Source: Candidatus Nomurabacteria bacterium
Lineage (GTDB): Bacteria > Patescibacteriota > Minisyncoccia > Phycocordibacterales > UBA9973
DNA: 64,000 nucleotides
Reading direction: 5' to 3'
NCBI GenBank assembly: GCA_021413905.1
Contig: JAIOPO010000001.1
Coordinates: forward strand, 137,159-201,158
Shown here: positions 1 to 64,000 of the stretch, in pieces
How positions within the stretch are numbered: position 1 is the stretch's first letter
How the letters are laid out: the number at the start of each line of letters is the position of its first letter
Position numbers and translations under genes: made by a program
Notes under the pieces: generated by a model
The model's database searches: none
Told to the model about the DNA's origin: nothing
Seen by the model: the letters and a program-made list of their open reading frames with translations, nothing else

Positions 1-220
1 AATTTTAAATGCTTCAAAATTAAAAATTACAGCAAAAAAATTGGAAGAAATTTATCATACTAGATATTCAGGTTATCCAGGTGGACTTAGAGTTTTAAAA
101 GGCACAGAAACAGCAGAGAAAAAAGGATTGAAAGAATTGATAAAACTCGCAACATATCAAATGCTCCCAGACAATAAAATTAGAAGGGAAATGATGAAAA
201 GCTTAAAGATTGAAGATTAA
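1..220 (+). CDS. rplM: 50S ribosomal protein L13, C-terminal fragment (start lies upstream of window)
   Basis: Frame 2 reads ...YSGYPGGLRVLKGTETAEKKGL...MLPDNKIRREMMKSLKIED with stop at 218-220. Typical L13 C-terminus, directly upstream of rpsI as in the conserved rplM-rpsI operon. Confidence 0.8.
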   Translation, partial: ILNASKLKITAKKLEEIYHTRYSGYPGGLRVLKGTETAEKKGLKELIKLATYQMLPDNKIRREMMKSLKIED

Positions 221-225
221 ATTAT

Positions 226-639
226 ATGGCAACAGAGAAAAAAACAACAGAAAAATATATTGAAGCAATAGGCAGAAGAAAAACTTCTACTGCTCGTGTT
301 CGTATCACAGAATCCAGTAAAGCTACTTTTCTAGTTAACGATAGAGATGCGAAAGAATATTTTCAAACTGAAGATCAAAGACGTCTTGTTCAAGATCCTA
401 TAGTAAAAGGAAAACCTGGTTCTAAATGGAGTGTTGAAGTTCATGTTTCAGGCGGAGGAATACATTCTCAAGCTGAAGCTGTGCGTCATGGACTTTCTCG
501 CGCTTTGACAGAATCAGAACCAGAACTTCGTGGTAAATTAAAAACACTTGGTTTCTTGAAAAGAGATCCTCGTGCAAAAGAACGTCGTAAATTCGGACTT
601 AAGAAAGCTCGTAAAGCTCCACAATGGAGTAAACGTTAA
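226..639 (+). CDS. rpsI: 30S ribosomal protein S9
   Basis: 137 aa. Contains GGGIHSQAEAVRHGLSRAL and ends KKARKAPQWSKR, the S9 signature tail. Confidence 0.95.
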   Translation: MATEKKTTEKYIEAIGRRKTSTARVRITESSKATFLVNDRDAKEYFQTEDQRRLVQDPIVKGKPGSKWSVEVHVSGGGIHSQAEAVRHGLSRALTESEPELRGKLKTLGFLKRDPRAKERRKFGLKKARKAPQWSKR

Positions 640-648
640 AATAAAAAA

Positions 649-676
649 ATCTCCCTTTCCTGGGAGATTTTTTTAT
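649..676 (+). terminator. Rho-independent terminator after rpsI
   Basis: Hairpin atctccc-tttcct-gggagat (7-bp stem) followed by T7 run. Confidence 0.6.
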
Positions 677-684
677 GCTAAAAT
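676..684 (+). promoter_or_regulatory. Extended -10 element (TGcTAAAAT) positioned for leaderless grpE transcript
   Basis: tgctaaaat at 676-684. The -10 hexamer ends 7 nt before the grpE ATG (691). No SD sequence present. Confidence 0.35.
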
Positions 685-690
685 CAATTT

Positions 691-1278
691 ATGGATGATG
701 AAGAAATAAAAAAAGTAGATAATTCTGAGCTAAAAGAAGACGATACAGAAGTCGTGGATTTTGAATTCAATGAAGATGGGGAAGAGGATTTAAAGAAAAC
801 TTTAAAGAAAATTCGCGCGGATTTAAAACAAGCTAAAAAAGAGAAAGAAGAATATTTGACCGGTTGGCAAAAAGAGCGAGCAGATTTTGTGAATTATAAG
901 AAACAAGAAGAAGAAAGAAAAGCTATGTTTTCTGAATCAATGCGTGAGAGGATTTTAACAAGTTTTCTTTCTGTTATGGATAATTTCAGTATGGCATTTT
1001 CCAATAAGGAGGCTTGGGAAAAAGTGGATGAAAATTGGCGCAAAGGTGTGGAATATATTTATGGTCAAATGTCTGGAGTTTTCGAAGAATATGGTGTAAA
1101 AAGTTTTGGTGAAATTGGAGAAGCTTTTGATCCGAGTCTGCATGAATCGATTGAAATGGTAGATACAGATAATAAAGAAAATAATCACAAAATTTCCGCA
1201 GTAATTCAAAAAGGTTACAAACTTGGTTCTCGTGTCATTCGCCCAGCGCGAGTGAATGTCTTTGAATATAAAGAATAA
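691..1278 (+). CDS. grpE: Nucleotide exchange factor GrpE
   Basis: 195 aa. Acidic N-terminus, coiled-coil region (ADFVNYKKQ), C-terminal GEAFDPSLHE...GYKLGSRVIRPARV characteristic of GrpE. Confidence 0.9.
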   Translation: MDDEEIKKVDNSELKEDDTEVVDFEFNEDGEEDLKKTLKKIRADLKQAKKEKEEYLTGWQKERADFVNYKKQEEERKAMFSESMRERILTSFLSVMDNFSMAFSNKEAWEKVDENWRKGVEYIYGQMSGVFEEYGVKSFGEIGEAFDPSLHESIEMVDTDNKENNHKISAVIQKGYKLGSRVIRPARVNVFEYKE

Positions 1279-1286
1279 TTAAATAA

Positions 1287-2984
1287 ATGTCCCACGAAAT
1301 ACAAAAAGTCACATGTCAGAATCACAACATCAGTAAACACTGCCAAGGGGAATTTACGATAGAACCCGATGATTTTGTGTTTTACAAAAAGATAAAAGTG
1401 CCTCCACCGACATTTTGTCCGGAGTGTAGAACCCAAAGAGCTATGGTTTGGAGAAATGAAACAACTTTGTATTCAGGTAATAAATGCAATCTTTGCAATA
1501 AAAGTGTTTTAACTATGTATAATCCAAAATCTGATTTTATTATTTATTGTAATTCATGTTATAGGGGAGACAAATGGGAACCAAGAGATTATGCAATGGA
1601 TTATGATTTTTCAAAATCATTCTTTGAACAATTTGAAGATTTGATGCGCAAAGTTCCTAAGAATGCATTATATAATACGAGTGGAGCTGGATTGATAGTT
1701 GATAGTCCTTATAACAATTGTGTTGGAGGGCTTAAGAATTGCTACATGTGTTTTAATTCAGCTAATTTAGAAGATTGCATGTATTCAAGAGGGGTTACAC
1801 GTTCGAAAGAAGTTTTGGATTCTTATTTTTGTAAAAAAATAGAAAATTGTTATGAGGCAATAAATACATATAATAGTGTGAATTCTTTTTGGATACAAAA
1901 TTCAAATGATATCTTAGATTCAATTTTTTTATATGATTGTGCAAATGTTTCAAATTGTTTAGGTTGTGTTAATTTGAGAAATAAAAGTTTTTGCATATTA
2001 AATGAACAATATTCCAAAGAAGAATATTTTAGTTTTTTAAATAAAATAAAAGGTTCATATTCAAATCTAGAAAATTTTAGAAATCAATTTATTTCATTGA
2101 CAAAAAGTTTACCAAAAAGAGCTAATCAAAATATTAAAACAATGGATTGCGTAGGGGATTATTTAACAGAATGTAAAAATGTTAAACATGGATTTGAAGT
2201 TATGAACTCTGAAGATTGCAAAAGGATATATTTTGGTAGGGATATAAAAGACAGTAGAGGTACTATTGGGTATGGTATAAAATCAGAGCTACTTTTAGAA
2301 TGTGTTTCCACTGGTTATACTTCTAGGGCTATCGGATGCTGGGCTTGTGAATTATCTCAAGATTTAGAATATTGTGTATCGTGTTTTCCTAGTAATAAGA
2401 ATTTAATAGGATGCGATTCTATGAGAAATTCTCAATATTGTATTTTAAATAAACAATATTCAAAAGAAGAATACGAAAAAATAAAAATACATATAAATGA
2501 AGAACTTACAGTATTAGGAGTCTATGGATTAATGTTACCTTCTGAAATTTCTCCTTTTTCTTATAATGAAACATTGGCACAAGATAACTATAATTTATCA
2601 GAAGAAGAAGTTTTAAAAGAAGGTTTTGTGTGGGAAAAAGACATACAAATGACCTCGGGAAAAGAAACCGCGGACATAAATTCTTTAGTAGATAATATCA
2701 ATGAAACTTCAGAAGATATATGTAAAGAAATTTTAGCCTGTATTGATTGTAATAGAAACTATAAAATAACTGAGCAAGAATTTTATTTCTACAAAAACAA
2801 AATTATCCCTGTTCCAAGAAAATGTTTTTATTGTAGACATCAATCAAGAATAGTGAAAAGAGGAAGTTTGAGATTTGATAAAGAAATATGTAATAAATGT
2901 AATATTGATATATATACAAATTTAAATCCCAAAGACGGAGATATAGTTTACTGTGAAAAATGTTATCAGCAAAAAGTTTATTAA
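1287..2984 (+). CDS. Cysteine-rich repeat protein with N- and C-terminal tetra-Cys zinc-ribbon-like modules, function unknown
   Basis: 565 aa, about 50 Cys. N-terminal F.FYKKIKVPPPTFCPECRTQR...C..C...YC.SCY resembles the C-terminal FYFYKNKIIPVPRKCFYCRHQSR...CNKC...YCEKCY. Internal repeats include RNKSFCILNEQYSKEEY and RNSQYCILNKQYSKEEY. Confidence 0.7.
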   Translation: MSHEIQKVTCQNHNISKHCQGEFTIEPDDFVFYKKIKVPPPTFCPECRTQRAMVWRNETTLYSGNKCNLCNKSVLTMYNPKSDFIIYCNSCYRGDKWEPRDYAMDYDFSKSFFEQFEDLMRKVPKNALYNTSGAGLIVDSPYNNCVGGLKNCYMCFNSANLEDCMYSRGVTRSKEVLDSYFCKKIENCYEAINTYNSVNSFWIQNSNDILDSIFLYDCANVSNCLGCVNLRNKSFCILNEQYSKEEYFSFLNKIKGSYSNLENFRNQFISLTKSLPKRANQNIKTMDCVGDYLTECKNVKHGFEVMNSEDCKRIYFGRDIKDSRGTIGYGIKSELLLECVSTGYTSRAIGCWACELSQDLEYCVSCFPSNKNLIGCDSMRNSQYCILNKQYSKEEYEKIKIHINEELTVLGVYGLMLPSEISPFSYNETLAQDNYNLSEEEVLKEGFVWEKDIQMTSGKETADINSLVDNINETSEDICKEILACIDCNRNYKITEQEFYFYKNKIIPVPRKCFYCRHQSRIVKRGSLRFDKEICNKCNIDIYTNLNPKDGDIVYCEKCYQQKVY

Positions 2985-2986
2985 AT

Positions 2987-3520
2987 TTATTTCTTAAAAG
3001 TTTCAAATAAAAACTTTTTTGTTTCTTCGTCTATGTATTCTGTTTTTATTATCATCATCTCTGTGGTGAGTCCTAAATCTTTTTTTATATTTTCAAAAAG
3101 GTATTCATACGGGAAAGGGGAGATCCAAGCAGAATTTTTCAAGCAGACGAAGCCCGCTTTTTTTAATAAATAGCGCAAGCTCTCTCGCTCGTTTTTTCTA
3201 TTCTCCGGCAAGTCGAGTAAAATAATCCTCCAAAATCCGTCCCAAGAAGTGTTTGCCAAAGTCGTCTCATTTTCCAGCCTTAAACTATGCATTTTCTTTT
3301 TTCCTTCTTTCGTCAGTCTCGCATAATCATTCTGCCCGGATGAGATGTGTTCTACTAGCCCTGCGTCTCGTAGGCCTTTTAAAGACCTTGTAATAGCATA
3401 CTTGTCTAGGGCGGAGGAGTTTCCTTCGCTATCTGCTTTATTGTGCAATTCTGGCAATGAAACGGCATTTTTACCCCCTAAAATCCTTATTATTTTCTTG
3501 GAAAAGTCTTTGTTTTTCAT
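2987..3520 (-). CDS. Putative PaaX-family-like transcriptional regulator (winged-helix N-terminus plus PaaX_C-like domain)
   Basis: 177 aa. N-terminal wHTH-like segment (LKGLRDAGLVEH). C-terminal WDGFWRIILLDLPENRKNERESLRYLLKKAGFVCLKNSAWISPFP matches the W.G.W...D.PE..R..LR..L...GF pattern of the PaaX C-terminal domain. Confidence 0.55.
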   Translation of the reverse strand: MKNKDFSKKIIRILGGKNAVSLPELHNKADSEGNSSALDKYAITRSLKGLRDAGLVEHISSGQNDYARLTKEGKKKMHSLRLENETTLANTSWDGFWRIILLDLPENRKNERESLRYLLKKAGFVCLKNSAWISPFPYEYLFENIKKDLGLTTEMMIIKTEYIDEETKKFLFETFKK

Positions 3521-3645
3521 AAATTTGTCCTGTCCCGTTAGAGATAGGGAATCTTTAGATTACCGTAAAAGCTCTAATGGGATTGACATACTTATATCCT
3601 ATCATATATACTGTTTTTAACAAGTATTCTGCGGTCGCGAAATAC

Positions 3646-3674
3646 TTGCAAAATAATTAGGGCTTCTATATAAT
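3646..3674 (+). promoter_or_regulatory. Sigma70-like promoter TTGCAA-N17-TATAAT driving LMW-PTP-like gene and probably dnaK
   Basis: ttgcaa at 3646-3651, 17-nt spacer, tataat at 3669-3674. ATG at 3683 implies a 1-2 nt leader. A second TTGACA-N16/17-TATATA is at 3583-3611. Confidence 0.4.
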
Positions 3675-3682
3675 AGGTTTAT

Positions 3683-4096
3683 ATGAGAAAAATTATTTTC
3701 ATTTGTAAAAGAAATAGATTTAGAAGCCAGATTGCTAAGGCTTTAACTAATAAATTACTTAGCGATAATTGGGTAGCTGAATCTTATGGATTTTTAGTTA
3801 GACCAGAAGATGAAAAAAATCCTTTTTCTAATAATCCAAAAGTAGGTGAAACAATTAAGGGTTTGAAGGAAATAGATATTGATATCTCTGATGGTTTGTC
3901 GAAACAACTTAGTTCAGAAAATTTAGAAGATGTAAATAGAATTGTTGTTTTGACTGAAGAAGAAGATATTCCAGATTGGTTTAAAAAATATGATTATGAA
4001 CATTGGAATGAAATAAAAAATTTCCCTGGAAGTCCAACTTTAGAAAAAACAAGGAGAACAATCGAGTTAGTTAAAAAAAGATTAGAAACATTATAA
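3683..4096 (+). CDS. Low-molecular-weight phosphotyrosine-phosphatase/ArsC-fold protein with divergent P-loop
   Basis: 137 aa. N-terminal IIFICKRNRFRSQIAKAL fits the LMW-PTP C-x5-R-S P-loop but with CKRNRFRS instead of C(L/T)GN(I/T)CRS. DIPDW loop downstream. Only 21 nt separate it from dnaK. Confidence 0.65.
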   Translation: MRKIIFICKRNRFRSQIAKALTNKLLSDNWVAESYGFLVRPEDEKNPFSNNPKVGETIKGLKEIDIDISDGLSKQLSSENLEDVNRIVVLTEEEDIPDWFKKYDYEHWNEIKNFPGSPTLEKTRRTIELVKKRLETL

Positions 4097-4117
4097 AATT
4101 AATTAAAATAAAAAAAT

Positions 4118-6025
4118 ATGTCAAAAATAATAGGAATAGACTTGGGTACAACAAATAGCGCGGTTGCTATTATCGAAGGAGGACAGCCGAAGATTATAGA
4201 AAATATTGAAGGGGCGAGGACGACGCCGAGTATTGTTTCCGTGGCAAAAAATGGAGACAGATTAGTGGGGCTACTTGCAAAAAGACAAGCGGTGACAAAT
4301 CCGGAAAATACCGTGTACGGTATCAAGCGTTTTATGGGTCACAATTTTGAAGATCCGGAAGTGCAGAAAGATTTAAAAAATGCTTCTTTTAAAATCCAAA
4401 AATCCGCAAACGGCGGAGTGGAAGTAAAAATCGGCGATAAATGGATGCGCCCGGAAGAAATTTCCGCGATGATTTTAACAAAAATCAAAACAGACGTGGA
4501 AGCAAAAATCGGAGAGAAAATAACCGAAGCAGTGATCACAGTGCCTGCATATTTCAACGATGCGCAAAGAAAAGCGACAAAGGATGCAGGAATGATTGCC
4601 GGTCTTGATGTGAAAAGAATTATCAACGAGCCGACAGCGGCAGCTCTTGCATATGGTTTTAATTCAAAGAAAAATGAAAAGATAGTGGTGTATGATTTTG
4701 GAGGCGGAACATTTGATATTTCTGTTTTGGAAGTGGGTGATGATGTTATTGAAGTGAAGTCTACAGATGGAGACAGTCACCTCGGCGGTCGCGACCTTGA
4801 CCACAAGATTATCGCTTGGATTGCGGATGAATTTAAAAAGACTTCAGGTGTGGATGTACGCACTGACGCATTGGCATTGCAACGTCTCGATGAAGCTGCG
4901 GAAAAAGCAAAGATAGAGCTTTCTACAGCTATTGAAACAGAAATAAATATTCCTTTTATCACTTCCACAGCTTCAGGTCCGCAACACTTACTCTTGAAAA
5001 TGTCTCGCGCTCAGCTCGAAGCTATTGCGGATGAATATGTGTCTCGTTCTATTGAGATAACAAAACGCGCGATGACTGCGTCCGGTTTTAAAATGGAAGA
5101 AATAAATGAAATTGTGATGGTCGGAGGTCAGACAAGAATGCCGAAAATTGTGGAAGCGGTGAAAAATCTTTTTGGAAAAACTCCAAACCTTTCTATTAAT
5201 CCTGACGAAGTGGTGGCTCTCGGAGCTGCGGTGCAAGCGGGAGTGTTGCAAGGGGATGTGAGGGATGTTTTGCTTCTTGATGTTATTCCATTATCTTTGG
5301 GTATTGAAACATTGGGCGGAGTGGCTACGAAACTCGTGGAAAGAAATACGACAATTCCATCAAGTAAATCACAAGTATTTTCTACAGCAGCGGATAATCA
5401 GACAAGCGTGGAAATACATATCGTGCAAGGTGAAAGACCGATGGCATCTGATAACAAATCATTAGGAAGATTTATTCTGGATGGTGTACCACCGGCACCT
5501 CGTGGTATTCCGCAAGTGGAAGTTTCTTTTGATGTGGATGCAAATGGAATACTCAATGTGACTGCGAAAGACAAAGCTTCCGGTAAAACTCAATCTATTA
5601 AAATAGAAGCGAGTTCCGGTTTGAAAGATGAAGACATAAAGAAAATGCAAGCTGATGCCGAAGTGCACGCCGAAGAAGATAAAAAGAAAAAAGAAATGGC
5701 GGATGTGCGCAATACTGCGGAGATGACATTGTACACAGCAGAGAAATCTTTAAAAGATAATGAAGCAAAAATTCCAGAAGAGGTGAAAACAGAAGTAAAT
5801 GAAAAAATCACAAATGTGCGCTCTACAAAAGACAGCACAGATATGGAAGCTTTGAAAAAAGCGGTGGAAGAGCTTTCATCTTCAATGTCTAAGATTGGCG
5901 AGGCTATGGCTAATTCTTCGGCAAGCGCAGGACAAGAACAAGCAGAATCTTCAAATGTTGAAGAGCAACCAACAGAAGTAAAAAATGAAGAAGTAAAGCC
6001 TGAAGGCGAAGAGCCAAAAGCTTAA
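4118..6025 (+). CDS. dnaK: Molecular chaperone DnaK (Hsp70)
   Basis: 635 aa. [41 protein letters not shown] and other Hsp70 signatures, with acidic C-terminal tail. Confidence 0.97.
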
Positions 6026-6037
6026 TACTACTAAAAA

Positions 6038-6066
6038 GCCCCGCGCCTTTGGCGCGGGGCTTTTTG
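6038..6066 (+). terminator. Strong GC-rich intrinsic terminator after dnaK
   Basis: gccccgcgcc-ttt-ggcgcggggc perfect 10-bp GC stem followed by ttttt. Separates dnaK from the downstream ATPase gene. Confidence 0.85.
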
Positions 6067-6071
6067 TTTGT

Positions 6072-7880
6072 TTGTATTTTTGGTATAATAAAAAAATGGA
6101 TTCTCACGAATTGCCAAAAAATAAAGATTTGACATATATCGGACTGACGACTTTTCGTGATAAGAAAAATCTTTTTGGTATAAAACGTAAAGACAGAAGA
6201 CAACATGTATATGTATTGGGTAAATCCGGTACCGGTAAATCCGTGCTTCTTTCCAATATGATTGTGCAAAATATCCAAAATGGAGACGGTGTTTGTGTTG
6301 TGGATCCACACGGAGAACTCGTCGAAGGAATATTACAATCCATACCAGAGAATCGCTTGAAAGATGTAGTATATTTTAATCCGGCGGATACGGATTATCA
6401 TATTGGTTTCAATGTATTGGAATTAATAGATCCGAAATACAAACATCTCGTGGCTTCCGGACTCATGGGTATTTTTACTAAAATTTGGGCTAATGCATGG
6501 AGTGCCAGAATGGAATATATTTTAAATAATGCTATTTTGGCATTGCTTGATACTCCGGGTTCCACATTACTCGGTATTCCAAGACTTTTGGTTGATAAAG
6601 ATTATCGTCAAAAGATAATAAATAATTTGAAAGACCCTGTTATCAAAGCTTTTTGGATTCATGAATATGAAGCTTGGCAAGAGAAATTTCGAAATGAAGC
6701 TATTGCACCTATTCAAAACAAAGTCGGACAATTCCTCTCTACATCTATCATTCGTAACGTTGTCGGCCAAGCAAAAAGCACGATAAATATTTTCGACATT
6801 ATGAATGAAAGTAAAATATTTTTGGTGAATGTTTCCAAAGGGCGTATTGGTGAAGATAATTCCGCTTTGCTCGGAGGTATGATAATTACAAAAATACAAC
6901 TCGCCGCGATGGAACGCGTGCGTATACCCGAAGATGACCGTAAAGATTTTTATTTATATGTGGACGAATTCCAAAATTTTGTGACGGATTCTTTCGCAAG
7001 TATTCTTTCTGAAGCTCGTAAATATCGCCTCAATCTGACTGTCGCTCATCAATACACAGCACAACTCGTCACAGACAATGGTTCTGCTGTGCGTGATGCT
7101 GTTTTTGGTAACGTCGGAACAATGATTATTTTTCGTGTCGGTGCAGACGACGCTGGCTTTTTAGAAAAAGAATTTGAACCTGAATTCACACCTCAAGATA
7201 TTGTGAATTTACCAAACTATAAAATATATTTGCGTTTAATGATAGACGGAGTGACTTCCAGACCATTTTCCGCAAAAACATTGCCACCAATAATAAAAAA
7301 TCCAGATCCAAAAATAGAGCAATCTGTAATAGATTCTTCTCGTGCATTGTATTGTTTACCAAAAGATGTGGTAGAAAGAGAAATCAATAATTGGAGTGGT
7401 ATGTCTTTGGGAGACAATGAAAATGGAAATATGGAAAAATTCCCGGCTGTTTGTTCTATTTGTAAAAAAGAAACTTTTGTCCCATTCCAACCACAACCGG
7501 GCAGACCTGTGTATTGTAAAGATTGCATAGCAAAAATGAAATCCGGTGAGTTAAAGCCATTGAGTGGTTCTATGAATCAAATAAAACAAGATGAAAGTAA
7601 ATTTTATCAACCCTTAGTTGATTTAGGTATAGAATTTAGTGATAAAGGTAATGCAAATACTAATAATATCAAACCAAAAAATAATAGTGTTATTTCTTCT
7701 GTAAAAAATATATTCAACAAAAATCAGAATTCAAATACATTGAAACCTCCGATGAATAAGAATATAAATAATTTCAATAAATTTAAAAATCCTGCTCCTG
7801 TCATAAAAAAGCCAGAAATAAAAAAAGAAACCTGTCATAAAAAAGCCAGAAATAAAAAAAGAAAATGTTGCTTTGCGTGA
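6072..7880 (+). CDS. Soluble VirD4/TraD/TrwB-like (T4CP family, FtsK-HerA superfamily) P-loop ATPase, paralog 1; reading frame broken near 3' end
   Basis: Walker A VLGKSGTGKS, then VVDPHGEL (compare TrwB GATGTGKS...DPNGD). Walker B FYLYVDEFQN. LTVAHQYTAQL fits the T4CP QxxxQL motif. No N-terminal TM segment. C-terminal CxxC...CxxC zinc ribbon and K/N/P-rich tail. Confidence 0.8.
   Translation: MYFWYNKKMDSHELPKNKDLTYIGLTTFRDKKNLFGIKRKDRRQHVYVLGKSGTGKSVLLSNMIVQNIQNGDGVCVVDPHGELVEGILQSIPENRLKDVVYFNPADTDYHIGFNVLELIDPKYKHLVASGLMGIFTKIWANAWSARMEYILNNAILALLDTPGSTLLGIPRLLVDKDYRQKIINNLKDPVIKAFWIHEYEAWQEKFRNEAIAPIQNKVGQFLSTSIIRNVVGQAKSTINIFDIMNESKIFLVNVSKGRIGEDNSALLGGMIITKIQLAAMERVRIPEDDRKDFYLYVDEFQNFVTDSFASILSEARKYRLNLTVAHQYTAQLVTDNGSAVRDAVFGNVGTMIIFRVGADDAGFLEKEFEPEFTPQDIVNLPNYKIYLRLMIDGVTSRPFSAKTLPPIIKNPDPKIEQSVIDSSRALYCLPKDVVEREINNWSGMSLGDNENGNMEKFPAVCSICKKETFVPFQPQPGRPVYCKDCIAKMKSGELKPLSGSMNQIKQDESKFYQPLVDLGIEFSDKGNANTNNIKPKNNSVISSVKNIFNKNQNSNTLKPPMNKNINNFNKFKNPAPVIKKPEIKKETCHKKARNKKRKCCFA
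7797..7864 (+). repeat. Perfect 34-bp tandem duplication (2 copies) causing +1 frameshift
   Basis: cctgtcataaaaaagccagaaataaaaaaagaaa at 7797-7830 is repeated exactly at 7831-7864. 34 is not divisible by 3. Removing one copy fuses ORF 6072.. in frame with ORF 7873..8220. Confidence 0.9.
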
Positions 7881-8220
7881 TATTTTAAATAAAACTTTGA
7901 CTGAAAATAAAACTCTTGAAATAAAAAAAGAAGAACCTAAAGTTATAGAAATTCCAAAACCTGTACCACCGGCAATATCTTTAAATGAATTGAAACCTCA
8001 AAATACAACTGTAATAAATTCAAATGACCGTTCAGCCGGAGCAGACAAAATGAATGCTTTGAAAAATTTAATTACAGAGAAAACTGAACAAAAGAAAACA
8101 GAAATGCCTGCACCCACACCTTCTGTATCTGCGACACCAAAACCTGTTATGAATGATGTCGTCCCAAAACCACCTATCAAAGAAGTCCCCGAAGAAGTTT
8201 TAAAAGGATTATTGGAATAA
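7873..8220 (+). pseudogene. Probable C-terminal continuation (about 118 aa, K/P/T-rich low-complexity tail) of ATPase paralog 1, displaced by the 34-bp duplication
   Basis: With one repeat copy deleted the upstream ORF reads ...PEIKKENVALRDILNKTL..., giving an approximately 704-aa protein. Composition continues the lysine/proline-rich tail. Confidence 0.6.
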
Positions 8221-8225
8221 ATTAT

Positions 8226-8435
8226 ATGGATATAAAAATTAAAATTTTAGAAAACAAAATTAGTATAGATGAAGTAAAAAAACTTGCTGATTTTTGGTAT
8301 GGAACGATGATAAAAGGAGCCGTGGACATCGAAAATGGTAGAGTCGCATTAGGTAATCGTTCTAGAAACATAGTAAATCAAGAAGTTACCCAAACAGCAA
8401 CTCAGATTATTCATAAATTTATTGATTTAAAGTAA
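8226..8435 (+). CDS. Small hypothetical protein (69 aa)
   Basis: ORF with a 5-nt gap after the upstream ORF. Sequence LADFWYGTMIKGAVDIENGRVALGNRSRNIVNQ is vaguely reminiscent of small CPR-restricted DUF families. No confident assignment. Confidence 0.4.
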   Translation: MDIKIKILENKISIDEVKKLADFWYGTMIKGAVDIENGRVALGNRSRNIVNQEVTQTATQIIHKFIDLK

Positions 8436-8436
8436 T

Positions 8437-8733
8437 ATGGAAAAAAATGCACTTTTTTATATGGCGAATTTGTATCCGGAAATAGGAAGACTTTTTTCAT
8501 TTTATGATTCCGGAAAGATTGAAGCTGTGCAAAATGCTCAAAAAAGATCTTTGGATATTGTCGATAAAATATTATCTTTTAATGAAGAAATAAAACCAGC
8601 CGGAAGGGAAGAATGGAATGTTATAAGAAATTTTATTTTAGCTTTTGATAAATTGGATAGTGAAGAAAGAAATATTTTAGAAAAATACGCAGAACCTTTT
8701 TCTTATAAATTTATGAATCAATATACATCTTAA
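8437..8733 (+). CDS. Small hypothetical protein (98 aa)
   Basis: ORF beginning 1 nt after the previous stop. Overlaps the convergent rsmE end by 4 nt. No recognisable motifs. Confidence 0.4.
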   Translation: MEKNALFYMANLYPEIGRLFSFYDSGKIEAVQNAQKRSLDIVDKILSFNEEIKPAGREEWNVIRNFILAFDKLDSEERNILEKYAEPFSYKFMNQYTS

Positions 8734-9425
8734 ATCCCTTGTACTGCGCGATAGGTGGCGATGATGCCGGCGGTTTCTCCACGGAGAGTGAGTGAACCGA
8801 GAGATGCCACAGTATAATCATATTCTTTTGCGAGAGTTATTTCTTTTTCAGAGAAACCGCCTTCAGGCCCGACAAAAATAGCTATTTCTTTTGCATTTTT
8901 GTCGGGCCTGTATTCTGTATCAACTAAATGAAAAATAACTTTTTCATTTTTATTTTTACCATGCTCTAGGGCATTTTGAAAATTCATAGTATCTAAAAGT
9001 TCCGGCACGACGCTTCGGCCGGATTGTTCGCTCGCTTCACGAATTATTTTTTCAATGCGTTCTGTATTCAATCCTGTTTTTACTGTGCGTTCGGTTATTG
9101 TCGGTATTATACAGCTCACTCCGCATTCGACGGATTTTTGCACAGCTATTTCAAAATTTTCTTTTTTTAAGATTGCCAAATATAAATACACTTTTCGCTT
9201 CGGTTCTTTTGTTTCTATTCTTTTTTCTATCTTACAAATTATTTCATTGTGTGAAAGGAAAGAAATGACAACTTCTGTTTCAATACCTTTTCCATCGCAA
9301 AGTATGAGTTTGTCGCCCTCTTCTAGTCTCAAAACACCCTTTATTTGCTTGATATTTTCAGGATTTGTGATTTTAACCTCTTTTTTATTTAAATCAAAAT
9401 TTCCAATAAATCTATGTAATCTCAT
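8730..9425 (-). CDS. rsmE: 16S rRNA (uracil1498-N3)-methyltransferase RsmE
   Basis: 231 aa. Starts MRLHRFIG. Has GPEGGFSEKE and SLGSLTLRGETA motifs typical of RsmE. Confidence 0.85.
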   Translation of the reverse strand: MRLHRFIGNFDLNKKEVKITNPENIKQIKGVLRLEEGDKLILCDGKGIETEVVISFLSHNEIICKIEKRIETKEPKRKVYLYLAILKKENFEIAVQKSVECGVSCIIPTITERTVKTGLNTERIEKIIREASEQSGRSVVPELLDTMNFQNALEHGKNKNEKVIFHLVDTEYRPDKNAKEIAIFVGPEGGFSEKEITLAKEYDYTVASLGSLTLRGETAGIIATYRAVQGI

Positions 9426-9462
9426 ATTTTATATGATACACTTAGATAGATAAAAATCCAAA

Positions 9463-10950
9463 TTGAGAAAAGTGTCAATTTGTAGTAAAATTAAAACAAT
9501 GTCATTAAAACCAAATCGAGTTCAAATAATCAAATATGCGCCACCACCACCGGAATTACCCGTATATGGCAAAATAAAACCTGAAGAAGTTTCTTTTATT
9601 GGGCGGACAAATTATGTCGCAGCTCTCGAAGAAAAGAAATTTATTTTTGGAATAAAACGTATCGACAGACGAAGACATTTATATATTGTCGGTAAATCAG
9701 GAGTAGGTAAATCAAAATTACAAGAATTAATGATTCGCCAAGACATAGCTTATGGCTATGGTGTCTGTGTTATAGATCCGCACGGAGAATTGATAGATGA
9801 TATTTTGGAATTTGTTCCGGAGAATCGCATTGAAGATGTTTGTATTATCGACCCGAGCGATGTGGATTTTCCTGTTTCTTTTAATCCTTTGGCAAATATT
9901 GATCCAGGGTTTAAACATCAGCTCACTCAAGGTTTGATTGAAGTTTTGAAAAAGCAATTCGGTTCAAACTGGACACCGCGTCTAGAACACGTATTTCGTT
10001 TTACTGTGCTTGCTTTGCTCGACTATCCATATGCCACAATGCGCGGAATGATTTCAATGTTGACCGACAGAAATTATAGACAAAAAGTAGTCGAATATAT
10101 CGAAGATGATATGGTTAAAAGATTCTGGGCTATAGAATTCGCTGATTGGTCTGAAAAATTCGACACAGATGCCATCATTCCGCTCGTGAATAAACTCGGA
10201 CAATTCCTCTCAGACCCTATGCTTCGCAATATTTTCGGTCAAATAGAAAACAAAGTTGATTTGGAAAAATTAATGAATGAACAAAAAATAATTTTCATTA
10301 ATTTGTCAAAAGGGCGTATCGGAGAAGAAAATGCTTCTTTCTTTGGAGCGATGTTTATCACAAAAATAAAACAAGCCGGTATGGCTCGTGCAAAACTTGC
10401 CAAAGAAGATAGACATGATTTTTATTTATATGTGGATGAGTTTCAGAATTTGGTGACAGACACATTTGAAAACATTTTATCTGAAGCTCGTAAATATGGT
10501 TTGAATCTGACTGTGGCGCACCAATACGTGAGTCAACTTTTGCCGAAAGTGCAACAAGCTGTGATGGGTAATGTAGGCTCTATTATCACATTTCGTGTCG
10601 GTGGTGATGATGCAGTAAAATTAAAACCTGAATATGAACCTATTTTCGGAGTGAAAGATATGATAAATCTGGGAGTGGGAGAATTTTATATCAAAATGAC
10701 GATTGATGGCGAGAGTTATGATCCTTTTTCCGCAGAGACTTTGAAAGTTTTACCACCGACACATCCTTCATATAGAGAGCGCATTGTGGAAGCTTCTCGC
10801 AGGAAATACGCAATGCCAGCCGAAGACGTGAAGCGTGTTTATGAACAAGAAGAATCAATGATTGTCCGTAGCGCAAAAGAAAAGTCAGCAATCGTTAGCG
10901 ATAAGATTGAAGATAAAAAAACTGAAGAAGATATCAGTCCGTTAATATAA
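9463..10950 (+). CDS. Soluble VirD4/TraD/TrwB-like (T4CP family) P-loop ATPase, paralog 2
   Basis: 495 aa. IVGKSGVGKS, VIDPHGEL, FYLYVDEFQN, LTVAHQYVSQL. About 50% identical to paralog 1 over the ATPase core with the same motif order. No TM segment. Confidence 0.8.
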   Translation: MRKVSICSKIKTMSLKPNRVQIIKYAPPPPELPVYGKIKPEEVSFIGRTNYVAALEEKKFIFGIKRIDRRRHLYIVGKSGVGKSKLQELMIRQDIAYGYGVCVIDPHGELIDDILEFVPENRIEDVCIIDPSDVDFPVSFNPLANIDPGFKHQLTQGLIEVLKKQFGSNWTPRLEHVFRFTVLALLDYPYATMRGMISMLTDRNYRQKVVEYIEDDMVKRFWAIEFADWSEKFDTDAIIPLVNKLGQFLSDPMLRNIFGQIENKVDLEKLMNEQKIIFINLSKGRIGEENASFFGAMFITKIKQAGMARAKLAKEDRHDFYLYVDEFQNLVTDTFENILSEARKYGLNLTVAHQYVSQLLPKVQQAVMGNVGSIITFRVGGDDAVKLKPEYEPIFGVKDMINLGVGEFYIKMTIDGESYDPFSAETLKVLPPTHPSYRERIVEASRRKYAMPAEDVKRVYEQEESMIVRSAKEKSAIVSDKIEDKKTEEDISPLI

Positions 10951-10964
10951 AATTTTAAAAAAAT

Positions 10965-10992
10965 TTGACCAAAGTTTTTGCTTGAGTATAAT
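10965..10992 (+). promoter_or_regulatory. Sigma70-like promoter TTGACC-N16-TATAAT for dnaJ (leaderless configuration)
   Basis: ttgacc at 10965-10970 and tataat at 10987-10992. The dnaJ ATG at 10999 is 7 nt after the -10 box. Confidence 0.45.
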
Positions 10993-10998
10993 ACAAAT

Positions 10999-12099
10999 AT
11001 GAGTAAAGATTATTATGAACTATTGGGTATAAATAAAGGCGCGAGTAAAGAGGAGATAAAAAAGGCCTTTCATAAAATGGCGCATAAATATCATCCTGAT
11101 AAAAAAGAAGGAGATGAAAAGAAATTCAAAGAAGTAAATGAAGCGTATCAGACTCTCTCTGACGATAGAAAGCGCGCGCAGTATGACCAATTTGGCGCAG
11201 GTTATCAGAATGCTGGTTTTGGTGGTGGACAGAGCGGATATCAAGGTGGTTTCGGAGGAGGTTTTGAAGGATTTGATTTTTCCGGTTTCCAACAAGGTGG
11301 TGGAATGGATTTTGATTTAAATGATATTTTCTCAGATTTCTTTTCCGGAGGTATGGGCGGAGGTAGAACACAACAAAGACGTGGACGAGATATTTCTACT
11401 GAAATACAAATTTCTTTTGCCGATGCGGTTTTTGGCGTGGACAGAAAAATTTTAATTACAAAGACTTCAAATTGTGATACTTGTCATGCTAGTGGTGCAA
11501 AACCTGGAACCAAAATGGAGACTTGTAAGAAATGCAATGGTCAAGGAAAAATACACGAAGCAAAGAGGACGATATTGGGAACAATTTCCAGCACAAAACT
11601 TTGCGAGCAATGTTTTGGCTCAGGCGAAGTACCGAAAGAAAAATGTGAGAAATGTCATGGTGTGGGTGTTCTAAAAAAACAAGAAGAAATATCTATCGCA
11701 GTGCCTGCGGGCATTCGTGATGGCGAGATGATACGCATGACGGGCATGGGTGAAGCTGTTTCTAAAGGCACTACTGGCGACTTGTATATAAAAATAAATG
11801 TTGCTCCGCATCCTGTGTTCAAACGCGATGGGCATGACCTAGTGATGAATTTAAATTTGAAACTTTCTGATGCATTACTCGGCACTGAATACAAAATAGA
11901 AACTTTGGACGGGGAAGTGAAAGTGCAAATTCCTGAAGGTGTCACCATAAATGAAATCTTGCGAGTGAAAGGCAAAGGCGTACCTGTATCAAAAGGCAAA
12001 CGTGGCGATATCCTTATAAAACTAAATATAAAACTCCCTTCAAAAATCTCCCGCAAATCTCGCGAGTTAATCGAGGAACTCAAAAAAGAGGGGATTTAA
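10999..12099 (+). CDS. dnaJ: Molecular chaperone DnaJ (Hsp40)
   Basis: J-domain DYYELLGI...[17 protein letters not shown]-rich linker, four CxxCxGxG zinc-finger repeats, C-terminal dimerisation region. The start is chosen at MSKDYYE rather than the upstream TTG. Confidence 0.95.
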
Positions 12100-12987
12100 T
12101 TATTTAAATCTTTTCTTAAACTTATTCGCTATCATGGTATAGCAAAGCTGGGCTGCGCCGTATTCGGTCAGTATTGTGTCGTGTTGTGGGGAGACTTCCA
12201 CGATATCTGCGCCGACGAGTTCTTTTTTCTGGATTATTTTTTCCAAAAGATTTACTCCATACCACCATTCAAGTCCGCCTTGTACGGATGTACCAGTGCC
12301 AGGCATATGAGCAGGGTCAAAACCGTCCACATCTATCGTGATATAAACATATTTTGTTTTAATTGATTTCAAGATTGTTTCTATTGTAGGTATTTTGCCT
12401 GCGCCCCATTCAAAAACAGTCACATCATTTTTTTTATTGCTGAAATAATTATATTCATCACGAGAATATGTGCGGATGCCGACTTGCACTAGAGGGAAGC
12501 CAAGCTCGCTGGCGCGACGCATCACGCAAGAATGCGCATAATTTGTCGGGTCATCACTATAATCACTGTCGTCATTTCGCAAATCGCAATGCGCATCTAT
12601 TTGAACTATTGTGATATCTTTTGATTTGTGTTTTTTAGACAAAGCTTGCAATGCACCTAGAGACACAGAATGCTCTCCACCCAAAAGGAAAACAAATTTT
12701 CCAGTTTCACCTAATTCAGCGCATTTATCGATAATTATTCCCAAAGCTTTTTCTGGAGAATGTTTATCCAAATTGCCTAGGTCCGCCTTTGCTGTTTTTA
12801 TAAAATCAGTCGGCTCACATTTTAACTTTCTATCAAAAAATTCTATTTGTTTTGAAAGCTGACCGATGATTGCCTTTGGTCCGTCCGCTGTGCCTTTGTG
12901 CGAAGACGCAGTTTTCTCATAGCTTGCAGAGAGCATTACTACATCCGCTTTTTTAATATCTTTTTCATTTATTATTGAATCACTCAT
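12100..12987 (-). CDS. Arginase/agmatinase-family ureohydrolase
   Basis: 295 aa. GGEHSVSLG, DAHCDL, DVDGFDP and PGTGT metal-binding motifs of the arginase fold. Confidence 0.8.
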   Translation of the reverse strand: MSDSIINEKDIKKADVVMLSASYEKTASSHKGTADGPKAIIGQLSKQIEFFDRKLKCEPTDFIKTAKADLGNLDKHSPEKALGIIIDKCAELGETGKFVFLLGGEHSVSLGALQALSKKHKSKDITIVQIDAHCDLRNDDSDYSDDPTNYAHSCVMRRASELGFPLVQVGIRTYSRDEYNYFSNKKNDVTVFEWGAGKIPTIETILKSIKTKYVYITIDVDGFDPAHMPGTGTSVQGGLEWWYGVNLLEKIIQKKELVGADIVEVSPQHDTILTEYGAAQLCYTMIANKFKKRFK

Positions 12988-12995
12988 TTTGTTAT

Positions 12996-14372
12996 TTAAA
13001 TTTTACTTATCTTATAATTCTCTCCTAAGTCCTTTACTTCATATCCTAAATCATTTATTTGTTTTCGCAAGTCGTCTGATTTTTGGAAATCTTTATTTAT
13101 TCGCGCCATGTTTCTTTCTTCTGCTAATTTTTTTATTTCTTCAGGGATTATTTTTTTTGTTAATTTTTCAAAACCAAGCCCCAATACTCTATCAAAATCC
13201 AATACAGTCGCGCGTTTGTATGCAGGGGAAACATTTTCATCTTTCAATACATCCCACAATAAGGTCAAAGCTTTTGGTGTGTCCAAGTCATCTTCTATAA
13301 AATCTTTAAATTTTTGTTGGTATTCAATGTTTACAGAACCATTGTCATTTCCAAGACCCAAGTATAGATTATAAAGGCGTTTTAGGGCTGTTTCAGCGCC
13401 CTCAAGCACTTCCCAGCTGAAGTTTACCTTTGTGTGATAGTTTGCCATCAATAGCCAAAAACGATAGGTAATGGGTTTTATGTTTTTTTCTTCCAGTGAA
13501 CTCAATTTCAAAAAATTATTTTCTGATTTAGCCATTTTTTCTCCGCCTGTGTCCACGAATTCATGATGAAGCCAAAATTTAACAAAAGGACTTTTGCTGG
13601 TCGCGCATTCGGATTGAGCTATTTCATTTGTATGATGCACAGGGATATGATCTATGCCTCCGGTATGTATGTCGAATTGTTCACCCAGAAATTTTATTCC
13701 CATTGCAGAACATTCAATATGCCAGCCTGGGAAACCTTGACCCCAAGTAGAAGGATAGCCGATTTTCTTGTCCAATTTCCACAATGCAAAGTCAGCCGGA
13801 TTTTTCTTTTCAGAATTTACTCCAATTCTTGATTCTTCATTTGATTTTTGTTGTCCACCTTTTAATGCTCCGTATTCAGGAAATTTTTCTGTATCAAAAT
13901 AGATGCCGTCAGTTGTTTTATATGTGTATCCTTTTTTCTCCAATTTTTCAATAAGCTCCACATCTTCTTTTACATAGTCGCTCGCATAATACAAACCATC
14001 AGGCATATCAATATTTAATTTATTTAAATCTTCTTTAAATTTTTCTGTGTAAAATTCTGCAAGCGTGCGCATATTTTGCAATGTGAGTTCTTTTCCTTCA
14101 CGCAAGAGACCTTTAGTCATTTTATCTTCTCCGGAATCAGCATCGCTGGATAAATGTCCTATGTCTGTAATATTCATTACTTGTTTTACATTTAGCCCTG
14201 AATATTTTAAAGTCTTGCGCAAAATATCGGCAAATACATAAGAACGCAAATTACCTATGTGCGCATAGTTGTATACCGTCGGTCCGCAAGAATACATACG
14301 GACTTCTTTTGGATCAATAGGAGAGAAATCTTCTTTTTCTCGGGTCAGTGTGTTGTAGAATTTTAAAGCCAT
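12996..14372 (-). CDS. cysS: Cysteinyl-tRNA synthetase
   Basis: 458 aa. SCGPTVYNYAHIGN (HIGH region), zinc-binding Cys residues, KMAKS-type second motif. Class I CysRS architecture. Confidence 0.93.
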   Translation of the reverse strand: MALKFYNTLTREKEDFSPIDPKEVRMYSCGPTVYNYAHIGNLRSYVFADILRKTLKYSGLNVKQVMNITDIGHLSSDADSGEDKMTKGLLREGKELTLQNMRTLAEFYTEKFKEDLNKLNIDMPDGLYYASDYVKEDVELIEKLEKKGYTYKTTDGIYFDTEKFPEYGALKGGQQKSNEESRIGVNSEKKNPADFALWKLDKKIGYPSTWGQGFPGWHIECSAMGIKFLGEQFDIHTGGIDHIPVHHTNEIAQSECATSKSPFVKFWLHHEFVDTGGEKMAKSENNFLKLSSLEEKNIKPITYRFWLLMANYHTKVNFSWEVLEGAETALKRLYNLYLGLGNDNGSVNIEYQQKFKDFIEDDLDTPKALTLLWDVLKDENVSPAYKRATVLDFDRVLGLGFEKLTKKIIPEEIKKLAEERNMARINKDFQKSDDLRKQINDLGYEVKDLGENYKISKI

Positions 14373-15274
14373 TTTTTAAGTTTAAAATAAATAAATGCGA
14401 TAATACTGGACAAAAGCATCGCGCCGAGAACAGCGTAGAATTCATAAGTATTTTGAATAAGTGAAAAATCTGTGTTCATCATAAATATACTGGAAATTAA
14501 AGTTGCAGGTGCAATTAAGAAGGTTATTATTGTCAGAGTTTTAATGGTTTCATTTGTTTTTGTTGAGAGTAATGAATCATTGGTTTCTCGCAAATCAGTC
14601 AATAAATCTTTATGATTTTCCAGCATACTCATTATTTTTTGATACTCACTTGCAATGTCTTCTAAATAATAATTAAAATTATTATCAAAAAATTTCTTGC
14701 CGGCTGATTCAAAACTTCTCAATGTTTGATTATGAAAACGCATTGCTTGTTTGAAGTCTAGCAATTTTCTGTTTACTTCTGATATTTTTTTAACTGTTGT
14801 TTTTTCTTTACCTGCAAAAATATCTCTTTCAATAGAGCGCATTTCAGGATGCAGTTTTTCTATTTCACTGGCAACATTTTTATATAATTCTTTTACTATA
14901 TGATAAAACAAATAACCGGCATGGTCTTCGTTATTTTTTTTAGTATTTAGAGAATTCAATTCTAATTTTTTAAAGAAATCATTTAAAGGATTTACCAATT
15001 CATAATGTATTGTAATTAAAAAATTTTTACCAATGACAAAATCTATTTCTTGTTCTGTTTTTAGATGTCTTTTTTCGTGAGCTGTTGGAAAATGAAGTAT
15101 TAAATAAATCAAATTGGAATAAACGTCAACTTTCGAACGAACTGTCTCTGATACGAATTCTTCGGCGACAAATGGAGGTATATTGAATTCTTCCACCAAA
15201 TGAGCCACCTCTTCTTCTGAAGGAGATTGTAAATCTACCCAAGTGATATCATTGTATGTATATTTTGAAATCAT
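14363..15274 (-). CDS. corA: CorA-family magnesium/cobalt transporter
   Basis: Internal Met start MISKYTYNDITWVDL... The ORF-track N-terminal 110 aa is rejected because it overlaps the rplU promoter/start. Two C-terminal TM helices carry an MMN variant of the GMN motif. Confidence 0.8.
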   Translation of the reverse strand: MISKYTYNDITWVDLQSPSEEEVAHLVEEFNIPPFVAEEFVSETVRSKVDVYSNLIYLILHFPTAHEKRHLKTEQEIDFVIGKNFLITIHYELVNPLNDFFKKLELNSLNTKKNNEDHAGYLFYHIVKELYKNVASEIEKLHPEMRSIERDIFAGKEKTTVKKISEVNRKLLDFKQAMRFHNQTLRSFESAGKKFFDNNFNYYLEDIASEYQKIMSMLENHKDLLTDLRETNDSLLSTKTNETIKTLTIITFLIAPATLISSIFMMNTDFSLIQNTYEFYAVLGAMLLSSIIAFIYFKLKKWL

Positions 15275-15358
15275 GCTATTTATTATAGCAAATGCTTGAT
15301 TTGCTTCCAAATTTAATAAAGCTTGCTTTTTAAACGGTTTTGATATAATATAGAACTT

Positions 15359-15676
15359 ATGGAATTTGCAGTAATACAAACAGGCGGAAAACAATACAAA
15401 GTCTCTAAAGGAGGCCTTGTTTCTATTGAGAAAATAAAGGGAGAATTTAAAAAAGGAGACAAGGTTTCCTTTGACAAAGTCCTTCTCGTTGATGATGGAA
15501 AAGATACGACTGTCGGTGCTCCGTATATCTCTGGTGCAAAAGTAGATGGTGAAATCATCGAAATCGGACGTTCTCGCAAAGTTTTGGTTGTTAAATACAA
15601 ACAAAAATCTCGCTACCTACGCCGTAACGGTCACCGTCAACCATTCTTCAAAGTAAAAATAACTTCTATAAAATAA
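15359..15676 (+). CDS. rplU: 50S ribosomal protein L21
   Basis: 105 aa. MEFAVIQTGGKQYKV... is typical of L21. Preceded by extended -10 TGaTATAAT at 15341-15349. Confidence 0.95.
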   Translation: MEFAVIQTGGKQYKVSKGGLVSIEKIKGEFKKGDKVSFDKVLLVDDGKDTTVGAPYISGAKVDGEIIEIGRSRKVLVVKYKQKSRYLRRNGHRQPFFKVKITSIK

Positions 15677-15685
15677 TAAAAAAAT

Positions 15686-15710
15686 CCTTCATATGTGAGG
15701 GGTTTTTTTA
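15686..15710. terminator. Intrinsic terminator between convergent rplU and recR
   Basis: ccttca-tatg-tgaggg hairpin followed by T7. The recR stop codon overlaps the T-run. Confidence 0.5.
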
Positions 15711-16319
15711 TTGTCTATTTTTGAATGCGTTTTTTAATGTGTCGTTGTCAGAGTATTCGAGTTCTGTGCCTGTGGAAAGTCCACGACCGAGGGAAGAGAT
15801 TTTTATATTTAATTTTTCAGCAATATCGCGCAGTTGATTGCGAATATAAAAATCCGTATGGTCGCCTTGTGGGGAAAGTGAAAATGCTAAAATAATTTCT
15901 TTTAAATTTTTTTGATTTGTGATTTTTTCTTTTAATTCATTTAGTCGCACTCGGCTCGGTGTACTTTTTTCAACTATCGGCACAAGCCCACCGAGAATAA
16001 AATATTTGCCATGATAAATGCGACTTTTGTTTATGCTTTCCAGATCGGAATCTTTCTCGATTATCATCATCGTGGAATCATCGATATTCGAATCACGACA
16101 TATTTCACAAATTTTGTTTTGATTTCCTTGATTTATAAAAAATTTAAAACAATCTTTGCATTGTGATATGTCTTTTTTTAAATCTAAAATCATTTTGGAT
16201 AAAATTTCAGAGTAGCTCGGGTGCCTGGACATCAAAAAATACACAAAGCGTCGCGCTTGTCTTTCGCCGATACCAGGGAATTCTTTGAATATTTCAGTTA
16301 GTTTTTCTATTGAATCCAT
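15708..16319 (-). CDS. recR: Recombination protein RecR
   Basis: 203 aa. N-terminal HhH (FPGIGERQARR), C4 zinc finger (CKDC...CEIC), Toprim domain. Confidence 0.9.
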   Translation of the reverse strand: MDSIEKLTEIFKEFPGIGERQARRFVYFLMSRHPSYSEILSKMILDLKKDISQCKDCFKFFINQGNQNKICEICRDSNIDDSTMMIIEKDSDLESINKSRIYHGKYFILGGLVPIVEKSTPSRVRLNELKEKITNQKNLKEIILAFSLSPQGDHTDFYIRNQLRDIAEKLNIKISSLGRGLSTGTELEYSDNDTLKNAFKNRQ

Positions 16320-16330
16320 TTTATTTATTT

Positions 16331-17722
16331 TTAAAATTCATCTAAGGAAGTGCTGACTTTCGATGGAGCGAATTCACTCAAGCTGTTTTTTTCCATATTT
16401 AAGAATGAAGTAGTCTTATCATCAAAGTAAAGATCGACTTTTCCAGTAGGGCCATTTCGGTGTTTTTCAATCAATATTTCAGCGATATTTGTGCGTTCTG
16501 ATTCATCTTTTCCTTTATCTTCACGATGAATAAACATAACAACATCCGCGTCTTGTTCGATAGATCCGGAGTCACGAAGGTCGGAAAGACGAGGTTTGCC
16601 ACCGCGTGATTCCACTGCACGAGAAAGCTGTGAAAGAGCGAGCACAGGCACATCGAGTTCTTTTGCAAGACTTTTTAGGGAGCGAGAAATTTCTGTAACT
16701 TGATTGACCATAGAATCATAATTTTTTGATGTTGTCATGAGTTGCAAGTAGTCCACAACAATCAAGTCCAGACCTTTTTCAGCTTTGAGGCGACGACTCG
16801 CGGCTTTCATTTTTGCTATAGAGTTGCCGGCTTCATCGTCAATAAATATTTTTGCTTTAGAAAGTTTATCCAAAGAATCTCGCAATTGAGAAAATTCTCT
16901 ATCTGATGACAAATTTCCTGTGCGTAAATTCCAAGCATTGACTCTGGATTCTGCAGACAACATTCTGTCTATCAATTGTTGAGTGGACATTTCAAGAGAA
17001 AAAATACCTACAGATTTGTCGTGTACCGTCGCTGCCATACGAGCTATATCAAGAGCCAGTGTAGTCTTACCGACGGATGGACGCGCTGCGAGAATAATCA
17101 AGTCTGATTTTTGAAAACCGGACAACATAACATCCAAATCTCGAAATCCTGTAGGAATACCACGCATCTCACCTTTATTCTCGTGCAATTTTGAAAGTCT
17201 GTCGAATGCTTCCGGCAATGCGTCTTTCATACTCACGAATTTTTTATTTTTTGGAGAAGAAACGACACTGAAAACTTTTTTCTCCGCCATATCCAAGATA
17301 TCTTCCATATGTTCTTCACCTTCATTGAAAGCAAGTTCGGAAACAAAATCTGCCGCATCTATGAGAGAACGCAATATGAATTTCTTTTGAACTATGTCTG
17401 CATAGTGGCGCACATTTGTAGAAGAAGGAACGACATTTACTATTTCCGCCAAATATTGATTGCCTCCGATATTGTCCAATAACTTTTGTTCGCTTAATTT
17501 TGTCGAAAGCGATAGCATGTCTATCGGTTCATTTTTATTATTCAAATCCATCATTGCTTGAAAAATTATCTTGTGTTTTTCAGCATAAAAAGAATCTGCA
17601 TTTATTACATCTTCTATTTCATGAAGCGCGTCTTTACGCAACATAATAGAACCCAAGACAGCTTTTTCTGAATCGAGACTTTGTGGAGGAATTCTTATTT
17701 CATTTTTCTTCATTTTTACCAT
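16331..17722 (-). CDS. dnaB: Replicative DNA helicase DnaB
   Basis: 463 aa. GIPTGFRDLDVMLSGFQKSDLIILAARPSVGKTTLALDIA Walker A plus DnaB N-terminal domain. Confidence 0.95.
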   Translation of the reverse strand: MVKMKKNEIRIPPQSLDSEKAVLGSIMLRKDALHEIEDVINADSFYAEKHKIIFQAMMDLNNKNEPIDMLSLSTKLSEQKLLDNIGGNQYLAEIVNVVPSSTNVRHYADIVQKKFILRSLIDAADFVSELAFNEGEEHMEDILDMAEKKVFSVVSSPKNKKFVSMKDALPEAFDRLSKLHENKGEMRGIPTGFRDLDVMLSGFQKSDLIILAARPSVGKTTLALDIARMAATVHDKSVGIFSLEMSTQQLIDRMLSAESRVNAWNLRTGNLSSDREFSQLRDSLDKLSKAKIFIDDEAGNSIAKMKAASRRLKAEKGLDLIVVDYLQLMTTSKNYDSMVNQVTEISRSLKSLAKELDVPVLALSQLSRAVESRGGKPRLSDLRDSGSIEQDADVVMFIHREDKGKDESERTNIAEILIEKHRNGPTGKVDLYFDDKTTSFLNMEKNSLSEFAPSKVSTSLDEF

Positions 17723-17837
17723 AGAGTTATTCTAACACAGTGAAAAAATAGTCAAAATAAAAAAGTGGGCAAGTCTGTTATTAAAGTGGGGAAAAGATTA
17801 TTCAATTTTTTTAAAAATGTGGTAATATTATAAAGTT

Positions 17838-18860
17838 ATGGAAAATAATGAAAATAACAAAAAAATAAGAGTTTTAACAGGAGACAGACCTACAGGCAAG
17901 CTTCATTTGGGGCATTTTGTGGGTTCTATTCAAAATAGATTGAAATTGCAAGATACAGCTGAAAAAGCTTTTTATATGGTAGCTGACGTACAGGCTTTGA
18001 CTGACAATGCAGAAAATCCTGAGAAAGTAAGAAACAATGTATTAGAAGTAGCATTGGATAATTTAGCTTGCGGTGTGGATCCTTCAAAAACAACTTTTTT
18101 TATTCAATCACAAATTCCTGAAATTGCAGAATTAACTATTTTCTTTTTAAATTTAGTCACGCTTGCAAGACTCAAAAGAAATCCAACTGTAAAATCAGAA
18201 ATGCAACAAAAAGGTTTTGGTGAAGATGTACCTGCCGGGTTTTTGATTTACCCAGTTTCTCAAGCTGCGGATATTCTTTTTGCAAAAGCAAATTTGATTC
18301 CTGTCGGTGAAGATCAAAAGCCGATGATAGAACAAACAAATGAAATAGTAGACAGTTTCAATCGTATTTACGGAGAAACTTTTTCTCATGTGTCGCATTT
18401 AGTCGGAGAAATACCGCGTTTGGTCGGCACAGATGGAAATGCAAAAATGTCTAAATCTTTAAATAACTGCATTAATCTTTCTGATTCTGATGAAATGATA
18501 AATAAAAAAGTAATGGATATGTATACAGATCCAAATCATATACACGTAGAAGATCCAGGAAAAGTAGAAGGCAATGTTGTATTTACTTACCTTGATATTT
18601 TTGATTCAAATAAAGAGGAAGTGGCTGACTTAAAAAAACAATATGAAAAAGGTGGCTTGGGAGATGTTGTAATTAAAAAAAGATTAGCTAAAATTTTATG
18701 TGATTTTATTTCTCCAATTCGTGAAAAAAGAGAACAGCTCGCCAAAGATCCACAAGCAGTTATGAAAATACTCGAAGAAGGAACACAAAAAGCTCGTATT
18801 GAAGCACAGAAAACAATATCTGAAGTTCGTAAAGCTATGAAAATAGATTTTTTTGACTAA
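17838..18860 (+). CDS. trpS: Tryptophanyl-tRNA synthetase
   Basis: 340 aa. LTGDRPTGKLHLGHFVG (HIGH) and KMSKS motifs. Extended -10 TGgTAATAT ends 9 nt upstream of the ATG. Confidence 0.95.
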   Translation: MENNENNKKIRVLTGDRPTGKLHLGHFVGSIQNRLKLQDTAEKAFYMVADVQALTDNAENPEKVRNNVLEVALDNLACGVDPSKTTFFIQSQIPEIAELTIFFLNLVTLARLKRNPTVKSEMQQKGFGEDVPAGFLIYPVSQAADILFAKANLIPVGEDQKPMIEQTNEIVDSFNRIYGETFSHVSHLVGEIPRLVGTDGNAKMSKSLNNCINLSDSDEMINKKVMDMYTDPNHIHVEDPGKVEGNVVFTYLDIFDSNKEEVADLKKQYEKGGLGDVVIKKRLAKILCDFISPIREKREQLAKDPQAVMKILEEGTQKARIEAQKTISEVRKAMKIDFFD

Positions 18861-20679
18861 CTCTATGAAAAATAATAGAAATAAAAAAAGCTTTATTACT
18901 CAAATAATGCATTTATATAAACCATTTCGTAAGTATATTTTTATTGTGGTTTTTGTGAATATACTTGGTCAATTGACCGGAACACTATCACCTTATTTAT
19001 TTGGAAAAAGTATCGACGCAGTGACTCATAAGAATATACACCTCACTTTTTATTTTTTAATGGGTGCTTTTCTGTTGTCTATTTTTCAGCTTATATTTTT
19101 ATCATGGTACAGAGAGAATCTTGAAATAAAAAAACTTGGCATCAATATAGAAAAATTTCTCTCAATATTTTCTGTAAATAGAATGCTGCAATTTTCTATT
19201 GGACAACATATAAATGAACATTCTGGTGTAAAACAATCCATAGTCAATAAAGGACAAAGTTCCTTGAATCAATTAATAGAAGCAACATTATATAATATGC
19301 TTCCTAGTATAATTCAGATATTGGTTACATTGATAATTCTTACTATTTTTGATTGGAGAATTGCTTTAACAGCCGTTATTTTTGTATTTATTTATATTTA
19401 TTTGACTGTTGAGAGAAATAAAAAATATTATCCTAGAATTGATGAAGTTAGAAAAAAACATCAAGCTCAGAGCAAAGTCCAATCTGAATTGTTTAGAAAT
19501 TCAACATTAATTATTTCTGAAGCCCAAGAACATCCTGTTGTTGAGAATTTTAATAATTTTTGGAACCAGGTGATTAATTCTGAAATTAAAACCTGGACTG
19601 ATTATTTGAAAAGTTTTTATCCTCAAAGATTATTTATTATAGTTGGTCAATATTCATGTCTTGGTTTGGGGATTTATTTTATTTTAACTGGTCAGCATTC
19701 TATTGGTATGATAGTTACATTAATATCTTGGATGAATTTTATTTTTGGTAATTTATTGAATATTATGAGTACTCAAAGGAGAATGTTGTTTCAAATTGTA
19801 GAAATCAAAAAATATTTTGATTTGTTGGAAATTGAACCAGATATTGATTCGAATCCAAATGGAAAAACAATAGAAAATTTGCAAGGCAAAATAGAATTTA
19901 AAAACGTTGATTTTGCTTATCCGTATCGCAAATCAAAAGAGCAGGAAGAAAATGAAGAAGTCATAGATAAAGAAAACAAAGAAGATCATACTGTGTCAGG
20001 GATAAATTTAGTTATTCCTGCTGGTGCCAAAGTTGGCTTTGTGGGAATGTCAGGCTCAGGCAAGACGACTATCGTGAATTTAATGAGAAGATATTATGAA
20101 ACAACAAATGGAGAAATTTTAATTGACGATGTTAATCTGAAAGATTTAAATTTGAAATGGTTTCGTTCGCATATCGGCAATGTCGAGCAGAAAATCGATT
20201 TATTCGATAGGAGTATTCGAGACAATATTCTGTTTGGGTTTTCGGAAAATCAAAAAAATATTGATGATGAAAAATTAAATAAAGCAGTGGAAGACGCTTC
20301 TTTAACTGATTTTATTTTGAAACTCAAAGATCATGGACTAGACACTGTGATAGGTGAAAGCGGGGTTAAAGTGTCAGGAGGAGAAAGACAAAGAATAGGT
20401 ATAGCGCGAGCTTTAATTAAAGATCCAAAAATTCTTATTTTCGATGAAGCTACAAGTGCGTTGGATTCATACAATGAAAAATTAATTCATGAAGCTATAA
20501 ATCGCGGAGCGAAAGGCAGAACAACCATAATCATAGCTCATAGATTGTCCACAATTATAGATGCAGACAAAGTTTTTGTCGTAGCGGACGGTAAAATAGT
20601 GGGAGAGGGGAAACATGAAGAATTGTCTAAAACATGTGAAGAATATAAAGAATTATTAAAACATCAAATTGTAAATTAA
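18853..20679 (+). CDS. ABC transporter, fused permease/ATP-binding exporter (MsbA/multidrug-like)
   Basis: 608 aa. Six predicted TM helices, then Walker A GMSGSGKTT, signature LSGGERQRIGIARAL and Walker B ILIFDEATSALD. Overlaps the trpS stop by 8 nt. Confidence 0.85.
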   Translation: MTNSMKNNRNKKSFITQIMHLYKPFRKYIFIVVFVNILGQLTGTLSPYLFGKSIDAVTHKNIHLTFYFLMGAFLLSIFQLIFLSWYRENLEIKKLGINIEKFLSIFSVNRMLQFSIGQHINEHSGVKQSIVNKGQSSLNQLIEATLYNMLPSIIQILVTLIILTIFDWRIALTAVIFVFIYIYLTVERNKKYYPRIDEVRKKHQAQSKVQSELFRNSTLIISEAQEHPVVENFNNFWNQVINSEIKTWTDYLKSFYPQRLFIIVGQYSCLGLGIYFILTGQHSIGMIVTLISWMNFIFGNLLNIMSTQRRMLFQIVEIKKYFDLLEIEPDIDSNPNGKTIENLQGKIEFKNVDFAYPYRKSKEQEENEEVIDKENKEDHTVSGINLVIPAGAKVGFVGMSGSGKTTIVNLMRRYYETTNGEILIDDVNLKDLNLKWFRSHIGNVEQKIDLFDRSIRDNILFGFSENQKNIDDEKLNKAVEDASLTDFILKLKDHGLDTVIGESGVKVSGGERQRIGIARALIKDPKILIFDEATSALDSYNEKLIHEAINRGAKGRTTIIIAHRLSTIIDADKVFVVADGKIVGEGKHEELSKTCEEYKELLKHQIVN

Positions 20680-20737
20680 TATGAAAAAAGAAACAATTTT
20701 GACTAACTAAGGTTTGATTGCTAGTATGTAAAAGTAA

Positions 20738-21766
20738 TTGTTGTTTGACTTAAACCATAAAACCATGGAAGGTAAAAATCCTTATTCGCTTAAACTTTTT
20801 TCTGCTGGTTCAGAAACAAAGCAAGATTTTGCAGAAGAAATCTCTATTTGGTTAAAAACTCCTTTAGAAAAAACGGAAGAAAAATTTTTTTCCAATGGAG
20901 AATTTTTATATCATCAAAAAGGTTCTGTGAGAGATTGCGATGTGTATGTTATTTTTCAACCTCGTTATGGTGATAAATATAAGCTCGCTTATGATATCGC
21001 TGAATCTGAAACAATTGTTTCCGCTTTAAAACAAGGTGAAGCACATAAAATAACCGTAGTTATTCCTTGTTTGCCTTACACAAGACAAGACAGGCCTTCA
21101 AATTATCGAGAACCTGTTTTGGTACAAATGTTACCAGCTAAATTGCAGAAATTAGGTGCCGACAGGATAGTAACTGCTCGTTTGCATAATGCGAGTAGTT
21201 ATAATGCATACCCAGGAAGTATTCCAATTACCAATATCAATGTTGATAATTTATTTATTCAATTTCTCGAAAAAAAAGAATTTGATTTGAATAAATTAAA
21301 ATTGGTTTCACCAGATCTTGGAGCGGCAAATTCTACGAGGAAAATTGCAGATGGTCTCGGTATTCCAGAACAACTTGTCGTTATGGATAAAGTCAGAGAC
21401 ACAAAATCTTCTAATAAATCAGAAGTGATGAATGTTATTGGAGAAGTTGAAGGATTTGATTGTATTATTCCTGACGATATCGCAGATACTTGTGGTACGG
21501 CTTTAAAAAGTGCGAGAGCTTTAAAAGAAAGAGGAGCGAGTCGTGTTTATTTTATGGCCGTGCATGGAGTACTTTCAGGCTCTGCTTTGCAAAATTTACA
21601 GAATGCAAACTTTGATGGTTTATGGTTGGGAGATACTTGTGACATATCTTTGGTTAAAAATTTCCAAAATTTTGAAGTTATTTCTACTTCAAAATTAGTT
21701 TCTAAAGTTATTGACAATCTCCATAACGGAGAGTCTGTTAATGATTTGTATAAAAATGGACATTAG
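20738..21766 (+). CDS. prs: Ribose-phosphate pyrophosphokinase (PRPP synthetase) family protein
   Basis: KLFSAGS...FSNGE, VVIPCLPYTRQDR, DDIADTCGT (PRPP-binding loop variant). An alternative start at Met10 (20765) is possible. Confidence 0.78.
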   Translation: MLFDLNHKTMEGKNPYSLKLFSAGSETKQDFAEEISIWLKTPLEKTEEKFFSNGEFLYHQKGSVRDCDVYVIFQPRYGDKYKLAYDIAESETIVSALKQGEAHKITVVIPCLPYTRQDRPSNYREPVLVQMLPAKLQKLGADRIVTARLHNASSYNAYPGSIPITNINVDNLFIQFLEKKEFDLNKLKLVSPDLGAANSTRKIADGLGIPEQLVVMDKVRDTKSSNKSEVMNVIGEVEGFDCIIPDDIADTCGTALKSARALKERGASRVYFMAVHGVLSGSALQNLQNANFDGLWLGDTCDISLVKNFQNFEVISTSKLVSKVIDNLHNGESVNDLYKNGH

Positions 21767-21773
21767 AGTAAAA

Positions 21774-21798
21774 GGAGAACTTCGGTTCTCCTTTTTTT
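21774..21798 (+). terminator. Intrinsic terminator after prs
   Basis: ggagaac-ttcg-gttctcc perfect 7-bp stem with T7 run. Confidence 0.8.
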
Positions 21799-21826
21799 AT
21801 TTTTTTAAAAATGTTAGAATATTGGA

Positions 21827-23212
21827 ATGAAAAATAGAGTATATATAAAGGATTTAAATCAAAATATAGGGCAGGAAATTATCATCGCTGGATGGGTAAA
21901 TGTCAGAAGAGATCAAGGTAAAATGGTTTTTATGGATATGCGTGATATGACAGGTATCGTGCAATGTGTAGTTTTGCCGAATAGCGAAGCTATAAATATT
22001 GCAAAAGAATTTCGTTCCGAATGGGTTTTAAAAATAAAAGGAAAAGTAAATGCTCGCCCTGAAAAAAATATTAAACAAGGTGTTTTAAACGGCGACATTG
22101 AACTCGAAGTTTTGAGTATTGAAGTATTGAATAAAGCTGAAACTACTCCTTTTTTAATTAGTGAAAGTACCTCAAATGTAAACGAAGATGTAAGAATGAA
22201 ATATAAATATCTTGATCTACGTACAGAAAGAATGCAAAACAACTTAAGAATGAGAGACAAGGTAGTAACTTTTTTCCGTGATTATATGCATGAAAATGAT
22301 TTCTTAGATATTGAAACACCGATAATGACTAAGGGTACACCAGAAGGCAGTCGTGAATATTTGGTTCCTTCTCGTATGGAGCTTGGGAATTTTTATGTAC
22401 TTCCGCAATCACCTCAACAATTTAAACAACTTGCTATGGTTGCTGGTTTTGAAAAATATTTTCAAATAGCAAAATGTATGCGCGATGAAGATACAAGAGG
22501 CGATAGACAACCGGAATTTACTCAACTTGATTATGAAATGTCTTTTATCACACAAGAAGAAATTATTTCTTATACTGAAGATATGTTTATAAAAATGGTA
22601 CAGAAAGTTTATCCAGATAAAAAAATTCAAGAGATTCCTTTTCCAAGAATTACTTATAAAGAATCAATGGAAAAATATGGTAATGATAAGCCTGATTTAC
22701 GAAATGACAAAAATGATTTGAATTTATTAGCATTTTGTTGGGTAGTTGATTTTCCAATGTTTGAAAAAGATTCTGAAGGTGGATTGCAAGCTGTGCATCA
22801 CCCATTTACTTCTCCAAAAGATGAAGATGCACATTTGCTCAACACAGATCCATTGTCTGCTCGAGCGAACGCCTACGATTTAGTATTAAATGGATTCGAG
22901 CTCGGCGGAGGTTCTATTAGAATTCATCAAAGAGAATTACAAAATAAAATTTTTGAATTATTGGGTTTGACTAAAGAGTTAATTGAAGCGCGTTTTGGTC
23001 ATATGTTGACAGCTTTTGAATATGGAGCTCCACCTCATGGTGGTTGTGCGCATGGTATTGATCGTGTTGTGATGATTTTACAAAATGAACCCAATATTCG
23101 TGAAGTGATTGCATTTCCAAAAACAGGTGAGGGTAAAGACTTGATGATGGGAGCACCGTCAGAAGCATCAGAAAAACAGTTAAAGGAATTAGGAATTAAA
23201 TTTTCTAAATAA
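21827..23212 (+). CDS. aspS: Aspartyl-tRNA synthetase, compact (archaeal/eukaryal-like, no GAD insertion)
   Basis: 461 aa. N-terminal OB anticodon-binding domain. Class II motifs [35 protein letters not shown]. The GIDR ending favours AspRS over AsnRS. Confidence 0.85.
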
Positions 23213-23218
23213 ATTTAT

Positions 23219-23830
23219 ATGCTCGAAACAAAAGAAATTATAAATCAATTAGGCTCGTTGTCTTATTTTGGAATATTTATCGTTTCTATTCTTTCAAATG
23301 TAATAATTCCAATACCCGAAGAAGGTGTCCTTTTAGTTTTGGGATTTTTATCAGGAACTCCGGCCGTAAATGGATTTATTATGGTACCTGTAGTTTTTTT
23401 AGGTCTTTTGATTAGTGATATTATTATGTATTCTCTAGCTAGACATGGCTCAAAAATAGTTAATTTTTTATACAAAAAAGTTTTCGCTTCACGTTTGGAA
23501 GATAAAAAAGAATGGATAGAAACAAATATAAATAAAGTTGTATTTTTCTCAAGATTTTTAGTGCAATTGCGTTTCCTCGGACCATTTTTTGCCGGACATA
23601 ATAAAATGCCATTTCGTAAATTTTTAGTTTATGATGCTTTAGCTCTCGCAATCTATGTACCTCTTTATGTTTTTCTGGGTTGGTATTTTCATAATAGAGT
23701 AGAGTTGATAGTTGACGGTATTGGTAAAATTAGAAATATAATTATCCTCGCAGTTGTTTTTATTTTAATAATTACATTTTTAAAATTTAGTTATAATTTT
23801 TTTATAAAGAAAATATTGAATACCAGATAA
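23219..23830 (+). CDS. DedA/TVP38-family membrane protein
   Basis: 203 aa. Multiple TM helices with the DedA core (FLVQLRFLGPFFAGHNKMPFRKFLVYDALALAIY). Confidence 0.75.
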   Translation: MLETKEIINQLGSLSYFGIFIVSILSNVIIPIPEEGVLLVLGFLSGTPAVNGFIMVPVVFLGLLISDIIMYSLARHGSKIVNFLYKKVFASRLEDKKEWIETNINKVVFFSRFLVQLRFLGPFFAGHNKMPFRKFLVYDALALAIYVPLYVFLGWYFHNRVELIVDGIGKIRNIIILAVVFILIITFLKFSYNFFIKKILNTR

Positions 23831-23831
23831 T

Positions 23832-24170
23832 ATGACTTTATTAAATAAAAAATGCATACCGTGTGAAAAGAATAAAGGCATTAAACCTTTTGATAAACAA
23901 AAAGCGGAAGAATATTTATTTGAAATTTATAATTGGGTTTTGGGTAAAAATGCAAAAACTATTTCCAAAGAATTTAAATTTAAGGATTTTATCGGAGCGA
24001 TAAATTTTATAAATAATGTCGCGGATATTGCTGAAATGGAAGGACATCATCCAGATATTCATATAAATTACAATAAGGTGTTGCTTGAATTGACCACACA
24101 TTCTATAGGCGGACTTTCCGAAAATGATTTTATCGTCGCTGCCAAAATCGACGGACAATGTGTTTTTTAA
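23832..24170 (+). CDS. Pterin-4a-carbinolamine dehydratase (PCD/DCoH)
   Basis: 112 aa. EMEGHHPDIHINYNKVLLELTTHSIGGLSENDF matches the [EDKH]-x(3)-H-H-P motif and fold signature. Confidence 0.8.
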   Translation: MTLLNKKCIPCEKNKGIKPFDKQKAEEYLFEIYNWVLGKNAKTISKEFKFKDFIGAINFINNVADIAEMEGHHPDIHINYNKVLLELTTHSIGGLSENDFIVAAKIDGQCVF

Positions 24171-24183
24171 AAAATGAAAAATA

Positions 24184-24224
24184 AAAAGTGTCAATTCCTT
24201 AATTGGAATTGACACTTTGTTTTA
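24184..24224. terminator. Perfect palindromic bidirectional terminator between convergent genes
   Basis: gtgtcaattcc-ttaatt-ggaattgacac (11-bp perfect stem) flanked by an upstream A-run and downstream tttgtttt. Confidence 0.7.
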
Positions 24225-24241
24225 GAATGGTGGTTGCCTGG

Positions 24242-24607
24242 TTATTTTCTCATCGCAATAGCCCACTCTTTACAATCAGCGTGAGTCAATGGATAGGTAA
24301 CTTTAACCCACCATTCTTTGTCAGCGACAAGGGATTTTACTATGTCTGGCCGGCCGTCATTATTTGAGTCAATAATCCATCTTATGCAGGTGGAATTATT
24401 GAGTCGGTGGGACTTTACTTCTACTGAATTATCTCCAGTTAGAACAACATACCCATTTTGTAATGAGTGAGGGGGGAAAAAATAATGACACGCAAAAAAT
24501 ACAGTCAGTGGGCCAATGATTAATATCACTGGAAAAGTAAAGATTTTAATTTTTACTTTTGTCGAAGCCCTGGAAATCACAGGGTTGAAGTTTTTTAAAT
24601 TTGGCAT
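24242..24607 (-). CDS. Hypothetical membrane-anchored protein (121 aa)
   Basis: ORF with one predicted TM helix (FTFPVILIIGPLTVFFACHYFF) and a Trp/Cys-containing C-terminal domain. No homology recognised. Confidence 0.45.
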   Translation of the reverse strand: MPNLKNFNPVISRASTKVKIKIFTFPVILIIGPLTVFFACHYFFPPHSLQNGYVVLTGDNSVEVKSHRLNNSTCIRWIIDSNNDGRPDIVKSLVADKEWWVKVTYPLTHADCKEWAIAMRK

Positions 24608-24801
24608 GGTTTTTAGGGTTTAGAGGAATATTCCATTTTTGTGAAATACTTTTCAAAACCCTAAATACAACCATTTTTTAAAGAACAAAAACTACTATTA
24701 AAGTATAGCACTTTAGTGTAAAAAAGTCAAGTAAATTACAAATAAAGCTTATAAACAAAGAATATATTAGTGACTTTCTTTTCAACTCTTTTTTTGTTAA
24801 A

Positions 24802-27369
24802 GTGGATTATATGAAAAATAAAAAATCTGTCAGATTGGCGGGGCATATACAGCCTTTGCATTATGAAATAACACTTAGACCGGATTTGGAAATGCATGTT
24901 TTTTCCGGTGAAGAAATTATAACCATAAATTCAGATAAAGATGTAAATGAAATAACTTTACATTCTAAAGATTTGGATATTACAAAAGCAGAAATCCTCT
25001 CTAATTCTATATTTGTAAAAAAAATAACTTACGACAAAAAAAGAGAAACCGCTACTTTTATTTTTTCAAAAAAAATTCCAAAAGGAAAAGTAAAATTGAA
25101 AATAGTTTTTTGCGGTATTTTGGCAGACAATATGCGTGGATTTTACAAGAGTAAATATGTGGTGGATGGCAAAGAACATTTTATGGCAACGACACAATTC
25201 GAAGCCACAGACGCACGCAAATGTATTCCATGTTTTGACGAACCGGCACATAAAGCCATATTTAAAGTTCATTTAGTTATTCCAAATGGCAAAACCGCAA
25301 TTTCAAATACTTTGCCTGAGACAATAAAAGAACACGACGCCGGATATAAAATAGTTTCTTTTGCGGATACTCCTAAAATGTCCACTTATCTCTTGGCTTT
25401 TATTGTAGGAGATTTTGAATGGGTGGAACAAAAAACAAAAAAGGGTGTATTGGTGCGAGTTATCACTACTCCGGGCAAAAAACACCAAGCAAGTTTTGCA
25501 TTGGATGTTACAGTGCGTTGTTTGGAATTTTATGAAAAATATTTTGATATACCGTATCCGTTAAATACTTTGGATATGTTGGCTATTCCGGATTTTGCTT
25601 CAGGAGCAATGGAAAATTGGGGAGCGATAACTTTCCGGGAAATATGTTTATTGGTTGATGAAAAACACACTTCTACTGCGACAAAAGAATATGTGGCTAT
25701 CGTGATAGCCCATGAATTAGCGCATCAATGGTTTGGAAATCTTGTTACGATGGAATGGTGGACACATTTGTGGCTCAATGAAGGTTTTGCTTCATATATA
25801 CCGTATCTTGCAATCAATGAACTTTTTCCATCATGGAATATTTGGGACAAATTCGCGACAGATGATTTGATGACAGCATTTAAACTCGATGCTTTAAATA
25901 ATACTCATCCAATAGAAGTAGAAGTGCATAATCCGGATGAAATAGGAGAGATTTTTGACGCTGTTTCATATAGTAAAGGAGCCGTAGTCATAAGAATGCT
26001 CGCGGATTATTTGGGCGAGAAAAATTTTCGTGAAGGTTTAAAATATTATTTAAAAAAGCACAGCTATAAAAACGCTTCGACTATACATCTCTGGGAAGCG
26101 TTTGAAAAAGTTTCAAAAAAGCCCGTAAAAAAAATGATGGCTATTTGGACAGGGAAGTCCGGCTATCCTGTTATTTCAATTAAACAAAAAAACAATAAAT
26201 TTGAAATCTCACAAGAGAGATATTTTTCAAATGAAGGCAGTAAAAAGAAAAATAAAGATAAAACAATCTGGCCTATTCCTCTTTCTGTGGTTTCTGACAA
26301 AGGTGTTGAAAATTTATCTTTAATGAATAAGAAAAAGATAACTTTTGAAAAAGTAAAAGGCAATTGGTTTAAGTTTAATGCAAATGAAAGCGGTTTGTAT
26401 AGAACAAATTATGAGACAAAAATGTTGGCAAATTTGGCAGAAAAAATAAAACAAAAAAAATTGACAGCAGTCGATCGTCTTGGAATTATTCGCGATTTGT
26501 TTGCTTTATCAGAAGCCGGAATAGTGCCGACAAATCAAGCCTTGGAAACATGTTTATTGTATAAAAATGAAAATGAACTTATCGTATGGACAGAAATAAT
26601 ATCCGGGCTTCGTTATTTGATGAATCTTTTGTCTGGAACAAAAAGTGAAAAAAACTTTAAAAAATATGCCAGCGAATTGTTGTCAGAAATCGCAAAGTCT
26701 GTGGGTTTTGAAAAGAAAAAAGATGAGACGCATAATGCTTCACTTTTGCGTCCACTTGTGTTGGGTGCCAGTTCTTATTTCGGCAATACAGATGTTATTA
26801 ATGAAATAATAAAAATATTTAATAATAGAAATATTGCACCCATACACGCGGATATTCGCGGTATTGTGTATGGCACTGTCGTGCGTGAAGGCGGAGAAAA
26901 AGAATATCAAACTGTTTTAGATATGTATAAAAAAGAAAATTTGCATGAAGAAAAAAACAGATTACTCGGAGCATTGTGCGCAACACGCGACAAAAAACTA
27001 TTAAAACAAACCTTGGAATTTATAATGTCAAACAATGTTCGCATGCAAGACCGAAATAGTGCTTTTGTTGGTGTCTTGGTAAATCCATATGGTAAAAGCC
27101 TAGGTTGGAATTTTATAAAAAATAATTGGAAAAAAATAGGTGAAGCATATGGTGACGGCAATCATTTGCTTGCGAGATTGATTTCCGGATTAAATAGAAA
27201 CACTACTCGTGAATCTTATGATGATATTAAAAAATTCTTTAAAACTCACAAAGCTCCGTCCGCTGAACGCACAATCCTGCAAACCCTCGAACATATTGAT
27301 TCTAATATCAGATGGCTCAAACGCGACTCTTCAAAAATCGAGCAGTATCTAAAAAACATTGCAAAATAA
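24802..27369 (+). CDS. pepN: Aminopeptidase N (M1 family zinc metallopeptidase)
   Basis: 855 aa. GAMENWG exopeptidase motif and HELAHQWFGNLVTMEWWTHLWLNEGFA (HEXXH-x18-E). Confidence 0.9.
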   Translation: MDYMKNKKSVRLAGHIQPLHYEITLRPDLEMHVFSGEEIITINSDKDVNEITLHSKDLDITKAEILSNSIFVKKITYDKKRETATFIFSKKIPKGKVKLKIVFCGILADNMRGFYKSKYVVDGKEHFMATTQFEATDARKCIPCFDEPAHKAIFKVHLVIPNGKTAISNTLPETIKEHDAGYKIVSFADTPKMSTYLLAFIVGDFEWVEQKTKKGVLVRVITTPGKKHQASFALDVTVRCLEFYEKYFDIPYPLNTLDMLAIPDFASGAMENWGAITFREICLLVDEKHTSTATKEYVAIVIAHELAHQWFGNLVTMEWWTHLWLNEGFASYIPYLAINELFPSWNIWDKFATDDLMTAFKLDALNNTHPIEVEVHNPDEIGEIFDAVSYSKGAVVIRMLADYLGEKNFREGLKYYLKKHSYKNASTIHLWEAFEKVSKKPVKKMMAIWTGKSGYPVISIKQKNNKFEISQERYFSNEGSKKKNKDKTIWPIPLSVVSDKGVENLSLMNKKKITFEKVKGNWFKFNANESGLYRTNYETKMLANLAEKIKQKKLTAVDRLGIIRDLFALSEAGIVPTNQALETCLLYKNENELIVWTEIISGLRYLMNLLSGTKSEKNFKKYASELLSEIAKSVGFEKKKDETHNASLLRPLVLGASSYFGNTDVINEIIKIFNNRNIAPIHADIRGIVYGTVVREGGEKEYQTVLDMYKKENLHEEKNRLLGALCATRDKKLLKQTLEFIMSNNVRMQDRNSAFVGVLVNPYGKSLGWNFIKNNWKKIGEAYGDGNHLLARLISGLNRNTTRESYDDIKKFFKTHKAPSAERTILQTLEHIDSNIRWLKRDSSKIEQYLKNIAK

Positions 27370-27461
27370 TGGTTCTCTGGATTCTCCGCAAAAATCGCTT
27401 GACAAATGGTATATAAAGATGCTATATTTAATTAAATTAATGTTCATTTAATAATAAAACT

Positions 27462-27671
27462 ATGTGGAAAATTTCCATATTGTCTTTGTTAATTTGTATG
27501 TTACTGATAGTAAGTTATTACTTAGGAGGAATTAAGCCAGAGGCTTATGATATTTTCAAAGTAATACTGTACACGTTTGGAGGTATTTTTTTACTTTCAA
27601 CTGGCTACTTTATTTATGAACTAAACAAAGGCAAAAAAAAAGTCCAAACAAAGTTAGGTGAAGTACAGTAA
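27462..27671 (+). CDS. Small hypothetical membrane protein (69 aa)
   Basis: Two hydrophobic helices. TTGACA-like -35 and TATATT -10 upstream (27399-27427). Confidence 0.35.
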   Translation: MWKISILSLLICMLLIVSYYLGGIKPEAYDIFKVILYTFGGIFLLSTGYFIYELNKGKKKVQTKLGEVQ

Positions 27672-27950
27672 CCTAGCCCCTGGCTAACCCTTAATATGTT
27701 TAGGGATTCAGTTTTAAAATCTATTGAGTATAGATAATTTCGTTTGTATAGCTTCCCCAGCGTCGCTAGAGAAATTATTTTGAAAAATAGAGGAGTTTCT
27801 GAATACTTGTTTATCAAGTAAATCAAAAAACTGGTGTATTAAAAAATATTTTAGGTAAACGATTTTGTTTGCCTACATTATTCAGATCGCAAAATAATTT
27901 GTTATCTGAAAGTGTAAAATTGTTCATTCACAAATTTAAATACCAAGGAA

Positions 27951-28880
27951 ATGATAAAAGAGAAAGTACTCGATTCAATCACTATTCTTGCCAACGGAGA
28001 TGTTCCCGAGGTAATGAAGAAAAGTTTGGCTGAAAGCCAAACAGACCTGACCCCGCTTTGCGATACTACAATCATTCAAGCTGAAAACATCAGCCATGGA
28101 GGATATTTGCAAGAGCACTACGGAATTGATATGGCACTTCAGATTCTTGCAAAAGAACCTAATCGCAAAATCATTCTTTATTCACCATTAACTCTAGAAA
28201 ATCTTCGCAAGAGGAAGGAAAAATTGGAGCTTATTTTGGCGAAACCAAACGCACGATTTCTCGAAATGCCATTCTCAATTAAGACACTGGTATCTGCTTT
28301 TCAAGCAGAAGTAACAGAAATGGATGCAGAAAAAACTGCTATCGCTTTAACTAATCATGTAAAAGGCGCCCTTTCTGGTATCTTCCATAATATACGCAAA
28401 GCAAAGAATCCATTACAACCCGAAGGTCAATGGCAGACTGAAATAGTCGCCAAAGGCTTTGCTACAGCAAAGGAAATATTTCCAATGCTTGCTGATAAGG
28501 ACAATGCTTCCATTCTTTCATTTTTAGAAGAAATTTCTGCTGACCGCGAAGAAATACGGAAGGGCGAAGAACTTACCGGAATATTCTGCGATATGGAAGG
28601 AACACTTTTTGCAAATGGCATTTTAAATAATGCTTTACTTACTTTCCTGCATCAGCAAGAAATTGAGAGCAAAATAATTACCTTATGGACTGATGGAAAC
28701 ATTGCAGAGCTTCAAACCATGCTTGATGCAAATGGGATTACATGGCAACTTAAAGCAAAACGAGATTTTGCCGGAGCAATTGTCGAAATGGCAATTGATG
28801 ATATGGACGAGAATAGCTTTACTGGATTAACAAAAATCTTTGCAAAAAGATTTAGGCCAATACAGGAATTTTCTGCTTGA
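27951..28880 (+). CDS. Hypothetical protein with degenerate HAD-like C-terminal domain; elevated GC (~43%)
   Basis: 309 aa. The C-terminal approximately 100 aa carries CDMEGTLF (DxDGT-like motif I with Asp2 replaced by Glu), ITLWTDG, KAKRD and AIDDMD. N-terminal 200 aa unassigned. Codon usage is GC-richer than its neighbours. Confidence 0.55.
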   Translation: MIKEKVLDSITILANGDVPEVMKKSLAESQTDLTPLCDTTIIQAENISHGGYLQEHYGIDMALQILAKEPNRKIILYSPLTLENLRKRKEKLELILAKPNARFLEMPFSIKTLVSAFQAEVTEMDAEKTAIALTNHVKGALSGIFHNIRKAKNPLQPEGQWQTEIVAKGFATAKEIFPMLADKDNASILSFLEEISADREEIRKGEELTGIFCDMEGTLFANGILNNALLTFLHQQEIESKIITLWTDGNIAELQTMLDANGITWQLKAKRDFAGAIVEMAIDDMDENSFTGLTKIFAKRFRPIQEFSA

Positions 28881-28903
28881 TCAGAAAAAGTTAATTTATC
28901 AAA

Positions 28904-28937
28904 GTCGTCTTTTTAAAAAATGGACGGCTTTTTTTTA
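28904..28937 (+). terminator. Putative intrinsic terminator
   Basis: gtcgtc...gacggc stem (6 bp, one G-U pair, 13-nt loop) followed by T8. Confidence 0.4.
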
Positions 28938-29084
28938 TTGCTTACTTTTCAATATCAGCCATGGCGTATATGTATTTTCCCTCTATAGTAATCTGAAGAG
29001 AGGGCAGGGGTGAGGGAATTTTACTCCTGATAAGGGGGGTGTGTTGTATTTTGTTAAAACACAGAAAAATGCTAAAATAAGAAG

Positions 29085-29840
29085 ATGGAAATTTTGGAAA
29101 ATGAAGTACTGGAAAATGCTTATCTTATAAAAACCACTGGATTTGAAGGTCCTTTTGGTGTTCTTTTGAATTTAATAGAATCCAGAAAACTTTTCATAAA
29201 TGATTTTTCTTTGGCTCAAGTCACAGAAGATTATTTGCAATATGTGAATAATTTGGGAGGGTTAACACCGGCAGAAATTTCAAGTTTCATTATAGTGGCT
29301 TCGACTTTAATTTTAATAAAGTCAAAATCACTTTTACCTAATTTGAATTTGACCAATGAAGAAGAGTGTGAGATTTCAAATTTGGAAGACAGGTTAAAAC
29401 TCTATGAATTGTATTCAAAATTGTCTTTATCTGTAAAAGAAAAATTTTCTAAAAATATTATTTTCGCTCCTTTGGAAAGAAAAAATAATTTATTGGTTTT
29501 CTTACCTGATGATCAAATCACTCGCGAGAGTATGATGACTTTTGCACAAGAAGCCTTAAACAGAATACCTAAAAAGGTTTTACTCCCTGAAGTAGAAGTA
29601 AAAAAAGTCATAAGTATAGAAGAAATGATTGATAAGTTGACGGCTAGAATCCAAGAAGGCTTGCGGATGAATTTCAAGGAGTTTGCCGGCTCGGCGCAAA
29701 CAAAAGAAGAAAGAGTAGTTGTAATTGTAGGATTTCTTGCTATGCTAGAATTAGTGCGAGGAGGTATATTGAATGTGATACAGGATAATAATTTTGAAGA
29801 TATTATAATTGAAAAACAGGTTCTAGTTGCTAGTGACTAG
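29085..29840 (+). CDS. scpA: Segregation and condensation protein A
   Basis: 251 aa. GFEGPFGVLLNLIESRKLFINDFSLAQVTEDYLQYV is the typical ScpA N-terminus. Followed by scpB. Confidence 0.85.
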   Translation: MEILENEVLENAYLIKTTGFEGPFGVLLNLIESRKLFINDFSLAQVTEDYLQYVNNLGGLTPAEISSFIIVASTLILIKSKSLLPNLNLTNEEECEISNLEDRLKLYELYSKLSLSVKEKFSKNIIFAPLERKNNLLVFLPDDQITRESMMTFAQEALNRIPKKVLLPEVEVKKVISIEEMIDKLTARIQEGLRMNFKEFAGSAQTKEERVVVIVGFLAMLELVRGGILNVIQDNNFEDIIIEKQVLVASD

Positions 29841-29858
29841 TTTCTAGAAAATAGATAT

Positions 29859-30416
29859 ATGGATATAGAACAAAAAATAGAAGCATTGTTATTTTGGAAA
29901 GGCGAATCAATTTCTCGAAAAAAACTTTCGGAAGTTTTGGAAGTTGATATTCAAGAAATAAATGATGCTATAGAAAAATTGAAAGAAAATTTTCAAAATA
30001 GAGGAATAGTTGTAATGGAAAAAGAAAATGAAATAATGCTCGGCACTGCTCCTGAATTGTCAGAACTTTTTGAGAAAATACAAAAAGAAGAATTGAATAA
30101 AGAATTATCGAAAGCAAGTCTAGAAACATTGTCCATCGTTTTATACAAAAATGGAGCGAGTCGCGCGGAGATTGATTATATTCGTGGAGTGAATTCCAGT
30201 TTTATTTTACGCAATTTGGCTATTCGCGGACTTGTGGAAAAAGTCATAGATGATACTGACAATAGAAAATATATTTACAAGCCGACTTTCGAACTTTTAT
30301 CTTTTATGGGGGTAAAAAACATACAAGAATTGTCTGATTTTACAAATATCAATGATGTAGTGGAAAAGACCGCTCAAGAATTCGCCAAACAAGAAAATAA
30401 TGAAGAAGCACAATAA
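29859..30416 (+). CDS. scpB: Segregation and condensation protein B
   Basis: 185 aa. Tandem winged-helix pattern (IEALLFWKGESISRKKLSEVL..., ...SRAEIDYIRGVNSSFILRNL). Confidence 0.85.
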   Translation: MDIEQKIEALLFWKGESISRKKLSEVLEVDIQEINDAIEKLKENFQNRGIVVMEKENEIMLGTAPELSELFEKIQKEELNKELSKASLETLSIVLYKNGASRAEIDYIRGVNSSFILRNLAIRGLVEKVIDDTDNRKYIYKPTFELLSFMGVKNIQELSDFTNINDVVEKTAQEFAKQENNEEAQ

Positions 30417-31284
30417 GTATCTTTACTTTTTTGTTTTATTTTTTCTTGCCTTGGAGGCAATTTTGTTTTTTGTAAACAATCTAAAATTGGAAAAAGAATT
30501 TCAAAAACATGAAAGTAATATTTTAAATATTCAAAATAAAATTTCAGAAGAAACAATATATGCAAAAAGTTTTTCGATTTATGATTTAAATATTCAAAGA
30601 GAAATTTATAGTAAAAATTCCAATATGGTTTTACCTTTGGCATCTCTGACAAAGACGATGACTATGCTAATAGTCTTGAATGAAAACAAAAAGGACAATA
30701 TCGTAAATATTTCAAAAAATGCATTATTGCAAGACGGGGATTATGGTTTTTCTGTCGGTGAAAAATTAAAAATAGAAGATTTGGTAAAATTCACATTGAT
30801 TTCTTCTGCAAATGATGGAGCATATGCCTTGTCTGAACTTGTGCAGAACATTACCGAAAAGATGAATATTAAAGCAAAAAAAATAGGTCTGGAAAATACT
30901 TATTTTTTGAATCCTACTGGCCTGGATATCAGTGCTCATAAAGCAGGGGCTTATGGCACAGCTTTGGATATGAATTTATTGGCAATATACGCCGTAAAAG
31001 AATATCCGGAAATATTTGATGCTACAAAATTGACGGAAATAAATTTAAAATCCGAATCGGGTAAAAATCATTTTGAGAAAAATACGAATATTTTAGCGCA
31101 AAAAATTCCAAATTTAATTTTTTCAAAAACAGGCTTTACAAATATAGCAGGTGGCAATTTGTCTGTAATTTTTCAAAATAAAGAAGGGCATAAAATAGCC
31201 ATTACTGTCCTGAATTCAACTTTCGATGGCCGTTTTGTGGATATGGATAAACTTATTAATTTATTATATAATTGGAGTTATTAA
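30400..31284 (+). CDS. D-alanyl-D-alanine carboxypeptidase (S11, PBP5/6-like)
   Basis: 294 aa. N-terminal TM/signal segment. SLTK (SxxK), SAN (SxN) and KTG motifs in canonical order. Confidence 0.8.
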   Translation: MKKHNKYLYFFVLFFLALEAILFFVNNLKLEKEFQKHESNILNIQNKISEETIYAKSFSIYDLNIQREIYSKNSNMVLPLASLTKTMTMLIVLNENKKDNIVNISKNALLQDGDYGFSVGEKLKIEDLVKFTLISSANDGAYALSELVQNITEKMNIKAKKIGLENTYFLNPTGLDISAHKAGAYGTALDMNLLAIYAVKEYPEIFDATKLTEINLKSESGKNHFEKNTNILAQKIPNLIFSKTGFTNIAGGNLSVIFQNKEGHKIAITVLNSTFDGRFVDMDKLINLLYNWSY

Positions 31285-31294
31285 AATTAAAAAA

Positions 31295-31322
31295 AGCTGA
31301 GGGTGACCCAGCTTTTTGTTTT
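31295..31322. terminator. Hairpin terminator between convergent genes
   Basis: agctg-a-ggg-tga-ccc-agct stem (8 bp plus bulge) followed by ttttgtttt. A-run upstream. Confidence 0.5.
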
Positions 31323-31335
31323 AAAGATGCAGGAT

Positions 31336-31839
31336 TTATTTTTTACCCTGCAGGATTTTGTTTTTTATAACCGAAATTAATTGTGGATGTATCCACAGAT
31401 GACTCGGTTTATATTTTCCATTATTTATCATTTCTATTAGTTTAACGGAACTAATATCCGCCACAGATTTTTCTGCGGGAATACAGAGAATTTTTTCTTT
31501 GTTTGTTTGAAATTTTTTTAAAAATTCTCCTTTTTCATCTTCATTATTGAAAGAACAAACAACCCTATCAGCTTTTTCAATGTAATCGATTACTGATTTT
31601 TTGTTCGAGGGTTTTAGGATGTTTTCTTTAGGTATACCGTAAAATTTATACGCTATATCTATTCTTTCTTCTAAAGAAAACAAAGGTTTTGTCTTCTCTT
31701 CTTCGTCGAAGATGCAAACAAACACTGGTCCTTTGTCTTTATGCTTAAAGATATTTTCGGCTTTTTTGATCAACCAAACATCTAATTGTGTCATTGGATC
31801 TATCGAACCAACGACAATAACTCTCGGTATTGTTTTCAT
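31336..31839 (-). CDS. Phosphopantetheine adenylyltransferase (CoaD)-like nucleotidyltransferase with degenerate HxGH motif
   Basis: 167 aa. VVGSIDPMTQLD in place of the PPAT GSFDPxTxGH. Retains FSLEER and a C-terminal ISSVKL (ISSTxxR-like) motif. Confidence 0.55.
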   Translation of the reverse strand: MKTIPRVIVVGSIDPMTQLDVWLIKKAENIFKHKDKGPVFVCIFDEEEKTKPLFSLEERIDIAYKFYGIPKENILKPSNKKSVIDYIEKADRVVCSFNNEDEKGEFLKKFQTNKEKILCIPAEKSVADISSVKLIEMINNGKYKPSHLWIHPQLISVIKNKILQGKK

Positions 31840-31944
31840 AATGTACGTTTTTTTAAATTCAATATCTTATAACATTTTTTAGATAAAAAGTAAATATCTA
31901 AAATAATTACATTTTATTAAATAATTTATGTTATAATACATTTC

Positions 31945-33000
31945 ATGTTGTTAAACATATTAAAAATTTTTGTGCCGACTGCAGTGGCTTTCTTTTTAGG
32001 GATAGCTATTACACCTGTAGCGACTTATTTTTTTTACAAATACAAAATGTGGAAAAAATATTCTCGCAATGAAAGTGTGACAAACGAAGATTTTAAAAAA
32101 ATACACAATGACGAGACAGAAAGACGCACTCCCAGAGTCGGAGGTATTATCATTTGGTTTTCAGTTTTTTTTACAAGTATTATTTTCTTTTTATTTTCAG
32201 TTTTTTCAAATATTCCAATGTTCGAAAAAATAAATTTTTTAAGTCGCAATCAAACTTTCATTCCATTTTTTACATTGTTACTCGGATCATTGATAGGTCT
32301 TTGGGATGATTTGATACAAATATATGGCAATGGAAAAATAGCTAAAGATGACGGATCTTGGCGTAAATGGAAAGCATTTTTAATCGCAAGTCTTTCTTTG
32401 CTTATAGGATGTTGGTTTTTTTATAAATTGGGAATGACGACAATACATATTCCTTTTTCCGGTGAATTGTATTTAGGCATATTGATTATTCCTTTTTTTA
32501 TAATAGTTTCTTTGGCCACTTTTTCCGGCGGAGTGATAGATGGCATAGACGGTCTTTCTGGTGGAGTTTTGGCTTCAATTTTTGCTTCATATTCAGCGAT
32601 AGCTTTTGCAAATAATCAGATAGACTTGTCTGCTTTTTCAGGAGTCATAACCGGGGCAATTTTGGCTTTTCTTTGGTTTAATATTCCACCGGCGAGGTTT
32701 TATATGGGAGAGACAGGTATGATGGGGCTCACGATAGTATTGGCAACCATGGCATTTTTGACTGATTCTGTGTTTATTTTGCCGATAGTTGCTTTACCTT
32801 TGGTTATCACTTCTTTGTCTGTAATTTTACAAACAGCTTCAAAGAAATTTCGAAATGGAAAAAAAGTTTTCAGAATTGCACCGATACATCATCATTTTGA
32901 AGCTCTCGGTTGGCCTTCTTCAAAAGTAACAATGCGTTTTTGGATTTTATCCGTAGTCTTTGCAATTGTCGGAATTATTTTAGCAATTATAAGTAAATAG
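31945..33000 (+). CDS. mraY: Phospho-N-acetylmuramoyl-pentapeptide transferase
   Basis: 351 aa. Ten TM helices, DGIDGLSGG and PIHHHFE motifs. Confidence 0.9.
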   Translation: MLLNILKIFVPTAVAFFLGIAITPVATYFFYKYKMWKKYSRNESVTNEDFKKIHNDETERRTPRVGGIIIWFSVFFTSIIFFLFSVFSNIPMFEKINFLSRNQTFIPFFTLLLGSLIGLWDDLIQIYGNGKIAKDDGSWRKWKAFLIASLSLLIGCWFFYKLGMTTIHIPFSGELYLGILIIPFFIIVSLATFSGGVIDGIDGLSGGVLASIFASYSAIAFANNQIDLSAFSGVITGAILAFLWFNIPPARFYMGETGMMGLTIVLATMAFLTDSVFILPIVALPLVITSLSVILQTASKKFRNGKKVFRIAPIHHHFEALGWPSSKVTMRFWILSVVFAIVGIILAIISK

Positions 33001-33005
33001 TTTTA

Positions 33006-34109
33006 ATGAAAAATAAAAAAGTAGATAAATTTTTTCTAATAATTGTTTTAATTTTAATTTTTGGCGGAGTTGCCATGTTTGTCTCAGCTTCATTGGGTAT
33101 TTTAGCAAAGAATAAAGACACTTTTTATTCTGTTTTGTTTAGTCAGCTGGTGTTAGGTCTCGGTTGTGGTTTGGTAGGAATGTATACAGCATTAAAAATA
33201 AATTATAAAATTTGGAGAAATTACGCTTTTTATATTTTTATAGCTTCTATCATATTGATGACTTTTGTATTTATACCGCATGTAGGTTGGAGTCACGGAG
33301 GAGCTACGAGATGGATAAAAATCGGCCCAGTTTCTTTTCAACCGGCAGAAATTTTAAAATTCAGTTTTATTATTTATTTTTCAGCATTTTTATCATGGTC
33401 TAAAGATAAAATAAAAAGTTTTAAATACGGTATTTTGCCTCTATTGGGAATGTTGGCTGTTATCGCTGTGGTTTTATTGAAACAACCAGATACAAAAAGT
33501 TTTATCTTGATAACGTTTACCGGTATTTGTATGTATTTTATTTCTGGTGGGCCTTGGAAATATATTGCAGGAATAGGAGCTATTTGTGTCGTTGTATTTG
33601 GAACATTAATATTTTTTACTCCGTATTTACAACAAAGAGTGAATACGTTTTTAGACCCGTCACATGATCCAAAAGGTTCTTCATATCAAATACAACAATC
33701 CATGATAGCTCTCGGCTCGGGTGGTATTTTCGGTAGAGGTTATGGACAAAGTATTCAAAAGTTCAGTTATTTACCTGAACCGCAAGGGGACTCTATTTTC
33801 GCTGTTTTAGGTGAAGAATTAGGATTTTTGGGTGCAGTAATAACAATATTTTTATATTGCGCTTTTGCTTTACGTGGAATACGTATTGCAAATAATTCAC
33901 CAGATTCATTCGGTAGACTTTTGGTCTCCGGAATTGTTATACTTATGACAGCGCAATCATTTATGAATATTGCGTCTATTGTAGGAGTTTTTCCTTTGAC
34001 AGGTGTTCCGCTTGTTTTTATGAGTCATGGGGGCACATCACTTATGATATATATGACGGCGATAGGTATCGTTCTGAATATATCTAAGTTTCAAAAATTT
34101 CTTGTTTAA
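33006..34109 (+). CDS. ftsW: SEDS-family peptidoglycan glycosyltransferase FtsW/RodA
   Basis: 367 aa. Multipass membrane protein with FQPAEILK, SDSIFAV and SHGGTS motifs. Confidence 0.88.
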   Translation: MKNKKVDKFFLIIVLILIFGGVAMFVSASLGILAKNKDTFYSVLFSQLVLGLGCGLVGMYTALKINYKIWRNYAFYIFIASIILMTFVFIPHVGWSHGGATRWIKIGPVSFQPAEILKFSFIIYFSAFLSWSKDKIKSFKYGILPLLGMLAVIAVVLLKQPDTKSFILITFTGICMYFISGGPWKYIAGIGAICVVVFGTLIFFTPYLQQRVNTFLDPSHDPKGSSYQIQQSMIALGSGGIFGRGYGQSIQKFSYLPEPQGDSIFAVLGEELGFLGAVITIFLYCAFALRGIRIANNSPDSFGRLLVSGIVILMTAQSFMNIASIVGVFPLTGVPLVFMSHGGTSLMIYMTAIGIVLNISKFQKFLV

Positions 34110-34137
34110 TTAAAAAAATAAAATTATAAAATATATT

Positions 34138-35268
34138 ATGAAAATTGTATTCACGGGCGGGGGAACAGGGGGGCATTTTTATCCAATTATCGCTGTCGCT
34201 CAAAAAGTAAATCAAATAATAGACGAAGAAAAAATAGTCGGAGCGAAATTGTATTATTTTTCAGACAGCCCGTACGACAAGCAGGCTCTTTTTGAGAATG
34301 GACTTATTTTTGAAGAAATAAATGCCGGAAAAATGAGGATCTATTTTTCTTTGAAAAATTTTTCTGATATGTTTAAAGTTTTCTTTGGTGTATTAGGAGC
34401 GATTTTTAAATTATTTTCAGTTTACCCGGATGTTGTTTTTGGAAAAGGGGGTTATGCTTCTTTTCCGACACTTTTTGCTGCATGGTTTTTACATATACCT
34501 GTGGTAATTCATGAATCAGATTCTGCTCCTGGCAGAGTCAATAAATGGGCTGGAAAATTTGCAAAGAAAATAGCAGTTTCTTTTAATGAATCAGCTGAAT
34601 ATTTTCCAAAGGAAAAAGTAGCTTGGACAGGACAACCAATACGTTCTGAAATAGAAAACCTACCTGATAAACAAAAATCTTTGGAATATTTTAAACTTGA
34701 ATCAAGTCTGCCAGTTCTTTTAATATTAGGAGGTTCACAGGGTTCTGAACTTATTAATAATACTATTTTAGACGCATTACCTAGACTTGTAAAAAATTAC
34801 CAGATTATTCATCAAGCTGGTGTGAAAAATTTTAAAATGGTAAAACAAAGATCTGAAGTTGTTCTAGAAAATGAAAAAGAGAAAAGCAGATATATGGTCT
34901 TTGATTTTTTAAATCCTTTACAGATGAAAATGGCTGCTGGCTCAGCATCGCTCGTTATATCACGAGCAGGTTCTGGGCTTTTTGAGATTGCATGCTGGGG
35001 TGTGTCTTCAATTTTAATTCCTATTACACATTCAAACTTAGATCATCAAAGAAAAAATGCATTCAATTATGCAAGAGCAGGGGCATGTAGTGTGATAGAA
35101 GAAATGAATATGACTGCAAATATTTTAAGTTCTGAAATTGAAAGAATAACAAAAGACCCGACACTTCTTGAAAGGATGTCTAAAAATGCAAATAATTTTA
35201 ATAAAAAAGACGCTTCTTTTAAAATAGCAAAAGCTATTATCGATATGGCTTTAAGCCATGAAAAATAA
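34138..35268 (+). CDS. murG: UDP-GlcNAc:lipid I N-acetylglucosaminyltransferase
   Basis: 376 aa. N-terminal FTGGGTGGHFYP glycine-rich loop and GT-B fold motifs. Confidence 0.9.
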   Translation: MKIVFTGGGTGGHFYPIIAVAQKVNQIIDEEKIVGAKLYYFSDSPYDKQALFENGLIFEEINAGKMRIYFSLKNFSDMFKVFFGVLGAIFKLFSVYPDVVFGKGGYASFPTLFAAWFLHIPVVIHESDSAPGRVNKWAGKFAKKIAVSFNESAEYFPKEKVAWTGQPIRSEIENLPDKQKSLEYFKLESSLPVLLILGGSQGSELINNTILDALPRLVKNYQIIHQAGVKNFKMVKQRSEVVLENEKEKSRYMVFDFLNPLQMKMAAGSASLVISRAGSGLFEIACWGVSSILIPITHSNLDHQRKNAFNYARAGACSVIEEMNMTANILSSEIERITKDPTLLERMSKNANNFNKKDASFKIAKAIIDMALSHEK

Positions 35269-35354
35269 GGATACTTTAATTACTTGACAATAAGACAGAT
35301 TTTGTGCTATTATCTAAAAAGAATAAATGTTGTTTAATTTAAAAAACTTTTCAC

Positions 35355-35804
35355 ATGACAAAGTTCGATTCAGGCTTTTTAAAGATAGCCAGTTTGGTTA
35401 TTTTATTATTCCTTACTTATATTCAGTTCTCTTCTTCAAGGGAAAAAGAAGCATCTGAAGAAGAAAAGATATTGATTGAAAAAAAAATTGATTCTTTGCA
35501 GATTAAATACAAAGAATTCAATCAAAGAGAGGAAGAAATAAAATTGGAAATCAAAAATAACAATGATTCCAATACAAAGAATGCCTTAGCTCTCGAAAGA
35601 TTAGCTAGAGCAAATCAACAAAATAGTTATGCTATTTTGAAACTAAATTCTCGAATGGAGACCAACGAAGCTGAAATTCGAGTTTTTGGTGAAATCATTT
35701 CATTGTATGAGAATTATTTTCATGCAATGGATTCAATAAAAAAATCAACCCCCGCGGTTGATAGTTATAAAGTGATTTATTACAGGCAATTACCCCCAGG
35801 GTGA
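35355..35804 (+). CDS. Hypothetical membrane-anchored coiled-coil protein (149 aa)
   Basis: N-terminal TM helix followed by a heptad-rich K/E segment. No motif. Confidence 0.4.
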   Translation: MTKFDSGFLKIASLVILLFLTYIQFSSSREKEASEEEKILIEKKIDSLQIKYKEFNQREEEIKLEIKNNNDSNTKNALALERLARANQQNSYAILKLNSRMETNEAEIRVFGEIISLYENYFHAMDSIKKSTPAVDSYKVIYYRQLPPG

Positions 35805-35845
35805 TTGCCTTTTTTATTTTTCTGTAATTATGTTAATATGAACAT

Positions 35846-37153
35846 ATGGAAGAAAAAATAGTAACAAGATTTGCACCGAGCCCTACAGGTTTTTTACATT
35901 TAGGCTCTTATAGAACTGCAATTTTTTCTTATCTTTATGCAAAGAAAAATAATGGTATCTTTGTATTAAGAATAGAAGACACTGATAAAGAGAGGTCTAA
36001 AAAAGAATACGAAGAAAATATAATTGAGAGCTTGAAATGGCTTGGACTTGATTATGATAAATTTTACAGACAATCAGAAAATGTAGAACGTCATAAATTT
36101 TATTTAGAAAAAATGATAAAAGACGGTAATGCATATATTTCAAAAGAAGAAGCCAAAGATGGTAGTGGTATTATAAAAGAAATCATACGTTTCAAAAATC
36201 CAAACATTGATGTTACTTTTAACGATGATATAAAAGGAGAAGTCACTATGAATACAAAAGATTTGGGTGATTTTGTTCTTGCAAAAAATCTCAATGAACC
36301 TTTGTTCCATTTAGCTGTAGTAATTGATGATTTTGAAGAAGGGGTAACTCATGTTATACGAGGTGAAGATCATGTATCAAACACTCCAAGACAAATTTTA
36401 ATACAAAAAGCCATAGGTGCCCCGACACCGCATTATGCACATTTACCACTTGTATTAGGATCAGATAAATTAAAACTTTCTAAGCGTAGAGGTGCTTTAG
36501 CGATAACAGAATATAAAAAAATGGGATTCTTACCAGAAGCTATTTTGAATGGTGTTGCTTTTATTGGTTGGAATCCGGGAACAGAACAAGAAATATTTTC
36601 TCACGACGAATTAATACAATCTTTTGATTTACATAAAGTACAAAAAAGTCCAGCTGTGTTTAATCAAGAAAAACTTGAATGGTTCAACAAAGAACACTTG
36701 AAAAATATTTCATTAGAAGAAGCCAAGGAAAGAATTTTTATTTATCTACCTGATGAATTAAAAAAAGAGAAACTTATTCCATTAATTATGGAAAGAATTT
36801 CAAAATTCGGTGATGTAAAAGATTTGGTAGACAGGGGAGAGCTAGACTTTTTTTACAAAGCTCCAATATACGATAAAGAAAAGTTAATATTCAAAAATAT
36901 TTCTGCTGAAAAAATTTTACAAAATTTAAAACTTGCACACGAAGTATTAAATGAAATTAATGAATCTGATTTCACTAGAGAAAATATAAAAAATGTTTTA
37001 ATGAAAATAGCTGATACTTTAGAGAGTCGTGGAGAAATTTTACATCCTGTGCGTTATTCTTTATCGGGTTTAGATAAATCTCCTGATCCTTTTGTCATTG
37101 CTGAAATTTTAGGAAAAAATGAAACTTTATCACGACTACAAAAAGCAATTTAA
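35846..37153 (+). CDS. gltX: Glutamyl-tRNA synthetase (probably non-discriminating)
   Basis: 435 aa. RFAPSPTGFLHLGSYRTA (HIGH) and KLSKR motifs. Confidence 0.93.
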   Translation: MEEKIVTRFAPSPTGFLHLGSYRTAIFSYLYAKKNNGIFVLRIEDTDKERSKKEYEENIIESLKWLGLDYDKFYRQSENVERHKFYLEKMIKDGNAYISKEEAKDGSGIIKEIIRFKNPNIDVTFNDDIKGEVTMNTKDLGDFVLAKNLNEPLFHLAVVIDDFEEGVTHVIRGEDHVSNTPRQILIQKAIGAPTPHYAHLPLVLGSDKLKLSKRRGALAITEYKKMGFLPEAILNGVAFIGWNPGTEQEIFSHDELIQSFDLHKVQKSPAVFNQEKLEWFNKEHLKNISLEEAKERIFIYLPDELKKEKLIPLIMERISKFGDVKDLVDRGELDFFYKAPIYDKEKLIFKNISAEKILQNLKLAHEVLNEINESDFTRENIKNVLMKIADTLESRGEILHPVRYSLSGLDKSPDPFVIAEILGKNETLSRLQKAI

Positions 37154-38405
37154 TTTCTGTTTATTTGTTCTTTTGTTGGTTTTTCCAATGCTTTTTATCT
37201 ATGCACAAAGTGTTGAAGATTTAAATTCTAAAATTAATCAGAGAAATATAGATATAGCTAATCTTGAAAAAGAAATAGCGTTATATCAAAATCAATTAGA
37301 TGACCTGGGTAAACAAAAAAACTCTTTAAACAGCACATTGCAAGAGCTGGATTTAAATAAAAAGAAATTATCAGCTGATATATCAATAACTCAAAAAAAA
37401 ATCGATAATACTAACTATAAAATAAAAGAACTAACCTCACAGATTGGTGATAAGGAAAGTATAATCTCAATAGACACAGAATCTATTTTATTGAATTTAC
37501 GAAAGACAAATGAATTAGAAATGAATTCTATTTTAGAAACAATACTTTCAAAAAATGATTTTACTTCAATTTGGAATGATATAGATAATATGCTTTTTGT
37601 TCATAAAAAAATAAAAGAAAATATAGCAGAGCTGAAAACAATCAAAGGTCAATTGGAAGACAATAGAAAAGAAACTTTAAATGCTAAGAATGAACTTTTA
37701 TCTTTAAAAAATAAACTTGCAGATCAGAAAAAAATCATAGAACAAAATACAATAGAAAAAAAGAAAATTTTAGCACAAACAAAAAATAGTGAGTCTAACT
37801 ATCAAACTTTATTGAAAGACAGGGTTGCAAAAAAAGATGCTTTTGAAAAAGATTTACGTGATTATGAATCACAATTAAAATATATTTTAGATCCATCAAA
37901 ATTACCAAATGGTGGTGTATTGTCTTGGCCATTAGACAATGTTTATATTACTCAGCTATTTGGTAAAACAGAAGCAGGGAAGCGTTTATATGCCACAGGA
38001 TCTCATAATGGAGTTGATTTTAGAGCTTCTGTAGGTACTCCAATAAAAGCTATGTCAGATGGTATTGTAGCAGGTTTTGGAGATACGGATATTCAATGTG
38101 CTGGTGTATCTTTTGGAAAATTTATTTTAATAAAATACGATAATGGTTTGGCTAGTACATATGGACATTTATCTTTAATAAAAGTTTCAAATGGTCAAAG
38201 AGTAAATCGTGGTGAAATAGTCGGCTACAGTGGTAATACTGGTTATTCTACTGGCCCACATTTACACGTTTCTATTTATGCAAGAGATGCTGTTGATTTA
38301 AAAACATTGCCTAGTAAATCTTGTCCTGGTAAAGTTTTAACTCAACCAATTTCTGCGTTAAATGCTTATCTAGATCCAATGTATTATTTACCAAAATATA
38401 AATAA
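37119..38405 (+). CDS. M23 family metalloendopeptidase with N-terminal coiled coil (EnvC/murein hydrolase activator-like)
   Basis: 428 aa. Signal/TM segment, long coiled coil, C-terminal HNGVDF...GPHLH LytM motifs. Confidence 0.85.
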   Translation: MKLYHDYKKQFNFCLFVLLLVFPMLFIYAQSVEDLNSKINQRNIDIANLEKEIALYQNQLDDLGKQKNSLNSTLQELDLNKKKLSADISITQKKIDNTNYKIKELTSQIGDKESIISIDTESILLNLRKTNELEMNSILETILSKNDFTSIWNDIDNMLFVHKKIKENIAELKTIKGQLEDNRKETLNAKNELLSLKNKLADQKKIIEQNTIEKKKILAQTKNSESNYQTLLKDRVAKKDAFEKDLRDYESQLKYILDPSKLPNGGVLSWPLDNVYITQLFGKTEAGKRLYATGSHNGVDFRASVGTPIKAMSDGIVAGFGDTDIQCAGVSFGKFILIKYDNGLASTYGHLSLIKVSNGQRVNRGEIVGYSGNTGYSTGPHLHVSIYARDAVDLKTLPSKSCPGKVLTQPISALNAYLDPMYYLPKYK

Positions 38406-38453
38406 TACACATTTTTATTTGCTTTATTATATGTAATTGATAAAATTATATAT

Positions 38454-38597
38454 ATGAATAATTTTAATAACAAACAAGGAGGATTTTTGCAATTAATTGT
38501 TTTTATTGTGGTTATAGTTTTAATCATGTGGTATTTTCATTTAACTGTTCATGGTATTATTGCTTGGTTTGTAACAATGATTCAAAATGTTTGGTAA
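38454..38597 (+). CDS. Possible small membrane protein (47 aa), below ORF-track cutoff
   Basis: ATG at 38454. Translates MNNFNNKQGGFLQLIVFIVVIVLIMWYFHLTVHGIIAWFVTMIQNVW. Its stop overlaps the next ORF start. Confidence 0.25.
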   Translation: MNNFNNKQGGFLQLIVFIVVIVLIMWYFHLTVHGIIAWFVTMIQNVW

Positions 38598-38967
38598 AAA
38601 TAAAAAATTAAAAAGGGGAGCATTAAGTGTTTTAACTTTAATAGGTCTAGGTATTATTTTATTCGTTGCTCTAAGCTATTTTAATGTTAATATCCAGTCT
38701 GTCATAAATGGAGATCAAGGTTCGGATAAAATAAACGCAGTTAAAGACATAGTACAAAGCACCCAAACTCATAAAAATGTAAATTATGTATCTGATCAAG
38801 CTCAAGGTATCTGGGCCGCTTACTTAAAAGTTCCATTTTCAAATTTATATAATAATTATTTTATTCCTTACATATGGAATCCTTTTATAGACAATATGAA
38901 AAGGATTCAAGTTGGGCAACCGACAGACTTTCAAAATTTATCTCCTCGTGCATTTTTTCCAAATTAA
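38587..38967 (+). CDS. Hypothetical membrane protein (126 aa)
   Basis: N-terminal TM helix and aromatic-rich C-terminus. No motif. Confidence 0.4.
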   Translation: MFGKNKKLKRGALSVLTLIGLGIILFVALSYFNVNIQSVINGDQGSDKINAVKDIVQSTQTHKNVNYVSDQAQGIWAAYLKVPFSNLYNNYFIPYIWNPFIDNMKRIQVGQPTDFQNLSPRAFFPN

Positions 38968-39066
38968 ATATTATATATATAATATATTTTAAATATATAA
39001 GCTTACCGCAAAGATATATTGTGCGACATAGTATTATTTTATCCCCTTTAGAAATAAAGGCTTAAA

Positions 39067-39462
39067 TCAACACGAACTAGATAATGTATATCCTGCACTC
39101 TCCGCTTGCAGGCTTGTTTCAAAATAAATTTTATTTTCTTCTTTTAAACTTTTACCTGCAGAACATCCCGCACTGTAGTATTTATGTCCTTTTTTAGATG
39201 CAAAATAATTGCCTGAATTTTGGCTTGTATTTGATGTTGTTTTAGGTGCTATGTATGCCCTATTTTGACTTTCTAAGCCGTTTTCTAGAGTATCAAGGTC
39301 ATTTACTTGTTGATCTGTATATTCGACTTTCAGACCTCCATTTGGAGTATTTTTAGATAATCTACCTAATCCAAATGATGCTAAACCTACTAAAATAACT
39401 ATAATTACAGTTAAAATGTCTTTTCCATTATCACTTTCAATAAAATACTTGATTTTTTCCAT
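39067..39462 (-). CDS. Membrane-anchored protein with C-terminal Ada-like metal-binding domain
   Basis: 131 aa. N-terminal TM helix. C-terminal GNYFASKKGHKYYSAGCSAGKSLKEENKIYFETSLQAESAGYTLSSSC resembles the Ada Zn-binding-type module (Y..SK.S.KYH...C......N...F.S...A...GY). Confidence 0.5.
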   Translation of the reverse strand: MEKIKYFIESDNGKDILTVIIVILVGLASFGLGRLSKNTPNGGLKVEYTDQQVNDLDTLENGLESQNRAYIAPKTTSNTSQNSGNYFASKKGHKYYSAGCSAGKSLKEENKIYFETSLQAESAGYTLSSSC

Positions 39463-39530
39463 ATAATTGTTTATACTAATAAAACATCTAATTTATAGAT
39501 AAATTTTAACATTAAATATAATAAAAATAT

Positions 39531-39803
39531 ATGGCACATAGAAAAGCCGGCGGAACCGCCAAAAACCTGCGAGATTCAAATCCAAAGTACCTAGGTACTA
39601 AGCTTTACGATGGTCAAAAAGCTCAAGCTGGTTCTATTATCATCCGTCAACGTGGCACTGTCATTATGGCTGGTACAAATGTATCAACTGGTAAAGATCA
39701 TACCCTATTCGCTTTAAAGCCAGGAACAGTAAAATTTGGCAAAACAAGAAAAACATCCTTTAATGGAAAAACTTCTGTAAAGAAAACTGTGAGTGTTATA
39801 TAA
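39531..39803 (+). CDS. rpmA: 50S ribosomal protein L27
   Basis: 90 aa. [29 protein letters not shown] is the typical L27 N-terminus. Confidence 0.95.
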
Positions 39804-39820
39804 AAATAAAACTTTAAAAT

Positions 39821-39858
39821 AAAAATCCCTCAAGATATTAAATTGAGGGATTTTTATT
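39821..39858. terminator. Perfect palindromic bidirectional terminator between rpmA and rplI
   Basis: aaatccctcaa-gatattaaa-ttgagggattt (11-bp perfect stem) with flanking A-run and T-run. Confidence 0.65.
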
Positions 39859-40302
39859 TTATACTTTTTGTACTACAAGTTTAAAAGAAGATTTTTTACC
39901 TTTGATTTGAATTGGGATTTCATATTCCCCTACTTCTTTAATAGGTTTTTCTAAGACTATAAATTCTTCATTTATTTCCGCACGATGTTCGGACTTTAGA
40001 GCGTCTATGATATCTTTCTTGTGAATTGAGGAAAACAAACTTCCCTTTTCATTTGCTTTACCTTTGATGTTTATTATTTTATTTTTTATTTCTTCTAGAT
40101 TTTTTAACAATAAATCTTCTTGGATTTTATTTGTCATTACAATTTCCTTTTTTCGTTGTTCTAGATTTGCTACAGCTTTCGGTGTGGCCATTTCTGCTAA
40201 TTTATTTGGGAAAAGAAAATTCGCAGCATAACCGTCGTTTACTTCTTTTACATCATGTCTTTTGCCAACTCTCGGCACATCTTTTAAAAAAATTACTTTC
40301 AT
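39859..40302 (-). CDS. rplI: 50S ribosomal protein L9
   Basis: 147 aa. MKVIFLKDVPRVGKRHDVKEVNDGYAANFLFP is the conserved L9 N-domain. Confidence 0.9.
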   Translation of the reverse strand: MKVIFLKDVPRVGKRHDVKEVNDGYAANFLFPNKLAEMATPKAVANLEQRKKEIVMTNKIQEDLLLKNLEEIKNKIINIKGKANEKGSLFSSIHKKDIIDALKSEHRAEINEEFIVLEKPIKEVGEYEIPIQIKGKKSSFKLVVQKV

Positions 40303-40314
40303 AAAAATTAAGTT

Positions 40315-41538
40315 CTAGGGATTAGGTTCTAGTAATAACTCGACTGCTTTATCCATTTGTGGATCTCGTTTTACATCAGCATCTTTTTGTGTAAAATCAA
40401 CTTTATAATCCGGTGTTAATCCTTTTTTAGAAATTGAAGTTCCGTTTGGTGTAAGCCATTTGGCAATAGTTATTTTCAATAATGTATCCGGAGTAACATT
40501 TATAACTTCTTGTACGGAACCCTTACCATAACTTTGTTCACCGACTAATTTTGCAATTTTATTATCTTGCATTGCACCAGCCAATATTTCAGAAGCAGAA
40601 GCTGATCCACCATCAATCAAAATCACAAATTTTAATTTATCGTTAAATATATCATATCCTTTGCTTCGATGAACTTTTTGTTTTGATTTATCACCAAAAT
40701 CTTCCACGACGACAGTCTTTCCTGATGGTAAAAACCAACTGGACATATCTATTGCGGAGTCTAGATATCCTCCAGGATTACCTCTCAAATCCAATACCAA
40801 TTTATCTGTTTTAGCATCAACAAATTTTTGTATTGCTTCTTGAAAAAGTTGCGCTGAGTTTGCGGAAAAACTATAAAGTTTTATTACAAAAATACCATCT
40901 GATCTTAACTCTGTATCCAATGTAGGTGTATCAATAGTGTCACGAATAATTTTAACTTCACGTGCTTTTTTCTCTCCTTCTCGAAAAATAGTTAAAGAAA
41001 CGATAGTCCCTTTTTCACCTCTTATTAATTTTATGGCTTTTTCAATTGTCAGATCTGAAGTATTTTTAGAATCAATTTTTAATATTTTATCACCTGGTTT
41101 TAATCCAGCATTATACCCGGGAGTATTTTTAAGTGGAGCAATTACGGTTAATATTTTATCTTTGATTCCAACTTCAACACCAATACCACTGAAACTACCC
41201 GCAATGTCGTCTTCAAACATCTTTGCTTCATCTGGTTTAAAAAATACACTGTATGGATCATTTAAAGAACCTACGAGCCCTGAAATAGCCCCGTAGACCT
41301 TTTCTTGATCTGTTAATTTACTCGCATCTGGTGATTTTTCATTTATTTTATTCCAAACTGTCCAAAATGGTGCAAAATCTACCTGAGTAGTTAAATCTGT
41401 AGGAATTTCTTTATTTTTTAATGATATTTGATCAATAGCAGGACGATTGTTGAATCCTATATATATTCCAAAAGCAAAAAAAACCGCTATTAGTAAAATA
41501 GTAACTTGTGTTCGCATTGTTTTTAAATATTCAAACAT
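40315..41538 (-). CDS. C-terminal processing protease (S41, CtpA/Prc-like) with PDZ domain
   Basis: 407 aa. N-terminal TM helix, PDZ region, DLRGNPGGYLDSA and GSASASEILAGA catalytic motifs. Confidence 0.88.
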   Translation of the reverse strand: MFEYLKTMRTQVTILLIAVFFAFGIYIGFNNRPAIDQISLKNKEIPTDLTTQVDFAPFWTVWNKINEKSPDASKLTDQEKVYGAISGLVGSLNDPYSVFFKPDEAKMFEDDIAGSFSGIGVEVGIKDKILTVIAPLKNTPGYNAGLKPGDKILKIDSKNTSDLTIEKAIKLIRGEKGTIVSLTIFREGEKKAREVKIIRDTIDTPTLDTELRSDGIFVIKLYSFSANSAQLFQEAIQKFVDAKTDKLVLDLRGNPGGYLDSAIDMSSWFLPSGKTVVVEDFGDKSKQKVHRSKGYDIFNDKLKFVILIDGGSASASEILAGAMQDNKIAKLVGEQSYGKGSVQEVINVTPDTLLKITIAKWLTPNGTSISKKGLTPDYKVDFTQKDADVKRDPQMDKAVELLLEPNP

Positions 41539-41562
41539 ATTGAAACAATTATAACAGATTTT

Positions 41563-42810
41563 TTATTCTGACAAAAGAGCACTTTCTGTATATGTATTTG
41601 CAGGGTCCCAAAGCATCCATGAGGTTAATCCAGCGTCATATACTGCTTTTATTTGAGCCTGAACCATTTCTTTGGTATATATTGCTCCTAAGTCAAAATC
41701 TTGCAACCACGGGCGAAGTTTTAATGGATCAAGTCCAGCATTTACCAATCTTTCATTTGCTTTTTTCATTGAAAAATTAACTATTTCATAAGGCTTTGTG
41801 GCCGGATTTTTGTAACCATAAGTTCCCGGAGCAAAATGAGAAGGATAAACCATCGGTGCAATATAATCAAAATTAGTAGCAAGTGGAATTAAAAGTTGAC
41901 CGATACCTAAATCATTTGTTTCAGTTGTTGTAAGTCCAAAAATATCTGCAGATATTTTTGGACGAAGAGTTTTTTCATTTTGTAAACCAAAATAATGATT
42001 ATGTAAAAAAGTATAAAAATTACTCATGACATCAGCACGTATTTTTCCTTCTGAAACAGGAAAATATATATCTTTTAAATCACCATCTGCTGGATAACGA
42101 ATATAATCGAAATTTAATTCATCAAAACCATCACTATATGCTTCATCCCCAACACTTGCCACATAGTCCCAGACTTTCTGAGAACCTGCATCCATCCAAT
42201 AAGTACAAGTTTTTTCCGAATTCCTGCGAATAGCTCTTTTGCATTTATCATCTGCCCATAATATGTTCTTATTTGAACTTTTTTTAACAGCATATTCAGG
42301 CCATTTTTTTGCTAAATATGGATCTTGAAAAGTTGCAATACGTCCTATTACATAAATATTATTTTCATGCAACAGAGCGACAAATTCCCTTATATCACGA
42401 ATTCTTTTTTCAGCAGAACCTACTTCTATTAATTTTGGATCATTTACTGAAAAAGAAATACGTCCAGTTGAGTCTTTTACATCTATTACAATTGAATTCA
42501 ATTCTGTCGTTTTTATTATATTTAATATTTTTGTTCTTAATGGTAAGTTGCCCGCCACCCAACCAGAAATGTATATAGCTTTTACGGTAGTAGGAGTATC
42601 TATATGAGTCACAATATTTTGAATTGGTTCAATTTCTTCTGATCCTTTTATTTTTTCACTGTCTACATTTTCTTTATCTAATAATTTATTTATTTTTGAA
42701 TCATATTTCAAATTATAAATTTGAGGTAAAACAAAATAAAATATTAGAAAAAACAAAAGACCTAAAAATAAAATAGTTAATAATTTATTTTTCTGTAAAT
42801 ATTTTTTCAT
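41563..42810 (-). CDS. Membrane-anchored putative TIM-barrel glycoside-hydrolase-like protein (DUF4015-like)
   Basis: 415 aa. N-terminal TM helix. LNSIVIDVKDSTG, FDELNFDYIRYP and MLWDPAN segments resemble the DUF4015/GHL-type hydrolase family. Assigned from memory, not by search. Confidence 0.5.
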   Translation of the reverse strand: MKKYLQKNKLLTILFLGLLFFLIFYFVLPQIYNLKYDSKINKLLDKENVDSEKIKGSEEIEPIQNIVTHIDTPTTVKAIYISGWVAGNLPLRTKILNIIKTTELNSIVIDVKDSTGRISFSVNDPKLIEVGSAEKRIRDIREFVALLHENNIYVIGRIATFQDPYLAKKWPEYAVKKSSNKNILWADDKCKRAIRRNSEKTCTYWMDAGSQKVWDYVASVGDEAYSDGFDELNFDYIRYPADGDLKDIYFPVSEGKIRADVMSNFYTFLHNHYFGLQNEKTLRPKISADIFGLTTTETNDLGIGQLLIPLATNFDYIAPMVYPSHFAPGTYGYKNPATKPYEIVNFSMKKANERLVNAGLDPLKLRPWLQDFDLGAIYTKEMVQAQIKAVYDAGLTSWMLWDPANTYTESALLSE

Positions 42811-43064
42811 TAATTATTATTCTCTGAAAAATTATCGAAAATTTTTATATCATTTTTTTTATTTAAAATTTTATATTCTTTATACATTTGATATGCAAAA
42901 AATATTACAATTAAACCTGTAAATAAAAATAATATATTTTTCCAAAAAATAGGAAACCCTAAATATGGTAAGACGATAGTCCATATTCCAATTGCTAAAA
43001 ATATTCTTGCTTTTTTCATTATTTTATTATAACTTTTTTTATTTAATAAATGCAAATTTGACAT
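42810..43064 (-). CDS. Small hypothetical membrane protein (84 aa)
   Basis: Two hydrophobic helices. Shares start/stop overlap with the downstream gene. Confidence 0.3.
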   Translation of the reverse strand: MSNLHLLNKKSYNKIMKKARIFLAIGIWTIVLPYLGFPIFWKNILFLFTGLIVIFFAYQMYKEYKILNKKNDIKIFDNFSENNN

Positions 43065-43143
43065 TATTGATTGTAATGATTAATGTTATAAATAGACAGT
43101 TGTCGTTCTTTGTTATTTATCATTTCACCTCTTTTTAAAAAAA

Positions 43144-43926
43144 ATGAAAAAGAAAACTCATTTTATTTTGAGAGGTACAGCGTTACTTCTCAAGATTTTG
43201 CCCGATTTTACTTCTCGGTACCTACTGCATTTACTAATTTTTTTCTACTCTCAATATCTTTTTAAAATCAAAAACAAGATAGAGGTTATAGGGAAAGAAA
43301 ATTTAAAATTAGTAAAAGAAAACAAGGGAATTTTATTTGTATCCAATCATGAAACTTTTTTAGATTCTTTTTTGATTGAATGGGCGAAAATTTCTTTGTG
43401 GGATATTTTTTTTAATCAAGATAAAATTTCTTACCATGCTCCTGATTTTAGAAATTTCTACAATTCAGGGCCAGGTCAAAAAATAATGTCTTTGTTGAAA
43501 AATATTCCGATAGACAGACAGTCTAAAGACCCAGAAGTCATCAAAGAAATACTAAATCAGTATTGCAATATTTTGTCCCGCAACAATCTTCATATTTTTT
43601 TTGAAGGTACAAGAACGAGACAAGATAAAGAAAAAAGTCGTATTGATTCAATCGGTGAATGTAAATTAGGTGTAGTTAAAATGATTTTAACAGCTAAACC
43701 TAAATATATTGTACCCATATTTTTGTACGATATTCACCCAATAATGCCGATAGAAGTGGGTCATCATTATGAGAAAATCCGAAGTGGTAATAAAGGTAAA
43801 TTATTTATCGGAAAACCTTTAGATTTTTCTTGTGTTTATGCCAGTGAACTTACTTCAAAAAAAGAAATAAATGCTCTGGTAAAAAAACTGATTCGTGAAT
43901 CAGTAATAAAACTTGCACCACAATGA
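43144..43926 (+). CDS. plsC: 1-acyl-sn-glycerol-3-phosphate acyltransferase-like (PlsC family)
   Basis: 260 aa. VSNHETFLD (HX4D) and FFEGTRTR (FPEGTR) acyltransferase motifs. Confidence 0.78.
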   Translation: MKKKTHFILRGTALLLKILPDFTSRYLLHLLIFFYSQYLFKIKNKIEVIGKENLKLVKENKGILFVSNHETFLDSFLIEWAKISLWDIFFNQDKISYHAPDFRNFYNSGPGQKIMSLLKNIPIDRQSKDPEVIKEILNQYCNILSRNNLHIFFEGTRTRQDKEKSRIDSIGECKLGVVKMILTAKPKYIVPIFLYDIHPIMPIEVGHHYEKIRSGNKGKLFIGKPLDFSCVYASELTSKKEINALVKKLIRESVIKLAPQ

Positions 43927-43958
43927 CGTGTCTCTCAACAAGAGCACGTCATTTTTTA
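43925..43958. terminator. Bidirectional hairpin terminator between plsC and PBP2 gene
   Basis: gacgtg(t)ctc-tcaacaa-gagcacgtc (9 bp with 1-nt bulge) then tttttt. Overlaps both stop codons. Confidence 0.6.
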
Positions 43959-45650
43959 TTTAAAATATTCTGGTGTGTTAACAGACATCCAATCTAAAAG
44001 CTGTCTCATTATATATGCGCCACCAACTCCATTTGTAGAAGGCCCTGCTTCCATCAAAACAACAAAAGCGTACTTAGGTTTATCATAAGGGAAAAAACCC
44101 ATAACCCAAGAATTTACCTTGTCTTTAGCTATACCGAGTTGCGCTGTACCTGTTTTTGAAGCAACTTTTACGTAAGGTACATTTAAAGCGACAGAAGTAC
44201 CAGAAGTTACACCTCTACGCATTCCTTCTTGTACAACATCAAAATAATTTTGATTTAAGTCTATTTTAGTTATTTGTTTTTCTTTTTCTGTATCATTCAT
44301 TAAAATATGTGGGGTAAGCAAAGTACCTCTATTTGCTATTACAGCATCAGCTCTTACCATTTGTAATGGAGTGACCTGAAAACCATATTGACCTATGGCC
44401 GTATGATAAGTATCTCCTATTCTCCATGGATCATTTTTAAATTTTTTTAATTTCCATTCTGGACTAGGAATAGTACCCCCGACTTCATCAGGTAAATCAA
44501 TTCCTGTCTTTTTTCCAATTCCAAAAAGTTCAGAATATTTTTCAATATTTGCAATACCTAAACCTTTTTGCCCTTGAAAACCACCACCTATTTCATAAAA
44601 ATAAACATCAGAAGATACAGCAATAGCTTGACGCATATCTACCCAACCATGAGCTTTCCAGTCTTTAAAAACTGTTTTTTGATCTGGAAAATATGGATTC
44701 GGTATTGATATTGAACCTGTTGATAATATTTGAGTTAAAGGATCGATAATTTTTTCATTCAAAGCTCCTAAAGCAAAAAAAGGTTTAACAATAGAACCAG
44801 GCACATAGAGACCTGAAATATTTTTATCCATAAACAAATTTCTTTTATCTGTAAAATAATTTTTTATTTTTTCTTTATCTTTTCCTTCGGATAAAATTTC
44901 AGAATTATATTCAGGAAAACTTGTAGAAGTTATAATTTCACCATTAGTCACATCCATTATGATACCAGCTCCTCCTTTAAATGAATTACTTTCAGACAAC
45001 TTTTGAATTAAATTAAATAATTCACTTTGAATTCTTGAATCAATACTGGTGACCAGGTCTGTTCCGCGTTTTGGAGCATTTGTTATATTTTCAGAATGTA
45101 TCTCATTGCGAGCATCTTTTTCTACTATTTTTAAACCATTCTCTCCTTTTAATAAATTATTATATTGTTTCTCTATGCCATCTTTACCTATAAATTGACC
45201 TTGCCAATAGTTCCCCGTCTTATCTTTTGCTGGATAACTTATATATCCTAATAAATGTGAAAAACCAGGATTCATATACTCTCTTTTAGAGAAATCTGAT
45301 CCTTCTTCTTTTTTATTCCAAACAATCTCTTTTTTATTTCTGTCATAGATTATTCCCCTGTCAGCAAAAATAATATCTTTATTTAAAGTATTATTTTCAC
45401 TTCTTGTAAAAAATGCTTCCCCTTTTTTTATTTGTAAATAAATCAATCTTGTCGTCAGTATTCCAAATATTACAAAAAAACAAATACCCAAAACATTTAC
45501 AGTTTTCTTTGTTATCGGTCTTTCTATCCGACCTTCAAATTGTTGATTATCAAAATTTTGTAAATTTTGTGAATCTAAAAAAATTTCATCGGGTTCAACG
45601 AAAAAATTTTTATTTCTTATTTTATTTTTTCTAAAAAATCTACGAATCAT
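43956..45650 (-). CDS. Penicillin-binding protein 2 (class B transpeptidase, MrdA/FtsI-like)
   Basis: 564 aa. N-terminal TM helix. SIVK (SxxK), SSD (SxN-like) and KTGTAQ motifs. Confidence 0.88.
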   Translation of the reverse strand: MIRRFFRKNKIRNKNFFVEPDEIFLDSQNLQNFDNQQFEGRIERPITKKTVNVLGICFFVIFGILTTRLIYLQIKKGEAFFTRSENNTLNKDIIFADRGIIYDRNKKEIVWNKKEEGSDFSKREYMNPGFSHLLGYISYPAKDKTGNYWQGQFIGKDGIEKQYNNLLKGENGLKIVEKDARNEIHSENITNAPKRGTDLVTSIDSRIQSELFNLIQKLSESNSFKGGAGIIMDVTNGEIITSTSFPEYNSEILSEGKDKEKIKNYFTDKRNLFMDKNISGLYVPGSIVKPFFALGALNEKIIDPLTQILSTGSISIPNPYFPDQKTVFKDWKAHGWVDMRQAIAVSSDVYFYEIGGGFQGQKGLGIANIEKYSELFGIGKKTGIDLPDEVGGTIPSPEWKLKKFKNDPWRIGDTYHTAIGQYGFQVTPLQMVRADAVIANRGTLLTPHILMNDTEKEKQITKIDLNQNYFDVVQEGMRRGVTSGTSVALNVPYVKVASKTGTAQLGIAKDKVNSWVMGFFPYDKPKYAFVVLMEAGPSTNGVGGAYIMRQLLDWMSVNTPEYFK

Positions 45651-45919
45651 TTTAATTTAGGATAAAATTTTAATTTTCTTTTTAAAATTTCCAATAATAT
45701 AAATACACAAGAAAAAATACATGAAGAGAAAAATATGAAATTAGGAAAAATAGTATCTTTTATTCCAAAAAATAAATCTGAAATAAACATCAATATGATT
45801 ACTTCTACGAATAGATTGAAATAAAACATAAAAAACAAAGCCAAAATACAAGAAAACCAAAAAGGCATGAAAAACACAGAAAAGAATAAAATTAAATTGG
45901 CCAAAACACGTAATACCAT
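45647..45919 (-). CDS. Small polytopic membrane protein (90 aa), possible MreD-like
   Basis: Three hydrophobic helices. The position immediately upstream of PBP2 matches mreD synteny, but the protein is shorter than typical MreD. Confidence 0.3.
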   Translation of the reverse strand: MVLRVLANLILFFSVFFMPFWFSCILALFFMFYFNLFVEVIILMFISDLFFGIKDTIFPNFIFFSSCIFSCVFILLEILKRKLKFYPKLK

Positions 45920-45954
45920 ACTTTTATATTACACTCTTCTGTAAAAAATACAAA

Positions 45955-46794
45955 TTAAAATATTTTACGCCAAACAAAACGCAATATATAAAATATCACG
46001 AGAATAGACAGACCATAAAATGCAAGTTTATTTTTAAATAAAATACTGATTAAAGTATAAAAGAAAACTTGAACTTGCTTAAAAGGTTTTTGTATTTTGT
46101 CTTTGTTTTCTGAATTTTTAGTATTGTCTAATTTTTTAATTTCTTTTTGAATTTCTGTTTTTTTATTCTCAGATAAAATACTTGTATTTTTCCTCAAATT
46201 TTCTAAAACACCGGAAACATTAATGATATTCGTTTTTATCGATTCAGGGGTTTTGTCTTCTATAAAATTAACCGCATTATCTACGGTATCAGAAATTATA
46301 TTTTTAGGTGTATCTTGTATTTGATTTCCATTTTCTGTTTTTAATACTATTTTTTTTGAAACAGAACGTAAACTTTTTTCTGTTTCATTTTCTGTGATAT
46401 AAAAATCTTGATATTTACCTTTTGAAATTAAAAATTTTGCATTTTCTATTCGGGCGAATATCGTATGATCCCCTGCATTTACAATCCAATCTATCGATAA
46501 ATCTTTAACACTTTTTGAAGAAACATAAAAAGTCTTTTTTCCTAAAAGTGTTTCTTTATCATAAAAAGAAACATCTCCGGTCATATCTTTTGTGTCCGGA
46601 TTAAAAATCAAAGTATATATTTTTATTTTATCTCCTTCTTCAAAAGGATCTTTTGAATACCAAATATTTGCTGGAATAAAACCCGCATTAGTATTTTGTG
46701 CATATGCAAAATACACAGAATTAAAGAAACTTATAAAAAATATTATTATAAATAAAAATTTCTTCATATTTTTATGACAACAAAACTCCTCCAT
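45955..46794 (-). CDS. Hypothetical secreted/membrane protein (279 aa)
   Basis: N-terminal signal/TM segment and C-terminal TM helix. No MreC motifs recognised despite its position. Confidence 0.45.
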   Translation of the reverse strand: MEEFCCHKNMKKFLFIIIFFISFFNSVYFAYAQNTNAGFIPANIWYSKDPFEEGDKIKIYTLIFNPDTKDMTGDVSFYDKETLLGKKTFYVSSKSVKDLSIDWIVNAGDHTIFARIENAKFLISKGKYQDFYITENETEKSLRSVSKKIVLKTENGNQIQDTPKNIISDTVDNAVNFIEDKTPESIKTNIINVSGVLENLRKNTSILSENKKTEIQKEIKKLDNTKNSENKDKIQKPFKQVQVFFYTLISILFKNKLAFYGLSILVIFYILRFVWRKIF

Positions 46795-47566
46795 CTACCA
46801 CTATTTGTGCGCCCGTCATATAACTAGACAAATCAGAAGCTAGAAATAAAGCCACTTTACCAATATCATCTATGTCGCCTTTTCTTTTCATGGGAATTTT
46901 TTGAATAAATTTTTCTGAAATTTCTTTCATTTCAGGAGACATTTTTGTTCCATCTCCTGTTCCTGGAGTACTGATACTACCCGGAGCTATCGCATTAACA
47001 GATATGCCATGTGGCGCCAATTCCAAAGCTGTATTTTTTGTAAAACCCCAAAGTCCGTGTTTTGTCGTGTCATAAACAGCTAATCCCACTGCAGAAGGAT
47101 GTAATGCATCTATTGAAGTTATATTTATTATTTTTCCTCCATTACCTTGTTTTATCATTATTTCCGAAATAATTTTTGTAAAAATGAAAGCACTTTTTAA
47201 ATTTACATTTATTATTTTTTCAAATTCTTTAGTATCCATTTTGAGAATTGGTATAAGTGGATATATACCAGCATTGTTTACTAAAATATTTACATTACCA
47301 AATTTCTCAATTCCGAAGTTAATCGCATTTATTACCTGTTCTTCTTCTGAAACATCTGCCTTAAAAAAGGATACATTGAAACCTTTTTCATTCATTTCTG
47401 CTTCTGTATTTTTCCCTATTTCTTCATTTAAATCAATCAACAAAACATTTGCCCCGGCTTCTGCTAAACGATATGCTATACCCTTTCCTATGCCCATTGC
47501 TCCACCTGTAACAAAAGCAGTTTTTCCTTTTAAATCCATAATTTTTTGTATTGAAATATTTTCCAT
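46772..47566 (-). CDS. Short-chain dehydrogenase/reductase (FabG-like)
   Basis: 264 aa. TGGAMGIGKG (TGxxxGxG), NNAG, YDTTKHGLWGFTK (YxxxK). Confidence 0.85.
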   Translation of the reverse strand: MENISIQKIMDLKGKTAFVTGGAMGIGKGIAYRLAEAGANVLLIDLNEEIGKNTEAEMNEKGFNVSFFKADVSEEEQVINAINFGIEKFGNVNILVNNAGIYPLIPILKMDTKEFEKIINVNLKSAFIFTKIISEIMIKQGNGGKIINITSIDALHPSAVGLAVYDTTKHGLWGFTKNTALELAPHGISVNAIAPGSISTPGTGDGTKMSPEMKEISEKFIQKIPMKRKGDIDDIGKVALFLASDLSSYMTGAQIVVDGGVLLS

Positions 47567-47671
47567 ATTTTTATTATAACATACAAGTAATTTATGTTAA
47601 TTTTTTAAACTTGAATTTTTATCAAATTTGTGCGAAAATAAAAAAGTTAATGATTAGTGAAATGTTTATCT

Positions 47672-47742
47672 TGGGGTATCGTCTAATGGTAGGACAGAGG
47701 CCTTTGAAGCCTTTAATCGTGGTTCGAATCCATGTACCCCAG
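47672..47742 (+). tRNA. tRNA-Gln (anticodon UUG)
   Basis: Cloverleaf traced by hand: acceptor tggggta/tacccca, D-arm, anticodon stem gaggc/gcctt with loop ctTTGaa, T-loop ttcgaat. CCA not encoded. Confidence 0.8.
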
Positions 47743-47750
47743 CTCTACAT

Positions 47751-47796
47751 AAAAAAAGACCAATGAATTATCACTGGTCTTTCAGGTTTTTTATGG
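47751..47796. terminator. Bidirectional hairpin between tRNA-Gln and a small minus-strand ORF
   Basis: agaccaatga-atta-tcactggtct (10 bp, one mismatch) with A7 upstream and T-runs downstream. Confidence 0.45.
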
Positions 47797-47947
47797 CTTT
47801 TCTTTCTTTTGATGAAAGAATTTTACCATACGTGAGGAGCTCCTGATACTCCTCGTCTGAATGCTCGTAAGGTAAACTTTCGAGCATTCTCATTACTCTT
47901 ATTGGATCCTGTGGGCGAAACTTAGGAACCTTTTCTTTTTTTGCCAT
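47771..47947 (-). CDS. Possible small protein (58 aa) downstream of dnaX, below ORF-track cutoff
   Basis: Translates MAKKEKVPKFRPQDPIRVMRMLESLPYEHSDEEYQELLTYGKILSSKERKAIKNLKDQ. Ends at the terminator hairpin. No family recognised. Confidence 0.3.
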   Translation of the reverse strand: MAKKEKVPKFRPQDPIRVMRMLESLPYEHSDEEYQELLTYGKILSSKERKAIKNLKDQ

Positions 47948-47988
47948 ACACCTTATTTTTAAATCTAACTAAAGTATAGCATATTTAT

Positions 47989-49041
47989 TTAAAAAGTCAA
48001 GATTTTTATGGAAGCTAATTCCAAAGGTAATTCTGAAATAAATGCTTTATCTATATTTTGATATGCTTCGAGAAGTGCGATGAGCGTCGCAGAATGGAAC
48101 ATTCCGGCCTTGCCTGGAGCATCATTTTTTACCAATTCTTTTAAAAACAACAAATCTTCTTTTGATAAATCCCCTGCCATTTGTTCTTCGAGCTTCGGCG
48201 CGGATTTTAGGATTATAGCCATACGAAATTTTTGAATAATGAGTTTTAAAAATAATTTCATATCAAGATTTTCCTCTGATGCTTTTCTGACTACTAAAAT
48301 ACATTCTTCAAGTTTCTTTTCAGCAATTGCGGAAATAAAACTATTTACCAAAGTCGTCTTTGGTGCGCCGGTGATTTTCTCTACATCTTCTCTGTTTATT
48401 TTTTTATTTTTCTTTTTGTCAGAGAAATTTAAAACTTTTTGCAAATATCCGAGAGCGTCACGGAAAGATCCATCACCCAATATCGCGATGAGTTCTGCAG
48501 ACCCGCCATCGAGCTCAAAACCTTCTTTCTCTGCAACAGACAAAAGCATATTTTTTAAAATTAAATCTGACGGCTTTTTAAAAGTGAAAACTTGGCAACG
48601 AGAGATGATTGTATCCGGCACTTTATTTAATTCTGTAGTTGCCATTATGAAAATGACATGATTCGGCGGTTCTTCCAAAGTTTTTAAAAGTGTATTCCAA
48701 GATTCTTTTGTAAACATATGAACCTCGTCCAAAATGTAAACTTTGTATTTTGAATCAAATGGCAAAGTGCTGACTCCATCACGAAGCTCGCGCACATCGT
48801 CCACGCCTCTGTTTGAAGCGGCGTCTATCTCATAAATGTCATTATTTGAGACTCCTATGCCGTGAGCGAAAATACGCGCAGCAGAAGTCTTACCTGTGCC
48901 TCGTGAGCCGACAAAAAGGTATGAATGCGAAATCTTGCCTGTATCAATGGCATTCTGCAAAACACTCGCAATATGCTCCTGCCCAAGCATTTCCTCAAAA
49001 TTCTGCGGTCTGTATTTGCGATATAATGCTAAATCGATCAT
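47989..49041 (-). CDS. dnaX: DNA polymerase III subunit gamma/tau, compact form
   Basis: 350 aa. YRPQNFEEMLGQEHI, GSRGTGKTSAARIFA (Walker A), DEVHM (Walker B), SRCQ sensor. Lacks the tau C-terminal domains. Confidence 0.88.
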   Translation of the reverse strand: MIDLALYRKYRPQNFEEMLGQEHIASVLQNAIDTGKISHSYLFVGSRGTGKTSAARIFAHGIGVSNNDIYEIDAASNRGVDDVRELRDGVSTLPFDSKYKVYILDEVHMFTKESWNTLLKTLEEPPNHVIFIMATTELNKVPDTIISRCQVFTFKKPSDLILKNMLLSVAEKEGFELDGGSAELIAILGDGSFRDALGYLQKVLNFSDKKKNKKINREDVEKITGAPKTTLVNSFISAIAEKKLEECILVVRKASEENLDMKLFLKLIIQKFRMAIILKSAPKLEEQMAGDLSKEDLLFLKELVKNDAPGKAGMFHSATLIALLEAYQNIDKAFISELPLELASIKILTF

Positions 49042-49053
49042 TTGTGTATTATA

Positions 49054-50040
49054 TCAAATATTTTTCAAAAAATCATTTGTTATTTTTTCTACTTCGTCTG
49101 CATTTTCAGCTTCCATAAGTTTTACTCGTAATTCTTTTGCTCCGTCAAAGCCATTTACATATGCCTTGTAATGCTTTTTCATAATTGCAAAGTTTTTATG
49201 TTTACCGAGCATTTCTTCAAAAAGTTTTGTGTGTTCCACCATAACGTGGAGTTTAGATTCAGTATCTCTTTCCACAAGATCAGACAAATGGTTCCCATAT
49301 GTCTGACTTGCGGAAAACAACCACGGATTCCCAAAAATTGCTCTGCCGAACATCACCCCATCACAGCCATATTTTTTTATCTTTTCTTCCGCGTCTTTTA
49401 GGTCTGTGACATCGCCATTGCCTATAATCAAAGTCTCCGGAGAAATTTTATTTCGGAGTTCTATGATGCGAGGCATTAGTTCCCAATGCGCCGGCACGAG
49501 AGACATTTCTTTTCTTGTGCGTAAATGCACAGTTAACACAGGCAATTTTTCTTTTAAGAGTGTAGCTATCCAAGTATCTATTTCTTCTTTATTGTATCCA
49601 ATACGAGTTTTCACAGACACAGGCAAACCGCCTCCGCCTTCTCTGGCAGCGTGAATCACTTCGATAGACAAAGCTGGATTTTTAATACAAGCTGCACCAG
49701 CGCCTTGCTTCTCGATAGATTTATCCGGACAACCCATATTAATATCCAAACCATCAAAACCAAGCTCAACACAGAGCTTCGCTGCTTCGCGGATATTTTC
49801 TGGTCGTGATCCGAATATCTGCGCCACTATCGGGTGCTCATTTGGAGAGAATTTCAAATCAATCAAAAGTTTCGGGCGTGCTTCCGGATGCGCAAGTCCA
49901 TCTGCAGACACAAATTCAGTCCAAAAAACATCCGGCTTACCGTATTTATTTATTATTTGTCTAAAAGCACAATCCGTCACATCTGCCATAGGCGCTAAAA
50001 CAAAAAATGGTTTATTTAATTTTTGCCAAAAATTATTCAT
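49054..50040 (-). CDS. dus: tRNA-dihydrouridine synthase
   Basis: 328 aa. LAPMADVTDCAFRQI, FDGLDINMGCP and catalytic Cys region typical of Dus TIM barrels. Confidence 0.88.
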   Translation of the reverse strand: MNNFWQKLNKPFFVLAPMADVTDCAFRQIINKYGKPDVFWTEFVSADGLAHPEARPKLLIDLKFSPNEHPIVAQIFGSRPENIREAAKLCVELGFDGLDINMGCPDKSIEKQGAGAACIKNPALSIEVIHAAREGGGGLPVSVKTRIGYNKEEIDTWIATLLKEKLPVLTVHLRTRKEMSLVPAHWELMPRIIELRNKISPETLIIGNGDVTDLKDAEEKIKKYGCDGVMFGRAIFGNPWLFSASQTYGNHLSDLVERDTESKLHVMVEHTKLFEEMLGKHKNFAIMKKHYKAYVNGFDGAKELRVKLMEAENADEVEKITNDFLKNI

Positions 50041-50894
50041 TATTTGAATTTATAATATACTTTATTTCCGTATCTTAAATCAATATAAAGCAAAGAAGAA
50101 TATTTATTTTTAAAATCTCCAGCCAATGGTTCTGTTTCCAAAGCAACTTGTAAATTTTTAAATGTTTTGTCAAAATCAGAATCATAATTCATGATTATTT
50201 TAGGAGATTCCACATTATCTGATTTTTTTTCTAAATAAATTTCTATTTCTTTATTTTCATTTAACAAAAAATAAACAGGTTTTATATTTATTTGTTCCAA
50301 ATTATTTTTAAATATTGAAATATTTTTAAATATATCTTGAATAAAATAAGAACCTATTGGAATATTGTTTTCTTTTGTTAATGGTCCAAAAAATTTAAAA
50401 TAAACATTACCAGAAAAATACGGAGCAATATCCAATATATATCCTTCATCATTCATAAAATAACATTGATTTTTAAAATCGAAATTAAAATCTTTACACC
50501 AAATAAATTTATTTCCTCTTTCTGTAATATCTATAATAATCTTATTAAGTCCTTCACGATAAATTTTATAATCTTTAACTCTTGGTATATTGTTTAAATA
50601 ATTTGAAATTTTATTTTTAGGATATAAAAAAATATTCTTTTTAGAAAAAATTGAAAAGTGATTTTTCAATTTTATATTTATATTATCTTTTATTTCTTGA
50701 ATTTCTAAAATTTTAACACCATTTATTTGAATTTCTTTTATTTTAAAAAAAGGCAAATAAGACAATACGCAAAATATTACAAAAAAAACACCAATACCAG
50801 AAAAATAAAGAATTATTTTCTTTTTAAAAATATCTTTTCTTTTTTTTCTTAATTCTGATAAATGCGGAGAATCTAAAACAACTCTTTTTTGCAT
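50040..50894 (-). CDS. Putative cell-division protein FtsQ/DivIB-like (single TM plus POTRA-like region)
   Basis: 284 aa. Basic N-terminus, one TM helix, then a beta-rich domain starting KIKEIQINGVKILEIQEIKD, consistent with POTRA. Confidence 0.45.
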   Translation of the reverse strand: MQKRVVLDSPHLSELRKKRKDIFKKKIILYFSGIGVFFVIFCVLSYLPFFKIKEIQINGVKILEIQEIKDNINIKLKNHFSIFSKKNIFLYPKNKISNYLNNIPRVKDYKIYREGLNKIIIDITERGNKFIWCKDFNFDFKNQCYFMNDEGYILDIAPYFSGNVYFKFFGPLTKENNIPIGSYFIQDIFKNISIFKNNLEQINIKPVYFLLNENKEIEIYLEKKSDNVESPKIIMNYDSDFDKTFKNLQVALETEPLAGDFKNKYSSLLYIDLRYGNKVYYKFK

Positions 50895-50895
50895 A

Positions 50896-52161
50896 TTATT
50901 TTATGAATTCTTTTCCTCCCATATATTTCTTTAAAACTTCGGGTATTTTGACTGTGCCATCTGCTTGCTGATAGTTTTCAATCATTGAGACCAATATTCT
51001 AGGTGTCGGTATTGCTGTACAATTCAAAGAATGTGCATATTGCATTTTTTCATTTTCATCTCTATAACGAATACCGAAACGTCTGCATTGAAAATCATGA
51101 AAATATGAAGCAGAAGAAATTTCTCTATATTTGTTTTCTTTAGGAACCCATAACTCCACATCATATTTTTTAACTTGACCCAAACCCAAATCTCCTCCAC
51201 AATTTACAACAGTATGATAAGGAATACCGAGTAATTCTATAAATTCTTCTGTATTTCTATTTATTTCTTCATGATATTTCACTGAAGTTTCATGATTAGC
51301 TTCACATAAAACAACTTGCTCAAATTTATAAAATTCATGAACGCGTATGAGACCTTTTACATCTTTACCATGACTTCCAGCTTCACGACGAAAACAAGGA
51401 GAAAAACCTAAATATTTTACAGGAAAAGAATTCTTGTCTAAAATTTCTCCGGCATGCATACCCATTATTGGAACTTCAGCAGTGCCAGCCATATAATCAC
51501 CGTCTTGAGTTTTATACAAATCTTCTTCACCTTGAGGCAAAAATCCTGTACCTAAAAATGAATCTTTACGTACAACAACTGGTGGAATAACAGGAGAAAA
51601 TCCTTTTTCGGAAAAAAAGTCTAAAGCATAATTCCAAATAGCAAAACACAAACGCACACCATCACCAGTCAAAAAATATCCACGAAAACCATGCACTTTT
51701 GTGCCACGATCAAAATCACACATTTTTAACGCAGTCATTATTTCTACATGGTCTTTTGGTTCAAAAGAAAAAATTGGTTTCTCTCCCCAAGATTTTATTT
51801 CTTGATTATTTTGATCATTTAAACCTTCAGGGACTGAAATATCAGGAACATTTGGAACTTGCAACATCAAACCTTGCCACTCTTCTATAATACTTTTTAA
51901 TTTTTCTTCTTTTTGTTTTATTTCTTCTTTGACTCCGCGCATTTCTTCAATGAGCTGGATTTTCAATGCCGGATCTTGATCACGAGATATGTCATTTGAA
52001 ACTCTATTTACTTCACTTCGAAGCTCTTCTACTTCTTTTAATACTTTCAAGCGTTCATCATCAAGAACAATTAATTTTTCAATATCAATGTCCAAAAGCT
52101 TCTTTTTCGCTCCTGCTTGCACAATGTCTTTGTTTTCACGTATAAATTTAATATCTAACAT
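50896..52161 (-). CDS. serS: Seryl-tRNA synthetase
   Basis: Start chosen at MLDIKFIREN. N-terminal coiled coil. Class II motifs FRRE, GLIRVHEF, GGDLGLGQ. Confidence 0.93.
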   Translation of the reverse strand: MLDIKFIRENKDIVQAGAKKKLLDIDIEKLIVLDDERLKVLKEVEELRSEVNRVSNDISRDQDPALKIQLIEEMRGVKEEIKQKEEKLKSIIEEWQGLMLQVPNVPDISVPEGLNDQNNQEIKSWGEKPIFSFEPKDHVEIMTALKMCDFDRGTKVHGFRGYFLTGDGVRLCFAIWNYALDFFSEKGFSPVIPPVVVRKDSFLGTGFLPQGEEDLYKTQDGDYMAGTAEVPIMGMHAGEILDKNSFPVKYLGFSPCFRREAGSHGKDVKGLIRVHEFYKFEQVVLCEANHETSVKYHEEINRNTEEFIELLGIPYHTVVNCGGDLGLGQVKKYDVELWVPKENKYREISSASYFHDFQCRRFGIRYRDENEKMQYAHSLNCTAIPTPRILVSMIENYQQADGTVKIPEVLKKYMGGKEFIK

Positions 52162-52197
52162 ATTGTCATTATATACCAAACTTAATATAATTACAAA

Positions 52198-53061
52198 ATG
52201 CAAATCAATAAATTACCAAAAAATAAATTCCCAAAAGAATTATTTGAAATACCTCAACCTCCTGAGAATCTGTGGATTATTGGTGACTTTCCAGAAGAAG
52301 AACTTATTTATTTATGTATTGTTGGTTCTAGAAAATTCACTTCTTATGGAAAAGAAATTTGTGAAAAAATAATCACAGGACTAAAAGGATATCCGATAGC
52401 TATAGTTTCCGGTTTTGCTATGGGTATAGATACTATCGCTCACAAAAAAGCGATGCAAATGGGATTAAAAACTCTAGTTTTTCCTGGTTCAGGACTTTCT
52501 GATGAAGCCATGTACCCAAAAACAAATGTGCGCTTGATGCGAGAAGTCGTGGAAAGTGGCGGATGTTTAATTTCAGAATTTGAACCCGATTTCAAAGCTA
52601 CTCACTGGAGCTTCCCGATGAGGAATAGACTAATGGCAGGACTTTGCAAAGCAACACTTGTAATAGAAGCGGAAGAAAAATCCGGCACACTTATAACTGC
52701 ACGACTCGCTACAGAATACAATAGAGATTTACTTGCAGTTCCAGGCTCTGTATTTTCTCCAAGTTCAAAAGGAACAAATAAATTAATCAAGCAAGGCGCG
52801 ACACCTGTGACTTGTGCTGAAGATGTTTTGGAAGCTTTGGGTTTCGAACAAGAAAAAGATGAAGACAAACAAATGCGACTTTTTGAAGATTTGTCACCGG
52901 AAGAAAAAAAGGTTATAGATTTATTACGTGAACCTATGTCACGTGATGAATTAATACGAGAATTAAAAATGAAAATTTCAGATGCAAATTCACTACTTTC
53001 AGTAATGGAAATAAAAGAGTTAATAAAAGAAGAATTGGGTGATATTAGGTTAAATATGTAA
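52198..53061 (+). CDS. dprA: DNA processing protein A (Smf)
   Basis: 287 aa. Rossmann-like core CIVGSRKFTSYGKEI...IVSGFAMGIDTIAHKKA...GTLITARLA plus C-terminal wH-like extension. TATAAT ends 7 nt before the ATG. Confidence 0.88.
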   Translation: MQINKLPKNKFPKELFEIPQPPENLWIIGDFPEEELIYLCIVGSRKFTSYGKEICEKIITGLKGYPIAIVSGFAMGIDTIAHKKAMQMGLKTLVFPGSGLSDEAMYPKTNVRLMREVVESGGCLISEFEPDFKATHWSFPMRNRLMAGLCKATLVIEAEEKSGTLITARLATEYNRDLLAVPGSVFSPSSKGTNKLIKQGATPVTCAEDVLEALGFEQEKDEDKQMRLFEDLSPEEKKVIDLLREPMSRDELIRELKMKISDANSLLSVMEIKELIKEELGDIRLNM

Positions 53062-53111
53062 ATAAAAAAAACAAGGCATTACACCTTGTTTAAATATAAA
53101 TAACATATTCT

Positions 53112-53465
53112 TTATTTATCCTCCAAAAGGAGAATATTCATTTTTATCCCCTCGCTTTTAATATATCTCAACATCAAAGAAACAAAAAGATGTTCAGATC
53201 CAGGCGGTATTTTAATATCTTCCATAGACAACATTATCTGATTGCTAGAGAAAAATATTTTACCTTTACATGAAATAATCTGGTTTCTTATCTCAGCAGA
53301 GAAGACAAATAAATTTTGTTTTTCCTTTACCGGAAAAGAAATTGAACTTTGTTTAAAAGCAAAATTTTTTTTAACCCTTTTTAACAAAGTTTCAATTTTT
53401 TTGACCATATTTTGATTACCAAAACCATGAGTCAAAATAATCTCTATTTTTTTAATTTCTTCCAT
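53112..53465 (-). CDS. Hypothetical protein (117 aa)
   Basis: ORF between dprA and topA on the opposite strand. No motif recognised. Confidence 0.4.
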   Translation of the reverse strand: MEEIKKIEIILTHGFGNQNMVKKIETLLKRVKKNFAFKQSSISFPVKEKQNLFVFSAEIRNQIISCKGKIFFSSNQIMLSMEDIKIPPGSEHLFVSLMLRYIKSEGIKMNILLLEDK

Positions 53466-53577
53466 AAACTGACGATTTTAAAAAGTGTACGTCTAAAGTA
53501 AAATTAGCTTTTAAAAAGTACTTTGTCAAATATAAATTTGCCAAAAAGTTATATATCGTGTAATACTGTCTATACAT

Positions 53578-55815
53578 ATGAAACTTTTAATTGTGGAATC
53601 ACCATCAAAAGCAAAGACGATTGAGAAGTATTTGGATAATGCTTCCGCCTCTTCGGCAGACAGGTTTACTGTACGCGCAAGTGTCGGACACATTCGCGAC
53701 CTGCCTAAATCAAATAAAAAAGCGATTGATATAGAAGCTGGTTTCGTTCCTCATTATGAAATTTCCAAAGGAAAAGAACATGTTGTAAATGAACTTCAAA
53801 ACCTAGCAGAAAAAGCAAAAGAAATAATGTTAGCGACTGACCCCGACCGTGAAGGTGAAGCCATAGCATGGCATATAGAAGAAATTTTAAAACATGATAA
53901 AAAAGTAAAGGCCCCGATAAAAAGAGTAACATTTCACGAAATTACAAAAGAAGCCGTCGAAGAAGCAATCAAACATCCACGTGCAATAGATACAGACTTG
54001 CGAAAAGCTCAAGAAGCGCGCAGAGTTTTAGACAGACTTGTAGGTTATGATTTGTCCGGAATTATTTGGAAAAAAGTGCGATACGGGCTTTCTGCCGGAC
54101 GAGTCCAATCCCCTGCGCTTCGCATAATAATGGAACGCGAAAGAGAAATCCGCGCATTTATTCCTGAAAAATATTGGGTATTGGAAGGTATTTTCGATAC
54201 TTTGAAAAAAGACAAAATCACACTGACTTGCAACGAAGAACCACGAGATGAAAAATTCGTAGAGAATATTTTAGAAATTGGTAAAAAAGGAAATTGGATT
54301 GTAGCTGGAATAAAAGAAAGCGAGCAAAAAAGATCTCCTCGTGCACCATTTACAACATCAACATTGCAACAAACAGCTTCGACAAGACTTGGCTTTTCCC
54401 CTTCACGAACAATGCAAGTAGCTCAAAAACTTTACGAAGCTGGACACATAACATATATGCGTACAGATTCTACAAATTTATCTGCCGTAGCTCAAAAACA
54501 AATATTGGATCTTGTAGAAAAAAAATACGGTAAAGAATACACAGAAGCTCATACATACAAAACAAAAAGTAAAAATGCTCAGGAAGCTCACGAAGCTATA
54601 CGCCCAACTCACATAGAATATTTATCAAAAGGCGCGAACGATGAACAAGAAAAATTATATAAACTCATTTGGGAGCGCGCAGTCTCTTCACAAATGACTG
54701 ATGCAAAATTATTAAAAACAAAAATTTCTGCTATTGTAGAAAATCATGAAGAAATTCCTGAATTTTCAGCAAATGGCTCACGTGTTATTTTTCCTGGTTG
54801 GCTAAAAGTAGATGCTGATGCAAGAGGAGAAGATGTGGAATTACCGGAAGTTAAAAAAGGAGAAAAGCTTAATTTGATTGATCTAGTAAGCATTGCAAAA
54901 GAAACACAACCACCAGGCAGATATAGTGAAGCAGGGCTTGTAAAAGAGCTAGAGGCTCGAGGTATTGGCCGACCTTCAACATATGCTTCCATAATGCGTA
55001 CCATTGAAGAACGTGGTTATGTACGCAAAGAAGGCAAAACATTATTCCCCACTGATACAGGTGAAGTTGTTTCTGATTTTCTGGAAAAGAATTTTGCTGA
55101 ATATATATCTGATACCTTTACAGCAGAAATGGAAGACAAGCTCGATGATATTTCGAGAGGTGAAAGAGAATATGAAAAAACTTTAAAAGATTTTTATGGG
55201 CCATTCTTAAAAGAAGTAAAAGAAAAAGATAAATTGGAAAAAGCCACAAATATGGGTGAAGCACCAGATGATATAAAATGTCCAAAATGCGGAGGAAAAA
55301 TGATCATTAAACTCGCTCGTGTTGGTAAATTTTACTCTTGTGCAAATTATCCTGATTGCGAGGGTGCTCTTATGCTAGACGGAACAGAACTGCAAGGTCC
55401 AAAAGAAACAGGAGAAAAATGCCCGACTTGTGGAGATAAAAAAGGTAAATCTGGCGGAGGAAAGTTGGTTATCAGAGAAAGACGTGACGGAACAGGTACT
55501 TTCATTTCTTGTTCAAGATATCCAAAATGTAAATTCGTAAAACAAGACGAAGAAGAAATAAAAAGAAAAATGACTGATGTAACCTGTCCTGTTTGTAAAA
55601 AAAATAAAATGATGGAACGCCGAGGACGATTTGGAATATTTTATTCTTGTTCCAGTTATCCAGAATGTAAAAATGCTATCAAAGCCAAACCAACAGGACG
55701 CATTTGTGACCTTTGCGGGAGCTTAATGATGGAAGGAACAAAAACAATCCCAGAACGTTGTTCAAATAAACTCTGTAAAATGCACAACCCTCATAAATTA
55801 AATAAAATGCAATAA
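53578..55815 (+). CDS. topA: DNA topoisomerase I with C-terminal zinc-ribbon repeats
   Basis: 745 aa. Toprim LLIVESPSKAKTIEKYL, catalytic Tyr region GHITYMRTDS, four C-terminal C4 zinc ribbons. Confidence 0.95.
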   Translation: MKLLIVESPSKAKTIEKYLDNASASSADRFTVRASVGHIRDLPKSNKKAIDIEAGFVPHYEISKGKEHVVNELQNLAEKAKEIMLATDPDREGEAIAWHIEEILKHDKKVKAPIKRVTFHEITKEAVEEAIKHPRAIDTDLRKAQEARRVLDRLVGYDLSGIIWKKVRYGLSAGRVQSPALRIIMEREREIRAFIPEKYWVLEGIFDTLKKDKITLTCNEEPRDEKFVENILEIGKKGNWIVAGIKESEQKRSPRAPFTTSTLQQTASTRLGFSPSRTMQVAQKLYEAGHITYMRTDSTNLSAVAQKQILDLVEKKYGKEYTEAHTYKTKSKNAQEAHEAIRPTHIEYLSKGANDEQEKLYKLIWERAVSSQMTDAKLLKTKISAIVENHEEIPEFSANGSRVIFPGWLKVDADARGEDVELPEVKKGEKLNLIDLVSIAKETQPPGRYSEAGLVKELEARGIGRPSTYASIMRTIEERGYVRKEGKTLFPTDTGEVVSDFLEKNFAEYISDTFTAEMEDKLDDISRGEREYEKTLKDFYGPFLKEVKEKDKLEKATNMGEAPDDIKCPKCGGKMIIKLARVGKFYSCANYPDCEGALMLDGTELQGPKETGEKCPTCGDKKGKSGGGKLVIRERRDGTGTFISCSRYPKCKFVKQDEEEIKRKMTDVTCPVCKKNKMMERRGRFGIFYSCSSYPECKNAIKAKPTGRICDLCGSLMMEGTKTIPERCSNKLCKMHNPHKLNKMQ

Positions 55816-55840
55816 TTAAATAAATTGCTATAATATAACC

Positions 55841-57310
55841 ATGGCAATGGATATAAAAGAAATATTTGATTTAGCTGTTAATTTAACACCAGAAGATCAT
55901 ATATTAATTCAAAAAGCTTACGATTTTGCAAAAAAAGCTCATGAAGGACAACTTCGTAAAAGTGGCGAACCATATTTCGTTCACGTTTTTGAAACTGCAA
56001 AAACAATAGCAAAATTACACATGGACGCAAAAACTATCTCTGCAGGATTAATGCACGATGTATTAGAAGATACAAATATTACAGAAAAAGAAATGGAAAA
56101 AGAATTTGGTAAAGAAATAGTTTTTTTAGTGAATGGAGTTACAAAACTTGGAACATTAAAATACCATGGAAAAGAAAGACATGTAGAAAGTTTAAGGAAA
56201 TTTTTTGTAGCAATGGCAAATGATTTAAGAGTTGTTATTATTAAATTTGCTGATAGATTACATAATTTAAAAACTCTTGAACATGTTCGCGAAGACAAGA
56301 GAAAAAGAATTGCAATAGAATCCATCGAAGTTTATGCACCTCTTGCAAATCGGCTCGGTATGGGAAAATTAAAAGGTGAAATAGAAGATGCTGCCTTTCC
56401 ATATGCATATCCTAAAGAATACGCACAAGTTGAAGAAATAATAAAAGAACAAAAAGAACTTTACGAAAAATATTTAAATGAAGTAAGAGAAGGACTAGAA
56501 AAAGAATTAGAAAAAAATAATATTAAAATAAATAAAATAGATTATAGAGTTAAACATAAATACAGTTTATATAAAAAATTAGAACATTATGATATGGATA
56601 TAGACAAAATCCATGATATCGTAGCATTGCGTGTCGTAGTAGACAATATAGAAGAATGTTACAGAATTTTAGGCATAGTTCATTCTATATGGAAACCATT
56701 GCCTGGTAGAATAAAAGATTATATAGCAGTACCGAAGCCAAACGGCTACCGTTCAATACATACCACCATATTCACTGGGTCTGGTGGTATAGCTGAAATA
56801 CAAATCAGAACAAAAGAAATGCACATAGAAGCTTCTTATGGAATTGCAGCGCACTTTTCTCATAAAGAACATACTAACAATAAAAAAATAGACGAAAAAA
56901 ATAAATTTGATTGGATTCATGAACTGCAAAATCTAAAAGAAGTTGCAAACAAACCAGAAAGTTTTATAGAACATCTTAAGATGGATTTTTTCAACAATCG
57001 CATATTTATATTTACACCAAAAGGTGACGTTGTTGATTTACCAGAAGGATCTAGTCCTATTGATTTTGCTTATGCTATACATACAGACATAGGTGAACAT
57101 GTCTCTAGTGCAAAAGTGAATGAAAAAATAGCTCCAATTTACACGAAATTAAAAAATGGAGATATTGTTGAAATAATAACAAAAAAAGACGCTCATCCAT
57201 CGAGTAAATGGCTAGATAATGTAAAAACAACAATGGCAAAAAAACACATTAATTCATATCTAGAAAAAAATAGTCTCCTTGCACGTCTTAAATCTTATGC
57301 AAAATATTAA
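55841..57310 (+). CDS. rel: Bifunctional (p)ppGpp synthetase/hydrolase, short Rel (HD-Synth-TGS, no ACT/RRM)
   Basis: 489 aa. HD motif MHDVLEDT, synthetase RVVVDN...YRSIHTTI, TGS domain IFIFTPKGDVVDLPEGSSPIDFAYAIHTDIG. Confidence 0.88.
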   Translation: MAMDIKEIFDLAVNLTPEDHILIQKAYDFAKKAHEGQLRKSGEPYFVHVFETAKTIAKLHMDAKTISAGLMHDVLEDTNITEKEMEKEFGKEIVFLVNGVTKLGTLKYHGKERHVESLRKFFVAMANDLRVVIIKFADRLHNLKTLEHVREDKRKRIAIESIEVYAPLANRLGMGKLKGEIEDAAFPYAYPKEYAQVEEIIKEQKELYEKYLNEVREGLEKELEKNNIKINKIDYRVKHKYSLYKKLEHYDMDIDKIHDIVALRVVVDNIEECYRILGIVHSIWKPLPGRIKDYIAVPKPNGYRSIHTTIFTGSGGIAEIQIRTKEMHIEASYGIAAHFSHKEHTNNKKIDEKNKFDWIHELQNLKEVANKPESFIEHLKMDFFNNRIFIFTPKGDVVDLPEGSSPIDFAYAIHTDIGEHVSSAKVNEKIAPIYTKLKNGDIVEIITKKDAHPSSKWLDNVKTTMAKKHINSYLEKNSLLARLKSYAKY

Positions 57311-58293
57311 AGACTAAAATTTGATATATTATATAAATTCAAATCGTCTTCTTTTGTGCTGTCATCTATAGGATTTTGATTTTCATCTACAGTCATAGGA
57401 TCAATTGTGTTATTTACACTGTTTTGTGAAATATGATTTTCCAACATTTCATCAGGCTTTTTTTCTATACCGTTTTTTTGTATTGAATCTAAAATAGAAC
57501 GCAAGTCTTCAGTAGAAAAATAATCTATTTTTATTTGTCCACCAATTTCTTTTCTATCTATATGCACTCTAGTTCCCAATTTATCTTGAAATTCTTCTTC
57601 AAGTTCGACTATTTCCGGATCTGGCATAAATTCTTTCTTGCGAACTCTATCATAAGCTATTTTTCTAGCTAGTTTTTCTGCTTCACGCACTGTGATTTTC
57701 TTGTACAAAATTTCTTTAAACAAAACGATTTGTTCTTCTGGATGATCTGCGAGCATCAATATTGGACGTGTATGTCCTTCTGTTATTTTCCCTTCCGACA
57801 ATGCATTTAGAACTTCTTCTGGTAAAGATAATATACGTAAAGAATTAGACACGTATTCACGACTACGTCCCATTTTTTTTGCTATTTCAGCATGAGTAAA
57901 TTTAAATTCAGTAGCAAGTTTCAAAAATGCTCTAGCACGGTCAACAGCATTCAGATCTTCTCTTTGTAGATTTTCCAATATCGCCAATTCTAATTTCATC
58001 ATATTAGAATCCCCTACGCGGATTATAGCTGGCACTTGAGAAACTCCTGCCAACATTGCTGCTCGTAAACGTCTTTCTCCGGCAATAAGCTCGTATTCAG
58101 TCAAAAGTCCGCCTTCTTCTTTTTCCACTTCCAAACGAGACACAGTAAGCGGTTGAAGTATGCCATATTGACGAATAGAATCAGCTAAATCACGAAGACG
58201 AGCTTCGTCAAACTCTCTGCGAGGTTGATATGGATTCGGTTTTATTTTATCAGTATCAATCCAGAATATTGAATTGGAATATAAATTAGACAT
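57307..58293 (-). CDS. parB: Chromosome partitioning protein ParB/Spo0J with D/N-rich C-terminal tail
   Basis: 328 aa. IKPNPYQPRREFDEARLRDLADSIRQYGILQPLTV (ParB box), HTH GERR...A. No parA adjacent. Confidence 0.88.
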   Translation of the reverse strand: MSNLYSNSIFWIDTDKIKPNPYQPRREFDEARLRDLADSIRQYGILQPLTVSRLEVEKEEGGLLTEYELIAGERRLRAAMLAGVSQVPAIIRVGDSNMMKLELAILENLQREDLNAVDRARAFLKLATEFKFTHAEIAKKMGRSREYVSNSLRILSLPEEVLNALSEGKITEGHTRPILMLADHPEEQIVLFKEILYKKITVREAEKLARKIAYDRVRKKEFMPDPEIVELEEEFQDKLGTRVHIDRKEIGGQIKIDYFSTEDLRSILDSIQKNGIEKKPDEMLENHISQNSVNNTIDPMTVDENQNPIDDSTKEDDLNLYNISNFSL

Positions 58294-58593
58294 AAAACTA
58301 TTTTAACATAAAAATACTTAAAACAAAAAGTGTATATTTTGTGTAAAACCTACCATAGACATAAGAAATAATTCAATATATAATACCAAAGTTATGCAAA
58401 TTTGGGACATAATGAAAGAAAAATATTTCTTCGCTTTAGTATCTGTCATTATTGCAGTTTTGTGGTATTTCGATGTTTTAGGTTTACATTTGTTGTACAA
58501 AATACTATTTATCATATCTATTTTATTTATGATAATAACTTCTTTTTAAATTAAATTGATTTTTATCATAAATTCAAGTAATATATAAAACAT

Positions 58594-58677
58594 GCCGGGA
58601 TGGCGGAATTGGTAGACGCAAACGACTCAAAATCGTTCGAGGGCAACTTCATGAGAGTTCAAGTCTCTCTCCCGGCA
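58594..58677 (+). tRNA. tRNA-Leu (anticodon CAA), class II with long variable arm
   Basis: Acceptor gccggga/tcccggc, anticodon stem aacga/tcgtt with loop ctCAAaa, long variable arm, T-loop ttcaagt. murA ATG starts 4 nt downstream. Confidence 0.8.
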
Positions 58678-58681
58678 CAAA

Positions 58682-60016
58682 ATGAAAAACAAAACTTCAA
58701 AAAAACAATTTAATTCTGTGGATTTTGAAATAAATGGTGGAAAAAAATTATCCGGCACAATACGCACAGGATATTCTAAAAATGGCTCGGTGGGGCTTCT
58801 TTGTGCTTCCCTTTTAAATAAAGGTAAAACGACATTACACAACATTGCTCGCATTGAAGAAGTAAATAGAGTTATAGAAATATTAGAAAGTATCGGAGTT
58901 AAAATCACTTGGACTGGTGAACACACTTTGGAAATAATTCCGCCGAAAAAATTTAATCTCAATAATCTTAATAAAGAATCAGCAATAAAAACACGTTCCA
59001 TACTGATGACCATCGGACCACTTGCACATTTTATTCCTTCTTTTAAAATTCCACATGCACAAGGTTGCCACCTAGGCAAACGCACAATCGCAGGACATAG
59101 TTATGCTTTAGAAGAACTTGGAATAAAAATAAAAACAACACAAACTGATTATGAAATTAGTGTTAAAAAATTAGCACCAGCAGAAATAATAATGTATGAA
59201 GCTGGAGACACAGCCGTCGAAAATGTTTTGACTGCTTGTGCAAAAATCCCAGGTAAAACTACGATAAAATTCTCAAGTTCAAATTATATGGTACAAGAAA
59301 TTTGCTTCTTCTTGGAAAAGTGTGGGGTAAAAATCGAAGGCATAGGTAGTTCAACTTTGATTGTGCATGGAATAAAAGAAATAAATCAAAATATCGAATA
59401 TCATAACAGTGAAGATCCGATAGAATCCATGATGTTTGTTTCTGCAGCTATAACCACAGATTCAAAATTAAAAATCACACATGTACCGATAAATTTCATG
59501 GAACTTGAACTCTACAAAATGGGCAAGATGGGTTTAAAATATGAAACTTCTAAAGTTTATAAAAGTGAAAATGGACATACAAATTTAGCTGATATCACTA
59601 TTTATCCTTCAAAACTTAAAGCTCTCGATGATAAAATACATGCGAATCCTTATCCAGGAATAAATATGGACAATCTTCCCTTTTTCGCAATTTCAGCAAT
59701 GAAAGCAAAAGGACAAACATTGATACATGATTGGAGTTATGAAAATCGTGCCATATATATGACAGAATTAAACAGACTTGGTGCACAAATCACTCTTGCT
59801 GATCCACATCGCGTATATATCGAAGGTGGGCATATTCTTAAACCAGCTCAGGTTGTTTGTCCTCCAGCATTGCGACCTTCTATGGTAATAATGATTGCGA
59901 TGTTAGGCGCTCAAGGAACATCCATTTTAAGAAATGTTTACATGATCAATCGTGGTTACGAAGAAATTGTAAAAAGATTAAACTCTCTTGGTGCTGATAT
60001 TAAAGTAATAAAATAA
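58682..60016 (+). CDS. murA: UDP-N-acetylglucosamine 1-carboxyvinyltransferase
   Basis: 444 aa. EINGGKKLSGTI...NGSVGLLCASLLNKGKTTLHNIARIEEV is the EPT-family N-terminus. Two-domain inside-out alpha/beta fold length. Confidence 0.9.
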   Translation: MKNKTSKKQFNSVDFEINGGKKLSGTIRTGYSKNGSVGLLCASLLNKGKTTLHNIARIEEVNRVIEILESIGVKITWTGEHTLEIIPPKKFNLNNLNKESAIKTRSILMTIGPLAHFIPSFKIPHAQGCHLGKRTIAGHSYALEELGIKIKTTQTDYEISVKKLAPAEIIMYEAGDTAVENVLTACAKIPGKTTIKFSSSNYMVQEICFFLEKCGVKIEGIGSSTLIVHGIKEINQNIEYHNSEDPIESMMFVSAAITTDSKLKITHVPINFMELELYKMGKMGLKYETSKVYKSENGHTNLADITIYPSKLKALDDKIHANPYPGINMDNLPFFAISAMKAKGQTLIHDWSYENRAIYMTELNRLGAQITLADPHRVYIEGGHILKPAQVVCPPALRPSMVIMIAMLGAQGTSILRNVYMINRGYEEIVKRLNSLGADIKVIK

Positions 60017-60017
60017 T

Positions 60018-60884
60018 ATGGATAAAGTATTTGTAATAGTGGGACCGACAGCATCCGGCAAAAGCAATTTCGCTGTAGATATAGCCCTTCAAAATAAAGG
60101 TGAAATCATCTCTGCTGACTCAAGACAAGTTTACAAGGGGCTTGATATTGGTTCTGGAAAAATAACTAAAAAAGAAATGCGTGGCGTTCCGCATCATTTA
60201 CTCGATATTGCAAATCCAAAAAATTCTAAATTTACTGTCGTAGATTATAAAAAACTCGCAGATAAAAAAATAAAAGAAATATTAGATAGAGGTAATCTAC
60301 CGATCATTTGCGGAGGCACAGGATTTTATATTGATGCAGTAGTAAATAGAATAATTCTGCCTGAAGTTCCACCAAATGAAAAACTGCGTAAAATTTTAAA
60401 TAAAAAATCAGAAATAGAACTTCTCAAAATATTAAAGAGTTTAGATAAAAATCGCGCGAAAAATATTGATGCAAAAAACAAAGTGCGTCTCATTCGCGCA
60501 ATAGAAATAGCCAAAGCCTTGGGTAAAGTGCCTAAAATTAAACAAGTACCCCCTGTGTATGAATTTATAAAAATAGGACTTTCAGTACCGAAAGAAATTC
60601 TAACAGAAAAAATACACACTCGCCTATTGGCACGTATTAAAAAAGGAATGTTAAATGAAGCCGAAAAACTTCACAAACAAGGACTTTCTTGGAAAAGAAT
60701 GGAAGAACTCGGCCTTGAATATAAATTTATGGCTCTTTATTTACAAGGCAAAATTACAAAACAAGAAATGATAACGCAACTAGAAACTGCAATTATTCAA
60801 TACTCTAAACGCCAAATAACTTGGTTTAAAAGAGACAAAAATATAAAATGGATAGATTCTAATTCGATTTATCATCTTGAATAA
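60018..60884 (+). CDS. miaA: tRNA dimethylallyltransferase
   Basis: 288 aa. VIVGPTASGKS P-loop, ADSRQVYKGLDIGSGK, HHLLDI. Confidence 0.9.
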   Translation: MDKVFVIVGPTASGKSNFAVDIALQNKGEIISADSRQVYKGLDIGSGKITKKEMRGVPHHLLDIANPKNSKFTVVDYKKLADKKIKEILDRGNLPIICGGTGFYIDAVVNRIILPEVPPNEKLRKILNKKSEIELLKILKSLDKNRAKNIDAKNKVRLIRAIEIAKALGKVPKIKQVPPVYEFIKIGLSVPKEILTEKIHTRLLARIKKGMLNEAEKLHKQGLSWKRMEELGLEYKFMALYLQGKITKQEMITQLETAIIQYSKRQITWFKRDKNIKWIDSNSIYHLE

Positions 60885-61365
60885 ATTTTTTAAAATTCTC
60901 TAAATCTTGCTCAGAACCTAATATGTGAATTTGTCTAGGTCCTATAATAAGCTCTTTTACCCTACCATCATCTAATACAACTGAATCATGTTCGTGAAGT
61001 TTGTCATCTTTATCTATTATTCTTTTCCAGTACATGTTAGGCATGTCGGATATATAACATGGATTCTTGGTCTCTATGACTGCGGTAATTACTTTATTCC
61101 CATAACGAAAAGCATAATTCCTATCTAGTGTTAAATAAACACCAGTATGACTATCAGTTGGTAAAGAGAATTTTATATTATCTCCGCGATAAAAAACATC
61201 ATGTATAGTACTATCAGGGAATATAGTATCTAAATATTCTGAATATTGTTCTTTAGTTCCAATTCTTGAAAGTCCTAAGTTGTCTTCAAACACAAAATCT
61301 ACTCCTTCTTTTATTTTAGGTTTTTCAGTTTCATTTTTCTTATTTTCTTTTGACAATCCTTCCAT
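60859..61365 (-). CDS. Hypothetical protein (168 aa)
   Basis: Basic/acidic N-terminus, then IHDVFYRGD...GVYLTLDRNYAFRYG...ETKNP. No confident family. Occupies the position downstream of tRNA-Trp where secE-nusG usually sit. Confidence 0.45.
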   Translation of the reverse strand: MEGLSKENKKNETEKPKIKEGVDFVFEDNLGLSRIGTKEQYSEYLDTIFPDSTIHDVFYRGDNIKFSLPTDSHTGVYLTLDRNYAFRYGNKVITAVIETKNPCYISDMPNMYWKRIIDKDDKLHEHDSVVLDDGRVKELIIGPRQIHILGSEQDLENFKKFIQDDKSN

Positions 61366-61370
61366 AGCGA

Positions 61371-61444
61371 TGGCGGGCGATGAGGGAATCGAACCCCCAC
61401 CAAAGGTTTTGGAGACCTTCGTTCTACCACTAAACTAATCGCCC
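61371..61444 (-). tRNA. tRNA-Trp (anticodon CCA), 3' CCA encoded
   Basis: Reverse complement reads gggcgat...ctCCAaa anticodon loop...atcgccc-g-cca. Standard 7/4/5/5 stems. Confidence 0.85.
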
Positions 61445-61507
61445 TTAAACCCTCCGACAAAAGTCAGAGGGCATGGAAATGTGAAAATAATAATTAACGC
61501 ATTCCCT

Positions 61508-61545
61508 AAAAAAGAACAAGCAACAATACTTTTTGTTGCTTGTTC
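61508..61545 (-). terminator. Strong intrinsic terminator downstream of rpmG (minus strand)
   Basis: 13-bp perfect stem gaacaagcaacaa/ttgttgcttgttc with 6-nt loop. On the minus strand it is followed by U6. Confidence 0.7.
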
Positions 61546-61582
61546 TATTATAACAGAATTGAAATAAAAATAAAAATAATTA

Positions 61583-61747
61583 CTAGCCCGTCATTTTAGC
61601 TTCTTTGTGTTTAGTTTTCTTTTTACAAGTTTTACAAAACTTTAAGAGCTCAATCTTTTTTGTGACGAGTTTCTTGTTTTTACTACTATAATAGTTTGCG
61701 TTCTTACAAACACTACATTTTAATCTAAAAAGTCTATCTTGTGACAT
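61583..61747 (-). CDS. rpmG: 50S ribosomal protein L33 (zinc-ribbon type), missed by the 60-aa ORF cutoff
   Basis: 54 aa: MSQDRLFRLKCSVCKNANYYSSKNKKLVTKKIELLKFCKTCKKKTKHKEAKMTG. CxxC...CxxC and KHKEAK are classic L33 features. Confidence 0.85.
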   Translation of the reverse strand: MSQDRLFRLKCSVCKNANYYSSKNKKLVTKKIELLKFCKTCKKKTKHKEAKMTG

Positions 61748-61782
61748 ACCTATATATTACTATAAACAGCCTTAAAAAGCAA

Positions 61783-62907
61783 CTAAATCGAGACTCTGGG
61801 CAATAACGCGCTAATATGTGTCGTTATTTCGTAATTAATAGTGCCCATTTTATTAGCTATTTCTTCTGCTGTAATATATTCTTTACCTTGCCTACCTAAA
61901 ATTACAACTTCGTCTTCAACTTTTATTTTTGGTAAATGACTAATATCCACTACGCACATATTCATCATCACTCTGCCTAAAATTTTACATCTTTTATCAT
62001 TTATTAAAAATTCACCTTTATTTGAAAGCCTCCTGTCTAAACCATCACCATATCCTTGTGGAATAATTGCGACTTTTGTTTCTTTTTTTGTTTTATAAGT
62101 CAAACCATATCCTATAGTGTATCCTTTTGGTAAAATTTTAATTTGAGCGACTTTTGTTTTCCAAGTCAATATCGGCTTTAAATTTATTTTAGAATACTCT
62201 TTCAAATGTTCTGCTGGCCATAAACCATAAGCACCGATACCAATACGAACCAAAGGATTATTCACTTTCATTTCATGAACCAAAATTCCAGAAGTCGCTG
62301 AAATATGATTTTGTAAATTATTGAAACCATATTCTTTTGCTAAATTTACAGATATATTAAAAATAGAAATTTGTTTTTTTGCGTGAGATAGATCTTTAGA
62401 ATCTTCAATATTTGCAAAATGAGAATAAATGCCTGTAAGTTTAATATATTTACATTTTTTTATTTCTTCAAACAATTTTGGTAACTCTTGCAACAATACA
62501 CCTTCTCTTCCTAAAAAAGCATCTACAACTAAATGAACTTCTTGAATTCTTTTTAAATTATTAGAAATTTTTTCTATTTTATATAAATAATCCTGTGAAA
62601 AAACAGACAAAGTGCAATTTAATTTAATCGCTTTAGACAAATCACTTTCTTGAACATAACCAAAAACAAAAGTTTTTCTTTTTGATATTTTTCTTAAAAT
62701 TTGTAATTCTTCAATACTGTCAACTTGAAAACAATCTACATAATTATCCAAAATAGCAACAATCTGAGATAGTCCATGACCATAAGCATTACTTTTAACT
62801 ACCACAGAAATCTGTGTTTCTTTTTTTAAAAAATTTTTAAAACTCTTGATATTTTGAATCAAATTTTTCGCTGATATTTCTATATAAGACAAAGGAAAAG
62901 TATCCAT
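61783..62907 (-). CDS. alr: Alanine racemase
   Basis: 374 aa. PLP-lysine motif VVKSNAYGHG near the N-terminus. Two-domain length. Confidence 0.88.
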   Translation of the reverse strand: MDTFPLSYIEISAKNLIQNIKSFKNFLKKETQISVVVKSNAYGHGLSQIVAILDNYVDCFQVDSIEELQILRKISKRKTFVFGYVQESDLSKAIKLNCTLSVFSQDYLYKIEKISNNLKRIQEVHLVVDAFLGREGVLLQELPKLFEEIKKCKYIKLTGIYSHFANIEDSKDLSHAKKQISIFNISVNLAKEYGFNNLQNHISATSGILVHEMKVNNPLVRIGIGAYGLWPAEHLKEYSKINLKPILTWKTKVAQIKILPKGYTIGYGLTYKTKKETKVAIIPQGYGDGLDRRLSNKGEFLINDKRCKILGRVMMNMCVVDISHLPKIKVEDEVVILGRQGKEYITAEEIANKMGTINYEITTHISALLPRVSI

Positions 62908-62926
62908 ACAAACAAGAATACACTAT

Positions 62927-63700
62927 TTATTTCAAAATAGCACTCTGAACGTCTTTCGAAACATTTGTCAGATTTTTGTAACCATTTTTTGTTATTAGTA
63001 TCATATCTTCTATTCTAATTCCGCCGAAATTTTTAAAGTAAAGACCTGGTTCTATTGTCATCACACAACCCACAGGCAAAATATCTTCGCTCTTGGGCTT
63101 GAAATTCGGCCATTCATGGATAACAGTCCCCACTCCGTGCCCGAGTCCGTGAGGGAACCCTTCTGTCTGCTTAGCCATCAGGGTAGGTCTCTTTAGCCCG
63201 AAATTTTTTCCCAAAAAATTTCGGACTGTTTCATCAATAATTTTTGCTCTCTTTTCACCAAGTCCGACTTTATTCATTGCCAATTCCATCGCTTTCAACA
63301 CTCCCAAATATATTTTCTTTTGCTTCGCATTCGGTTCGCCCCAGAAATATGTGCGTGTCATATCCGAACAATAATGATTCACAGTGCAACCAAAATCAAA
63401 CATTATAACAGTAGCTCCACCACGAATAGGTTTTTTTAATTTAGTCTCCCCTGGTTCATGATGAATATTTGCAGTATTTTTGCCAAATGCCACAATCGGC
63501 GGAAATGACAATATCGGTGCTCCATATTTTACAAAAGATTTTTTAATAAAATTCGCAATTTCGATTTCCGTCACGCCATCTTTCAATTCCTTCAAAACAT
63601 CGCCCAAAACCCGCTCGGCAATCCTCTGCGCTTTCACAATATTTTCCAATTCTTTTTTACTCTTCACCGCCCGCACTTCGTGAATTAATTTTGTTTGCAT
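62927..63700 (-). CDS. M24-family metallopeptidase (Xaa-Pro/methionine aminopeptidase-like, catalytic domain only)
   Basis: 257 aa. Pita-bread fold metal ligands: D..D (FDFGCTVNHYCSDMTRT), HGLGHGVG, EPG, EDM. Confidence 0.82.
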   Translation of the reverse strand: MQTKLIHEVRAVKSKKELENIVKAQRIAERVLGDVLKELKDGVTEIEIANFIKKSFVKYGAPILSFPPIVAFGKNTANIHHEPGETKLKKPIRGGATVIMFDFGCTVNHYCSDMTRTYFWGEPNAKQKKIYLGVLKAMELAMNKVGLGEKRAKIIDETVRNFLGKNFGLKRPTLMAKQTEGFPHGLGHGVGTVIHEWPNFKPKSEDILPVGCVMTIEPGLYFKNFGGIRIEDMILITKNGYKNLTNVSKDVQSAILK

Positions 63701-63701
63701 A

Positions 63702-64000
63702 TTAGAAAAGTTTTACCACGTCATGATAAGTCACCACGACCATCAATAAAATTAAAATTCCAAAGCCTATCATATTTGCAGTATTGGCAAATTTTGGATT
63801 GATACGAGAACCTTTTATTTTTTCAATTAAAAGAAATAAAAGTCTGCCCCCATCGAGAGCTGGAAAAGGAATCAAATTTATTATCGCCAAATTCACAGAT
63901 ATGAGCGCGGCGAAAGAAAGCAAATAAGCCCAGCCAAATTTATATGCATCACCAACAACACTCACAAGGCCCACAGGACCAGTAACAGCAGACAGGTTGC
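63702..64000 (-). CDS. rseP: RIP site-2 zinc metalloprotease RseP/Eep, C-terminal part (N-terminus beyond window)
   Basis: C-terminal membrane segment with NLIPFPALDGGRLLF (LDG motif). ORF is open to the window edge. Confidence 0.75.
   Translation of the reverse strand, partial: NLSAVTGPVGLVSVVGDAYKFGWAYLLSFAALISVNLAIINLIPFPALDGGRLLFLLIEKIKGSRINPKFANTANMIGFGILILLMVVVTYHDVVKLF

Follow-up and report, generated by a model that had tools for sequence, protein, structure and literature searches.

A very large, undescribed protein family of CPR/Patescibacteria with paired zinc modules and a predicted double beta-solenoid, seen from a gene behind grpE

A cysteine-rich protein is encoded directly behind grpE in the 64,000-nucleotide stretch of Candidatus Nomurabacteria DNA analysed here (hereafter, the window), which raises two questions: what kind of protein is this, and does its place beside chaperone genes say anything about what it does? 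The ultra-small CPR/Patescibacteria account for much of the diversity of bacteria, with genomes under 1 Mb and many unannotated genes. The original prediction judged the position of the gene highly unusual for a chaperone operon and suggested, as a possible hypothesis, a redox- or metal-sensing or client-like role in proteostasis. Most of the structural part of that reading is confirmed below, whereas its functional part is not.

The gene and its immediate surroundings

The 565-aa reading frame is as originally described, with an ATG start, and its product is identical to a database protein named ‘hypothetical protein K8Q94_00800, Candidatus Nomurabacteria bacterium’. The genes around it are as follows.

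226..639, forward strand: uS9, which with grpE and the target gene likely forms a transcription unit
691..1278, forward strand: grpE (Pfam GrpE, 2e-38), directly upstream of the target gene and co-directional with it, with an 8-nt spacer
1287..2984, forward strand: the target gene, encoding a soluble protein of 565 aa and 65.7 kDa
2987..3520, reverse strand: PaaX-like regulator gene (wHTH + PaaX_M; Pfam PaaX_M, 5.8e-20)
3683..4096, forward strand: LMW-phosphatase (LMWPc)/ArsC-like gene, between the target gene and dnaK
4118..6025, forward strand: dnaK, in a separate unit shared with the LMWPc/ArsC-like gene
6072..7880, forward strand: gene for a soluble TrwB/TraD/VirD4-like ATPase (Pfam TrwB_AAD_bind, 1.5e-12)

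The distance of 8 nt from the end of grpE to the ATG agrees with the earlier reading, and the target is likely the last gene of a uS9-grpE-target transcription unit. Its co-directional placement after grpE therefore stands, but dnaK does not lie directly downstream: the LMWPc/ArsC-like gene intervenes, as does the PaaX-like gene, which is convergent with the target gene (stop codons 2 nt apart) and recurs beside dnaK in relatives. The dnaK unit has a promoter-like site at 3583-3612 and a terminator at 6032-6066, and CIRCE/HrcA control of dnaK was discarded, no CIRCE element having been found in the 64-kb window. The protein itself contains 37 Cys in 565 residues (6.5%, and not the approximately 9% first estimated) and has a pI of 5.9. 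It displays no transmembrane segment or signal-like N-terminus (maximum Kyte-Doolittle 19-mer 1.1), as had been noticed, and the cytoplasmic location proposed for it is supported.

Zinc modules and central repeats

Profile comparison and an AF2 model (pLDDT 90.5, pTM 0.91) show a near-palindromic architecture, in which a zinc module, R1 with its cap, R2 with its cap, an acidic linker and a second zinc module follow one another, all on the forward strand.

aa 5-60, 1299..1466, forward strand: N-module, predicted zinc site 1 (ligands C10, C19, C44, C47)
aa 61-98, 1467..1580, forward strand: N-module, predicted zinc site 2 (ligands C67, C70, C88, C91)
aa 99-134, 1581..1688, forward strand: connecting helix/linker, with conserved F112, Q115 and P124
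aa 135-240, 1689..2006, forward strand: R1 beta-solenoid, about eight 12-residue repeats
aa 241-275, 2007..2111, forward strand: R1 cap, QYSKEEY motif and helices 244-254 and 258-273
aa 276-390, 2112..2456, forward strand: R2 beta-solenoid, about nine 12-residue repeats, ending in xxIGCDxxxNxQYCILN
aa 391-411, 2457..2519, forward strand: R2 cap, KQYSKEEYE motif and helix 393-410
aa 412-482, 2520..2732, forward strand: acidic linker, motif G-L-x2-P-x4-PF-x-YNET...G-F-x-W
aa 483-528, 2733..2870, forward strand: C-module, predicted zinc site 3 (ligands C485, C488, C513, C516)
aa 529-565, 2871..2981, forward strand: C-module, predicted zinc site 4 (ligands C535, C538, C556, C559)

The homology of the two terminal modules, claimed previously, is clear from hhalign profile comparison (probability 99.6%, E 2.6e-24, 81 columns). 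Their Cys spacing had been misread as CxxC-x17-CxxC-x16-CxxC: it is CxxC-x19-CxxC-x17-CxxC in the N-module and CxxC-x18-CxxC-x17-CxxC in the C-module, and a first Cys pair in each (C10/C19 and C485/C488) had been overlooked. With these pairs added, every module holds eight Cys in two four-Cys sites, and the 16 terminal Cys thus constitute four predicted four-Cys zinc sites, each having in the model its first Cys pair on a hairpin knuckle and its second at a helix N-terminus. Site 1 is modelled with its knuckle between strands 6-9 and 22-25 and its second pair at the start of helix 45-53, a predicted geometry which is that of a treble clef. Its Cys are 98-100% conserved (130 sequences), the first knuckle being C-x8-C in the target and CxxC in nearly all homologues; a basic helix follows (R48, R51, R56-N57-E58), and the site is homologous to aa 483-525. 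Site 2 (modelled as hairpin 62-66/73-76 plus helix 89-93) has Cys that are invariant in the target's branch, only approximately 46% Cys family-wide, and lost in the Peregrinibacteria-type branch. In site 3, C485/C488 are placed between strands 483-484 and 491-492, and C513/C516 at the start of helix 514-525, the helix after the site carrying an Arg ladder (R517, R521 and R525, the first two invariant); net charge is +7 in the target and +5.7 family-wide. The four Cys of site 4 (CxxC-x17-CxxC) are 100% conserved.

Compared with Pfam, these ribbons resemble zf_Tbcl and zf_Tbcl_2, but the target stays below both curated cut-offs: PF13451 (zf_Tbcl) aligns to aa 483-521 with 15.2 bits (E 0.02; cut-off 24) and PF23477 (zf_Tbcl_2) to aa 534-563 with 14.8 bits (E 0.023; cut-off 27), while TIGR04272 does not match the target protein. 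Among 32 diverse paralogues, PF13451 matches 13 at E<0.1 (best 7.3e-6), PF23477 matches 14 (best 7.4e-7) and TIGR04272 matches eight. Homology to PF13451 thus seems likely at the level of the family, and is not certified for the target itself, whose AF2 model does present the PF13451-type arrangement (CxxC on a hairpin knuckle, CxxC at a helix start).

The central region is indeed built from repeats, as both profile comparison and autocorrelation indicate: R1 (120-262) and R2 (270-412) are homologous (E 7e-24, 114 columns), and autocorrelation peaks at lags 12 and 24, lag 12 being among the top values in R2. The register in R1 is x-x-phi-x-[ND]-[CS]-phi-x-x-phi-x-x, with a closing cap motif NCxGCxNLxNKxxCIxN. 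The AF2 model accordingly gives two beta-solenoids of 12-residue repeats, with short regular strands, interior Cys/Ser ladders and, in R2, a repeated DSSP pattern EEEEEEE--E--; coil geometry, handedness and domain packing are read from the DSSP string only. With 40 close orthologues as input, both solenoids were modelled at a pLDDT of approximately 55, which was cured by adding the Peregrinibacteria-type branch. Invariant residues include C376 and N388 of R2 and Y391 of the R2 cap, and Y247 (R1 cap) and Y396 (R2 cap) are at least 90% conserved. The acidic linker, whose two parts carry net charges of -7 and -5 (conserved residues G414, Y426, N427, E428 and W449), shows the top conservation within the orthologue group (0.84).

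Approximately 20 central Cys occupy the [C/S] position of the repeats and swap with Ser across the family; most of these positions are approximately 50% Ser, and only C152, C224, C227 and C376 are fixed. Owing to this free exchange, the solenoid Cys look like interior ladder residues, rather than redox or metal sensors as first suggested, and their use as metal ligands was rejected. A similar reassessment concerns the nucleotide repeat that had been noticed in the two cap regions:

1953..2026, forward strand: copy 1, which codes for NCLGCVNLRNKSFCILNEQYSKEEY, the R1 cap motif
2400..2473, forward strand: copy 2 (73% identity with copy 1), which codes for NLIGCDSMRNSQYCILNKQYSKEEY, the R2 cap motif

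This repeat is real and longer than previously stated (74 nt), but the ‘ongoing internal duplication’ deduced from it is not supported, as the R1/R2 duplication is present in all family branches and R1-R2 identity is 25%. A recent duplication was ruled out by a codon test, in which the 16 identical residues of the cap motifs had 10 identical codons for 9.5 +/- 1.8 expected from codon usage. Cap-to-cap similarity is also shared by 55 other members (median 63% nt), and the repeat thus reflects a conserved cap motif together with AT-biased codons.

The family, its paralogues and its gene order

Homologue searches retrieved more than 7,327 and more than 4,808 clusters at 90% identity, and 2,343 clusters at 50% identity with E<=1e-30. 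Lengths centre on about 555 aa (527-601 aa in all 150 matches listed, annotated ‘hypothetical’), and all 80 species-representative loci are CPR-type MAGs or SAGs, showing that the target belongs to a very large, undescribed family restricted to CPR/Patescibacteria. A single partial match in viral contigs indicates that this is not a phage family, and in 50,697 phage genomes tblastn gave no match for either the target or one of its paralogues. Thousands of sequence clusters share a fixed 555-aa architecture whose core is covered by no Pfam or NCBIfam model, and we found no published description of the family, its domains or Cys-rich CPR paralogues. A literature search on domain accessions and names returned only a study of CxxC-x17-CxxC proteins in M. 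mazei, in which the family is not described (PMC12704099).

In some genomes ancient paralogues follow one another in tandem arrays, one contig having at least 17 of them, and such arrays fill at least 30 kb (roughly 3-4% of a genome assumed to be under approximately 1 Mb). Copies within a locus share a median identity of 39% (maximum 58%), whereas 94% of copies are closer to a copy in another genome (median 61%); judged from these identities, the paralogues are thus ancient and individually conserved. That a lineage shedding most of its biosynthetic genes should keep 17 or more ancient copies signals an important function. The target's orthogroup, OG2, is a single-copy core (40 members in 40 loci) and proved the most conserved of the family. 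Conservation is even over all segments, with no obvious variable ‘specificity’ surface, and the family-wide invariant residues comprise no His or Ser, and so none of the commonest catalytic nucleophiles or general bases, but several acidic or amide residues (E58, Q115, D178, N239, N388). The majority of copies are located either in arrays or within other housekeeping blocks (Mur ligases, ScpAB-MraY-FtsW-MurG), the loci having been picked by similarity to the target, so that their contexts are not an unbiased sample.

Does the slot after grpE indicate a chaperone role? The position is kept in relatives, where a family member directly follows nine of the 10 grpE genes retrieved (2.3 expected) within a conserved block, uL13-uS9-grpE-[T]-PaaX-dnaK-TrwB-[T]-rsmE-TrwB-dnaJ, [T] being a family member. 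Up to four family slots inside the grpE-dnaK-dnaJ block would be explained if the protein served GrpE/DnaK/DnaJ as a co-chaperone, as a sensor of redox state or metals, or as a dedicated client; it would also fit that, of 85 loci, 19 have DnaK and 18 have DnaJ within 6 kb; the 8-nt spacing suggests co-transcription, and four predicted zinc sites recall the zinc centres of DnaJ. However, the grpE-adjacent loci are not independent, since they come from related genomes with one common synteny block, and what occupies the slot there is in most cases another paralogue (31-40% identity). By permutation, adjacency of the arrays to dnaK (2 versus 5.9 expected) and dnaJ (4 versus 5.3) is not above chance; here, dnaK is two genes away behind its own promoter-like site, and the majority of copies are elsewhere. 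Moreover, no J-domain (HPD), DnaJ_C or DnaJ_CXXCXGXG was detected in the target (E<=1) or in the 32 paralogues (E<=0.1), whereas DnaJ, DnaJ_C and DnaJ_CXXCXGXG were all detected in the genuine DnaJ of relatives, and the solenoid Cys are exchangeable with Ser. An Hsp70-accessory role is thus distinctly unlikely, and the step from an unusual operon to proteostasis is not supported. The position after grpE is inherited gene order and not a demonstrated chaperone role; it would provide co-expression with housekeeping genes, and the grpE/dnaK neighbourhood should not be taken as a sign of proteostasis.

The commonest neighbours of the family are TrwB-like genes, found within 6 kb in 37/85 loci and always on the same strand. 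The ATPase encoded at 6072..7880 carries a CxxC-x17-CxxC ribbon (aa 455-490; zf_Tbcl_2 1.3e-12, TIGR04272 3.3e-13) that passes the PF23477 and TIGR04272 cut-offs, and an HMM of the second ribbon of the family's C-module (C-ribbon-2) had 13 matches in 1.3 Mb, every one of them a TrwB-like protein. Array-TrwB adjacency exceeded expectation over all loci (31 versus 17.5, P 5e-4), but strict adjacency outside the chaperone block did not (8 versus 6.7, P 0.33), which weakens the proposal of a specific flanking of arrays by TrwB-like genes; inherited synteny among related genomes may account for much of the association. Even outside the chaperone block there is one TrwB-like gene per 42 kb, compared with a published figure of about two per genome (PMC12102498), a density that speaks for the partnership, although the two figures come from different detection methods. 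The same study describes T4SS as widespread in Patescibacteria, places only 148 of 5,713 CPR T4CP homologues near virB4, considers that most may be exapted, and flags the role of orphan VirD4-like ATPases as open (PMC12102498). Their link to the present family offers a concrete, testable handle on its function.

Candidate functions and likeness to known systems

We tentatively favour, at somewhat less than even chances, a zinc-stabilised, non-enzymatic scaffold or adaptor that binds nucleic acid or partners, possibly together with TrwB-like ATPases. The protein would be rigid, its double solenoid serving as a fixed spacer and recognition surface, and different paralogues would have different specificities. 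The basic Arg-ladder helices in the first ribbon of each module (R48/R51/R56, and R517/R521/R525 with a net charge of +6 to +7) would contact a polyanion, of which nucleic acid is the likeliest, or else a partner protein that is acidic; we infer nucleic-acid binding solely from charge and Arg spacing. The likeliest partners would be the soluble orphan VirD4/TrwB-like ATPases, which share the terminal CxxC-x17-CxxC ribbon with the family and cluster with it. A non-enzymatic nature is suggested by the lack of invariant His or Ser and of any enzyme-family match in Pfam or NCBIfam for the 32 paralogues. An extended version, which we regard as unlikely, makes the family the specificity half of a CPR-specific machine, whose ancient paralogous adaptors each recognize a distinct nucleic-acid or protein target, by a logic akin to that of PPR or TAL-type repeat families, and pass it to the soluble, exapted, ribbon-bearing hexameric ATPases; if true, it would give a function to thousands of orphan Patescibacteria ‘coupling proteins’.

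It is quite improbable that the paralogues are instead effectors recruited by the VirD4/TrwB-like ATPases and delivered to host cells via a T4SS, even though T4SS are common in this group, arrays are large in episymbiont genomes and cluster with T4CP-like ATPase genes, and paralogue diversity would then reflect host interaction. Orthologues keep a fixed length and about 50-60% identity, which is strong conservation and not fast evolution, the predicted fold is compact to its last residues, with no disordered C-terminal signal, and the target gene sits in a ribosomal-protein/grpE unit; in addition, an N-terminal membrane anchor occurs in only three of 56 neighbouring ATPases, and proximity of T4CP homologues to virB4 is rare. 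The family lacks any known feature of T4SS substrates. Similarly, the ATPases are homologues of canonical VirD4/TrwB coupling proteins but differ from them, being soluble (53/56 without a TM-like N-terminus), ribbon-bearing and mostly unlinked to virB4 (PMC12102498).

Self-assembly, with solenoids stacking by their ends or sides into filaments or lattices, zinc modules connecting them and paralogues co-polymerizing, is improbable to a like degree. Beta-solenoids commonly polymerize via open ends, bactofilin providing the model for such logic, and the many conserved paralogues of identical size, located in several lineages within cell-division and chromosome-segregation blocks, would fit; however, a conserved cap motif and helices close each solenoid, normally barring end-to-end stacking, and neither bactofilin nor any other cytoskeletal family was matched. 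A metal store or Fe-S/thiolate-cluster carrier, in which the 20 solenoid Cys would bind chains of metal, is very improbable in spite of a weak similarity to phage Cys-repeat proteins (below), because with four fixed Cys repeated four-ligand sites are impossible in the solenoids. Finally, a left-handed beta-helix enzyme (acyl-/acetyltransferase or gamma-carbonic-anhydrase-like), to which all weak PDB Foldseek matches pointed (LpxD, GlmU, LpxA, gamma-carbonic anhydrase), is effectively refuted by the quality of these matches (best E 7.7e-3, TM 0.08-0.10, rmsd 17-20 A), the repeat period, the absence of Hexapep and the lack of an invariant His or other catalytic residue, leaving it next to no credence.

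Returning to the scaffold or adaptor that we favour, its central domain is explained by nothing in Pfam, NCBIfam, PADLOC or PDB, the last searched both by sequence and by Foldseek. A PDB sequence search with the whole protein gave nothing, the central-domain profile nothing at E<=10 but a spurious coiled-coil match, Foldseek nothing at E<=1e-3 in PDB or the viral BFVD, and PADLOC, which covers anti-phage defence systems, no family for the target or a divergent paralogue. Ribbons 1 and 2 of each terminal module resemble zf_Tbcl and zf_Tbcl_2, respectively, but differ from these in being fused into an 85-aa unit duplicated at both protein ends. [quoted passage not shown] LIM domains likewise present two successive four-ligand zinc sites, in treble-clef-like fingers, and C-ribbon-2 can be aligned with CRP1's second finger (C-x2-C-x17-C-x2-C-Y, E 4.9e-4). 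This is a half-domain match: the target module is 85 aa long, with an inserted helix and no His ligand, the complete double-finger profile was not found, and Pfam LIM touches one of the 32 paralogues (E 0.042). As LIM domains are protein-protein modules, this likeness counts against nucleic acid as a ligand.

For the solenoids, the sole sequence similarity that emerged is a weak one, to phage Cys-repeat proteins. The family phrog_15341 matches 15 of the 32 paralogues over R1 or R1+R2 (best 1.9e-11, with high compositional bias), and not the target itself; its members share the short-period Cys-ladder repeats but are proteins of 120-280 aa, almost pure C-x-x-C-x-x, without zinc-ribbon modules or cap motifs. 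The central profile also scores 28 bits against Vibrio phage NVP1238B_69, again with high compositional bias (shuffled and synthetic controls, at most 1.3 bits), a protein annotated ‘insect antifreeze protein’ (InterPro IPR016133). With insect antifreeze beta-helices the target shares a 12-residue period and small inward Cys/Ser, a likeness in repeat length only, as it has no TCT face and no PDB profile or Foldseek match to them. Those of the Tenebrio/Dendroides type are built of 12-residue TCTxSxxCxxAx coils. An approximate TmAFP-like sequence gave 4 bits with the central profile, which is no valid test and carries no weight here. Lacking a signal peptide, the target has no oxidizing compartment for disulfides, unlike insect antifreeze proteins. 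LpxA, LpxD, GlmU and gamma-carbonic anhydrase, the sole and non-significant Foldseek neighbours, resemble it in local parallel beta-solenoid geometry, but left-handed beta-helix proteins have 18-residue coils for the target's 12, and the Pfam Hexapep signature is absent from the 32 paralogues. With its modelled repeats, the central domain may be a cytoplasmic beta-solenoid of a new, short-period (12-residue) type.

Gene context and transcription unit

The reading frame at 1287..2984 (+ strand, ATG start, 565 aa) was confirmed, as was its short spacing from grpE. The original prediction had placed it beside dnaK in a chaperone operon; two genes in fact lie between them.

Features of the target's neighbourhood
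691..1278: grpE (Pfam GrpE, 2.2e-38), ending 8 nt 5' of the target start codon
2987..3520, - strand: PaaX-like regulator (wHTH + PaaX_M, the latter at 5.8e-20), convergent with the target, stop codons 2 nt apart
3583-3612: near-consensus promoter-like site TTGACA-18-TATACT, assigned to dnaK
3683..4096, + strand: LMW phosphotyrosine phosphatase/ArsC-like protein (137 aa), 21 nt upstream of dnaK
4118..6025: dnaK
6032-6066: strong terminator of dnaK
6072-7880, + strand: first TrwB-like gene; its product has a long K/N-rich tail and, at aa 455-490, a CxxC-x17-CxxC ribbon
9463-10950, + strand: second TrwB-like gene
10978-12099: dnaJ

Since two genes separate it from dnaK, which has its own promoter-like site and terminator, the target is the final gene of a uL13-uS9-grpE-target unit, outside the dnaK unit. 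We infer that it is co-transcribed with this upstream housekeeping unit, with which it is co-directional and which it follows after 8 nt. The promoter of dnaK is apparently common to the phosphatase/ArsC-like gene, an unusual opening gene for a dnaK unit. Directly upstream of that unit, and divergent from it, lies the PaaX-like gene (the region 3533-3674 is also marked), which adjoins dnaK in many relatives (e.g. loci L006, L010, L012, L014, L017, L019, L029, L043, L052, L069, L082). An imperfect 18-nt palindrome is found at 3616-3653, just past the promoter-like site, and no CIRCE element was detected in the 64-kb window. In these CPR bacteria, the PaaX-like gene may encode a heat-shock regulator other than HrcA, with the palindrome as its operator.

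Paceibacteria-type genomes share a recurrent block, uL13-uS9-GrpE-[T x1-3]-PaaX(-)-DnaK-TrwB-[T x0-4]-RsmE(-)-TrwB-[T]-DnaJ-[T], where T is a family member. Nine of the ten grpE genes in view, from mutually related genomes, are directly followed by a family member (2.3 expected by permutation). This slot usually holds another paralogue, 31-40% identical to the target, whose own orthologue occurs there only in locus L012. By the same approach, dnaK and dnaJ adjoin family arrays no more than chance predicts, and the proposed chaperone-operon link was not upheld; that these proteins serve as Hsp70 accessories is unlikely. Family members also recur between Mur ligases and in the gap separating ScpAB from MraY-FtsW-MurG.

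Predicted terminal zinc modules and central solenoid

We hold with high confidence that the target is soluble, with a double-solenoid core and four predicted zinc sites, and that it belongs to an ancient multi-paralogue family. The anticipated homology of the terminal modules is clear (aa 5-100 versus 480-565; hhalign probability 99.6%, E 2.6e-24, 81 columns), hhalign comparisons of target segments being built on a 130-sequence alignment. Both modules do carry Cys ribbons, but with eight Cys each instead of six, C10/C19 and C485/C488 having been missed, and the announced CxxC-x17-CxxC-x16-CxxC spacing is in fact CxxC-x19-CxxC-x17-CxxC in the N-module and CxxC-x18-CxxC-x17-CxxC in the C-module. 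In the AlphaFold model, as read from its DSSP string, each module presents two putative zinc sites of treble-clef geometry, with Cys pair 1 on a hairpin knuckle and pair 2 at a helix N-terminus.

Predicted zinc sites (target residues)
Site 1: C10/19/44/47
Site 2: C67/70/88/91
Site 3 (C-ribbon-1): C485/488/513/516
Site 4 (C-ribbon-2): C535/538/556/559

Sites 1 and 4 are 98-100% conserved across the family, site 2 is missing in a Peregrinibacteria-type branch, and three of the four ligands of site 3 (C488, C513, C516) are conserved to only about 65% family-wide. Arginines recur at roughly i, i+4, i+8 on the helices following C47 (R48/R51/R56) and C516 (R517/R521/R525); C-ribbon-1 bears a net charge of +5.7 (paralogue average) and lies after a strongly conserved acidic linker. 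The target's first knuckle (1314-1343, aa 10-19) reads C-x8-C, CQNHNISKHC, with two His, where nearly all homologues have CxxC; this 6-residue insertion is common only to the target and database protein P0002 (80% identical).

With 40 orthologues as input, AlphaFold modelled the centre poorly, whereas 130 sequences from two deep branches gave a pLDDT of 90.5 and a pTM of 0.91. Each central half comprises eight to nine 12-residue repeats of register x-x-phi-x-[ND]-[CS]-phi-x-x-phi-x-x (autocorrelation of the profile is maximal at lags 12 and 24; DSSP pattern EEEEEEE--E-- in the model), closed by a cap motif together with one or two helices. These halves are homologous to each other (hhalign, aa 120-262 versus 270-412, E 7e-24, 114 columns, 25% identity). 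The predicted nucleotide repeat was confirmed and extends further than claimed (1953-2026 versus 2400-2473; 74 nt, 73%), but it does not indicate ongoing duplication, because each copy codes for the conserved cap motif of its own half (NCxGCxxLxNxxxCIxNxQYSKEEY), because codons are identical at 10 of 16 identical residues (9.5 +/- 1.8 expected from the AT-biased codon usage of the genome), and because the same cap-to-cap similarity exists in 55 other family members (median 63% nt). The internal duplication is older than the whole family.

Cysteines amount to 37 of 565 residues (6.5%, not about 9%). Those of the solenoid are exchanged with Ser about 1:1 across the family, only C152, C224, C227 and C376 being fixed; from this exchange, they seem to behave as small interior ladder residues rather than metal or redox ligands. 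The target has no TM segment, as predicted, and only 1 of 207 family members displays a TM-like stretch. That such solenoids build a self-assembling structural protein is improbable.

An ancient family and its ATPase neighbours

The protein database contains the target's exact sequence as 'hypothetical protein K8Q94_00800, Candidatus Nomurabacteria bacterium'. Among clusters at 90% identity, the target has more than 7,300 matches and a 30%-identical paralogue has 4,808; source names are all 'hypothetical protein', save two stray JGI labels driven by the zinc ribbons (FwdE, Trm112-family), and organism labels include Nomurabacteria, Paceibacteria, Peregrinibacteria, Peribacteria and Gracilibacteria. 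The family profile retrieved 2,343 proteins at E<=1e-30 from 1.84 billion 50%-identity representatives (527-601 aa in all 150 listed). Scanning one genome per species gave at least 560 confirmed loci, the best 80 all from CPR-type MAGs or SAGs, and 2.9 million viral contigs yielded a single partial match. Copies also occur in two 'Burkholderiales bacterium' records, JAMPXW010000001.1 (277 kb; L075, two copies) and the 268-kb contig of P0104, a label probably due to misbinning or misassigned taxonomy.

In the window and 84 loci fetched by similarity to the target, a phylogenetically non-independent set, ORF clustering identified 227 family ORFs in the 85 loci, with tandem arrays. The overlapping loci L062 (1-16947) and L025, from one single-cell genome (Patescibacteria bacterium AH-259-L05, contig JALLOO010000001.1, 1-32410), hold at least 17 full-length copies within 32 kb; these are consecutive, with one break by an unrelated 392-aa ORF, and the array continues past the fetched region. 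Paralogues within a locus share a median of 39% identity, never more than 58%, and 94% of copies are closer to a relative in another genome (median 61%): the copies are ancient. The only strictly single-copy orthogroup is the target's (40 members in 40 loci). No second copy exists in the 64-kb window; at least over this stretch, the source genome seems to keep the core orthogroup alone. The window's ScpA-ScpB ... MraY-FtsW-MurG block (29085-35268) lacks the copy present there in L041, L042, L045-L048, L072 and L084, and none fills the slot after the first TrwB-like gene.

The commonest neighbour is a TrwB/TraD/VirD4-like ATPase, within 6 kb in 37 of 85 loci and always on the same strand. Adjacency to arrays exceeds expectation (31 versus 17.5, permutation P 5e-4), but not significantly beyond the chaperone block (8 versus 6.7, P 0.33). 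Outside that block, our own detection method, which differs from that of the literature, gives one TrwB-like gene per 42 kb in fetched loci; about two VirD4 homologues per CPR genome have been reported, 148 of 5,713 being near virB4, and exaptation was considered possible (PMC12102498). A TM-like N-terminus was found in 3 of 56 TrwB-like ATPases, the rest being predicted soluble, and a CxxC-x15-19-CxxC ribbon in 25; the family's C-ribbon-2 HMM matched 13 of these ATPases and nothing else in 1.3 Mb. Both TrwB-like genes of the window, between dnaK and dnaJ, encode proteins without the canonical coupling-protein membrane anchor, and the first product matches phrog_5156 (1.3e-62) and PADLOC 'mad8' (6e-16). 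A T4SS effector repertoire, as such neighbours might evoke, is again improbable.

Because the invariant residues include neither His nor Ser and no enzyme family matches, we tentatively favour a non-enzymatic role as scaffold or adaptor. In this reading, a polyanion (nucleic acid) or an acidic partner would dock on the basic Arg-ladder ribbons, specificity would come from the paralogues, and the likeliest partners would be the soluble, ribbon-bearing TrwB-like ATPases. That the family marks a new CPR-specific system is a rather speculative extension.

Comparison with known families

Beyond zinc ribbons, Pfam, NCBIfam and PADLOC gave no match for 32 paralogues, leaving the central domain unexplained. 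The sole recurrent Pfam matches are zf_Tbcl (PF13451; 13 of 32 diverse paralogues, best 7e-6) and zf_Tbcl_2 (PF23477; 14 of 32, best 7e-7), both sub-threshold on the target (aa 483-521 and 534-563). C-ribbon-2 shows similarity to the second LIM finger (E 4.9e-4). Two small CxxC-x17-CxxC-domain proteins of M. mazei bind zinc by ICP-MS (PMC12704099). A metal carrier is a very unlikely reading of the present family.

No sequence relative exists in the PDB, Foldseek found nothing there at E<=1e-3, and BFVD returned zinc-ribbon fragments only. The weak Foldseek matches (best 7.7e-3, TM about 0.1) all belong to enzymes with a left-handed beta-helix; they say only that the modelled local geometry is that of a parallel solenoid, and an enzyme of that type is scarcely credible.

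A weak link leads to phages: phrog_15341 matches 15 of 32 paralogues over R1 or R1+R2, the solenoid halves (best 1.9e-11), and not the target itself. Related phage genes consist of Cys-every-third-residue repeats, one being annotated 'insect antifreeze' via IPR016133; this protein reaches 28 bits with the central profile of the family, against at most 1.3 for shuffled and synthetic controls. Small proteins made almost wholly of C-x-x-C-x-x repeats occur in Campylobacter (L087, 2456-3007) and Vibrio (L086, 2378-2752) phages, the former flanked by portal and DNA-ligase genes, the latter being the 'insect antifreeze protein'. No description of this architecture, of the family or of its expansion was found in the libraries and literature searched. 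The building blocks, treble-clef ribbons and a beta-solenoid with Cys ladders, are of types already known.

Follow-up and report, generated by a model that had tools for sequence, protein, structure and literature searches.

An LMW-PTP/ArsC-fold gene with an altered active site, in a variable slot between a predicted operator and dnaK of a Candidatus Nomurabacteria genome

The gene immediately upstream of dnaK in this Candidatus Nomurabacteria MAG, annotated at NCBI as encoding a hypothetical protein, is a lineage-specific passenger that occupies a variable slot between an operator with divergent promoters and dnaK. From this position it probably shares both transcript and regulation with dnaK, a PaaX-like winged-helix protein being the candidate repressor. 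Its product (LMWP) is most likely neither a counterpart of Bacillus YwlE nor a classical arsenate reductase. The reading that we favour, tentatively and with slightly less than even confidence, is that LMWP acts as a specialised or low-turnover Cys-dependent phosphoryl/oxyanion transferase made together with DnaK. The window throughout is the whole 64,000-nt stretch of DNA that was analysed; the features listed below lie in its first part.

2987..3520, minus strand: PaaX_M-type winged-helix regulator, 177 aa, divergent from LMWP-dnaK; candidate repressor of the shared operator
3583..3612, plus strand: promoter-like P1, TTGACA-18-TATACT, 11/12; its -10 ends 8 nt before the operator
3621..3648, no strand assigned: palindromic operator CAAGTATT-N12-AATACTTG, predicted from sequence conservation
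3646..3674, plus strand: promoter-like P2, TTGCAA-17-TATAAT, 10/12; the promoter of the first-pass annotation
3683..4096, plus strand: LMW-PTP/ArsC-fold gene, ATG start, TAA stop included; 137 aa, single Cys
Key residues of its product: C8 nucleophile, followed by K9 R10 N11 R12 F13 R14 S15; Y35; N113-F114-P115, replacing the DP acid loop
4097..4117, plus strand: spacer between gene and dnaK, 21 nt, A/T only, with neither Shine-Dalgarno sequence nor terminator
4118..6025, plus strand: dnaK, 635 aa, from its translation and from orthologues 78-95% identical that have Pfam HSP70 matches
6032..6066, plus strand: intrinsic terminator, 16-bp stem with 10 GC pairs followed by a T-run; ends the dnaK unit

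Positions 3683-4096 hold a real, well-conserved gene, kept under strong purifying selection in its clade: compared pairwise with four orthologues, it gives dN/dS values of 0.09-0.19, with dS about 0.8-1.2. The protein, which begins MRKIIFICKRNRFRSQ... and carries C8-x5-R14-S15, matches Pfam LMWPc (PF01451) over residues 4-94 only, at 30.3 bits, above the gathering score of 23.2 (E 5.5e-7). An AlphaFold2 model built from a 70-sequence alignment reaches pLDDT 96.2 and shows an alpha/beta fold whose P-loop connects beta1 to alpha1 (strand 2-8, then helix 14-25). Foldseek returned 87 PDB matches for this model at E<=1e-3, and the best 50 of the 87 are all ArsC or LMW-PTP; the ArsCs of S. aureus pI258 and B. 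subtilis (PDB 1LJL, 1JL3) are the best structural match (TM 0.75-0.77), and Cg_ArsC2 and YwlE (TM 0.75) are matched as well. The first-pass description of a 137-aa protein with C-x5-R-S, the loop CKRNRFRS and an LMW-PTP/ArsC fold thus stands, as does its placement 21 nt from dnaK on the same strand, read from the ORF coordinates; its end at 4117 took in the spacer, and the gene itself ends at 4096. The same annotation had allowed for a sequencing error in the P-loop. The segment FICKRNRFRSQ is unchanged across P0001-P0008, L017 and L018, and because these are independent assemblies we discard that explanation.

On sequence grounds, LMWP is a member of a subfamily found across CPR bacteria that falls, within the LMW-PTP superfamily, on the ArsC-like side, yet it is no ArsC itself. 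The best match of the CPR-family profile is Cg_ArsC2 of Corynebacterium glutamicum (PDB 3RH0; 7e-20), followed by Synechocystis ArsC (SynArsC; 3e-19), A. fulgidus ArsC (1e-18) and pI258 ArsC (about 1e-16), while YwlE scores 1.5e-9 and eukaryotic and bacterial LMW-PTPs about 1e-9. With the single sequence, ArsC entries of the PDB reach 2e-6, the best being SynArsC (PDB 2L17/2L19), a full-length match with the same fold; YwlE is not among the matches at E<=10. ArsC models are also the sole NCBIfam matches, at 37-40 bits versus cut-offs of 158-215. They include the thioredoxin-coupled model TIGR02691 (38.9 bits versus 174.3) and the glutaredoxin-coupled model TIGR02689 (37.0 versus 157.6), and LMWP has neither the Cys10/Cys82/Cys89 triad of the former nor the Cys8 plus Cys80/Cys82 set of the latter. 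Neither the genes nearby nor the scanned ORFs of the window include arsR, arsB or acr3. We rejected a classical ArsC on the missing resolving cysteines, the scores below cut-off and this lack of ars context. The outcome raised beforehand as a refutation, clustering with arsenate reductases that have no chaperone linkage, is thus only half realised: LMWP does fall on the ArsC side and the linkage is lost outside its clade, but it is not a bona fide ArsC.

Alignment with reference sequences verified against the PDB puts the C8-K-R-N11-R-F-R14-S15 loop on C10/R16 of pI258 ArsC and C7/R13 of YwlE, with Asn at position 4. The P-loop Cys, Asn, Arg and Ser of pI258-type ArsC thus have their equivalents here, but the Cys10-Cys82-Cys89 disulfide cascade and Asp105 do not: Cys8 is the sole cysteine of LMWP, which has T91 and I96 where ArsC has Cys82 and Cys89. 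SynArsC, at about 27-30% identity, has Cys80 and Cys82 as resolving cysteines and keeps its acid loop intact as EDPDG; LMWP has a single Cys, with T91 aligned to the first of the resolving pair, and N113-F114 in the acid loop.

The first-pass annotation called the P-loop aberrant. CKRNRFRS is indeed present, but the loop is less aberrant than claimed, because SynArsC, a solved and active enzyme, has CKRNSCRS, with the same Lys-Arg pair after the nucleophile, and because a basic residue at C+1 is usual in the CPR family (Arg/Lys in 88% of the 230 relatives gathered by an exhaustive HMMER search and a profile search). Likewise, the supposed replacement of a conserved Gly by Arg holds in so far as R10 occupies C+2, but Gly is found there in only 51% of the 230, with Ala in 27% and Arg in 5%. 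At C+4 the family has Val/Ile in 70% and Arg in 5%, and at C+5 Gly in 73% and Phe in 9%. In this alignment it is R10, R12 and F13 that are particular to the window clade and its sisters.

The acid loop and the single cysteine are larger departures than the P-loop, and the first-pass annotation had noticed neither. The general acid/base Asp (Asp105 in ArsC, Asp118 in YwlE) aligns with Asn113, so that DP becomes N113-F114, and the loop is one residue longer after Trp108 than in the references. Across the 230 family members the acid position is Asp in 81% and Asn in 16%, and its identity goes with that of residue 35: Ala35 pairs with Asp in 165/180 sequences and Tyr/Cys/Phe35 with Asn in 26/32, Phe13 being enriched in the Tyr35 group. 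F13/Y35/N113 (G13F, A35Y, D113N) thus form a co-varying subfamily signature, which argues for a coordinated functional shift and not for decay. The catalytic core itself is nearly universal among the relatives (Cys 229/230; Asn, Arg and Ser 230/230); C8 and R14 are invariant in the clade, with no STYX-like loss of Cys or Arg there. In a few subfamily relatives (P0016, L027 and L033) the Cys nucleophile has given way to Asp, in the motif FIDRGNxxRS, a replacement compatible with phosphoryl transfer or oxyanion binding and not with thiol redox chemistry. Taken alone, the gene is of modest importance, as a coherent LMW-PTP/ArsC active-site variant in which the Cys/Arg cradle is kept, the Asp lost, and Tyr35 and Phe13 gained.

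A transferase of the kind we favour could work as follows. K9, R10 and R12 are predicted to render the Cys8 thiolate more acidic and more anion-attracting, and the thiolate would attack the phosphoryl or other tetrahedral oxyanion group of a strongly anionic substrate to give a covalent adduct. Lacking the Asp acid/base, the protein might turn over slowly or trap its substrate; it might act on substrates with a leaving group good enough to depart unprotonated, acyl phosphates for instance; or a substitute residue might serve, the candidates being Tyr35 and Glu110, which is invariant in the clade. Covalent attack by Cys8 on a tetrahedral oxyanion is suggested by the intact phosphate cradle, while the extra basic residues speak for a substrate that is anionic and a thiol that is very acidic. 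The relatives with Asp for Cys, in turn, make phosphoryl transfer or binding more likely than thiol redox chemistry or arsenate reduction.

LMWP could also be a binder and not an enzyme, because an LMW-PTP is normally crippled as a catalyst when its acid/base residue is Asn; the Asp is needed by LMW-PTPs in both chemical steps (PMC7772506). With its catalysis impaired, it would then bind phospho groups or oxyanions, as a substrate trap or an adaptor that works with the DnaK system or the PaaX-like regulator. Besides the lost Asp, the relatives without Cys, the co-location with dnaK and a strongly basic pocket rim (K9, R10, R12) that would suit tight anion binding are in keeping with such a role. 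We nevertheless think it unlikely: classical pseudophosphatases lose the Cys or the Arg, and the invariance of Cys8, Asn11, Arg14 and Ser15 in the clade, along with their near-universal presence in the family, is a pattern typical of active enzymes.

Somewhat less probable still, in our estimate, is a single-Cys reductase of arsenate or another oxyanion, resolved by an external low-molecular-weight thiol or redoxin. The model for it is Cg_ArsC2, which like LMWP relies on single-cysteine catalysis and has a residue other than Asp (Glu) at the acid position; the ArsC-type enzymes listed above are the best profile and sequence matches, and some of the more distant family members lie near thioredoxin, peroxiredoxin, Msr or DJ-1 genes. 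But Cg_ArsC2 has the P-loop CVGNGGKS, depends on mycothiol and mycoredoxin, sits in an ars context and is only 27% identical to LMWP; to our knowledge, mycothiol is not expected in CPR bacteria. The NCBIfam shortfall, the absence of resolving cysteines and the missing ars genes weigh against this reductase too, and the Asp-for-Cys relatives cannot reduce arsenate.

The single conserved Cys in a very basic P-loop, together with those redox-type neighbours of distant homologues, might instead suggest a thiol-based redox or stress sensor, with a low-pKa Cys8, co-expressed with DnaK. This is very improbable: the full phosphate cradle (N11, R14, S15) is kept, which would be superfluous for a simple redox switch, Cys-to-Asp relatives exist, and the operon holds no partner redoxin.

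The role that the first-pass annotation had suggested by analogy, a YwlE-like protein-arginine phosphatase opposing a McsB-type kinase in a heat-shock circuit, fares worst and has in our view hardly a chance. B. subtilis YwlE (PDB 4KK3, 1ZGG) shares the LMW-PTP fold and the intact CX5R(S), has a Bacillus stress association that the position in the dnaK unit might recall, and yet is outscored by ArsC-type profile matches by about ten orders of magnitude. Its Thr11, at P-loop position 5, is the phosphoarginine specificity determinant according to PMC7772506, which cites Fuhrmann 2013; LMWP has Arg12 at this position, and we infer that a cationic side chain there would disfavour or repel a guanidinium substrate. 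Asn113 at the position of Asp118 points the same way. The kinase search that the annotation had proposed turned up no ATP:guanido-phosphotransferase (McsB) domain in the 35 window proteins scanned against Pfam, and the window holds no CIRCE element or CtsR-like operator. We therefore rejected this model; related lineages, moreover, keep the dnaK module without an LMWP gene.

Linkage to dnaK is confined to a clade of at least 72% identity. Every relative at that level (72-76%) with enough flanking DNA, i.e. L001/L015, L003, L017 and L018, has the order grpE, a Zn-finger-rich ORF, the PaaX_M regulator on the minus strand, LMWP and dnaK, with an LMWP-dnaK spacer of 13-54 nt; the spacers of L001/L003 and L017 contain short hairpin-bearing inserts. 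The conservation of the ptp-dnaK linkage, which the first-pass annotation had asked about, is real and ends at the clade boundary: the sisters at 43-44% identity, with the P-loop CRRNRFRS, sit directly after gyrB (L019, L020/L035), and members further away lie among unrelated genes, with no chaperone linkage. In the window the LMWP gene has the PaaX-like regulator, dnaK, grpE and VirD4-like ATPases as neighbours. Spacing, shared strand and the lack of a canonical terminator make co-transcription and co-regulation with dnaK probable; there is no terminator-like site on the plus strand between 3683 and 4118, as the first pass had it. The strong one comes at 6032-6066. Weak promoter-like matches at 4071-4131 and the hairpin-bearing spacer inserts of L001/L003 and L017 speak against co-transcription. 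The linkage may nonetheless carry little functional meaning, because the gene differs in GC content from dnaK (27% versus 42%) and the slot that it occupies is variable.

This variability is seen most clearly around the regulator. The conserved unit is PaaX-like regulator, operator and dnaK, and it exists also without the LMWP gene. Four independent contigs (L041-L044) have the regulator between grpE and dnaK; in L043 and L044 it is directly divergent from dnaK with no LMWP gene, while the slot holds unrelated ORFs of 70 aa and 186 aa in L042 and an unknown ORF of 185 aa in L041. The proposal of a phosphatase dedicated to chaperone or stress regulation is weakened by these lineages, where the module does without the gene or carries other ORFs. 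The regulator matches Pfam PaaX_M at 5.8e-20, with additional weak wHTH matches, and has 1899 homologues at E<=1e-10, of which the best 120 are 72-80% identical. Its AlphaFold2 model is poor as a whole (pLDDT 65), with an N-terminal H-H-H-beta-beta arrangement at pLDDT 81-87.

The intergenic region between regulator and dnaK is conserved across the window, its relatives and L041-L044, and its palindrome overlaps predicted divergent promoters. On the dnaK side, the -35 of P2 lies partly in the right arm; on the minus strand the left arm reads TTGTTA/TTGTCA and supplies the -35 of the predicted promoter for the regulator itself. Within the DNA examined, copies of the operator with no more than one mismatch are confined to the stretch between regulator and dnaK in the window, L001, L004 and L041-L044. 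The PaaX-like protein may bind this palindrome as a repressor, perhaps one that responds to heat. As RNA, the palindrome of the window folds at -10.5 kcal/mol (z -3.7), and we considered a 5' hairpin or RNA thermometer. In L041-L044, however, the inner spacer sequence is conserved and not self-complementary. The outer half-sites of 8 bp are conserved as well and coincide in part with a -35 box on each strand; for these reasons the RNA hairpin was rejected and a DNA operator is preferred.

Two promoter-like sites on the plus strand lie at the operator, P1 before it and P2 overlapping its right arm. P2, the one recognised in the first pass, is where it was said to be and is kept in 6/9 related loci (conserved in L001 and L041-L044), but the match alone is not above chance in such AT-rich DNA (9 sites found, 7.7 +/- 3.2 expected) and P1 is the better match. 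Scanning recovered the 11/12 P1 site in L042 and L043, and the alignment shows it in L004, L017 and L018; L001 has a TTGACA..TATAAT equivalent, read by eye. L004, L017 and L018 lack P2 or have it disabled, their start codon coming soon after the palindrome; P1 probably drives expression there.

It is these surroundings that we consider the stronger lead: in many Paceibacteria, dnaK is preceded by a highly conserved PaaX-like regulator and by a palindromic operator that straddles divergent promoters. As a module, though not in LMWP, they recall HrcA-CIRCE and HspR-HAIR, where the dnaK promoter likewise carries an inverted repeat as operator and the repressor gene is linked to it; the difference is that the candidate repressor here is a PaaX_M-type wHTH protein with an operator of its own form. 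We found no description of a PaaX-like repressor/operator module at dnaK in Paceibacteria in the searchable literature, and none that ties LMW-PTP or PaaX proteins to dnaK in CPR bacteria. Should the regulator prove to be a stress repressor, reduced CPR genomes would have a heat-shock control of a new type, and the variable slot behind the operator would mark accessory proteins co-expressed with DnaK. A bolder combination, which we regard as doubtful, is that F13/Y35/N113 marks a distinct LMW-PTP-fold class working without the Asp acid/base (on acyl phosphates or a polyanionic phospho-substrate, for example), that its member here is a stress-induced DnaK accessory, and that a previously undescribed PaaX-type repressor/operator replaces HrcA-CIRCE in Paceibacteria.

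We finally note some minor points: (i) A single-protein search of genome contigs gave just one distant Acidimicrobiia locus. (ii) In L020/L035 a PaaX_M gene lies downstream of the LMWP gene; the case for a functional LMWP-PaaX_M pairing is weak and we do not rely on it, as these two loci belong to one organism and their PaaX_M is very distant from the window regulator. (iii) Other operator matches in the window carry at least two mismatches. One of them, upstream of an 855-aa ORF at 24626, looked like a second operator copy, but we attribute it to chance because it has 2 mismatches and the ORF encodes an M1 aminopeptidase.

A PaaX_M-type winged-helix regulator gene, highly conserved, lies divergent from dnaK across Paceibacteria. 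This arrangement was seen in the window and in loci of relatives (L numbers) at:

window 2987-3682, regulator/palindrome region
L041 588-690, same region
L042 4875-5000, same region
L043 4866-5000, same region
L044 1-174, same region

The palindrome, CAAGTATT-N12-AATACTTG, shares bases with the -35 box of each of the two divergent promoters. A search of the window found no CIRCE element. Regulator and palindrome together are a candidate for an undescribed dnaK repressor system, possibly one for heat shock. In L042 and L043, the -10 element of the regulator ends 7 nt ahead of its ATG, which suggests that the regulator mRNA is leaderless there. An insert specific to the window contains an 11-bp inverted repeat (3533-3543 / 3572-3582):

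window 3521-3582, ~62-nt insert between the regulator start codon and the promoter-like site P1

The slot between operator and dnaK differs in content between loci; in the window clade it holds the gene for the LMW-PTP/ArsC-fold protein (LMWP), and elsewhere it has these states:

L043 and L044, empty
L042 4100-4882 (-), two ORFs of unknown kind, 70 aa and 186 aa
L041 38-595 (-), one ORF of unknown kind, 185 aa

GC content is 27.3% in the LMWP gene (3683-4096), against 41.6% in dnaK (4118-6025) and 32.4% in the window. The dnaK leader in the window is 21 nt long, composed of A/T only and devoid of a Shine-Dalgarno sequence. Some relatives carry a short insert in the LMWP-dnaK spacer:

L001 1428-1481, spacer insert
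L003 483-536, spacer insert
L017 5782-5823, spacer insert

Those of L001 and L003 contain a hairpin (e.g. CCCGA-N8-TCGGG) with no T-run; the inserts could be processing or attenuation elements.

The chaperone cluster includes further genes:

window 1287-2984 (+), Cys-rich ORF, 565 aa, between grpE and regulator
window 6072-7880 and 9463-10950 (+), a pair of coupling-protein ATPases resembling VirD4/TraD, in the dnaK-dnaJ interval

The Cys-rich ORF, whose only matches are weak ones to treble-clef zinc fingers, is kept in L017 and L018 at 36-50% identity, with a tandem duplicate in L018, and ORFs of similar size occupy its position in L043 and L044. The first ATPase carries a C-terminal CxxC-x17-CxxC finger, and its gene also comes after dnaK in L001, L042 and L043; this is an unusual conserved partner for a chaperone operon.

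Relatives of LMWP include the following:

P0016 (a relative protein); L027 1135-1671; L033 5977-6420, relatives of the LMWP subfamily with Asp at the nucleophile position
L019 5989-6420; L020 41-478; L035 243-650, sister clade with P-loop CRRNRFRS

In the former, Asp replaces the Cys nucleophile (FIDRGNxxRS), and the general-acid position of the D-loop is Asn too. The sister-clade gene lies directly 3' of gyrB, overlapping it or separated by 2 nt, and is followed in L020/L035 by a distant PaaX_M gene.

Follow-up and report, generated by a model that had tools for sequence, protein, structure and literature searches.

Two ATPase genes between dnaK and dnaJ

The 64-kb window, which is the whole stretch of DNA analysed here, carries two related ATPase genes on the forward strand, par1 and par2. 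Upstream of the pair, dnaK ends in an intrinsic terminator (6032..6066, +) with a 16-bp stem that contains 10 G-C pairs and is followed by a T-run. This is by far the strongest terminator-like site within 3500..12500, as expected from the original prediction that dnaK is insulated from par1. The longest par1 ORF starts at a TTG (6072..7880, 602 aa). The likelier start is the ATG at 6096, which is also that of the NCBI protein (P0121) and yields 594 aa as the gene stands (6096..7880, +). An extended -10-like box, TGGTATAAT, is read from the sequence at 6081..6089 (+); because it ends 6 nt before this ATG, the par1 mRNA may be leaderless. The gene encodes a VirD4/TrwB-type ATPase core (Walker A at 6219..6242 and Walker B at 6951..6968, both +), together with a zinc ribbon and a tail rich in K, E and P. 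The ribbon is of the treble-clef type (7434..7541, +), scores above the cut-offs of PF23477 (47.6 bits) and TIGR04272 (49.1 bits) and is kept in 100% of 120 par1 orthologues. It had been predicted with a CxxC-x16-CxxC spacing; the ribbon is there, but its spacing is CxxC-x17-CxxC.

Close to its end, par1 loses its reading frame. The cause is a perfect tandem duplication of 34 nt (2.0 copies; 7797..7864, +), which shifts the frame and leaves a detached C-terminus (7865..8220, +; mechanical ORF 7873..8220), which ends in a conserved EVPE(D/E)VL+K(I/L)LE motif. Removal of one repeat copy restores a 696-aa ORF ending in EVPEEVLKGLLE, in agreement with the DVLRKILE end found in 87% of orthologues. 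The separate tail ORF is the genuine par1 C-terminus, put out of frame by the duplication.

Two small co-directional ORFs of 69 and 98 aa follow (8226..8733, +). The former has a partial, sub-threshold match to DUF5674 and the latter has no family match; homologues of these ORFs lie near par2 and genes of a Cys-rich family, here called ZNF, in two related loci (L053 and L068). The convergent rsmE gene (8730..9425, -), encoding a 16S rRNA methyltransferase (Methyltrans_RNA, E=1.5e-39), is found at the identical position in 15 related loci and is context, not a member of the par1/par2 system. The second ATPase gene, par2 (9499..10950, +), encodes 483 aa with a VirD4/TrwB-type core (Walker A at 9691..9714 and Walker B at 10423..10440, both +). 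Its ATG at 9499, shared with the NCBI protein P0001, is likelier than the TTG at 9463, from which the longest ORF (9463..10950) would give 495 aa. A promoter-like site, TTGAGA-17-TAAAAT (9463..9491, +), ends 7 nt before the ATG. The protein has a YAPPPPELP motif at its N-terminus and an acidic C-terminus ending in PLI. Downstream, a promoter-like site with 11/12 matches (TTGACC-16-TATAAT, 10965..10992, +) stops 6 nt short of the start codon of dnaJ (ATG at 10999). Elsewhere in the window lie dprA (52198..53061, E=4e-66), 41 kb from the pair and adjoining topA in its usual dprA-topA position, and a ZNF gene (1287..2984, +) whose 565-aa Cys-rich product contains two CxxC-x17-CxxC motifs and matches no known family or fold. 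The flanking genes originally described, including the small ORFs, the convergent rsmE, the dnaJ promoter-like site and the presence of dprA in the window, were all recovered. No T4SS genes are found within the 64-kb window, and no VirB4, relaxase, pilin or integrase is found among the 38 window ORFs scanned, a set that covers every ORF of at least 250 aa. The original view that this is not a conjugative element stands.

Membership of the coupling-protein family

The proteins encoded by par1 and par2 are P-loop ATPases of the VirD4/TrwB coupling-protein (T4CP) family, as had been predicted, and profile, structural and sequence comparisons agree on this. Members of this family are motor proteins whose normal task is to feed DNA or proteins into the channel of a type IV secretion system (T4SS); the copies described here come from an ultra-small bacterium of the Patescibacteria. 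Both exceed the Pfam gathering cut-offs of TrwB_AAD_bind, T4SS-DNA_transf, DUF87 and TraG-D_C, and TrwB is the sole PDB sequence match at E<=0.01 to a profile of the family. The predicted motifs GKSG(T/V)GKS, V(V/I)DPHGEL, FYLYVDEFQN and LTVAHQY..QL are all present in both proteins, and for each paralog 96-100% of 120 orthologues retain them. The Walker A, DPxG, Walker B and RK..Q..QL elements of the P-loop core align to those of TrwB. In an AF2 model (pLDDT 76, pTM 0.78), residues 136-246 form seven helices between the strands of Walker A and Walker B; this corresponds to the all-alpha domain that T4CPs such as VirD4, TrwB, TraD and DotL carry within the nucleotide-binding domain. The top Foldseek matches of this model are the T4CPs DotL, TrwB and Cagbeta (E 3e-11 to 1e-9). 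In addition, par2 is 31% identical (E=1e-54) to a T4CP on an actinobacterial (Embleya) plasmid, whose gene is flanked by those for a VirB4-like ATPase with PrgI and a relaxase with NlpC/P60, a real T4SS locus.

HerA structures stand just behind the T4CPs in Foldseek (5.5e-10 vs 2.9e-11), and the DUF87 match (the HerA central domain) reflects the common FtsK/HerA superfamily fold. In contrast to HerA-type translocases, including defence-associated HerA, par1 and par2 have the all-alpha insertion and the TraG-D_C region typical of T4CPs and lack a partner nuclease or effector. The scores of both proteins fall far below every curated NCBIfam T4CP (equivalog) cut-off. Matches to CedD, an archaeal DNA-translocating ATPase in NCBIfam, are also far below cut-off (E 1e-5 and 3e-9) and confined to the Walker A region, and the Pfam scan of window proteins gave no match to FtsK_SpoIIIE. 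The pair differs from familiar T4CPs in several respects. It lacks an N-terminal TM domain and neighbouring VirB4, relaxase or other T4SS genes, it consists of two fixed paralogs with chromosomal core inheritance and DnaK-level conservation, and it bears a paralog-specific zinc ribbon, tail and C-terminal peptides.

Inheritance, genomic context and the membrane anchor

Over 433 aa the two proteins share 47% identity and 70% similarity (E=6e-146), close to the original estimate of about 50%. Both paralog lineages also occur among N-terminally extended relatives, one of which can be named as Berkelbacteria, another CPR class; the duplication is old, as had been proposed. Very many Paceibacteria contigs carry the pair, with orthologues 76-90% identical. 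Across 12 syntenic loci, mean identities are 78% for par2 and 76% for par1, compared with 82% for DnaK, 82% for DnaB, 74% for GrpE, 69% for DnaJ and 58% for CysS. The pair is ancient and chromosomal, is conserved about as well as core housekeeping genes such as dnaK and dnaB, and appears to be vertically inherited.

The placement of the pair between dnaK and dnaJ was compared with 83 related Paceibacteria loci. It is recurrent and not a quirk of one assembly, with dnaJ 3' of par2 in 40 of the 83 loci, dnaK present in 21 and an independent example of the dnaK-par1...par2-dnaJ order in locus L085. Within the par2 tree, however, only one clade shows it. In two further clades the neighbours differ, with the order secD-secF-sigma-F19-F20-par2 or with par2-ZNF-par1 beside other genes. 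In five loci (L041, L043, L048, L065 and L076) par1 directly adjoins par2.

Neither par1 nor par2 has a TM helix. Their highest 19-residue Kyte-Doolittle means are 1.2 and 1.0, whereas FtsW and an ABC transporter, used as membrane-protein controls, reach 2.2-2.9 on the same scale. The original description of the proteins as soluble is correct for this pair but describes a derived state, as relatives are anchored. At the N-terminus, many of the best 150 cluster representatives are extended by 280-470 aa, and this extension often includes a TM helix. Other CPR lineages fuse the ATPase to an N-terminal TM and ~400-aa domain or encode this domain beside it, and for this reason the soluble state is read as loss or fission of the anchor. 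In 11 of the 83 Paceibacteria loci a separate gene, F19, encodes a TM and ~460-aa protein two ORFs upstream of par2; it aligns to the N-terminal extensions of the fused forms (E~1e-50). F20, a 172-aa TM protein, is encoded just upstream of par2 in some relatives, and locus L062 contains F19-F20-par2-ZNF-ZNF-par1 as one co-directional cluster. In the favoured reading, par1 and par2 derive from a membrane-anchored ancestor, a T4CP of the monoderm type, whose N-terminal TM and ~400-aa domain they no longer have; in some relatives this domain has split off as a separate gene. A comparable arrangement is described for TraJ of pIP501 (Gram-positive MPF-FATA), a coupling ATPase without TM helices of its own, for which the small membrane protein TraI has been proposed as the separate anchor (PMC12857230). 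The separate F19 and F20 TM proteins of par2 relatives are likened to this arrangement at the level of description. TraJ is encoded on a plasmid, in a tra operon that also has a relaxase, and functions in conjugation, whereas par1 and par2 are chromosomal, far from T4SS genes and without an anchor gene in the window.

The ZNF genes encode an uncharacterised family of ~560-aa Cys-rich proteins and often form co-directional arrays beside par1 or par2 in related genomes. Within 1.28 Mb of par2 neighbourhoods there are 154 ZNF genes, of which 152 are co-directional with par2. A ZNF gene directly adjoins a par gene in 39 of the 83 loci (median gap 48 bp), and each of the three synteny clades includes such cases. 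When an HMM built from the par1 ribbon is used as query, ZNF proteins match at both their N- and C-terminal ribbons and 929 other ORFs give no match; the window's own ZNF copy matches only at E=0.29. When ZNF genes are taken as the starting point, a par gene lies within 10 kb in only one of five contexts; arrays are also found after rpoD, near RNR and adjoining RuvX or a PIF1 helicase. Since the arrays of this large dispersed family sit elsewhere too, the adjacency could partly be due to chance. The common CxxC-x17-CxxC ribbon is suggestive of a link between ZNF and the pair, which is possible but not proven.

Possible roles of the pair

Orphan T4CP copies in Patescibacteria have been reported before: Quinonero-Coronel et al. 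(2025; PMC12102498) found 5,713 VirD4-type homologues in 2,918 of 3,035 genomes (96%), about two per genome, with only 148 near virB4. In the same genomes, VirB4 is present in 2,417, including most Nomurabacteria listed, and relaxases are almost absent. Judged by type, count and adjacency, these orphan T4CPs are almost certainly the par1 and par2 genes; Table S3 has an adjacent T4CP pair in Nomurabacteria genomes, which agrees with the five loci in which par1 adjoins par2. The T4CP/VirD4 passages, section 12 and the supplements examined of that paper give counts and virB4 proximity only. They do not mention a missing anchor, gene fission or two paralog types, nor conservation of the genes, the zinc ribbon, the C-terminal motifs or neighbouring ZNF arrays.

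The suggestions of the original prediction that the pair has a chaperone-linked remodelling role or takes part in DNA uptake found nothing in their support. Functional partnership with DnaK and DnaJ is highly improbable: the gene order does recur, once independently, but in one par2 clade only, and in two clades synteny is lost without gene loss, while a strong terminator insulates dnaK, and a promoter-like site of its own precedes each of par1, par2 and dnaJ. It is also very unlikely that the proteins are HerA-type ATPases of an anti-phage defence system, such as mad8-like proteins of MADS or HerA-effector pairs. Their top PADLOC match is mad8 (E 6e-16 and 1.6e-15, ~260 of 314 profile positions), with several HerA models next, and HerA structures are near in Foldseek, but the T4CP features set out above, the absence of an adjoining defence gene, nuclease or Sir2-type effector, and only 12 distant matches among 2.9 million viral contigs argue against it. 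The presence of the pair in so many contigs at 76-90% identity is the opposite of what patchy, fast-evolving defence islands display. T4CPs are DNA-dependent ATPases of the FtsK/HerA superfamily, and import would be valuable because CPR bacteria cannot make nucleotides. A motor pulling in DNA via ComEC and type IV pili or a T4SS is conceivable, with the weak CedD matches in its favour, yet improbable, as those matches span the Walker A region alone, the remote dprA sits in its usual place and neither the pair in this window nor any of the 83 loci has comEC, comF or pilus genes nearby. Moreover, the only CPR bacterium tested can do without comEC.

A more serious, though still doubtful, alternative is an exapted housekeeping motor that works without a T4SS, as a cytoplasmic or own-anchored translocase or remodeller of nucleic acid or protein, with ZNF proteins as clients or adaptors. 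Several observations favour it or count against a T4SS-linked role. No virB4 gene adjoins the par genes here or in the 83 related loci, a Liptonbacteria assembly listed as VirB4-negative still bears F19-F20-par2-ZNFx5 (L081), and in Ca. Southlakia epibionticum the t4cp homologue is not essential while other T4SS genes are. Coupling proteins are not usually conserved as strongly as DnaK, and the DnaK-like conservation of the pair, with the housekeeping context of its genes, suits such a motor. The lack of an F19-type gene in the window also weighs against a T4SS link, as do the scores below every curated NCBIfam T4CP cut-off. The appendages resemble nucleic-acid-binding modules, as seen in the universal treble-clef ribbon of par1 orthologues and in a relative with a C-terminal S1 domain (P0495), and the co-directionality, adjacency and shared ribbons of ZNF genes point the same way. 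In the published counts, T4CP homologues are more widespread than VirB4 and hardly ever lie close to virB4, and the authors themselves raise possible exaptation (PMC12102498). The published table further contains two additional T4CP-profile matches per Nomurabacteria genome, which could be the real T4SS partners (PMC12102498). On the other side, any substrate of such a motor is hypothetical, only one of the five ZNF contexts has a par gene within 10 kb, the window's ZNF protein barely matches the ribbon HMM, and the anchor kept in relatives fits a transport role.

The best explanation, which we hold tentatively, is that par1 and par2 are an anchor-less, vertically inherited T4CP pair that would work with a membrane partner, most likely via a resident T4SS. 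Both paralogs retain complete ATPase motifs and the T4CP-typical all-alpha insertion. Each of them, or the two jointly, would form an ATP-driven ring, which a separately encoded partner would bring to the membrane. There the ring would recruit its substrate and hand it on, most likely to the non-conjugative T4SS resident in Patescibacteria; in favour of this conduit, most of the genomes counted have VirB4, though away from the pair, and almost no relaxases. The paralog-specific appendages may act as docking or recognition elements: the zinc ribbon, long disordered tail and conserved C-terminal peptide in par1, and the PPPPELP N-terminus and acidic ...EPLI C-terminus in par2.

Family assignment of the two ATPases

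The window has a G+C content of about 33% and lies on a 274-kb contig of Candidatus Nomurabacteria (Patescibacteria class Paceibacteria); its ORFs have counterparts of 100% identity in the database (P0001, P0121 and P0241). It opens with rpsI, grpE, an ORF (1287..2984, plus strand) encoding a 565-aa member of a Cys-rich family here called ZNF, a PaaX-like regulator (2987..3520, minus strand; PaaX_M Cas2-like domain, E=6e-20), an ArsC-like phosphatase gene and dnaK (4118..6025). After dnaK come par1 (paralog 1, 6096..7880, plus strand), two small ORFs, rsmE on the minus strand, par2 (paralog 2, 9499..10950, plus strand) and dnaJ, and 3' of dnaJ an arginase-family gene, cysS, a CorA-like gene, rplU, recR and dnaB. 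The remaining window genes are those of translation, cell wall and division together with dnaX, dprA-topA, relA, parB, murA and alr. The probable start codons of par1 and par2 are the ATGs at 6096 and 9499. All elements listed in the original prediction are present in the sequence, including the strong terminator 3' of dnaK (6032..6066; 16-bp stem with 10 G-C pairs), and its statement that no relaxase, VirB4, pilin or integrase lies nearby holds for the 38 ORFs scanned in the window, among them every ORF of at least 250 aa. The PaaX-like regulator keeps its position between the ZNF gene and dnaK in 12 related loci. The 69-aa ORF at 8226..8435 matches DUF5674 below the cut-off and over positions 1-38 of 109; it may be a truncated remnant, since a longer homologous match (about 116 codons) is found in the related locus L068. 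The 98-aa ORF has no Pfam or NCBIfam match above cut-off.

Par1 and par2 are 47% identical over 433 aa, close to the 50% first estimated. Four independent lines of evidence assign both to the type IV coupling proteins (T4CPs) of the VirD4/TrwB type, as had been proposed: Pfam, a profile search of PDB sequences, an AF2 model with Foldseek, and a T4CP relative encoded in a plasmid type IV secretion system (T4SS) locus of Embleya. The catalytic motifs (Walker A, Walker B and RK...Q..QL) are found in both paralogs and are intact in 96-100% of 240 orthologues, and HMMER aligns TrwB over two regions, that of Walker A and DPxG and that of Walker B and RK..Q..QL. Par1 scores 47.5 bits with TrwB_AAD_bind (cut-off 20.5), 37 with T4SS-DNA_transf (20.1) and 30.4 with TraG-D_C (22); the corresponding scores of par2, 26.9, 32.4 and 24.9, are also above cut-off, and both proteins pass that of DUF87. 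TrwB_AAD_bind profile positions 12-311 align to par1 as a single stretch. The family profile matched TrwB alone among PDB sequences at E<=0.01, with VirB4 at E=1.7, and returned neither TcpA nor FtsK (FtsK at E<=10). An FtsK/SpoIIIE translocase was rejected on this last result, on the absence of a PF01580 (FtsK_SpoIIIE) match to either paralog at E<=0.01 and on the absence of TM segments.

An all-alpha insertion in the nucleotide-binding domain is a hallmark of T4CPs. In the monomeric AF2 model of par2 (pLDDT 76, pTM 0.78), a predicted seven-helix all-alpha block (residues 136-246, pLDDT 80-94) is inserted between core strands, with helices at 136-157, 160-174, 181-189, 191-198, 204-216, 218-237 and 240-246, and par2 is thus predicted to carry this feature. 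Foldseek matched the model to DotL (2.9e-11), TrwB (~1e-10), the first HerA (5.5e-10) and Cagbeta (~1e-9), a small margin of T4CPs over HerA. A tblastn search of plasmids found an 812-aa T4CP of an Embleya plasmid (31% identity, E=1e-54) in the order PrgI, VirB4-like ATPase, T4CP, relaxase and NlpC/P60 hydrolase, which is a monoderm-type T4SS locus.

Par1 and par2 have the P-loop motifs and the predicted all-alpha insertion in common with VirD4/TrwB T4CPs but differ in having no N-terminal TM anchor and no T4SS or relaxase encoded alongside. Neither contains a hydrophobic segment (top 19-residue hydropathy mean 1.0-1.2, against 2.2-2.9 for two membrane-protein controls), and none of the gene families that recur in 83 related loci is one of T4SS or relaxase genes. 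Curated NCBIfam T4CP models were not reached (54-55 bits against 366 for SXT_TraD; 53.5 against 250 for CD1115), and both proteins lie outside every curated T4CP subfamily. Because of the missing anchor, the missing T4SS and relaxase neighbours and these scores, we place par1 and par2 on a divergent branch of their own within the VirD4-type family and not in any characterised subfamily. Our search for literature on TraG/DUF87 in Parcubacteria found nothing relevant.

Orphan T4CP homologues in Patescibacteria are already published and are not new here. In Quinonero-Coronel et al. (2025; PMC12102498), VirB4 is reported in 2,417 of 3,035 Patescibacteria genomes, relaxases are almost absent, and 5,713 VirD4-type T4CP homologues are counted in 2,918 genomes, roughly two in each, with only 148 of them near virB4. 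Among the matches listed in Table S3 of that paper, the Nomurabacteria assemblies GCA_000989175.1, GCA_000989355.1 and GCA_000989365.1 have four T4CP-profile matches each: an adjacent t4cp2 pair and two dispersed t4cp1, none near virB4 (PMC12102498). That pair fits par1 and par2 on adjacency alone, and further T4CP-like genes probably exist outside the window. The identification also assumes t4cp1 and t4cp2 to be VirD4-type profiles of CONJScan, in which TcpA has a profile of its own. Set against the extracts of the 2025 paper and of a review, what appears to be new is the two paralogs, the fission of the anchor, the level of conservation, the terminal motifs and a possible link to ZNF.

Membrane anchor, zinc ribbon and reading frame

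Par1 and par2 were first described as soluble. They do lack TM helices, but the soluble state is derived, the anchor having been lost or split off. Many of the best 150 cluster representatives carry a 280-470-aa N-terminal extension, often with a TM helix at its start; one of them is annotated as a DUF8128 domain-containing protein of Ca. Berkelbacteria. The duplication that produced the paralogs predates loss of the extension, since extended forms occur in both the par1-like (51) and the par2-like (16) set. As a separate gene, F19 (about 460 aa, N-terminal TM), the extension lies two ORFs upstream of par2 in 11 of 83 Paceibacteria loci, and F19 aligns full-length to the N-terminal extensions at E~1e-50. 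The local order is secD, secF, a sigma-like (HARE-HTH) gene, F19, F20 (172 aa, TM), par2 and one to six ZNF genes (L047, L049, L057, L062-L064, L077, L078, L080, L081 and L083; in L063, F19 and F20 lie at 8042..9448 and 9451..9969), and in L062 par1 closes the cluster. Because F19 corresponds to the extension of the fused forms, F19 and par2 are products of gene fission at the PP..LP linker of T4CP-like proteins that are fused in other CPR lineages. Neither F19 nor F20 has a Pfam or NCBIfam match above cut-off, and the 64-kb window contains no F19 homologue. A TM-less T4CP has a precedent in TraJ of pIP501, an accepted T4CP for which the small membrane protein TraI is the proposed anchor (PMC12857230); TraJ resembles par1 and par2 in lacking TM helices, and its anchor is likewise proposed to be a separate protein.

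Par1 ends in appendages of its own. The zinc ribbon that had been noticed scores above both cut-offs (49.1 bits with TIGR04272, cut-off 36; 47.6 bits with PF23477 zf_Tbcl_2, cut-off 27), with the spacing CxxC-x17-CxxC in place of the x16 first given; it is of the treble-clef type and spans residues 455-490. This domain binds zinc in small proteins of Methanosarcina (PMC12704099). It is found in all par1 orthologues, where a tail of 117-326 aa rich in K, E and P comes after it; in the window's par1 this tail has no Pfam or NCBIfam match above cut-off. The separate ORF originally called a tail (7865..8220) exists and is the true C-terminus of par1, thrown out of frame by a perfect 34-nt tandem duplication at 7797..7864 that detaches the last ~115 codons, including a conserved C-terminal motif. 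Removal of one repeat copy in silico restores a 696-aa par1 ending EVPEEVLKGLLE. Orthologues of par1 are 650-803 aa long and 87% terminate in ...[IVLM]LE, most commonly ...DVLRKILE, and the 594-aa window protein is the shortest of 120 compared (itself and 119 orthologues). The duplication may be a genuine mutation or a strain variant, or it may stem from misassembly.

Promoter-like sites precede par1, par2 and dnaJ. Hexamers resembling a -10 element (within 6084..6096, 9486..9499 and 10987..10999) end 6-7 nt 5' of each ATG, with no Shine-Dalgarno sequence in between, and this arrangement suggests that the three mRNAs may be leaderless; the promoter scan as a whole was not above chance (35 sites against 29.6 +/- 5.9 expected).

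Gene neighbourhoods and conservation

The observation of the ATPase pair is real and its family call right, while the emphases on solubility and on dnaK/dnaJ need qualifying. We compared 83 par2-centred loci (80 GTDB species representatives and three metagenome contigs) by tblastn with the window proteins; many contigs are short, so that the synteny counts are lower bounds. Par1 lies within 10 kb of par2 in at least 51 of the 83, dnaJ is present in at least 40, normally directly 3' of par2, and dnaK in at least 21. The par2 tree has three clades that match three gene arrangements: dnaK-par1-(ZNF)n-(rsmE)-par2-dnaJ, par2-(ZNF)n-par1 with other flanks, and F19-F20-par2-(ZNF)n. Placement between dnaK and dnaJ is thus conserved over these loci as a trait of one clade and not as a general one.

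Both paralogs are widespread, with at least about 8,000 scored relatives each; the best 120 are 80-94% identical for par2 and 83-87% for par1. Among 1.84 billion cluster representatives searched with a profile, 26,558 matched at E<=1e-3, of which 8,507 did so at E<=1e-30. Mean identities to the window over 12 syntenic genomes are 78% for par2 and 76% for par1, compared with 82% for DnaK, DnaB and RplU, 75% for RecR, 74% for GrpE, 69% for DnaJ, 60% for RsmE and 58% for CysS. The termini of par2 are also conserved, with an N-terminal PPPP(E/D)LP in 99% of orthologues and a terminal ...EPLI in 97%. A phage origin was rejected on finding only 12 distant matches in viral contigs, all at <=40% identity, and a recent plasmid or ICE origin on best plasmid matches of <=36% identity, 336 of the 412 match records being typed non-mobilizable. 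Par1 and par2 are strongly constrained, vertically inherited core genes, and with viral and plasmid relatives this few or this distant they are not mobile-element cargo. Window par2 (9499..10950) is 86-90% identical to par2 of genomes with other synteny and distant CysS (40%) and RplU (63-67%), and 77-80% identical to par2 of same-synteny genomes, whose par1, CysS and RplU are closer, an incongruence seen on comparison with L004, L005 and loci of the dnaK/dnaJ clade. As these identities conflict with synteny, par1, CysS and RplU, they suggest that par2 was replaced in place by a foreign allele.

The largest gene family of the par2 neighbourhoods is ZNF, with 154 copies in 1.28 Mb and up to 7 per locus, 152 of them co-directional with par2. 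In 39 of the 83 loci a ZNF gene and a par gene are direct neighbours (median gap 48 bp), and in the 29 loci with full flanks ZNF makes up 13.8% of ORFs, with a density that peaks beside par2. The tandem arrays hold up to 7 paralogs that are 29-48% identical. The family has thousands of members of about 560 aa, all annotated as hypothetical, with duplicated N- and C-terminal double-zinc modules, each containing a CxxC-x17-CxxC motif, and a centre of short Cys-rich repeats that is predicted to form a solenoid. No TM helix was found and no N-terminal signal peptide is obvious by eye, and ZNF proteins are probably cytoplasmic. They have no significant match to any solved structure and no Pfam or NCBIfam match above cut-off. 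The window copy has the right spacing (C67..C91 and C535..C559) at sub-threshold scores (14.8 bits; E=0.29). An HMM of the par1 ribbon recovers, at E<1e-3, the N- and C-terminal ribbons of 16 ZNF proteins and picks up none of the 929 other ORFs in these neighbourhoods; the window ZNF copy taken alone is not significant. Arrays adjoin par1 and par2 and also other housekeeping loci (L004-L083, L084, L085, L101-L103). Par genes lie within 10 kb in one of five ZNF-centred contexts (L085, which mirrors the window), and in the other four the arrays stand after rpoD, near RNR, beside RuvX and beside a PIF1 helicase. ZNF is therefore a large family that forms many arrays in a genome; its adjacency to par genes is enriched and not exclusive, a suggestive lead only.

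Possible roles

The analysis shows two intact VirD4-type ATPase paralogs, loss or fission of the anchor, conserved terminal peptides and a zinc ribbon, conservation at the level of core genes, and separation from T4SS genes. Par1 and par2 would form ATP-driven rings that another protein would bring to the membrane, and they may engage substrate through their appendages. The conduit could well be a resident non-conjugative T4SS, a reading to which we give somewhat less than an even chance. The published record bears on it: in Ca. Southlakia epibionticum the t4cp homologue is not essential and other T4SS genes are, a result owing to which the authors raised T4CP exaptation (both as given in PMC12102498). 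The Ca. Liptonbacteria assembly RIFCSPLOWO2_01_FULL_53_13 (GCA_001818895.1), whose locus (L081) reads F19-F20-par2 followed by five ZNF genes, is scored VirB4-negative in Table S1 (PMC12102498); this is a single assembly at scaffold level, which could simply have missed the gene. A housekeeping motor that works independently of the T4SS, perhaps on ZNF proteins or on nucleic acids, is rather unlikely, though a relative of the pair speaks for it: P0495, a cluster representative of 1080 aa, joins a par-like ATPase to an S1 RNA-binding domain at the C-terminus (23.4 bits, cut-off 22). This domain and the par1 zinc ribbon hint that tails of the ATPase family may bind nucleic acid.

Other readings carry less weight. 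That par1, par2, an F19/F20-type anchor and the ZNF arrays form an unrecognised T4CP-derived housekeeping system of Paceibacteria, in which ZNF proteins would be recognised via CxxC-x17-CxxC, is unlikely, and a motor for DNA uptake is more doubtful still. A defence ATPase of the HerA/mad8 kind could be argued from a PADLOC mad8 match (6e-16) and generic HerA matches, but no other PADLOC hit occurs among the neighbours tested, these neighbours are housekeeping genes, and the pair, far from being patchy, has a very wide distribution and high conservation; we consider this role highly improbable. Hardly credible, finally, is a role linked to DnaK: dnaK is insulated by its terminator, a promoter-like site of its own precedes each of par1, par2 and dnaJ, and the placement is limited to one par2 clade. 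Nothing found in the synteny of the 83 loci, the terminator or the promoter-like sites points to a functional link with the chaperones.

A large part of bacterial diversity belongs to the Patescibacteria, which live attached to host cells, and in the one system tested their relaxase-less T4SS is essential for this lifestyle. Three results turn a published count into testable hypotheses on cargo: the genes are two distinct paralogs, fixed as a pair and constrained at the level of DnaK; they arose by loss or fission of the anchor; and they carry conserved terminal peptides and a ribbon common to the hugely expanded ZNF family. If the ZNF-recognising system were real, the ATPase pair would load, remodel or export diversifying zinc-ribbon/beta-solenoid ZNF proteins, and in the case of export these would be the long-sought non-DNA cargo of the T4SS of CPR bacteria, which lacks a relaxase and is essential for growth. 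If the pair is instead T4SS-independent, it would be an uncommon example of a motor of conjugation that has been domesticated into a core ATPase of the cell.
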